A stretch of 27,107 bases of DNA from a virus (IMGVR_UViG_3300044617_000782:1-27107), one strand, 5' to 3'; positions 1 to 27,107 are shown, counted from the first letter of the stretch. The notes: generated by a model from the sequence alone, not told the origin. A program made the numbers and translations.

Positions 1-1515
1 GACCGTCACGAACGTGGCCCCCGCCCCGACGTCCAGATAGCCCATCGCCCGCACGTTGTTGTCGAGCAGGAAGCAGGGGTTGATCACCCGCTTGGCCGAC
101 GTCCTGCCCGCGGGCACCGCGATCCGCAGCTGCGTGTTCAGCGTGCCGCCCACCGTCGTGGTGGCGATCGTCACCAGCAGCGTCATGGTCTTGCCGTCGA
201 TGCGGTAGGCGTAGGTCGTGACGTCGCCCGACTCCACCGTCCAGGTCATCGACCCGTTGGCGGTGAAGTTGCCGGCGGCGAACGTCGGCGTGATCCAGGG
301 GTTGCCCGCGACCACCGTGCCGCCGGTGATGTTGTCGCCCAGGCGCAGCGCGCCGCTGGTCAGATCCGCGCTGTCGTAGCCGATGCCCGCCGCGCAGTCG
401 TTGCTCTCGATCACCACCGGCCGGCTGATGCCGGGCAGCGCCGCGGTCAGGATGCTGTTGGTCAGGCCGGCGCTGTAGCACTCGTTGTTGCGCACCCGCA
501 CATGGCCCGAGCCGTACACCGCGATGTCGTGCAGCGTGAACCCGGTGAACGAGTTGCCGTCGATGACCGTGTTGTCCTGGTTGCCGGCGATCGCGGTGCC
601 GATCAGCACGCCGATGCTGGTCACTGCCGCCGTGCCGGTGGCGTTGATGTGGTTGTCGCGGATGCGGTTGGCCGAGTTGATCACACTGGCCTGGGGCACG
701 GCGTAGACCGCCGCGGCGCCCGAGGTGCCTGCGATCTGGATGTAGTTGTCGGTGACCGCGATGATGGCGTCGGCGCTCGACCAGGCCACCCCGTTCACGG
801 TGGCCTGGATGTCGCAGCCGGTCACGAACCCGTAGACCACGCCGTCGAAGTACACGCCCTGCTCGAACCCGTAGATGTGGTTGTCGCGGATGCGCACCGT
901 CTCGGGCCGCACGACGCCGCTGCCCGAGGTGTAGTCGAAGCTCTCGACCGCGATGGCGTAGGGGGTGCCCGCGCCGCTGCCCGCGCCGAACACGATCTTG
1001 TTGTCGTGGATGTTCACGACCAGGCACTTGCCCGCTAGGTTGATGCCGGTGTTGACGTCCTGCAGCCAGTTGTTGGCGAGCGTCACGTTGCGCACCGTGC
1101 GGAACTTCATCGCGGTGTTGAACAGGCGCACGCCGACGTTGTCGATCGTGATCCCGTAGAGCTCGTCGTCATCGTCCAGGGTGCCGGCCTGGTAGATGCC
1201 CACCTTGGTCGTGGTGCCCGCGCCGCCCACCACCGAGAGGTTGCTGATGCGGCTGTTGCCGTAGGTCTCGAGGTGGGTGAACGTGATGCCGTCCACTGCG
1301 GCAGGGTTGATGGCGGTGGCGAGCATGCCCTGGCCGACCAGGTCCACGCCCGCCTTCATCACAATGCTGGTGGTCGTCGGGAAGTCCCCGGCGGTGAGCT
1401 CCACCGTGCCCCCGCCTGCGGCGGCCAGCGCGTCGATGGCGGCGTTGATCTGCAGGGCGTTGTCGCCGCTGATCGGGGTGAGGCCCCTCATCTGGGCCGG
1501 CACGCGTGTGGTCAT
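1..1515 (-). CDS. Tailspike / parallel beta-helix (pectate-lyase-like) receptor-binding protein, 3'-truncated at window edge (>=505 aa)
   Basis: Absent from the ORF track because it has no stop in the window; translated by hand. ATG at 1515 has AAAGGA 5 nt upstream, and the frame stays open to base 1. It begins MTTRVPAQMRGLTPISGDNALQINAAIDALAAAGGGTVELTAGDF...VDLVGQGMLATAI, a typical tailspike beta-helix cap. Repeated (V/I)xxNx(I/F) rungs follow (NIHDNKI, RIRDNHI, AVTDNYI, VIDGNSF), then a C-terminal beta-sandwich-like segment (YAYRIDGKTMTLLV). Confidence 0.85.
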   Translation of the reverse strand, partial: MTTRVPAQMRGLTPISGDNALQINAAIDALAAAGGGTVELTAGDFPTTTSIVMKAGVDLVGQGMLATAINPAAVDGITFTHLETYGNSRISNLSVVGGAGTTTKVGIYQAGTLDDDDELYGITIDNVGVRLFNTAMKFRTVRNVTLANNWLQDVNTGINLAGKCLVVNIHDNKIVFGAGSGAGTPYAIAVESFDYTSGSGVVRPETVRIRDNHIYGFEQGVYFDGVVYGFVTGCDIQATVNGVAWSSADAIIAVTDNYIQIAGTSGAAAVYAVPQASVINSANRIRDNHINATGTAAVTSIGVLIGTAIAGNQDNTVIDGNSFTGFTLHDIAVYGSGHVRVRNNECYSAGLTNSILTAALPGISRPVVIESNDCAAGIGYDSADLTSGALRLGDNITGGTVVAGNPWITPTFAAGNFTANGSMTWTVESGDVTTYAYRIDGKTMTLLVTIATTTVGGTLNTQLRIAVPAGRTSAKRVINPCFLLDNNVRAMGYLDVGAGATFVTV

Positions 1516-1525
1516 CTCGATCCTT

Positions 1526-1930
1526 TCAGCGGGTCACGCCCTTGGATTTTTCGAAGGTGCGCAAGCCACCGATCCCCAGCATGCCGGTGATCACCACCCA
1601 CAGCAGGTCGAGGTTCAGCGCGGGCGGGGTCGGCCAGCCGTGGATGCTCGACGCCCAGGCCAGCAGCGGCTGCAGGATGGTTGCGTAGACGAAGCCGGCG
1701 CCGCCGGCCCAGCCGAAGAAGGGCCGCCAGCCGGCGACGAACACGCTGGGGTGGGCCGCCTCCCTGGCGTTGATCTCCAGCTGCGCGATGACCTGCTTGA
1801 GCTCGCCCTCGGCGGCCATCCGCATGAACTCCGCGTCGAGCTTGGCCCGCTCGCTCTTGTCCTCGGGGCCGAACCGATCCAGCAGGCTCTTGCCGATCTC
1901 AAGGACCGGGCCGATCAGCAGAGGGTTCAT
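1526..1930 (-). CDS. Holin, 3-TM / GTA-release holin-like
   Basis: 134 aa with EINAREAAHPSVFVAGWRPFFGW, hydrophobic segments and GMLGIGGLRTFEKSKGV, which are hallmark motifs of this family. Directly downstream of the endolysin. Confidence 0.88.
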   Translation of the reverse strand: MNPLLIGPVLEIGKSLLDRFGPEDKSERAKLDAEFMRMAAEGELKQVIAQLEINAREAAHPSVFVAGWRPFFGWAGGAGFVYATILQPLLAWASSIHGWPTPPALNLDLLWVVITGMLGIGGLRTFEKSKGVTR

Positions 1931-1931
1931 G

Positions 1932-2306
1932 TCAGTAGCTCCAGATGGTCGGCCGCGGCCAGCCCGGGCCGAGGTCGTCGAGGTGGATGAACCGGCCGCT
2001 ACCCTTCTGCTGCACGCCGATGCCGGTGAACCCGAACTCGGCGGCCAGCACGATCAGGCGCAGCGCCTCGGACCCCTGCACCCCGATGTCGACCGCGCGG
2101 CCCGTGCTGTGGGCCCCCGGCGAGGCCTTGGCCGCCTCGATCGGGTGGGTGTGGTGCCTGTACCCGCTGGTCACCCACATCGGCACGCCGAAGGCCTGGC
2201 GCAGGCGCTGCAGCCGGGCCATGAACTCGGGCTGCATCTGCAACTGCCCGCTGTGCCGGCAGCGGAACTCGTCCTCGTTGAAGTTGGGGTAGTCGGCCCA
2301 GTTCAC
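1932..2306 (-). CDS. Endolysin, peptidase M15A-type Zn peptidase
   Basis: NFNEDEFRCRH, VTSGYR, H-x6-D (AHSTGRAVDI) and FIHLD motifs of the M15 family. Located within the lysis cassette. Confidence 0.92.
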   Translation of the reverse strand: MNWADYPNFNEDEFRCRHSGQLQMQPEFMARLQRLRQAFGVPMWVTSGYRHHTHPIEAAKASPGAHSTGRAVDIGVQGSEALRLIVLAAEFGFTGIGVQQKGSGRFIHLDDLGPGWPRPTIWSY

Positions 2307-2620
2307 GGCTTCGGCCCCACGTTGATCGTGTGCGTGGCGAACCAGGTGACCGCGCCGCCGAGCGTGGCCGCAGCGCCGCCGAGACCCATCAGCAGCTTCC
2401 AGCCGCCCTTGGCCTCGGACAGCTTGTCCAGCACCAGGTCGAGCTTCTCGTCCATCGTGGACTGCTTGTGCTTGACATCGTCGAGCTCTGTCTTGAGCGC
2501 AGCGACCGCGCCCTCGAGGCGGCCGAATTCGCGAGGATCAATCATGTCTTCTTCCACTTTCGTGATGACCTGGGCGAGGTACTCAAGCTGCCGGTAGACG
2601 CTGGGGTCCGGGGGCGTCAT
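2303..2620 (-). CDS. Coiled-coil protein with C-terminal membrane helix (probable holin/antiholin-type lysis protein)
   Basis: EFGRLEGAVAALKTEL...KLDLVLDKLSEAKGGWK followed by hydrophobic LLMGLGGAAATLGGAVTWF. ATGA overlaps with both neighbours. An alternative start at MIDPREF (2545, preceded by GGAAG) is possible. Confidence 0.65.
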   Translation of the reverse strand: MTPPDPSVYRQLEYLAQVITKVEEDMIDPREFGRLEGAVAALKTELDDVKHKQSTMDEKLDLVLDKLSEAKGGWKLLMGLGGAAATLGGAVTWFATHTINVGPKP

Positions 2621-3822
2621 GTGTTGACGATCCCGGCGTTGATCAGGGCCGTGCGCAGGTTGTTGGCGAGCGTCTGCGTGGTGGCCGCGTCAGTCGCCGC
2701 AGCGCCCACCGTGGCACGGGTCCATGAGTTCCACGCGGTGCCGTATTCCGTGCCCGTGGTGTAACCCGCAAACGTGTTGCCTGCGGTTGTGCCACCCATC
2801 GCAGTTGCACCGTGTACCGCTCGCTTCGTCGCGATTGCTGCGTCGGCTTGGAAGGTGTTTCCAGCCAGAGCAAGGGCCGTCGAGGCTTGGTCGAAGTAGA
2901 TGCCGCAGTAAACGTCCGTCGCGCTCTTGTTCGTCGTCGTCATCCAGAAGATGTTGCCGACGATGGCCGAGATGGCGTACACCGGCCCGCCGTGAGTTCG
3001 AATGCGCAGGCTCGCGATGATCGAAGCCGAATTGGGGCTGGACTGCGCGCCCAATTCGAAGTGGCACCCCACAACCTGCGAGATAGCGAACCCTGTGAGG
3101 TCCGCATCACCGCCGGCGAAGGACGAGTAGAACCTCGACCCCTCCAGCACGCAGCCGGCGAAGCGCTCGGCGATGAGTTGCGCGAACGCGGCGCCGCCGT
3201 TGCCGTTGAAGATGCAGCCCGCCAAGGTCTGGTCGGCGAGGATCGCGCCAGTGGTGCTGGCCTTGCCGAACCACCCGCCCTTGGCGTTGTTGGTAAACCG
3301 GCATTCTTCCCAGCGGTTGTCGGCCACGCTGTTCACAATGTTGGTCCCGGCCTTGGTCTGGGCAGAGATCATGCAGCCGCGATCGGCGGCGTTCTGGAAA
3401 TGCACCTTGGAGAACTTGCTCCAGTAGGTTTGCCCGACAAAGCACGACCCGCTTGTGTTGTTGCTGCGGTTGCCGTCAAGCGTGAGGTCGACCATGAAGA
3501 ACGGCGCCTGGCTCGACGTGACGCTGGTCTCCCACCGCTCGTCGACAAGCAGGTTATCGTTGAGCCCGTTGGCCGCGATCAGTGTGGTGGCCGCCATGCC
3601 CATGCCGGCGACACCCACGCTGCCCCTGCGAATTAGCTTGTTGGCGTAGATCGTGCCACCGGGCAGGATGATGGCCTCGTTGGAACCCGCCGACGCCAGC
3701 GAGTCGATGGCCGCCTGGATGGCCGAGGTGTTCGTGGTGGCCGCGGCGTTGCTGCTGAGCACCAGCCCCGGCACGATGTTCGTGCGACGCAGCTTCTCGA
3801 CGTTGTTGATGCCCGTGCTCAT
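2617..3822 (-). CDS. Second tailspike / beta-helix depolymerase-like protein (~401 aa)
   Basis: Start moved to ATG 3822 (MSTGINN), which has GAGG upstream and lies just after the fibre stop at 3830. Contains NTSAIQAAID...IILPGGTIY...GMGMAATTL and DLTLDGNRSNN beta-helix motifs. Ends in an amphipathic helix LANNLRTALINAGIV typical of fibre trimerisation ends. Confidence 0.8.
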   Translation of the reverse strand: MSTGINNVEKLRRTNIVPGLVLSSNAAATTNTSAIQAAIDSLASAGSNEAIILPGGTIYANKLIRRGSVGVAGMGMAATTLIAANGLNDNLLVDERWETSVTSSQAPFFMVDLTLDGNRSNNTSGSCFVGQTYWSKFSKVHFQNAADRGCMISAQTKAGTNIVNSVADNRWEECRFTNNAKGGWFGKASTTGAILADQTLAGCIFNGNGGAAFAQLIAERFAGCVLEGSRFYSSFAGGDADLTGFAISQVVGCHFELGAQSSPNSASIIASLRIRTHGGPVYAISAIVGNIFWMTTTNKSATDVYCGIYFDQASTALALAGNTFQADAAIATKRAVHGATAMGGTTAGNTFAGYTTGTEYGTAWNSWTRATVGAAATDAATTQTLANNLRTALINAGIVNT

Positions 3823-3829
3823 GGTGGCC

Positions 3830-6106
3830 TCAGTTCGGGACGCGCAAGACTTTGAAACCAGAGCCGCCACTGTCCGCGGCGCCCTCGGTTACGGTCTTGT
3901 TGTTGATCTTCACGGGGGCGCCGTTGCCGACGTTGACGGAGCCGCTGCCGGCCGCCCGCACCATGCGGAGGTCGCCAGTGCCGGCGTCGATAGACACCCC
4001 CCACACGTTTGTTCCGTCATCGAGCACGACGTGATTTGATGCGGTGCTGTAGAAACGAACCGCTTCAGTACCTAAGCGATTGCGGGCGTTGATGGCGTTG
4101 CCGGCTGTGTCGGCAATCGGCACCTTTGTGTGGGCGGTGCCGTAAAGCACCCCGTTAGCGCCCATGACCGGGACCACGCACCCTGTTCCAAGAGTCGGGA
4201 ACGGCGTGCTGTTCTCAAAGTCCAGCATGTGGATGTGGCCGTTGCTCGGAACGGTCACCCCGGGGGTGTCAGTCCCCTCAAAAACCATTGGGCTGTCACC
4301 GCTGACAAGGTGAAAGCGGTTGCCGCGCGAATACGGCAGGACGATGTTGGATGTGCCACGATGGATCGCAGCCTTGCCAGTGCCGCCCCCGGCGTAAGTC
4401 AGCAGCCAGATGTCGTTGTTGTCGCTGCTGAAAAAGTCAACACCGTCGCCATTGAAGTGCTGAATCACATAGCGCAATTCGTTTAGGCTGACGTTCGCAT
4501 TGCTGCTGCCGCCGTGGTAAACGGCGTCGATGTTTGCTGCAGCGCCGAATCGCTGGCGGATGTAGAGACGTTGCACGCCGTGCTGGACATCACAGGCTTC
4601 GCCCAGATCCGTCCCCGTCACGCCGCAAGTGAACTGCATGGGAATGCCGGCAAAATCCAGCATCGTCAGTTCGTGGGTGAACTCCGAAATGGAGTCCACC
4701 AACAGCGCGCAAGTGGCGATGTTGTTCCCCGCCAGCGTAATGCCGACGAAGCCGCCGCCCGTGTTCTTCTGCGCAGTGGGTCCACCGTAAGGCGTGCGGT
4801 GCCGGCACAGGGTGATCGCTGACAGCCCGTACCAAAGCGTTCCGCCGGTATCTGGCGGCACATCGTGGAACGTGTTTGTGCCGGCGCCCCGAATCAGCAC
4901 TCGCGCCCGGTTGTTGTCCACCGTCGTGGCAATCAACGCCGCCCCCGCCGGCACTTCGATGACGCCGCCGCCGGCATCGCCGACAATCTGAATCAGCGCG
5001 TTCATCACCGGCCCCATGTCGGTGCCGTCTGTTTTGTAGCCGTAATCCTCGGCGTTGTAAATGTCCGTGAGCTTGGCCTGCACACTGCGGGCCACCCCGC
5101 CCGGCGCGGTGTAGCCGACCTGTGAGGCGTCGACAGCCTCGGTCGAGATGCTGCCGACCTCCACCACCACCTCGTCGCCGGCGGTGCAGGCCCGCGAGAG
5201 GGTGACCTGGCCCGTGCCCTCAACGAAAGCCCTGACGTACACGCCCCCGATGAACACGCGGACCTGGCCAGCGCCCGGCACGAACGGCGTGGTCAGCGGG
5301 AACACCGTCTGGCCAGCGGTGGCGGTGAACACCTCGGCGATGGCACCTGTCACCTGCTGCGCCACCGCGCCGCCGTAGCGCACGAAGACGCGCACGCCGT
5401 TGGCCGGCGGGGCGAGGAAGGTCAGCAGGTTGCCGGCCAGCGAGTAGTCCTCGGTGGCGGTCTGCGTCACACCGCCCACGGCCACGTCGATGTTGCCCAG
5501 CGAGCCCGGCGCCGAGGCCAGCGCGAACTGCGTCCGCACGCCGTCGCCGGTGAAAGACTGAGCCACCCAGTTCGCAAAGGCCGCGGCCGCGAAGGCCGCC
5601 GCCGGGTCGTAGTTCTGCAGCGCCGTGCCGGCCGCGTCCCACCCGAGCACCTTGCTGGCTTCCGGCGCAGGCAGTGTGGTGTCGGCGCCGGCCGCCGACA
5701 GCGGCAGCGGTAGCGCGCGGCCGGGTTCTTCGGCCAGCTGCTGGATCTGGTAGGTCGTGCGGTCGAGAGCGTTCTCGATGGCGCGGGGGCTGAAGGCGCC
5801 ACCGCCCGGTAGGTCCAGCGTCTGGTCGTAGGGGATCGCGCCCGCGATCGTGAGCGTGCTGCCGGTCGGCAGCGCGGCGCCGGTGATCGGGTAGGTGACG
5901 CTGCCGCCGGGGCTCGCGTCCTGGTCGCCGTTCAGCGTGACACTGTAGCCTGAGTTCAGGACGAGCGAGGTCTCGATGCCGTCCTCGTCGGCCACGACCA
6001 CCGCCAGGTCGGCGGCGGCGAACACCTTGAACGTGAACGGGAAGGAGGTGGTGACGCCGTTGCCGTTGAAAGGCCCGGCGCGCCTGGCGGTGGCGGGTAC
6101 GGTCAA
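3830..6106 (-). CDS. Tail fibre/tailspike with T7 gp17-like N-terminal anchor
   Basis: TTG start with AGGAG 8 nt upstream. N-terminus GNGVTTSFPFTFKVF...IENALDRTTYQIQQL is a podovirus fibre anchor. It is followed by two small beta domains (FTGDGVRTQFAL..; FTATAGQTVFPL..), the neck ARSVQAKLTDIYNAEDYG, a beta-helix body and a C-terminal GAADSGGSGFKVLRVPN. Confidence 0.88.
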   Translation of the reverse strand: MTVPATARRAGPFNGNGVTTSFPFTFKVFAAADLAVVVADEDGIETSLVLNSGYSVTLNGDQDASPGGSVTYPITGAALPTGSTLTIAGAIPYDQTLDLPGGGAFSPRAIENALDRTTYQIQQLAEEPGRALPLPLSAAGADTTLPAPEASKVLGWDAAGTALQNYDPAAAFAAAAFANWVAQSFTGDGVRTQFALASAPGSLGNIDVAVGGVTQTATEDYSLAGNLLTFLAPPANGVRVFVRYGGAVAQQVTGAIAEVFTATAGQTVFPLTTPFVPGAGQVRVFIGGVYVRAFVEGTGQVTLSRACTAGDEVVVEVGSISTEAVDASQVGYTAPGGVARSVQAKLTDIYNAEDYGYKTDGTDMGPVMNALIQIVGDAGGGVIEVPAGAALIATTVDNNRARVLIRGAGTNTFHDVPPDTGGTLWYGLSAITLCRHRTPYGGPTAQKNTGGGFVGITLAGNNIATCALLVDSISEFTHELTMLDFAGIPMQFTCGVTGTDLGEACDVQHGVQRLYIRQRFGAAANIDAVYHGGSSNANVSLNELRYVIQHFNGDGVDFFSSDNNDIWLLTYAGGGTGKAAIHRGTSNIVLPYSRGNRFHLVSGDSPMVFEGTDTPGVTVPSNGHIHMLDFENSTPFPTLGTGCVVPVMGANGVLYGTAHTKVPIADTAGNAINARNRLGTEAVRFYSTASNHVVLDDGTNVWGVSIDAGTGDLRMVRAAGSGSVNVGNGAPVKINNKTVTEGAADSGGSGFKVLRVPN

Positions 6107-6130
6107 GGTGCTGTCTCCTAGCTGCCCGGC

Positions 6131-6164
6131 ATTGTGGGCGGGCTGCTGGTCAGCACGGGCACGC
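6131..6164 (-). promoter_or_regulatory. Putative phage late promoter, copy 1 (GCGTGCCCGTG-N10-GCCCGCCCACAAT)
   Basis: Intergenic. Matches 22597-22630 at 27 of 34 positions with identical spacing. Ends in a -10-like CACAAT upstream of the tail-fibre RBS. Confidence 0.65.
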
Positions 6165-9100
6165 TCAGTCCTTCGGTGGGGGCCCGAACAGGATCGAGGT
6201 CGGAGGCGCGTCGCCCTCGTCCCACGCCTTCCAGCCCTTGTAGCTGCGAATGACCTGCGTGGTCGGGAGGCCCAGCGCGGTGCCCAGGAAGCCGATGGCG
6301 GCGAGGATCGCGGGGTCGTCGATCTCGCCCTGCCCCGCCTGCTGCACCAGGCGCTTGCCGTCGTTCAGCAGCTTGGCCGCCGGCGGGCCGCCGTAGTCGA
6401 ACGGGGACCACAGGGTCGGCAGTTCGCGCAGGCCAACGAACATGCCCAGCAGGTAGCCCGCCTGCCACTCGGCCAGGCGCTTTGCCCAGTCCTCGGGCTC
6501 GTCGTCTTCGCCGCCGCCCTTCAACGCAAACGTGATCAGCGCCGGCAGGATGGCGGGGATGATCGCTAGGAGCGCCATGTCGCCAACCCAGCCCGCGACA
6601 GCGCGGGGGTTCTTGAAGTCGGTCAGCGCGGTCTTCTCGGCCACCAGGTTCAGGGTGGTCGAGAAGTAGCTGTAGAACTGCGTCAGGAAGGGCAGGCTGC
6701 GCTGGACGCCGGCCAAGTCCTTGGTGCCGCCGCCGCCCTGCGCAGACAGCACCGCTTCGTCAGCCAGGGCGACCGCGGTGCCCTCGTCAACCCCCTCGGC
6801 CAGCGCCTTCTCGTACATGCCGACCCAGGTCGGCACGTCGGCGATCATCTGCATCTTCTGCATCGGGTAGAAGAGCACCGCGTCCATGACCTTGGTGACC
6901 TTCCACTTGCCCTGGATGGTCTGGTTGATCTCGCGCAGTTCGCGGTTGAAAGTCTTGGCGCGCAGGCGCATGAACTCAGACTTGCCGTGGATCCACTCGA
7001 CCGTGCTCTCCATCCTGGCCGCATCGCCAGCCCAGCGGCCTGCGCCCTTGAGCACCGGCATCACGCCGATGCGGGCCATCGACTGCGTCAGGCCGAACGG
7101 CTGCAGCAGCGCGGTGGTGGCGCTGACGCCCATGATCGATCGCGTGACGTTGGCCCTCATCTGCAGCAGCAGCTTGTCGATCTGGGTCTGCTTGGCGAGG
7201 TCGCCGACCACGATCGCTTCGACCGCCTCGGTCATCGCGCGGTGGGTCTCGGCACCGTGGTGGTCGCGGATGGCGGCAGAGATCCGGGGGTCGGCCAGTA
7301 GCCGGTTGGCGTCGACCGCCCACTCGTGCCAGGCCAGGTCGTGCACCACCTGGCTGACGTGCTGGGTGATGGGCGCGAGATCCTTGCGGATCGGGCGGCC
7401 CTTGATCTCGTCCACCCGCGCCTTGGTGTGGCCCCGGCGGGTGGTCGGGCGCAGCATCGCGCCTCGCAGCATGTCGGCGGCGATCTCCTTGGCGTCGTTG
7501 ATCTGCGCCCGCACGCTGCGGTCGGCGTCGTACTTAATGGGGTAGTAGCCGCCGCGCATCTGCACCTGCGCGCCGTCGGCGCTGGTCAGCACGAAAGGCT
7601 CGGCCTCGACCTTGTCCTCGACCACGCCAGACACGCGCATCTGCTTGGCCTTGACGTCAGGCCAGTAGCTGTCGAGGTGTTCCCAGACCTGGTTGACGAA
7701 CTGCAGTTCGGCGGTCGACAGCGTGCCCAGGATCGCGTTGACTTGCGCCTCGGTCCACCCGTCGCCGTCCATCACGCGCTGGCGGTTCTGAGCGTTGCCC
7801 CAGTTCAGCGCGATAGCCAGGCGGCCGGCGCGCGAGAGGCTGTTGTTGATCTCGGGGATGAAGCGCTTGTCGCCACTCAGACCACCGGGCAGCTTGTCAA
7901 GAGGCGCGAAGATATCGGCCAGTGCCATCGTCGCCTTCTCCAGCGCGGTGTCCTCCTGCGTGCCGCGCTCGTTCATCGACTGGATCAGGAAGCGGAAGCC
8001 GGGGCCGCCCGCCTCGCCGCCATCCATCTGGCGGATCAGGCTGTTCAGCTTGCGGTGCTCGGCCCACGCGCCCTTGAAGAAGCTGACGATGCGGCCGTCG
8101 GGCTCGAGCTTCACGGGCCTCGGCTTGCCGCCGTTGGCGCGGATGCTATCGGCCCACTCGTTGGCGATGGCGTCGAACTCGCGCTTGTCCTTGGCGGCCA
8201 GCAGTTTCGACTTCAGGCGGCCCAGGTGCTCGATGTTCTTGATGCTCTCGGTGAGCTCGACGAACTCCTCGTAGGTCATCTCCTTGTAGCTCTTGAGGCG
8301 CATGTCCTCAAGCAGGCTGTCAGGCAGCACGGGGTCCAGGCCGATCGCGTGCTGCGACTCGATCCACTTGGCCAGGCTGGCGCGGCGGTCGATGTCGCGC
8401 CCGGTGGTGGACACGCGCAGATCCACGCGCTCGAGCAGCTTGTCGATCTGGTCGAGGTACTCGGGCGGCAGCTTCTCGCGGGCGCCGGCCTTGTCGAACT
8501 TTTTAAGGTAGTCCAGCAGCCCGCGCACCTTGGCCTCGGCTTCCAGCGCGGCCTTGGCGGCGGCGTTGTTGAGCACCTGATCCTGCTTGGCCTTGACCGC
8601 GTCGGCAGTCTTGCCTGCTGCCGTGGCCTCCTGCCATGCGGCTGCGGCGCGGCGCTCGGCGGCGGTGTGCTGCCAGGCCTTTGACTTCATGTCGCGGATC
8701 GTCGTGCGGCCGACCACGTTGGCTGCGAACTGCTTGGCCGCCTCGACCAGCGCGTTGACGGTGATCCTCGCGCCGCGCTTGTTGGTCTCGCCGGTGTCGG
8801 TGCGCTCGTTCAGCATCTCCGACTGAGCGCGCAGTTCGGTGGCCAGCGCCCGCGCGCGAGCCTCGTTGTGCACGGCCTCGTTGGCGGCCTGCTGGATGGC
8901 GCGCTCGTCGACCAGGTCGCCGTGCTCCTCAAGCATGCGCTGGTTGGTGCGGCCATCGATCACTTCAGCTTTGGGCTGTGCGTTCTCGATCTCGCGGGCC
9001 ATGTGGTCGATGCTGGTGAACCCGTACTGGGTGGCGATGCTGTCGAGCTTGGCGTCGGCGGCCACGGGGTCCGCGTCGGTCTCCTTGACCGCGCGTTCGA

Positions 9101-12100
9101 CCGCTTCCTTGGCCAAGTAGACCGGCATCTCGTCGACCTCGATCGTGACCTCGGCGCGGATCGTCTTCTCCCAATCCTTGGCTTGTTTCTGCAGGTCTTT
9201 GATCGCCTTGTCGCGGGCCTTCACGTTAAGCGCGAGGTCGCGCATCGAGCGCTTGTTCAGGCGCTCGGCCGCGGTGGCGTCGGCGTCCACGTCGGGCACC
9301 AGGCCAGCCACCCCGTTGGCCTGCGCGATCTGCTCGTCGGTGGCCAGCATGCGGTCCATGACGCGGCGGATGTCGTCGTTCAGCGGGGTCTGCTCGGCGT
9401 CGGGCTTGCCGGCCAGCATCTGCTTGATCGACCCGTACACCGACTTCAGCCAAGTCGCGAACCGGCGCATCAGTGGCTGGAGCTCGACGCTGGGGGCCCT
9501 GCCCTCCATCACGTACTGCTCGATGCTCTCGGCCCAGCGCTCGTGGTACTTGCGCTTGCCGTCCAGGTCCAGCGCGTTCCAGGCGGCGAGATCCTTGACC
9601 CCGGCCCACTTCAGGAACGCACCCATGTCCTCGACGATCTGCGCCGGCGCGTTCGGCTGGCTGGCGATGTCGGCCATCACCTCGAGGAAGAAGTGGCCGG
9701 TCTCGTGGAAGAACGTCGACAGGTTCGCGTTGGGGTTGAGGACGAGCTCGAGGGTCTTGGGGTTGAACGTGCCACGTGGGCCTTGCTTCAGGATGTCGGG
9801 GTCCGACTCGTCGAACGCGCCACTGTTGCCCAACCGGCTCTTGATCTGCGTGGGCTTGAACGCGATGAAGTGGACGGTGTCGGCGTCCATGCCTTTCATG
9901 CCCTTGCCGTACTTGCGCTGGCCTTCGCTGGCGCTGCCGAACTTCTCGTCGACGGTCTGGTCAATGAACCCGTCGAAGCCGGCCGCCTCGAACGCGCGGC
10001 GCAGGATCTCCTGCGGCGCCAGCTTGCCGTCGGACTCGTAGTCGGTGGCGTAGACAAGCCCTTCGGACAGTTTCGCGGTGGCGATGAGTTCACGCGCGGA
10101 GATGCCGCCGTTGCCCATCGCCTTCTCCATCAACTCGCCGATTGTCTGCTCGACGTCGGCGTCATCGTAACGCTCGTCCTGCGCCACCTCGCGCAGCGCT
10201 TCGATGACGTTGATCAGCGTGCCGGTCGGCTCGCCGTATTCGTCGGTGTCTTCGTCGTAGCTTTCCTCGTAGGTGAGGAAGGTCTCGCGCGATCCGCCCA
10301 GCACCGCAGGGTTTTGCATCTTGACCCAGACCGGCATGGTCAGGCCTTCGTTGGCCATCCACTTGTCGCGGGCGATGCGCTTCGCCTCGTCAGGATCTAG
10401 GTCGTCGTTCGACTCCAGGCGCTCGGCCTCGCCCTGGATCTTGTTCGTCAGGTCCGGCCCCATGCCGGCGTAGTTCTCGCCGACATCTGCAGGGTTGTTG
10501 GTGAAGTAGAACCCGCGCCCGAGGTCGCTCTCGATGTTCGCCATCGAGGTGTCGAACGTCGTGAAGTCGCCGGTGGTGCCGTGCAGCGCGGCGACCACCA
10601 CGGGCTCGCCGTCCCTGAACTCGTGCGCGTCGCCCAGGTCAACGCGCGTGGCGTCGCCTACGAAGCGGTCGAATCCGTCGGACTGGTTGAGGACACCCCC
10701 GGATGCGGCACCGGCCGCGGCGTCACGTCCGCTGCCGGCGGCGGTTCCTCCTGGTTGATCGGAAGCTCGTCGGTAGCTACTTCCGAGCGGTTGAGGGCCG
10801 GCTGTTGCAGACGCCCAATCTGGGCGTCCGATACCGCCAGCCAGTTCAAAGATCCGCTTGATTGCTTGCTCATGGGTCAGTTCTCCAGCGCTTACTTTCG
10901 ACCACACCTCGGCGACGTCACGCTTGAGCGCAGCCCCCTTCGCGTCGTACAGAAGACGCACTGCCTCCCAGGTGATCGATTGTAGTTCTCGGGGGAGGAT
11001 GCCAAGCTCGGCGGCTAGTTCCCTGTACGCATCGGCGTAGACCCCGTAGGCGCCCGTTGAGCCTGTGATGCTCGACCCGCCGATGCCCGCAAAGCCGCGC
11101 GCCGCGTCGTCCTTGCTGACGCCGCCAGACAGCACGTTCTGCACCTCGTGCGTCGTGCCACCCAGCGGGCGCAACAGTGCCGCGGCGACGGCGTGCGTGT
11201 CAATGGTGACGTCCTCGCCGGCGTAGGGGGCGACGATGTTGTTGAAGAACGAGCGGACCTTGTGGGCCCCGCCAGCGATCTTGCTGCGCGCTTCCGGGGT
11301 CCGCGCGACCAGCGCCGCGATCGCCTTGCTGATCTCGCCGGCCGAGCCCCAGCGCAGCGGCGTCGGCGTGCCGTCGGCTCGCGCGGTGAACAACTGGTCG
11401 GTGAAGGTGCCCTCGGGCGTGATCACCGAAAGCTCGCGCGGGTTGTGGGCCTCGTCGTAGGCGCGGACCCACCAGGCCATGCGGACGAACGAGTCGACGT
11501 CTGCCGGGTCGTACATCTGGCGCAGGGTCTTGCCCTCGACGTCCCTGACGTACTGGCTGATCGTCTTGTCCTGGAACCAGCCGCGCGCGTTGGCGACCGC
11601 GGTCATCTCGGACGACCACGGGAGCTCGCTCTTGGTGACGACGATGTCGATGACACGCTCGCCGCCGGTGACGTTCTCGAACCAGTTCTTCTGGGGCGAC
11701 AGCGCGGCGATCGCCAGCGCCACGTTCTCCAGCGGCACGCCGTAGGTCTCCGACAGCGCGCGCGCGATGCGGTTGCCGCCGACGTACCACATGCGAGCAC
11801 GTTCCTTGAGGTCAGCCGGGAAGGCGTCAACCAGCGCGCGAAGGTTGTCCTTCATGTGCTGCTTGGCCTGCTCCAGCACCTCGCGTGGCGTGCCTTTCAT
11901 GCCGGCGAAGTTCGGGTACTTCAGGAACTCCGCGGCGGTCTTGTCGATCATCGACTGCGGCATCGCGGCGATGGTCGGCTGCAGCCTGTTCTCGCCGAAC
12001 CCGTTCTCGGCGGCCTTGAGCGCACTCGGCATGCGCGGCGACACGCGCGCCTCGTTGAGTGACGACGCACGGTCGGCGTCGTTCTCTTCCGGGGGTTCGA

Positions 12101-14363
12101 CGCGCTGTTCCAGCACCGCGTTCGCTTCTTGCCGGAACGTCTTCTTGGCGTCGCGGATGTCCTCCATCGTGCTGACACCGAACTGCTTCTCGGCCTCGGT
12201 GCGGCTGATGAAGTTGCCGGCGGCGTCGATGAACCCGGTGTTGTCGGTGCCCTGGTCCCACTCAGCCGACAGCCGGCCCCACGCCCCCGTGGTCTCGCCC
12301 TTCGGCACGCTGTTGATGGCGCCCTGGTGCGACCAGCCGGTGTAGACGGTGCCAGTCTGGGGGTCACGCATCGCGGCGCGCATGCCTTCCAGCGCGCGCT
12401 GCTTCTCAACGCGGGTCTCCCACTCGGACTTGACCGCTGCCTGCCCGGCCTCGACCTGCGGTTGCATGGCCTTCAGCTTGGCCAGCAGGCTGTCGAGATC
12501 CTGGTCCATCACCTGCTGCCCCGCGCTGCTGGGCTCGCCCAGGATGCGCAGCGGAAAGCGCTGCTGGAACTCGGTCGGCGTCATGCCGTTGCGCGCGGCC
12601 TGCGTCGTGTAGTACGACGCCAGCCAGTGCGCCTTCATGTCGTTTACCGTCTTGCGGAACCGACTGGTGGCGTTCAACTGGTCTGCGTACAGTTTGTGGA
12701 TCGCGTCGTACTCGGCGCGCGCTGCGTCTTGGTCCTCGGCCTGCTGGATGATCTGCTGGGCACGCGCGGTGACCCGCTCAAACTCAGGCCCGACCTGTTT
12801 AGCCTCGGCCTGCGACAGCGCGAACGGGTCCACCTTCGCGTTCTCGACGACAACCTGCTCCAGCGGGGTGCCTGGCGCGATCGTCAGGAGATCCGCCACC
12901 GCGATCTCGACCGTGTTGCCGGTGGCGGCCGCAGTGCTGATCTCCGACCAGACCTGCTCGGGCAACTGCTGCAGGAGCTCGAGCGGCAGCTGGTTCAGCA
13001 CCTCGCCGTCAATGTGGATGGTCGAGCCGTCGGTCATCGACTGCATCAGCGCGCGGAACTGCTCGGGGCTGCGCTCGCGCAGCGCGGCGGTGCCGGCGGT
13101 CTTGAGCGCTTCGGCCAGGTTGTCGGCGTTCTGCTTCGCTGCGTCGGCCTGCTGGGCGCGCTTTTCGATCATGCCGGCGACCTGCTCGCTGGCCTGCTGC
13201 GTGGCGCTGACACCACCGCCAGCGCCCACCCCGCCCATGATCGAAGCCAGCACGCCCTCGGACAGGCTCTTGCCCTCGTCGTAGGCGAGCAGCGCGGCGA
13301 GGTTGCTGTTGACCTGCTGCAGGCCCTCGGTGCCGCCCTCGGCGACCATCGCCTTGGCGAGGCCCTTCAGCCCGTTGCCCTTAGCCCCGAGCACCTTGTC
13401 GAGACCGTACTTCTCCAACAGCGCGTTGACGATCGCGGTCTGCGCGACGGCCTGCGTGAAGTCGGCGTCGCTGATCTTGATGCCGGTCTTCTGTTCGAAC
13501 TCAGCGGCGTTGCCGGCCTGCTCCATGCCCTCGAGCCAGCCCATGAACGCGACCGAGCCGCCCGACTTCATCGCGAGGTACAGCGAGGGGATGGCCTGCG
13601 ACATGAACGCCGACCAGTAGTTCGGGTCGGTGACCACCTGTCCGATCTGCTCGAGGTTGCCGGTCTGCACCGCGGTAGCCAGCGCCTTGTCCGCGTTCTG
13701 CGCCAGCGTCTGCACGTCGGCGAAGGCGCTGCCGAAGGTCTCCTTGTCGGTCAGGATCTTCTGAGCGTCGTTGACCTGGTCGGCGATGTTGGTCGTGCCA
13801 CCCATCGACCCGACGGCCGGAACCCGGCCCTCGCTGATGAAGCGGATCACGTCCTGCACCCCGCGGATGGGGTTCAGGTTGCGCGGCAAACCGGTGCGCT
13901 CGACGGTCTCGGCAAGGTAGCCGACCGCGCGCTGCGCAGCGTCAGGCGTGCGCCAGATGCCCTCGCTGATGCCGAGCACGGCGCTGCCGACGCTGGCGGC
14001 CGCGACCTTGGCGAAGCCGCTCTCGATCTTGGCCAGAGGCTCGATGTCGTCCTGCGCCATCGCTGCCAGGCGTGCGTTCGCGGCCATCGCCGCCGCCAGC
14101 TTCGGGCTGGTCTTCAGGCGCTCGTCGGCCTTGTCAACCGCCTCCTGCACGCGCACGTCGGCGAGGTTGCGGTAGAGGGTGTCGACCGGCGCGGGGTAGC
14201 GCTTGGCCAGGCGCTCGGCCTCGGCCATGTCGTCGGGCTTGATCGTGGCCGCGGCCTTGAGCACCGTGCGGACGGGGGGTGTGCCCTCGGGCACTGCGGT
14301 CGTGGGGTCGAACTCAACGGGCCGCGCGGTGCTGGGGTCGAATGTCACTTGACGGGTTCCCAC
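6165..14363 (-). CDS. Giant internal virion / ejection protein, polyvalent (2732 aa): LPD22-like N-terminus, glycosylase-like domain, ADP-ribosyltransferase (ART-PolyVal-like), HExxH metallopeptidase
   Basis: Occupies the T7 gp16-equivalent position. ART motifs: LHGT, GRGFYFT, MPVWVKMQNP, GFDG, AFKPTQIKSRLGNSGAFD. Zincin motifs: FFHETGHFF plus HERWAESIEQY. Glycosylase-like segment: WY...AALSPQKNW..N...KVRSFFNNI...VTIDTHA...ELQSITW. Gly/Ala-rich hydrophobic helices in the N-terminal third. Confidence 0.88.
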   Translation of the reverse strand: MGTRQVTFDPSTARPVEFDPTTAVPEGTPPVRTVLKAAATIKPDDMAEAERLAKRYPAPVDTLYRNLADVRVQEAVDKADERLKTSPKLAAAMAANARLAAMAQDDIEPLAKIESGFAKVAAASVGSAVLGISEGIWRTPDAAQRAVGYLAETVERTGLPRNLNPIRGVQDVIRFISEGRVPAVGSMGGTTNIADQVNDAQKILTDKETFGSAFADVQTLAQNADKALATAVQTGNLEQIGQVVTDPNYWSAFMSQAIPSLYLAMKSGGSVAFMGWLEGMEQAGNAAEFEQKTGIKISDADFTQAVAQTAIVNALLEKYGLDKVLGAKGNGLKGLAKAMVAEGGTEGLQQVNSNLAALLAYDEGKSLSEGVLASIMGGVGAGGGVSATQQASEQVAGMIEKRAQQADAAKQNADNLAEALKTAGTAALRERSPEQFRALMQSMTDGSTIHIDGEVLNQLPLELLQQLPEQVWSEISTAAATGNTVEIAVADLLTIAPGTPLEQVVVENAKVDPFALSQAEAKQVGPEFERVTARAQQIIQQAEDQDAARAEYDAIHKLYADQLNATSRFRKTVNDMKAHWLASYYTTQAARNGMTPTEFQQRFPLRILGEPSSAGQQVMDQDLDSLLAKLKAMQPQVEAGQAAVKSEWETRVEKQRALEGMRAAMRDPQTGTVYTGWSHQGAINSVPKGETTGAWGRLSAEWDQGTDNTGFIDAAGNFISRTEAEKQFGVSTMEDIRDAKKTFRQEANAVLEQRVEPPEENDADRASSLNEARVSPRMPSALKAAENGFGENRLQPTIAAMPQSMIDKTAAEFLKYPNFAGMKGTPREVLEQAKQHMKDNLRALVDAFPADLKERARMWYVGGNRIARALSETYGVPLENVALAIAALSPQKNWFENVTGGERVIDIVVTKSELPWSSEMTAVANARGWFQDKTISQYVRDVEGKTLRQMYDPADVDSFVRMAWWVRAYDEAHNPRELSVITPEGTFTDQLFTARADGTPTPLRWGSAGEISKAIAALVARTPEARSKIAGGAHKVRSFFNNIVAPYAGEDVTIDTHAVAAALLRPLGGTTHEVQNVLSGGVSKDDAARGFAGIGGSSITGSTGAYGVYADAYRELAAELGILPRELQSITWEAVRLLYDAKGAALKRDVAEVWSKVSAGELTHEQAIKRIFELAGGIGRPDWASATAGPQPLGSSYRRASDQPGGTAAGSGRDAAAGAASGGVLNQSDGFDRFVGDATRVDLGDAHEFRDGEPVVVAALHGTTGDFTTFDTSMANIESDLGRGFYFTNNPADVGENYAGMGPDLTNKIQGEAERLESNDDLDPDEAKRIARDKWMANEGLTMPVWVKMQNPAVLGGSRETFLTYEESYDEDTDEYGEPTGTLINVIEALREVAQDERYDDADVEQTIGELMEKAMGNGGISARELIATAKLSEGLVYATDYESDGKLAPQEILRRAFEAAGFDGFIDQTVDEKFGSASEGQRKYGKGMKGMDADTVHFIAFKPTQIKSRLGNSGAFDESDPDILKQGPRGTFNPKTLELVLNPNANLSTFFHETGHFFLEVMADIASQPNAPAQIVEDMGAFLKWAGVKDLAAWNALDLDGKRKYHERWAESIEQYVMEGRAPSVELQPLMRRFATWLKSVYGSIKQMLAGKPDAEQTPLNDDIRRVMDRMLATDEQIAQANGVAGLVPDVDADATAAERLNKRSMRDLALNVKARDKAIKDLQKQAKDWEKTIRAEVTIEVDEMPVYLAKEAVERAVKETDADPVAADAKLDSIATQYGFTSIDHMAREIENAQPKAEVIDGRTNQRMLEEHGDLVDERAIQQAANEAVHNEARARALATELRAQSEMLNERTDTGETNKRGARITVNALVEAAKQFAANVVGRTTIRDMKSKAWQHTAAERRAAAAWQEATAAGKTADAVKAKQDQVLNNAAAKAALEAEAKVRGLLDYLKKFDKAGAREKLPPEYLDQIDKLLERVDLRVSTTGRDIDRRASLAKWIESQHAIGLDPVLPDSLLEDMRLKSYKEMTYEEFVELTESIKNIEHLGRLKSKLLAAKDKREFDAIANEWADSIRANGGKPRPVKLEPDGRIVSFFKGAWAEHRKLNSLIRQMDGGEAGGPGFRFLIQSMNERGTQEDTALEKATMALADIFAPLDKLPGGLSGDKRFIPEINNSLSRAGRLAIALNWGNAQNRQRVMDGDGWTEAQVNAILGTLSTAELQFVNQVWEHLDSYWPDVKAKQMRVSGVVEDKVEAEPFVLTSADGAQVQMRGGYYPIKYDADRSVRAQINDAKEIAADMLRGAMLRPTTRRGHTKARVDEIKGRPIRKDLAPITQHVSQVVHDLAWHEWAVDANRLLADPRISAAIRDHHGAETHRAMTEAVEAIVVGDLAKQTQIDKLLLQMRANVTRSIMGVSATTALLQPFGLTQSMARIGVMPVLKGAGRWAGDAARMESTVEWIHGKSEFMRLRAKTFNRELREINQTIQGKWKVTKVMDAVLFYPMQKMQMIADVPTWVGMYEKALAEGVDEGTAVALADEAVLSAQGGGGTKDLAGVQRSLPFLTQFYSYFSTTLNLVAEKTALTDFKNPRAVAGWVGDMALLAIIPAILPALITFALKGGGEDDEPEDWAKRLAEWQAGYLLGMFVGLRELPTLWSPFDYGGPPAAKLLNDGKRLVQQAGQGEIDDPAILAAIGFLGTALGLPTTQVIRSYKGWKAWDEGDAPPTSILFGPPPKD
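10658..10873 (-). CDS. Candidate nested +1-frame small protein (71 aa, acidic/Pro-rich) inside the giant gene
   Basis: ATG at 10873 with GGAG 9 nt upstream. Hand count over these 71 codons: about 31 A/T third positions in the host frame versus about 19 in the nested frame. The rest of the giant gene is overwhelmingly G/C at third positions. Confidence 0.45.
   Translation of the reverse strand: MSKQSSGSLNWLAVSDAQIGRLQQPALNRSEVATDELPINQEEPPPAADVTPRPVPHPGVSSTSPTDSTAS
10979..11005 (-). promoter_or_regulatory. Possible internal sigma70-like promoter TTGGCA-N15-TACAAT
   Basis: Both hexamers match consensus 5/6 and are built partly from codons rare in this genome (CTT, CTA, CAA). It lies about 100 nt upstream of the nested ORF. 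The 15-nt spacer is short. Confidence 0.35.
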
Positions 14364-15907
14364 TTGCCGCCGCCGAGATACTTGGCGCGGTTGTTCTTGG
14401 CGTCGGTGTAGACCTTGCCGACGGTGAACTGGTCGGGCTTCATCGCCGCGTTGCGCACGTCGCGCGGCGCGGTGTAAGCCGGGCCCCTGGTGTCCCAGAT
14501 CCAGCCCGGCTTGATGACGACGTCCTGCACCAGCTTGTCGAGGATGGCCTGGCGCTCGTCGTAGGTCGGCTCCTTGCCCTTGGCCTTCAGGTGCTCGTTG
14601 AAGAGGTCGTAGGCGGCGGCCTGGAACTGGCCGAGCTTCTCGCCCTTCAGGTCCATCTGGCGCGTGAAGGAGCCGATCTGCTGCTCGCTGGTGGCCACCT
14701 CCACAGTCTTGCCGGGGTTGTTGCGCTTGGTCTTGATGTCGAGCAGCTGCTCCAGCTGGGGGCCGGCGATCTTGGTCGTCAGGGCCTGCAGGTTCACGCT
14801 GTCGCGCACGGCGGGGTCGTCGCTGAACAGCTTCTCGCGGGCATCGATGTAGACCTTCCAGTCGGTCTTGACGGTCTCGCCGCTGGCCGCCTGTTTGGCG
14901 CGGTCCTTGAGATAGTCCTGCAGCGTCACGCGCTCGCGGCCGTTCATCTGCATCAGCACGCGCTCGGGTACGCGCTTGCCCTGGCCCACCATCTGCCAGG
15001 CCTGATCGCTGGCGCCGCGCTCGCGGTCGACCTGCGCCTGGCGCTCGACGGCGGCGATGTTGTTGAACTCGGCGCGGGTCTTGGTCAGGCGGTCGGGGTC
15101 GCTGATCTTGGCCAGCGCCTCGGCGCGCTGGTCGGCCGGCAGCGCGTACACGCGCGCGGCCTCGGCCTTGGCGAACTGGTTGTCGCCCTCGGCCTTGAGC
15201 ACCTGCTCGACCCGGGCCTGCGCGCTGGCCGGGATCTCGCCCTTGCTCGCGGTGTAGTACGTGCTGGCCTTGGCCGCGTCGCGCTCGGCCAGCGTGCTGA
15301 TGTAGGCGAGGTGCAGCGTGCCCAGCAGGCGCTGCTGCTCGGCCTGCACCATCTCGGTCGTCCAGCCCTTGCGCGCGCCCTTCTCGGCGGCGATCTTGCG
15401 CACCTGCGACGCGGCGCCGGCGGTGTCGCCGGTGTCGACAGCGAAGTCGATGCTGGTCTGTGCCGCGGCCTCCGCGCTGTCGTCAGCGAAGCGCTCCTTC
15501 TCGCTGTTGACGTGGCCGAGCACCGAGCCCATCGCCTGGTTGCGCTTGCGCCCCAGCTGCTGGCTGATGGCCCGCTGGGCTAGGGGGCTCAGGTCTTTGC
15601 CGTAGGTCTCACTGGCCTTGTCCCACCACTTGGCCGCCTCGACCTCGTACTCGCCGACGTTCTGCCCGCGATACTGCTGGCGCGCCTTGGCGTCCCACTG
15701 CAGCCAGCCGGCGGTGATCTCGGTGTCGACCCGGTTGGCCTCGGTCTCGGCGTCGCGGCGCACGACCTTGTCGATCTCCCCGCCCACGTTGCCGAGCGCG
15801 CCGGCCAGTGCGCGCATCCCCGACGAGACGTCGATCTCGCGCTGCTGCACCGGCTGCAGCGCGTTGCTGCGAACCTGGGGGCCACCGTAGACGGGAACCT
15901 GGGCCAC
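14345..15907 (-). CDS. Internal virion / ejection protein (T7 gp15-equivalent position)
   Basis: 520 aa, GTG start, helical Ala/Gln/Lys-rich. N-terminus MAQVPVY...ALAGALGNVGG is typical of these proteins. Lies between the gp14-like gene and the giant gene. Confidence 0.75.
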   Translation of the reverse strand: MAQVPVYGGPQVRSNALQPVQQREIDVSSGMRALAGALGNVGGEIDKVVRRDAETEANRVDTEITAGWLQWDAKARQQYRGQNVGEYEVEAAKWWDKASETYGKDLSPLAQRAISQQLGRKRNQAMGSVLGHVNSEKERFADDSAEAAAQTSIDFAVDTGDTAGAASQVRKIAAEKGARKGWTTEMVQAEQQRLLGTLHLAYISTLAERDAAKASTYYTASKGEIPASAQARVEQVLKAEGDNQFAKAEAARVYALPADQRAEALAKISDPDRLTKTRAEFNNIAAVERQAQVDRERGASDQAWQMVGQGKRVPERVLMQMNGRERVTLQDYLKDRAKQAASGETVKTDWKVYIDAREKLFSDDPAVRDSVNLQALTTKIAGPQLEQLLDIKTKRNNPGKTVEVATSEQQIGSFTRQMDLKGEKLGQFQAAAYDLFNEHLKAKGKEPTYDERQAILDKLVQDVVIKPGWIWDTRGPAYTAPRDVRNAAMKPDQFTVGKVYTDAKNNRAKYLGGGKWEPVK

Positions 15908-15910
15908 GGG

Positions 15911-16441
15911 TCAGGTCCAGCCGCCGTGGCCCGCGCCGAGGTTGCTCTTCGGCTTGCCGTAGTCGTACCACTTGCCGGCGACCTGGCCGCCGGTGGACAG
16001 CAGGGTGCTGAAGGCCTGCATGTTGGCCTGCGTCGCAGCGGCGTTGCCGGCGGCGGCCGCGGCGCTGCCACTGGCCCGGGCCGACCAGGCGTCGCGCTGC
16101 GCGTTGCTGCGGGCGGTGGACATGTCGGTGGCGCCGAAGAAGTCGGTCTGGTCCTGCAACTCGGCGCTGGTGCCGACGCCCAGGTCCAGCCCCTTGGCGG
16201 CCATGCCCGCGCGCTGCGCGCCCTTGATCTGGCTGGCGCGCTGGCGCACCTGGTTCGCCTGCTCGTCGCCGCGGCGGATCGCGTCCTGCGCAGCGTACTC
16301 GGCCATGATCTGGTTGTTGCGGCCGGTGGCCTTGGCCACGCGCCCCTGGTCGTAGGCGCTCTTGGCCGCGAGCACGCCGGCGGCCGCGGTCGTGCCGAGC
16401 GCGACGGTCGCCATCGTCGACAGGGTGATCGGCTCACACAT
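15911..16441 (-). CDS. Internal virion protein (T7 gp14-like)
   Basis: MCEP N-terminus followed by a hydrophobic Ala/Gly segment, QIKGAQRAGMAAKGLDLGVGTS and a C-terminal amphipathic segment. Both motifs and position are typical. Confidence 0.85.
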   Translation of the reverse strand: MCEPITLSTMATVALGTTAAAGVLAAKSAYDQGRVAKATGRNNQIMAEYAAQDAIRRGDEQANQVRQRASQIKGAQRAGMAAKGLDLGVGTSAELQDQTDFFGATDMSTARSNAQRDAWSARASGSAAAAAGNAAATQANMQAFSTLLSTGGQVAGKWYDYGKPKSNLGAGHGGWT

Positions 16442-16901
16442 GGTTCATCTCGAAGAGGTGGAACGGCTCGCCGTTGTGGGTGTGCGCGGGACGCAGCACG
16501 AAGCCGCTGCGCTTGAGCCAGCGCACCGCCACCGTGTTGCGGGCGTGCACGACGTTCACGAGGCGTGGGTAGGCCTGCAGCATCGCCTGAATGTAGACGG
16601 GCGCGAGGCGGGCAAGGGCACGCCGGTTCTGGGTGACGAGCTCGGTGCCGAGCATCCACGGGATGCCGCGGGGGTCGAGCAGCGAGCCGTGGGGCGCGAC
16701 GCCGAAGATGCAGGCCACGCGCCCCTCGACCAGCGCTGTCAGCGACCAGTCACTCATGGCGACGCTGTCCGCGATCGTGCGCTGGTGGTCGGCGTGGCCC
16801 GAGGCGTCGAGCTCGTCGCGGTCCTGCTGGCGCAGGTTGGCGGCCAGTTCCTCGATGTGCGCCGGCGTGGGCGCGACGACGTCAACCGCCGACCGCGACA
16901 T
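16434..16901 (-). CDS. GNAT-fold / T7 gp13-like virion assembly protein
   Basis: LRQQDRDEL, PWMLGT and LVNVVHARNTVAVRWLKRSGF motifs. Conserved position after the nozzle gene. Confidence 0.85.
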   Translation of the reverse strand: MSRSAVDVVAPTPAHIEELAANLRQQDRDELDASGHADHQRTIADSVAMSDWSLTALVEGRVACIFGVAPHGSLLDPRGIPWMLGTELVTQNRRALARLAPVYIQAMLQAYPRLVNVVHARNTVAVRWLKRSGFVLRPAHTHNGEPFHLFEMNHV

Positions 16902-19110
16902 CCAGCGCCATCGACAGCACGGTCAGGGGCAGCGGCTCGGCCTGGCGCACGCACACGCCGCCGTCGCTGTTCCAGTCGGGCGCGATGTCGAACCGAAGCT
17001 CGCCGGTGCGCAGTGCCGGCGGCGAGCCGTAGGGGTCGGTCACCTCGCGCGCGGGGTACTCGGTGAGGTCGTCGAAGGTGGGCCCGGCCTGCACCAGGCT
17101 GGACTGCGTCACGCGCATGGCCACGCCGCTCACGTTCTTGGTCATGCCCTGGCCGCCCGCCGGCGCGCCCTCGAACCCCAGCGGCAGAGTCTGCAGGTCG
17201 CTGGTGTAGCCGAGGCCGACGTGGATCACGCTGTAGCTGTCGTCGAGGGTGATCGCGCCCGCGGTGACCACGCGCGTGGGGTGCACCGCGCCGTCGGCCA
17301 GGATCTGGACGGTCTTGCCGTTCAGGTGCCAGAGCCCGCTCAGGCTCGACACCGGCGCGCCGTCGTAGGTCAGGCCGCTGTCGACGAAGAACGCGTCGAC
17401 CTGGTCGGTGAAGATGGCGGTGCGGTGGCGCTCGATGTAGCGCACTGAACGGCTGTTGACCGTGCGCCGCACGACCGCGTAGAGCACGTCCTCGCTGCCC
17501 TCGCTGACCACGCACACGCTCTCGAAGAAGCCGTCGGTGGTGTGCTGGTGCCAGCCATAGACCTGCTGCTCGGGCACGTAGGTCAGGCCCAGCAGGACGC
17601 CGTCGCTGCGCACACACCAGAGGCTCGGCACCGGCGCGCGGGCGTAGGCCATGTCGACCACGGTGAACCCGTTGAAGAGGTGGGGCGACATGATCGAGAC
17701 GTCGATCGACGCATAGGCGCTGGCCTGCCAGTTGTAGGCGAGCTCGCGGATGCGCGAGCCCTGGCTCTGCACGTAGAGGATCGAGCCCGAGGTCAGGGCC
17801 GGCTGCACGTTGCTGGCGCCGCTGTAGCCCTGCGGTTTGATGCTCAAGCTGGTGGGCGTGATGTTCGGCGCGTTGTCGGCGTAGATGCGGAACTCACCGC
17901 CCACCGTCAGCGCGATCATGTCCGACAGGGGCAGCAGGTGGCGGATGGCGTTCTGCTGCCGGCTCGCGATGCGGAACTTCAGGCCGTCGTCGTCCTGGCT
18001 GGGGATGCTCGAGGTGAGGTTCGACTGCGTCGCGTTGCGCGTGGCCCAGACCGTCTGCGGCTCGTCGCCCGTGCCTGCGAACCAGCGCCGCTGCTCGAAG
18101 TAGGTCACGGCCGAGGGGTAGTCGCCGGCGCCGGTGTTGAGGTCGTAGATGTCCTCGGGCGGCGTCTTGCTGGTGTCGGCCAGCACGTTGTCGTCGTCGA
18201 TCGTCAGGCTCGTGGTCTGGCCGATGTAGCCGTAGCTGCCGCCGCGCTGCTTGTAGACGTTGTAGCGGGCCGCGCCGGCGGCCGCGCTCCAGGCGATGGT
18301 GTTGTAGTTGCCGGCCAGCGTGAGGTTGTTCGTCGCGGTCACGACGGCGCTCGCGAGCGACTCGGTCACGCCGTCGGCGGCCACCGCAGTGACGACGTAG
18401 CGCTGCGGGCTCAGGTTGGTGGCCACCGCCACGGTCTCGGTGACGCTGACGCCGCCGGGCACCGCGGCGCTGGGCGTGAAGCTGACCGAGGTCAGGGTCC
18501 AGTTGGTGGCGCCCACGCGCGCGAGGTCGCGCGCGGCGTAGGTCGGGTGCGTGATCGTGAGCACGTCGCTGTCCTGCGCGAAGTGCAGGTCGAAGAGATC
18601 GGCCGACAGGTAGGGGCTGGCCAGGGTGTACACGCGCGCCGCGGTGGCGCCTGTCGGGATTGTGGCCACGCCCCAGAGGTCGGTCGTGGTGAACGTGTTG
18701 GCGCCCGTGTTCACGACCTTGTGGAAGCGCGAGCCCATGAAGACCCAGTCGCCGGTCGAGTAGCCGTGGGTGGTCACGGTGACCACGCCGGCGGCGATGC
18801 CGACGACGGCCTTGTTGGCCTCGAGCAGCGTGCTGCCATTGATGTGGAAGCGGATGTACTGGTCGCCGAACTCGAGCACCACGGTCTGGTCGGCGCTGAA
18901 GCTGAAGGGGATCACGCGCACGCGCAGGGTGCTGGTGCGCGCCTCGTTCACGAAGCCGAAGCCGGTGCGGCGCTGCGCCGGCCCGTGGGGCAGCACGCGG
19001 AAGTTCTTGCAGGTGGCGAGCCCGGTCTGATACTTGGCCAGGTCAAGGCGCCCGTACATCTCGGGCGTGACCTCGCCCCCGGAGAAGCTGCGGTGCAGGG
19101 TCTTGGCCAT
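16882..19110 (-). CDS. Tail tubular protein B (nozzle)
   Basis: SFSGGEVTP..GRLDL.KY, GPAQRRTG, YPSAVTYFEQRRWFAG, YGWHQHTTDG, LSGLWHLNGKTV.ILADG, VGLGYTS and PLPLTVLS are all characteristic of podovirus nozzles. Confidence 0.93.
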   Translation of the reverse strand: MAKTLHRSFSGGEVTPEMYGRLDLAKYQTGLATCKNFRVLPHGPAQRRTGFGFVNEARTSTLRVRVIPFSFSADQTVVLEFGDQYIRFHINGSTLLEANKAVVGIAAGVVTVTTHGYSTGDWVFMGSRFHKVVNTGANTFTTTDLWGVATIPTGATAARVYTLASPYLSADLFDLHFAQDSDVLTITHPTYAARDLARVGATNWTLTSVSFTPSAAVPGGVSVTETVAVATNLSPQRYVVTAVAADGVTESLASAVVTATNNLTLAGNYNTIAWSAAAGAARYNVYKQRGGSYGYIGQTTSLTIDDDNVLADTSKTPPEDIYDLNTGAGDYPSAVTYFEQRRWFAGTGDEPQTVWATRNATQSNLTSSIPSQDDDGLKFRIASRQQNAIRHLLPLSDMIALTVGGEFRIYADNAPNITPTSLSIKPQGYSGASNVQPALTSGSILYVQSQGSRIRELAYNWQASAYASIDVSIMSPHLFNGFTVVDMAYARAPVPSLWCVRSDGVLLGLTYVPEQQVYGWHQHTTDGFFESVCVVSEGSEDVLYAVVRRTVNSRSVRYIERHRTAIFTDQVDAFFVDSGLTYDGAPVSSLSGLWHLNGKTVQILADGAVHPTRVVTAGAITLDDSYSVIHVGLGYTSDLQTLPLGFEGAPAGGQGMTKNVSGVAMRVTQSSLVQAGPTFDDLTEYPAREVTDPYGSPPALRTGELRFDIAPDWNSDGGVCVRQAEPLPLTVLSMALDVAVGG

Positions 19111-19778
19111 CAGAGGCGCGCGGCGATGTGGGTGGGGACGTGGTCCGAACTCTCGTTCGACGCGTTCGCGTCACTGGCGGCGGCGGCGCGCGCGGCGGCC
19201 ATGCCCTGCTCGCGCCACTGCGCGCCGACCCTGGCGCCGTCCAGGCCCTTGATGATGGGCCCGGCGAGGTAGCCGGCCAGCACCTGCCCGATGGCGCTCA
19301 CGGTCAGGGGCGAGAACTTGGTGGTGTCGGTGACGTCGCGCTTGTAGAGCAGCACCGCGTCGGGTTCGTTGGTGCGCAGCACCTGGTCCTCGAGCTCGAA
19401 GGTGGCGCTGCCTCGCTCACTGAACGCGTCCTCGATGCGCGTCCACTCGCCGTCGGTGTAGCGGTAGCCGATCGGCCAGAGCAGCGCGATCTGCTGCGCG
19501 TACTCGAGCTTCAGCACGCGCAGGGCCTTGATGCAGTCCGAAGGCAGCGCGTAGGCGTAGCCCCAGACGGTGCTCGTGTTGGTGACTTCGGCCAGCGTGA
19601 CGCGGGTCTTGGCGAAGCTGAAGTTCATCGCCTCCAGCACCTCGCGCCTGGCGAGGGGGTAGAAGCGCGCGCAGTAGCCGGCCTCGACGCTGCCGTCGGG
19701 CGGGCTGATCGAACTGACCTGCGCCCTCGCGCCCAGGTGGCTGAGTGCGATGTTGCTGATGTCGGTCGCGCTGGCCAT
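19110..19778 (-). CDS. Tail tubular protein A (head-tail adaptor)
   Basis: DISNIALSHLG, FSFAKTRVTL and YAYALPSDCIKALRV motifs. AAGGA RBS upstream. Directly precedes the nozzle gene. Confidence 0.9.
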   Translation of the reverse strand: MASATDISNIALSHLGARAQVSSISPPDGSVEAGYCARFYPLARREVLEAMNFSFAKTRVTLAEVTNTSTVWGYAYALPSDCIKALRVLKLEYAQQIALLWPIGYRYTDGEWTRIEDAFSERGSATFELEDQVLRTNEPDAVLLYKRDVTDTTKFSPLTVSAIGQVLAGYLAGPIIKGLDGARVGAQWREQGMAAARAAAASDANASNESSDHVPTHIAARL

Positions 19779-19792
19779 TCTGGAGTCCTTGG

Positions 19793-19818
19793 AAAAACGC
19801 CCGCTCGTGGCGGGCGTT
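19793..19818 (-). terminator. Rho-independent terminator after the capsid genes
   Basis: Minus strand AACGCCCGC-CACGA-GCGGGCGTT-TTT: a perfect 9-bp stem, 5-nt loop and T-run in the intergenic gap. Confidence 0.85.
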
Positions 19819-19835
19819 CAGGTGGGGCCGCCCGG

Positions 19836-20123
19836 TCAGGCCAAGGGGTCTTCCATCGGGGGCTTGCTCTTGGCCTTGCGCTGGCGCTCGGCGGCCGCCG
19901 CGCCGCTGAAGGTGTCCGGTTCCTTCTCAGGAGCCGCAGCCTTCGCCGGCTCGGCGGCGGGGGCACCCTCGGCCAGCAGCGTGAACCACTTGGACTTGGT
20001 CTGCCCCTCCCAGACCGTGAAGGTCTGGCCGGGCATGAGAGCAACGTGGCGGCCACTCGCGTCGGGGTAGTGACCCCGGGCGGTGGCCACCGCCTTGCCT
20101 GCCGCCTTCAGTGCCTCAGGCAT
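19836..20123 (-). CDS. Small hypothetical protein following capsid genes
   Basis: 95 aa with GAGG RBS. Short beta-type N-terminal domain (ARGHY...PGQTFTV...SKWF) and an Ala/Pro/Lys-rich tail. Fills the gap in the operon. Confidence 0.7.
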   Translation of the reverse strand: MPEALKAAGKAVATARGHYPDASGRHVALMPGQTFTVWEGQTKSKWFTLLAEGAPAAEPAKAAAPEKEPDTFSGAAAAERQRKAKSKPPMEDPLA

Positions 20124-20130
20124 GCGGGCC

Positions 20131-20619
20131 TCAGACCACCGCGAAGTTGGTGGCGTAGGCGCGATAGACGCCGGCGCCGTCCGTGGTCAGGAACGCGTCG
20201 AACGCACCCGCGGTCAGCGGGCCCGAGGCCACGGTGTAGCGAACGCCGAGGTAGCGCTCGTACAGGCCGTGCGGCAGCTTGACCGTGACCAGGCGGGTGC
20301 CGGCGGTGGCGAAGGACGCGAACGCGATGGCGCCGGTGCTGAAGTGCACCGTGGCCGAGGTCGCGAGGTTGGCCGTGCTGTCCGACTCCAGCGTGATCGT
20401 CAGCGTGGCGTCGCTGCCCGAATCGGTGCAGGTCGTGTTCGTGATCACGACCAGGTAGAGATCGGCCGCCTGGCCGAGGTCCACCAGCGTGTTGCCGCCG
20501 TTGATGCCGACGCTGCCGGCGCCGGCCGCGATCGTGAGGGTGTCGTAGACATCCTCGCTGATCGCGGTCGACGTGACGGCCTGAGCGTCGGAGAACTCGA
20601 GATTGGTGTCGGTGTACAT
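20131..20619 (-). CDS. Capsid cement/decoration protein (BPP-1 Bbp16-like)
   Basis: MYTDTNLEFSDAQAVT...SEDVYD...ERYLGVRYTV..GPLTAG pattern. AAGGA RBS. Immediately follows the major capsid gene. Confidence 0.85.
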   Translation of the reverse strand: MYTDTNLEFSDAQAVTSTAISEDVYDTLTIAAGAGSVGINGGNTLVDLGQAADLYLVVITNTTCTDSGSDATLTITLESDSTANLATSATVHFSTGAIAFASFATAGTRLVTVKLPHGLYERYLGVRYTVASGPLTAGAFDAFLTTDGAGVYRAYATNFAVV

Positions 20620-20647
20620 GGTGGTGTCCTTGTGTTCGGTGCCGCGA

Positions 20648-21694
20648 TCAGGTCAGCTGCGATTCGGTGTTGTCGATCCGATCCACGGTGCGGATCGGCA
20701 CGCCCAGGAAGCGCAGGGTGCCCTTTTCGAGGCCGCCCGGGGTGACCGCGCCGAACTCCTGCGCCGCCGACTGGATGGACAGCACGCTCTGGTTCTTCTC
20801 CATCGCCATGATCGCGAGCATCTCCTTGACGCTGCGGTTGGCGTAGAACACGCAGTTGGCCATGCCCTGGTTGGGGATGCGGGCCATCGCCCGGATCATC
20901 AGCTTCGGCAGGAACGTGGCCGCCGTCGTGGCCTGCGTGCCCGACACACCCGCCAGATCGACGGTGTCGATGTTGGCGATGCGGACCACGTAGCGCCAGT
21001 CCTTGACGTGCAGGCCGCACTTCCACTGGAAGAGCTCGGCCATCGCGCGGTAGCGGTTGTTGTTCGCGTCGAAGGCGTCGATCTCACCCAGGTCGCGGTG
21101 CACCAGGCCGGCTTGCGAACCCTTCGGGTAGATGCCGTGCACGGTGTTCTTGCCCCAGCCCACCAGCCACATGCTGGTCTGGTCGCTGCCGGTGCCAGAG
21201 CCCGAGATGACGTTCTGCGCGCCGATCGTGCCGGTCAGGCTGTTGTAACGCTGGGCCAGGCCGTTGAATCGCTCGGGGTTCAGGGTGGCGTCGCCGTAGA
21301 TCAGGGCCTCGGCCATCGTCTGGTTCATGCCCTCGATGTGCGCGACGGCCTCACCCAGGCGGAACTCGTTGGAGTTGCCGTTCAGCGTGCAGACGTCGGT
21401 GTCGATCTCGCTGCGGTCTTCCAGCATGCCGCAGTGGTCCTCGACGGTCGCGCGCAGCGACTTGGTCGGGGGCACGCCCTGGTACAGCTTGCGCCAGATC
21501 GGCTCGGGCAGGCCGGTGCGGATCGCGCCCTTGTGGCCGGTGGTGAGGTTGCCCTCGACCCACGGCATGTCGAGCAGGATCTCGTTGGACTGCGTCAGCA
21601 GTTCGGCCACAGCGGAGATGCGGCCGTGCGGATCGGTGGCGCGGGCGATGTCGAGCAGGGTGACTGCGCCGGCCTTGACGGGTTGGGTAGCCAT
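20648..21694 (-). CDS. Major capsid protein (BPP-1 Bbp17 / epsilon15 gp7-like)
   Basis: ELLTQSNEILLDMPWVEGN, RTGLP..WRKLYQGV, PERFNGLAQRY, GIYPKGSQAGL, DWRYVVRIANID, FLGVPIR. 348 aa with AAGGA RBS. Confidence 0.95.
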   Translation of the reverse strand: MATQPVKAGAVTLLDIARATDPHGRISAVAELLTQSNEILLDMPWVEGNLTTGHKGAIRTGLPEPIWRKLYQGVPPTKSLRATVEDHCGMLEDRSEIDTDVCTLNGNSNEFRLGEAVAHIEGMNQTMAEALIYGDATLNPERFNGLAQRYNSLTGTIGAQNVISGSGTGSDQTSMWLVGWGKNTVHGIYPKGSQAGLVHRDLGEIDAFDANNNRYRAMAELFQWKCGLHVKDWRYVVRIANIDTVDLAGVSGTQATTAATFLPKLMIRAMARIPNQGMANCVFYANRSVKEMLAIMAMEKNQSVLSIQSAAQEFGAVTPGGLEKGTLRFLGVPIRTVDRIDNTESQLT

Positions 21695-21712
21695 TTTGGG
21701 TCGTTCCTTGAA

Positions 21713-22285
21713 TCAGGTTTTGGGGGTGTTGCCGTAGAGGATGTCGGCGTGGCTGCGCGGAGGGGTCTCACCCCCACTGCGCCCGGCCACGATCTTGTCC
21801 TCGCTGATCGCACGGCCCACAGCGAGCGCCAGGCGGATCACCTCAGGGTGGTTGCCCATCCCCGTCGTGTTCAGCAGATCGCGGAGTTCAGGTGTGCCGA
21901 AGGTGTCGATCGCCTTCTTGGCGGTGGCCAGGTTCTCGGCCGTGCCGAGCTCCTTGTCCGCCTTCACCTGCTCGCCCCAGGTCTCGACCTGCTTCGCGAA
22001 GGCCTCGGCTCGTGCAACTTCTCGCGCGGCGGCGAGGTCGACGAACTTCTTGGCGGCATCGGCCGGCAGCTTCAGTTCCTTGGCGATGGCGGTGAACTTG
22101 CCCAGGTCTTCCTGGTTCAGTTCCACACCTTCGGGCGCGTCGAACTTGTACTCGACCTCGGCGGGTGCCGCGGTCGTGGTAGTCGCCGGCGCGCTCGTGT
22201 CCGCGACCTTGGTGGTCGTGTCGGTCGTCTGCGTTCCCCCGCCGTCGTTGGTGGCTGTGGCGGTGTCCTGCGTTTCGGTCGTCAT
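21713..22285 (-). CDS. Capsid scaffolding/assembly protein (~190 aa)
   Basis: Start moved to ATG 22285 (MTTETQ; ATGA overlap with the upstream gene, AAGGA RBS). Thr-rich N-terminus, YKFDAPEG, TGMGNHPEVIR...GRAISED and C-terminal ADILYG. Precedes the major capsid gene. Confidence 0.85.
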   Translation of the reverse strand: MTTETQDTATATNDGGGTQTTDTTTKVADTSAPATTTTAAPAEVEYKFDAPEGVELNQEDLGKFTAIAKELKLPADAAKKFVDLAAAREVARAEAFAKQVETWGEQVKADKELGTAENLATAKKAIDTFGTPELRDLLNTTGMGNHPEVIRLALAVGRAISEDKIVAGRSGGETPPRSHADILYGNTPKT

Positions 22286-22584
22286 TGAGCGAATTCCTTG
22301 AGCATCGTGACGTAGCCTTCGAACGATGTGTCGAGGATCTCGCCCTCGAGCCACAGGCCCACGTTCTGGGCGCCTGCGTTGAACGACATCACCGACCCGC
22401 TCGTGTTGAACGGGGTGCGCCTGGTGCCGGTTCTCTCGAAGATGCGAGCCACGATCCTTCGTCCTTGGGCGTGAGCCATCAGCCACCTGAGGTCGTCCAC
22501 TTCCTGCTTGCGTCGGCGGTCGGCTTCCAGCTTGTTGGCCTTGGCGTCGGCGTCTTGCTGCTGCAGGTCTGTGGGGTCTCTCAT
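22282..22584 (-). CDS. Bbp19-like phage protein
   Basis: DDLRWLM..AQGRRIV...MSFNAGAQNVGLWL pattern. This family usually lies between portal and scaffold. Confidence 0.8.
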   Translation of the reverse strand: MRDPTDLQQQDADAKANKLEADRRRKQEVDDLRWLMAHAQGRRIVARIFERTGTRRTPFNTSGSVMSFNAGAQNVGLWLEGEILDTSFEGYVTMLKEFAQ

Positions 22585-22596
22585 GTGATGCGGCGG

Positions 22597-22630
22597 ATTG
22601 TGGGCGGGCGGGTGCCAGGCATGGGCACGC
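22597..22630 (-). promoter_or_regulatory. Putative phage late promoter, copy 2 (GCGTGCCCATG-N10-GCCCGCCCACAAT)
   Basis: Intergenic, 27/34 identical to 6131-6164. CACAAT ends 12 nt before the ATG of the Bbp19-like gene. Confidence 0.65.
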
Positions 22631-22631
22631 C

Positions 22632-23102
22632 TCAGAACAGCACGATCAGTTCGCCGTTCGCGCGCAGACCCACGCGGGGGCCGATGCGCCGGCCCAGTGT
22701 GTCGGGCAGGACCGCGGCGCCCTCGAACGACCCCGTGAGCAGGAACCCGTCCAGCTGAAGGTTGCCGGCCAGGCCGAGGCCGATGGTCAGGGTGACGGTG
22801 GCCGTGCCGTAGAGCACGCCGTTCTTGTAGCCGGCGTAGCTGAAGGTGTGCACGCCGTCGGGCCCGCTGTACTCGAAGCTCGAGTCCTCGTAGACGATGA
22901 GCGTGCCCAGCGTCGGCGTGGTGAGCAGGACGACGCGGAACTCGTCCGCGGCCTCGGCCGGCAGCGAGATGTCGGGGTACTGCAGGGCCGGGCCCGCGGC
23001 GCCGTAGTCGGGCACGGCGTCGCCCCGGATGCCGAGGCCACCCAGGCCGTAGTGGTAGCCGCCTGGCGCTGGCGTGCCACCGTAGCGGTAGCTCTCGGTC
23101 AC
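22632..23102 (-). CDS. Accessory virion-type protein with Ig-like (Big_9/cadherin-like) domain
   Basis: VVLLTTPTLGTLIVYEDSSFEYSGPDGVHTFSY...ATVTLTI resembles the P-x-x-G-T-L...F-x-Y...F-x-Y...ATVxxTV Ig-like pattern. Carries the shared motif GNLQLDGFLLTGSF. Confidence 0.6.
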   Translation of the reverse strand: MTESYRYGGTPAPGGYHYGLGGLGIRGDAVPDYGAAGPALQYPDISLPAEAADEFRVVLLTTPTLGTLIVYEDSSFEYSGPDGVHTFSYAGYKNGVLYGTATVTLTIGLGLAGNLQLDGFLLTGSFEGAAVLPDTLGRRIGPRVGLRANGELIVLF

Positions 23103-24082
23103 GCTGCCACCACCAGCTGCGCGCCGGCTGTCGTGCCGTCGGCGTTGTAGGTCACCATCACGTAGGACGTGCCCGCGACCAGGGCCGCGTTCTCGACCGT
23201 CATCACCGCATCGCCCGCGGTGGTCTGACTGGCCAGCGCCAGCGCGGTGGTGCGGTCCAGGCGCAGGAACACCACGTTAGGCACCGTGACGCCGGGCAGC
23301 AGGGTGCCGGTCCAGTTCTTGAAGGGCGGCGTGTCGACGCGGCCCGGCAGCAGGCCCAGCGTGCCGGCGAACGCGAAGTCGTCCAGCAACAGCGAGCCGA
23401 GCAGACTGGACGCGGGGGCGCTGGCAAAGGTGCCGCTGAACGCGAAGTCGTCGAGGGTGAAGCTGCCGGTGAGATCAGAAGCAGCAGAGATCGCAGCCGC
23501 GTCGAGGTTGTCGAGCGAGCCCGAGTCGGCAACGCCCGTCTCGCGCATGTCGAACAGGTACACACCCGCGAGGCCTGCTGCTGTGATGGCGGTGTCCGTT
23601 ACCGGGCCGATAACGGCTGAGTCGTTCAGCTTGACGCTGATGCTCGACCCGTCCATGACCAATTCGAGCTTGGCCGCCGTGCTTGTTGCCGTGTAGGTGT
23701 AGCTGGAGCCCAGTTGCGTCTGTGTGCCGGCCACGCGCTTGAACAAGCGGATGTTCGTGGTGTCGTGGCTGTACAGCGCGTAATAGAAGGTGTCAGCACC
23801 GGCCGCCATACGGCCGCAAACTCCCATGCGCGGGCCGCTGCCAGTTGACCCGCTGAGTTTGGCGATGTCGGCCCACACAGAGTAATTGGCGCTGGGCGGC
23901 GTGGCCGAGTGCTGATAGACAGCCGCGCCCGTGCCACCGTTCTGGATGGCGTAGGTTCCGCCCGCGCCGAGGATGCCGTCAGTCGCAAAGCCCGACTGCT
24001 TGGAAAGCTCAGAGACGACCGTCGAAAGCTCGACGAACTGCGTGCCGGTGAACGTGACCGCGCCTGTGCCGAAAAGTGCCAT
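23099..24082 (-). CDS. Accessory beta-sandwich (lectin/concanavalin-like) protein, ~327 aa
   Basis: Start moved to ATG 24082 (MALFGTG), 2 nt after the upstream stop. NYSVWADI...MGVCGR...YYALY...LFKRVAGT.TQLG...LELVMDGSSISVKLN...TDTAITAAGLAGV...LDNL is a jelly-roll pattern. Has two internal 23-aa repeats. Confidence 0.65.
   Translation of the reverse strand: MALFGTGAVTFTGTQFVELSTVVSELSKQSGFATDGILGAGGTYAIQNGGTGAAVYQHSATPPSANYSVWADIAKLSGSTGSGPRMGVCGRMAAGADTFYYALYSHDTTNIRLFKRVAGTQTQLGSSYTYTATSTAAKLELVMDGSSISVKLNDSAVIGPVTDTAITAAGLAGVYLFDMRETGVADSGSLDNLDAAAISAASDLTGSFTLDDFAFSGTFASAPASSLLGSLLLDDFAFAGTLGLLPGRVDTPPFKNWTGTLLPGVTVPNVVFLRLDRTTALALASQTTAGDAVMTVENAALVAGTSYVMVTYNADGTTAGAQLVVAA
23351..23467 (-). 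repeat. Two degenerate coding repeats with 69-bp period (GSFTLDDFAFSGTF / GSLLLDDFAFAGTL)
   Basis: The exact 15-mer GAACGCGAAGTCGTC occurs at 23369 and 23438 on the + strand. Confidence 0.85.
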
Positions 24083-24084
24083 GC

Positions 24085-25443
24085 TTACCCCGCCGCCTGC
24101 ACGGTCGTGCTGTAGTTGGTGAAGCTGGTGTAGGTGCCCTGCCACCAGAGCACGTTGACCCGGCCGTCGCTGTTCTTCACCCCAATGGGGCGAGCCTTCA
24201 GCGGAGTGCCTGCCGTGCCGCCAGTGGTGAGCGCGCGAACCTGCGACCACGTTGCGCCGTTGTCGCTGGTGCCCCACTCCTGCACCTGACGCACGCCACT
24301 GATCGGGGCCGACAGATAGATCGTCGTCGGGTCAACGCCGTCGAAACACAGGCCGCCGTGGTAGTACACCTCGCCGGCATACAGGCCCGCTCCGTCGTCG
24401 GTGATCTTGCTGTTCGTCCACGCCGAGCCAGTCCAGCGGCTGTGCCAATACTCGATCTGGCTGCCATCGTTGCCCGGGTAGCGCATCCACAGAATGCGCG
24501 GGTGCCCGTCGCTGCCAATGGCGCAGTCGCTGACCCAGCAGCGAACCGATGAGCCGTCATAGACCTCGGTAATGTCGCTAGGCCCGAGCGGCAGGCTGGC
24601 CGTGATTTCCACCCCGGCCGACGTGTACCACTTCATCACGTTGGAGCCGTCAAGCTCGCCATAGAAGTGGTACAGGCTGGTCTGCCCTTCGACCGGGTGG
24701 CCGTTGGTGATTGCGAAGTGAACACGCTTCACGCCGTCGTGCGCGGTGCGCCAGTAGGGGATGCGCCCCGACACGCCATACACGTCGGTGTAGGCCGACC
24801 ACGAGTGCGGCGGCGTGCTGGTCAGGTCCGTGGCCGTGCGGTAGGCGAGGCGACGCGTGCTGCCGCCACCGTCGATCCAGCGGCGCTTGAACAACCACAC
24901 CTTCGGGCTGTCCTGGCTGAAGCGGATCGGGTTCGGGTAGCTGTACGGGCCACCACCAACGCCGCGCGCTTCTTGCGAGGACCATGCCGAGCCGCTGTCA
25001 AAGGCGCCAGCAGCTGGGTTCCAGACTCGATACTTGAACTCGGTATCGTTGTGCGCGCCGTAGAACGCGGCCAGCCGGCCATCTTCCAGTCGACAGAAGC
25101 TGCTGTTGTTGTGGTCGTCAACCTCCAGCACGCCTGACAGGTCGAAGGTCAGCGTCGTCTGCGTGGTCAGGTCGGTGCGATGCGCTCGGCAACGGCCATC
25201 ACTGCTCACCGTGCCGGTGTAGAGGGCATCGCCGATCTGGATGACTTCGGGGCGAGTGAACCATGTCCAAATGCCGTCTGCCGTTACCTCGAACTGGGCG
25301 AGCGGGCCGTCCTCGCTGGCGAACTCACCCGACAGCGAGAACGGGTCGAGCACCATCGTGCCAAACGGTCCCGGCTTGTACCGGCCGCCGTAGATCACCT
25401 CACCGGAGGTGACCTCGTAGGCCTTGGCGACAGCAGTGGCCAT
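24085..25443 (-). CDS. BNR-repeat beta-propeller protein (BNR_4-like; possible polysaccharide lyase/glycosidase)
   Basis: WTWFTRP, DDHNNSS...YGAHN, YSYPNP, YWHSRWTGSAW, Asp-box TSDNGATW and ARPI motifs. 452 aa. Confidence 0.75.
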   Translation of the reverse strand: MATAVAKAYEVTSGEVIYGGRYKPGPFGTMVLDPFSLSGEFASEDGPLAQFEVTADGIWTWFTRPEVIQIGDALYTGTVSSDGRCRAHRTDLTTQTTLTFDLSGVLEVDDHNNSSFCRLEDGRLAAFYGAHNDTEFKYRVWNPAAGAFDSGSAWSSQEARGVGGGPYSYPNPIRFSQDSPKVWLFKRRWIDGGGSTRRLAYRTATDLTSTPPHSWSAYTDVYGVSGRIPYWRTAHDGVKRVHFAITNGHPVEGQTSLYHFYGELDGSNVMKWYTSAGVEITASLPLGPSDITEVYDGSSVRCWVSDCAIGSDGHPRILWMRYPGNDGSQIEYWHSRWTGSAWTNSKITDDGAGLYAGEVYYHGGLCFDGVDPTTIYLSAPISGVRQVQEWGTSDNGATWSQVRALTTGGTAGTPLKARPIGVKNSDGRVNVLWWQGTYTSFTNYSTTVQAAG

Positions 25444-25446
25444 CGG

Positions 25447-25842
25447 TCACGCATTGCCTGCGGTCGTCACCAGGCTGGACAGGGTGATGTTCTGGCCCGT
25501 CGCGATGGTGCCGGTGAAGGTCCACGAGCCGCCCGTCAGGTCGGTGCGGAAGAGCACCGTGTCGCCCGAGGTCGTGAGATCCACGAAGGTCGGGGTGCCG
25601 CTGACGTGCGAGCCGTTGCTCTGCGTGGCGCCGGCCTCGTCCCAGTCGATGGCGCCGCTCGAGGTGGTGCCGATCGTCGAGCCGAGGGTCACCGTGCCAA
25701 GCAGCGTGGTGCCGCCGCCCACCGCGGCCACGCCCGAGGGCCTGGTGCCGCTGTAGAACTTCAGCTTGGCGTTTGCGCCAGCTGCAGTGACCAGGGCCGC
25801 GACGATGGAGGTGCGGAGGGACGTCGAGAAGTTGGTGGCCAT
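25447..25842 (-). CDS. Small beta-rich phage structural-type protein (131 aa)
   Basis: AGGAG RBS. LKFYSGTRP...TLLGTVTL...SGTPTF...IATGQNITLSSLVTTAGN is a pattern I recognise from phage structural regions. Function not established. Confidence 0.65.
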   Translation of the reverse strand: MATNFSTSLRTSIVAALVTAAGANAKLKFYSGTRPSGVAAVGGGTTLLGTVTLGSTIGTTSSGAIDWDEAGATQSNGSHVSGTPTFVDLTTSGDTVLFRTDLTGGSWTFTGTIATGQNITLSSLVTTAGNA

Positions 25843-25843
25843 G

Positions 25844-26218
25844 TCAGGCTCCTAGCAGGCGAGAGAAGAGGTTGCGCTTGGGTGCCGGCGCTGCCGGCGC
25901 TGCCGGCGGCACACCGAACGACAGCGCGCACGCGTCGGACAGGCAGCGGCCGCAGACCGACACCTCGTCGGGTCCGAACAGCACGTTGCTGTCGTCGCGC
26001 GCACCGCACTCGATGCAGGCTGGCACGGGCGCCCAGCCCCGGCCGCCGTAGGCCGCCGTGATCTGGTCGTCGGTGACCAGCGCAAGGTCGGCGTGCTCGC
26101 GCACGATGGCCTGGAACGCGTGCACGCGCGCCACGTCGGCCTCGCCCCTGGCGTGCGTGAAGCTCGCCCAGTGCTCGATGGTCTTGACCCGCAGCGGGGT
26201 GGTGCTGGTCTGCTTCAT
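25844..26218 (-). CDS. Hypothetical protein with C4 zinc finger (~124 aa)
   Basis: Start moved to ATG 26218 (MKQTSTT; ATGA overlap, GGAG RBS). Contains CIECG-x9-GPDEVSVCGRC. Confidence 0.7.
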   Translation of the reverse strand: MKQTSTTPLRVKTIEHWASFTHARGEADVARVHAFQAIVREHADLALVTDDQITAAYGGRGWAPVPACIECGARDDSNVLFGPDEVSVCGRCLSDACALSFGVPPAAPAAPAPKRNLFSRLLGA

Positions 26219-26535
26219 GCCGTGGTCACTCCGGTGATGCGGTTGGCGGGGTCGAGGCTGATCGAGGTGACCTTGCCGTCGCTGCCGGCCACGGTGATCA
26301 GGCTGCTGCTGTAGCTGGCGGTGTAGGTCACGCCGTCGATCGTCCAGGCGGTGGCCCTGCTGCCGGTGTCGTAGGTCACGCCCGACAGCGCACCTGGCGC
26401 GGTCAGGTTGGCGATCTGGTTCGGGGTCAGGACGGGCTGCTCCTCGCCCAGGATGTTGACGACGCCGATCCACTGCCCGGTGTTCTGATCGAACAGGCCG
26501 GGGTGGACAGCGACCTGGCGCGGCAGCAGGCTCAC
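26215..26535 (-). CDS. Hypothetical Thr/Ser-rich beta protein (106 aa)
   Basis: GTGA overlap with the portal stop, GAGG RBS and normal codon bias. The C-terminal half is a run of short strands (VTYDTGSRATAWT, ISLDPANRITGVT). Confidence 0.65.
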   Translation of the reverse strand: MSLLPRQVAVHPGLFDQNTGQWIGVVNILGEEQPVLTPNQIANLTAPGALSGVTYDTGSRATAWTIDGVTYTASYSSSLITVAGSDGKVTSISLDPANRITGVTTA

Positions 26536-27107
26536 GCGACCTCTGTGGCGCTCGGGCTGTTGTAGCCCTGGAACATGTTGAGCACGTCGCGCATGCCCTG
26601 CGGGTTGATGTCGCCCACGGTCTTGGCAGACTCGGCGGCCTGCGCCATCGCCATGCCCTGCTGCGCGGCCTGCGCGGCCTGCGCCTCGGCGTCGGCCAGG
26701 GCCTTCGCGTCCTCGTCGGGTCTGACCATCTTCGGGTTGACGCCGAAGAGGTTGGCGTAGTCGTCGATGACCTGCATCGCGTCGATCTTGTGGCGCACCT
26801 CGGGCCAGACCTGCACCAGCGTGTTCACGGTGCCGAGCAGTCGGTCGCTGCCGGCGGCGGCCACCGCGCGCTGCGCCTGGGCCAGGGTGGACACGAACTC
26901 GATGTTCAGATCCTTGCCCTCGATCTCGGGCGGCGGCGGCGGCAGGACGCCGGCCTCGGCCATGCGCTCGAACGTGATGTCGATCAGCGGGGACAGGAGC
27001 TCGTTGTGCAGGCGCTCGAGCACAGGGCCCAGCATCAGGAGCTTCTCTTCGTGGCGCTCCGCGATCTCGGTGGCGGTGGTGCCCGAGCGCTTGTCGTTCG
27101 CCATCAT
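26532..27107 (-). CDS. Portal (head-to-tail connector) protein, C-terminal part, 5'-truncated
   Basis: TATEIAERHEEKLLMLGPVLERLHNELLSPLI...LPPPP...IEFVSTLAQAQR is the signature of T7/BPP-1-type portals. Confidence 0.95.
   Translation of the reverse strand: MMANDKRSGTTATEIAERHEEKLLMLGPVLERLHNELLSPLIDITFERMAEAGVLPPPPPEIEGKDLNIEFVSTLAQAQRAVAAAGSDRLLGTVNTLVQVWPEVRHKIDAMQVIDDYANLFGVNPKMVRPDEDAKALADAEAQAAQAAQQGMAMAQAAESAKTVGDINPQGMRDVLNMFQGYNSPSATEVA

Follow-up and report, generated by a model that had tools for sequence, protein, structure and literature searches.

Cargo modules bordered by Phi-x-Q motifs in a predicted zincin of a giant podophage ejection protein: candidate self-cleavage sites

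A 918-aa cassette of cargo, made up of an unknown module, DUF7178 and ART-PolyVal, was found in a giant podophage ejection protein, inside what is predicted to be the fold of a zincin peptidase. The junctions of the cassette carried a short motif, Phi-x-Q. Comparison with homologues made the enrichment of this motif at cargo borders solid at the level of sequence. The motifs are probably, with a good deal of doubt, sites at which the predicted zincin of the protein cuts its own chain. The window, as the term is used here, is the whole stretch of viral DNA analysed (IMGVR_UViG_3300044617_000782:1-27107; 27,107 nucleotides).

RESULTS

Genomic setting of the giant ORF

The window spans the block of structural genes of a podophage, and the viral record is 61% complete. 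Among sequencing runs, the best DNA match was a lake-water run, from which the window may derive. The genes on the minus strand are, in the upstream part, those for the portal, a scaffold-like ORF, the capsid, Bbp16, two tail proteins and the gp13-, gp14- and gp15-like proteins, and, in the downstream part, the giant ORF (6165-14363), the tail fibres and the lysis genes. The giant ORF is encoded amid virion genes, with the gp14/gp15-like genes on one side and the tail-fibre genes on the other. The relevant features were:

14345..16901, minus strand: upstream ejection block, gp15-like (14345-15907), gp14-like (15911-16441) and gp13-like (16434-16901), from family profiles and the BPP-1 order
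6165..14363, minus strand: giant ejection (internal virion) protein in the position of Bbp10 / T7 gp16, from the ORF call, phrog_9880 and BPP-1 Bbp10 homology
14001..14264, minus strand: LPD22 domain in the N-terminal scaffold (Pfam PF18834, E=3.6e-13)
6192..9050, minus strand: conserved C-terminal scaffold with hydrophobic segments at 6510-6605 and 6249-6323, from phrog_9880 and hydropathy

The product is 2732 aa long if counted from the first GTG; the database start at 14348 gives 2727 aa. The gene order was shared with bbp12-bbp11-bbp10 of BPP-1. The peptidase region matched 50 GenBank phage records, including that of BPP-1 Bbp10, which was 45% identical to it (E=2e-39). From the shared gene order and this similarity of sequence the ORF was assigned as a BPP-1 Bbp10-like ejection protein, and its position among the genes suggested that the product is packaged in the virion and injected. 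The chain contains three domains of effector or LPD type (LPD22, DUF7178 and ART-PolyVal) and is a member of the polyvalent-protein class. When it was searched for two membrane-crossing regions of the T7 gp16 type, the C-terminal segments alone passed the hydropathy cut.

Two side observations concern other parts of the window. A block of five ORFs (22632-26473, minus strand), among them those for a BNR-repeat protein (24085-25443) and for a virion structural protein (25447-25842), separates the portal and scaffold genes, which is an unusual place for such genes. At 1-6106 (minus strand) there are three fibre/spike genes with beta-helix-like domains (3830-6106, 2617-3870 and 1-1515), the last of them situated beyond the holin and endolysin genes.

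Layout of the cassette

A first-pass annotation of the window had described three unrelated domains between the scaffold segments RFPLRI and RGTFNP, with similar tetrapeptides at the boundaries. Each of the nine strings that it named was found: RFPLRI (aa 602-607), VMDQ (618-621), TFRQ (742-745), VLEQ (750-753), VLNQ (1224-1227), ILKQ (1524-1527), RGTFNP (1530-1535), HETGH (1553-1557) and HERWAESIEQY (1607-1617). HETGH, placed about 25 residues past the last Gln, lies 26 residues from it. The domains were indeed unrelated, one being unclassified and the others DUF7178 and ART-PolyVal. The cassette and two further copies of the motif were mapped as follows:

12501..12512, minus strand: junction 1, VMDQ, N border of the cassette; near-identical strain contigs part at 12500
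12117..12500, minus strand: cargo module 1, about 128 aa, unclassified, containing TFRQ (12129-12140)
12105..12116, minus strand: junction 2, VLEQ; the P0012 alignment begins at aa 754 and strain contigs stop or diverge at 12112
10695..12104, minus strand: cargo module 2, DUF7178 (about 445 aa folded) with a disordered tail
10683..10694, minus strand: junction 3, VLNQ; the P0040 alignment begins at aa 1225; pLDDT 32-33
9795..10682, minus strand: cargo module 3, ART-PolyVal, predicted ADP-ribosyltransferase-like (Pfam PF18760, E=7.9e-15)
9783..9794, minus strand: junction 4, ILKQ, C border, two residues ahead of the RGTF strand; motif in 114/120 homologues
11868..11879, minus strand: non-junction VLEQ in a DUF7178 helix (negative-control site); helix pLDDT 98-99; kept in 2/16 aligned homologues
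12990..13001, minus strand: conserved scaffold Phi-x-Q, VLNQ (aa 455-458), a candidate extra site that may be structural, from homologue conservation

Module 1 gave no significant family or Atlas match, and no further copy of it was present among the 120 homologues or the loci. DUF7178 (window 10764-12104) was modelled with confidence (pLDDT 87) as a largely helical domain some 440 aa long. It appeared enzyme-like, with the invariant motifs SPQ-x-x-W-x-x-N and T-x-D-T-H, and its model gave no PDB fold match in Foldseek. It was also seen outside such cassettes, both as separate ORFs (443-460 aa) and as the C-terminal part of other proteins.

On the single sequence the case for the motif was weak. 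Between aa 607 and 1540 there were 8 copies of the bare [LMF]xQ, compared with 4.7 in shuffles (P=0.085). The pattern [VIT][LMF]xQ, which was fitted post hoc, gave 7 copies against 0.75 expected, a number reached by 0/5000 shuffles. Several copies had been omitted from the first-pass annotation. The second VLEQ (11868-11879) and a TLRQ both lie within the folded core of DUF7178 (pLDDT 96-99). On the other hand, the junction VLNQ was disordered in the model, its low pLDDT being due in part to missing alignment depth. The omitted scaffold VLNQ (12990-13001) was kept in 106/108 and 73/81 aligned homologues, which makes it the best-conserved Phi-x-Q of the protein; it was also present in the cassette-free alleles L083 and L088. 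This copy could have a structural role, or it could be an ancestral cut site that frees the N-terminal part with LPD22.

The motif at cassette borders of homologues

The homologue set consisted of the best 120 of 1,185 full-length matches, chosen through the peptidase. Nine without the N anchor were left out of the cassette counts, leaving 111. The rows are related, so these counts overstate independent events. The C border was scored as positive if [LMFYI]-x-Q occurred within 14 residues before the RGTF strand.

By this measure Phi-x-Q was present at the C border in 114/120 homologues, in 101/114 unique loci (a scorable ORF being found in 134/188 sequences), and in 110/131 domain matches from 127 representatives below 50% identity, where several misses were anchor errors. 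All six cultured or isolated phages examined (BPP-1, Carin-1, AF, JessA, CP2 and Usme) carried it, as did four of five more distant phages at 28-34% identity. In the exception, vir555 (L190), x-Phe-Gln (TQFQ and ARFQ) replaced it at both cassette borders, possibly as a shift of specificity. The cassettes of the 111 homologues ranged from 126 to 1517 aa. Cargo varied while Phi-x-Q stayed at the borders, the alignment result to be expected from the first-pass proposal of a self-processing polyprotein.

The N border (111 homologues) had Gln in 37, Phi-[NEDKS]-[A/T] in 55 and other residues in 19. A small residue followed the Gln: Gly in 68% at the C border, and Ala, Ser, Arg or Gly inside cassettes. 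The cassettes contained 942 copies of Phi-x-Q among 93,675 residues, and many others occurred in conserved scaffold helices. The motif is low in information, and accessibility must therefore do much of the site selection.

By profile the family comprised 1,234 representatives (50% identity clusters) at E<=1e-30 and 7,207 at E<=1e-10. A GTDB scan gave 2 loci, and no match to the window was found among the RNA datasets listed. Two unusual arrangements were seen among the homologues. P0243 has repeated scaffold halves and duplicated cargo, from a tandem duplication or an assembly artefact. In L022 and L024 (phages AF and CP2) a second HExxH domain lies within the cargo, that is, a peptidase nested in a peptidase.

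A predicted zincin with three sockets

Two natural alleles, L083 and L088, were free of the cassette. L083 was predicted by AlphaFold2 to be a single domain (pLDDT 91, pTM 0.89), with the order helix, strand LRIA, 12-residue loop, strands GAFD and VALL, HExxH helix and Glu helix (H35-56, E70-73, E86-89, E94-97, H103-123 and H155-174). This model represents the MPTase core as defined in the part of Iyer et al. that was available (PMC5512222). Since L083 was modelled as one domain without the cassette, the 918-aa cassette is predicted to interrupt the fold between strands 1 and 2. The two scaffold halves are predicted to form one zincin around the cassette loop. The parts in the window were:

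12540..12752, minus strand: N-terminal half of the predicted zincin, helices and strand 1 (LRIL), limits approximate, from the L083 model and structural alignments
9333..9776, minus strand: C-terminal half of the predicted zincin, strands 2-3, HETGH (9693-9707) and the likely third zinc ligand, Glu 9540-9542
9588..9599, minus strand: socket 2, empty in the window, in the loop between the HExxH helix and the Glu helix; filled in 12/114 scored homologues
9381..9416, minus strand: socket 3, empty in the window; filled in 27/117 scored homologues

A structural search with the L083 model returned zincin folds first, aligned across the loop and spanning both halves. The top matches were the anthrax lethal factor catalytic domain (Z 6.2), 3dl1 (5.8) and PPEP-2 (5.5). 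These scores are middling, the best having an rmsd of 4.9 over 159 aligned residues. There was no Foldseek match at E<=0.001 for the predicted zincin, no zincin match by sequence and no Pfam peptidase match. HExxH and the third-ligand Glu (in a downstream HExxA; HERWA here) were intact in 120/120 homologues. No dead-peptidase member was recovered from this set, the homologues having been chosen through the peptidase, and the sole variant was the x-Phe-Gln of vir555. The first-pass annotation had placed the cassette next to an HExxH peptidase; the L083 model and structural alignments place it instead inside the predicted peptidase fold.

Sockets 2 and 3 are located in or just past the peptidase domain. 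Inserts in socket 3 carried Phi-x-Q at both ends in 27/27 cases, compared with one motif in 5/90 empty sockets. In socket 2, both ends carried it in 10/12 inserts, and none of the 102 empty sockets did. The inserts lacking the motif were P0056 and P0073 (socket 2) and one in phage Usme. The 39 inserts of sockets 2 and 3 fell into 31 cargo clusters, and the same cargo recurred across sockets 1, 2 and 3 at 47-89% identity, always bracketed by the motif. The scaffold tree, which recombination makes unfit for counting origins, gave 11 changes for the 12 socket-2 inserts and 20 for the 27 socket-3 inserts (shuffled means, 11.6 and 24.5). The cassette-free L088 kept HExxH and had no motif in the loop. 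When a complex of a cassette-free peptidase (L088 alignment), zinc and the VLNQ peptide of the window protein was predicted, the score was 0.11, the mark being 0.32.

The motifs might instead be read and left uncut, as a docking, unfolding-pause or folding-boundary signal that assists packing of the chain or its domain-by-domain threading through the tail, or as a pseudo-substrate plug of the zincin, with the protein staying whole. Such a role would suit the frequent replacement of Gln at the N border and the location of the most conserved copy (aa 455-458) in the scaffold amid hydrophobic residues. It would also agree with N4 vRNAP and plasmid ArdC and TraC1, which are delivered at full length despite an MPTase domain, according to the available part of PMC5512222. 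We consider it unlikely: the motif at both ends of inserts in three sockets is not readily explained by an uncut signal, nor is the small residue after Gln.

Exchange of modules at the motif

Internal borders were defined by BLAST alone between cassette interiors, with the terminal motifs trimmed, for pairs of at least 75% identity. A motif was found within 10 aa of 107/170 alignment starts and 69/112 ends, against about 0.205 at random. Phi-x-E, Phi-x-K and Phi-x-A were below random rates at these borders, and Phi-x-D was near or below. Alignments of the window cassette began at aa 754 (P0012) and aa 1225 (P0040), matching VLEQ and VLNQ. The breakpoint motifs had the profile small-small-[VTA]-[LFY]-[ENA]-Q-[ASRG]-[AG], which was absent from the other interior copies.

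The motif preceded DUF7178 in 16/16 family members, compared with 12/93 other contexts, which included free-standing ORFs. The motif therefore belongs to the carrier and not to the cargo. Cargo in 16 chosen proteins included ART-PolyVal, GNAT, PBECR5, ParB, RadC/JAB, LPD23 and DUF3293. No motif-bounded cassettes were seen by eye in the gp15-like neighbour (8/73 proteins inspected).

Exchange was also evident between strains. Contigs about 96-98% identical to the window were compared from eight lake runs. Those of runs X2 and X6 diverged at 12500 (VMDQ), and those of X2, X3, X5 and X6 (4/8) stopped or diverged at 12112 (VLEQ). Module 1 was therefore exchanged between VMDQ and VLEQ, with TFRQ internal to it. 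The proposed tetrapeptide at every boundary thus held for VMDQ, VLEQ, VLNQ and ILKQ. TFRQ was ruled out as a swap border by both the BLAST alignment starts and the strain contigs.

Codon usage was compared at the motifs. The Phi residue at the C border was L in 77, Y in 11, F in 9 and M in 4, with all six Leu codons used, and the Gln codons were CAA in 57 and CAG in 44. Inside cassettes the Gln codons of the motifs (96 CAG : 31 CAA) were used equally with the background (2185 : 805). As the codons vary, the signal lies in the protein. A palindromic DNA site, CTG-NNN-CAG, was ruled out by this codon use. Of 58 repeat families, the 20 largest contained no shared DNA repeat that spanned the four junctions.

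A separate observation was made at the C border (window 9771-9785, minus strand, and homologous loci), where the rarer CAA was favoured (46/67), as was CTA for Leu (16/50), and the CAA of the motif was followed by GGC CCC CGC across homologous loci. This bias may reflect a DNA- or RNA-level constraint or shared descent.

These data bear on whether the motifs are recombination scars, that is, short DNA homologies for module exchange with no function in the protein. Among loci of at least 90% identity, 20/43 DNA breakpoints were no more than 15 nt away from a Gln codon at a junction, compared with 13% at random. This, the parting of strains at 12112 and 12500, the copy present in the empty socket 1 of L083, and the CAA (46/67) with GGC CCC CGC at the C border are as expected from scars. 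On the other hand, the breakpoints spread from -13 to +12 around the codon (about 25 nt), at no single base, and the Leu codon at the 12112 breakpoint of run X6, read by hand, differed synonymously. The codons and the Phi residue varied freely, the Gln codons in cassette interiors were at background, and the empty sockets 2 and 3 mostly lacked a target copy. We regard scars as quite improbable. Exchange occurred at the motif with no fixed DNA site, as judged by codon spread and scattered breakpoints, and the arrangement was not that of an att-like cassette. The first-pass suggestion of scars from serial insertion was borne out as to exchange at the motif; a pure DNA scar was disfavoured by the varying codons and Phi residues and the scattered breakpoints. 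As exchange takes place at the motif, the readings 'cut site' and 'swap point' are compatible with each other.

Candidate proteases other than the zincin

The motifs might be cut by another enzyme, either a host protease or a phage head-maturation protease acting in the prohead, as in T4, phiKZ and SPN3US. Ejection proteins are described in PMC5694885 as being processed by head proteases at motifs of three residues (A-x-E in SPN3US), and the T4 ADP-ribosyltransferase Alt is cut at ITE-6 and LTE-619, which resemble Phi-x-Q. In the window, ORF 21713-22486 matches phrog_458, labelled 'protease', but gave no Pfam or NCBIfam protease match. The capsid protein and Bbp16 contained no junction-like copy, and the scaffold ORF had one (ELNQE). 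No Peptidase_S78 was found in the viral record, which is only 61% complete and whose portal is only partly within the window. The motif is retained across phages that infect Bordetella, Caulobacter, Cobetia, Pseudomonas, Xanthomonas and Vibrio, so that a phage-borne enzyme fits better than a host enzyme. Overall we give cutting by another enzyme a low probability. ORF 21713-22486 (minus strand) is itself of low complexity, lies just before the capsid gene and is probably the scaffold gene.

DISCUSSION

Self-cleavage and its proposed course

Self-cleavage by the predicted zincin gave the best fit to the paired motifs on loop inserts, the catalytic residues kept in 120/120 homologues and the persistence of the motif across unrelated hosts. 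Counting against it are the weak N border, the three motif-less inserts, the commonness of the tripeptide, and the full-length delivery of N4 vRNAP, ArdC and TraC1.

In the proposed course, the giant chain would be packaged whole in the virion and would pass through the tail unfolded. By analogy with T7 gp16, it would refold and load zinc on the cytoplasmic side; the available part of PMC8954989 would provide the analogy for the middle of the chain reaching the cytoplasm, refolding and cutting there. The cut would fall between Gln and the small residue, in cis or between subunits. Its position after Gln is suggested by the profile and by the modules that start directly past the Gln. The freed cargo (ART-like, GNAT, PBECR nuclease, ParB, JAB and DUF7178) may then act on host targets or defences. 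Going by the analogy, processing would follow injection; processing inside the head is the alternative.

An insert in a loop needs cuts at both ends, which would explain why inserts bring two motifs. The need for two cuts would also explain why only recombinants joined at the motif persist.

Taken as a whole, the system may be a self-excising effector magazine of a widespread podophage family, in which cargo is carried in the loops of a split zincin that is reassembled after injection, and every Phi-x-Gln is cut to free the effectors. Modules would be swapped at this same motif, so that new combinations could still be cut, and other polyvalent families would have codes of their own. We put this full reading forward tentatively, at somewhat short of an even chance. 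If it is true, cargo borders could be read from the sequence in other polyvalent families.

That phages deliver numerous early effectors within a single giant chain has stood as an open proposal from 2017 on, and the proposal came with no testable site. The present analysis offers predicted cut sites at the level of residues, with a built-in negative control (11868-11879), in a system carried by cultured phages whose hosts are harmless (Caulobacter JessA, Cobetia Carin-1 and Pseudomonas phage AF). It also offers a rule for dividing thousands of such proteins into candidate counter-defence effectors, many of which have no family. The Phi-x-Q code, the three peptidase sockets and the strain-level exchange at the motif are apparently new within the literature covered, as far as our searches reach. 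That literature, to which subscription journals contributed little, described no junction code or processing for the Bbp10-like family, and the parts of it available contained no cleavage product of any family member and no virion proteomics of a member.

Comparison with known systems

Autoproteolytic release of domains by the MPTase, in the head or after injection, was proposed by Iyer et al. in 2017. The portion of that article available likewise describes large virion proteins joining the MPTase with ART, GNAT, PBECR, ParB and LPD domains, and it gives no cleavage-site code; the supplementary alignments could show the motif (PMC5512222). The same portion describes N4 vRNAP as having an HExxH domain and yet being packaged unprocessed. 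In the N4 structure the HExxH is in the C1 domain, and the available text reports no cleavage (PMC13434306).

Bbp10 is listed as a homolog of T7 IVP-D (gp16) in Table 2 of Hardies et al. (PMC4819975, available in part). The giant protein resembles BPP-1 Bbp10 and T7 gp16 (IVP-D), of the epsilon15 subgroup, in its place after the gp14- and gp15-like genes and in its C-terminal hydrophobic segments. T7 gp16 is 1318 aa long, and no such cassette is described for it in the available part of PMC8954989; BPP-1 Bbp10 has its own 174-aa cassette, between QFDQ and KFYQ. Database records label Bbp10 as a lysin or a crystallin-motif protein. It is also called a lysin in the available text of the OANV1 preprint, and that of the phi24B preprint suggests that the peptidase of its giant protein acts on peptidoglycan.

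In the head processing of T4, phiKZ and SPN3US, a three-residue motif likewise marks injected proteins, including an ADP-ribosyltransferase. There the prohead protease is a separate enzyme, which trims the ends of proteins after Glu and acts on capsid and portal proteins too (PMC5694885, available in part). The motif of the window protein differs in that it ends in Gln and stands between internal modules, not at the N-terminus of a capsid protein.

RNA-virus polyproteins are single chains with repeated, degenerate Gln | Gly/Ser junctions and an embedded 3C-like or NIa protease. These are cysteine proteases of proven cutting. In the window protein, on the other hand, the candidate is predicted to be a zinc enzyme, with its own cargo breaking up the fold. 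It would be unusual for a protease to be split by as many as 2,000 residues of its own substrate.
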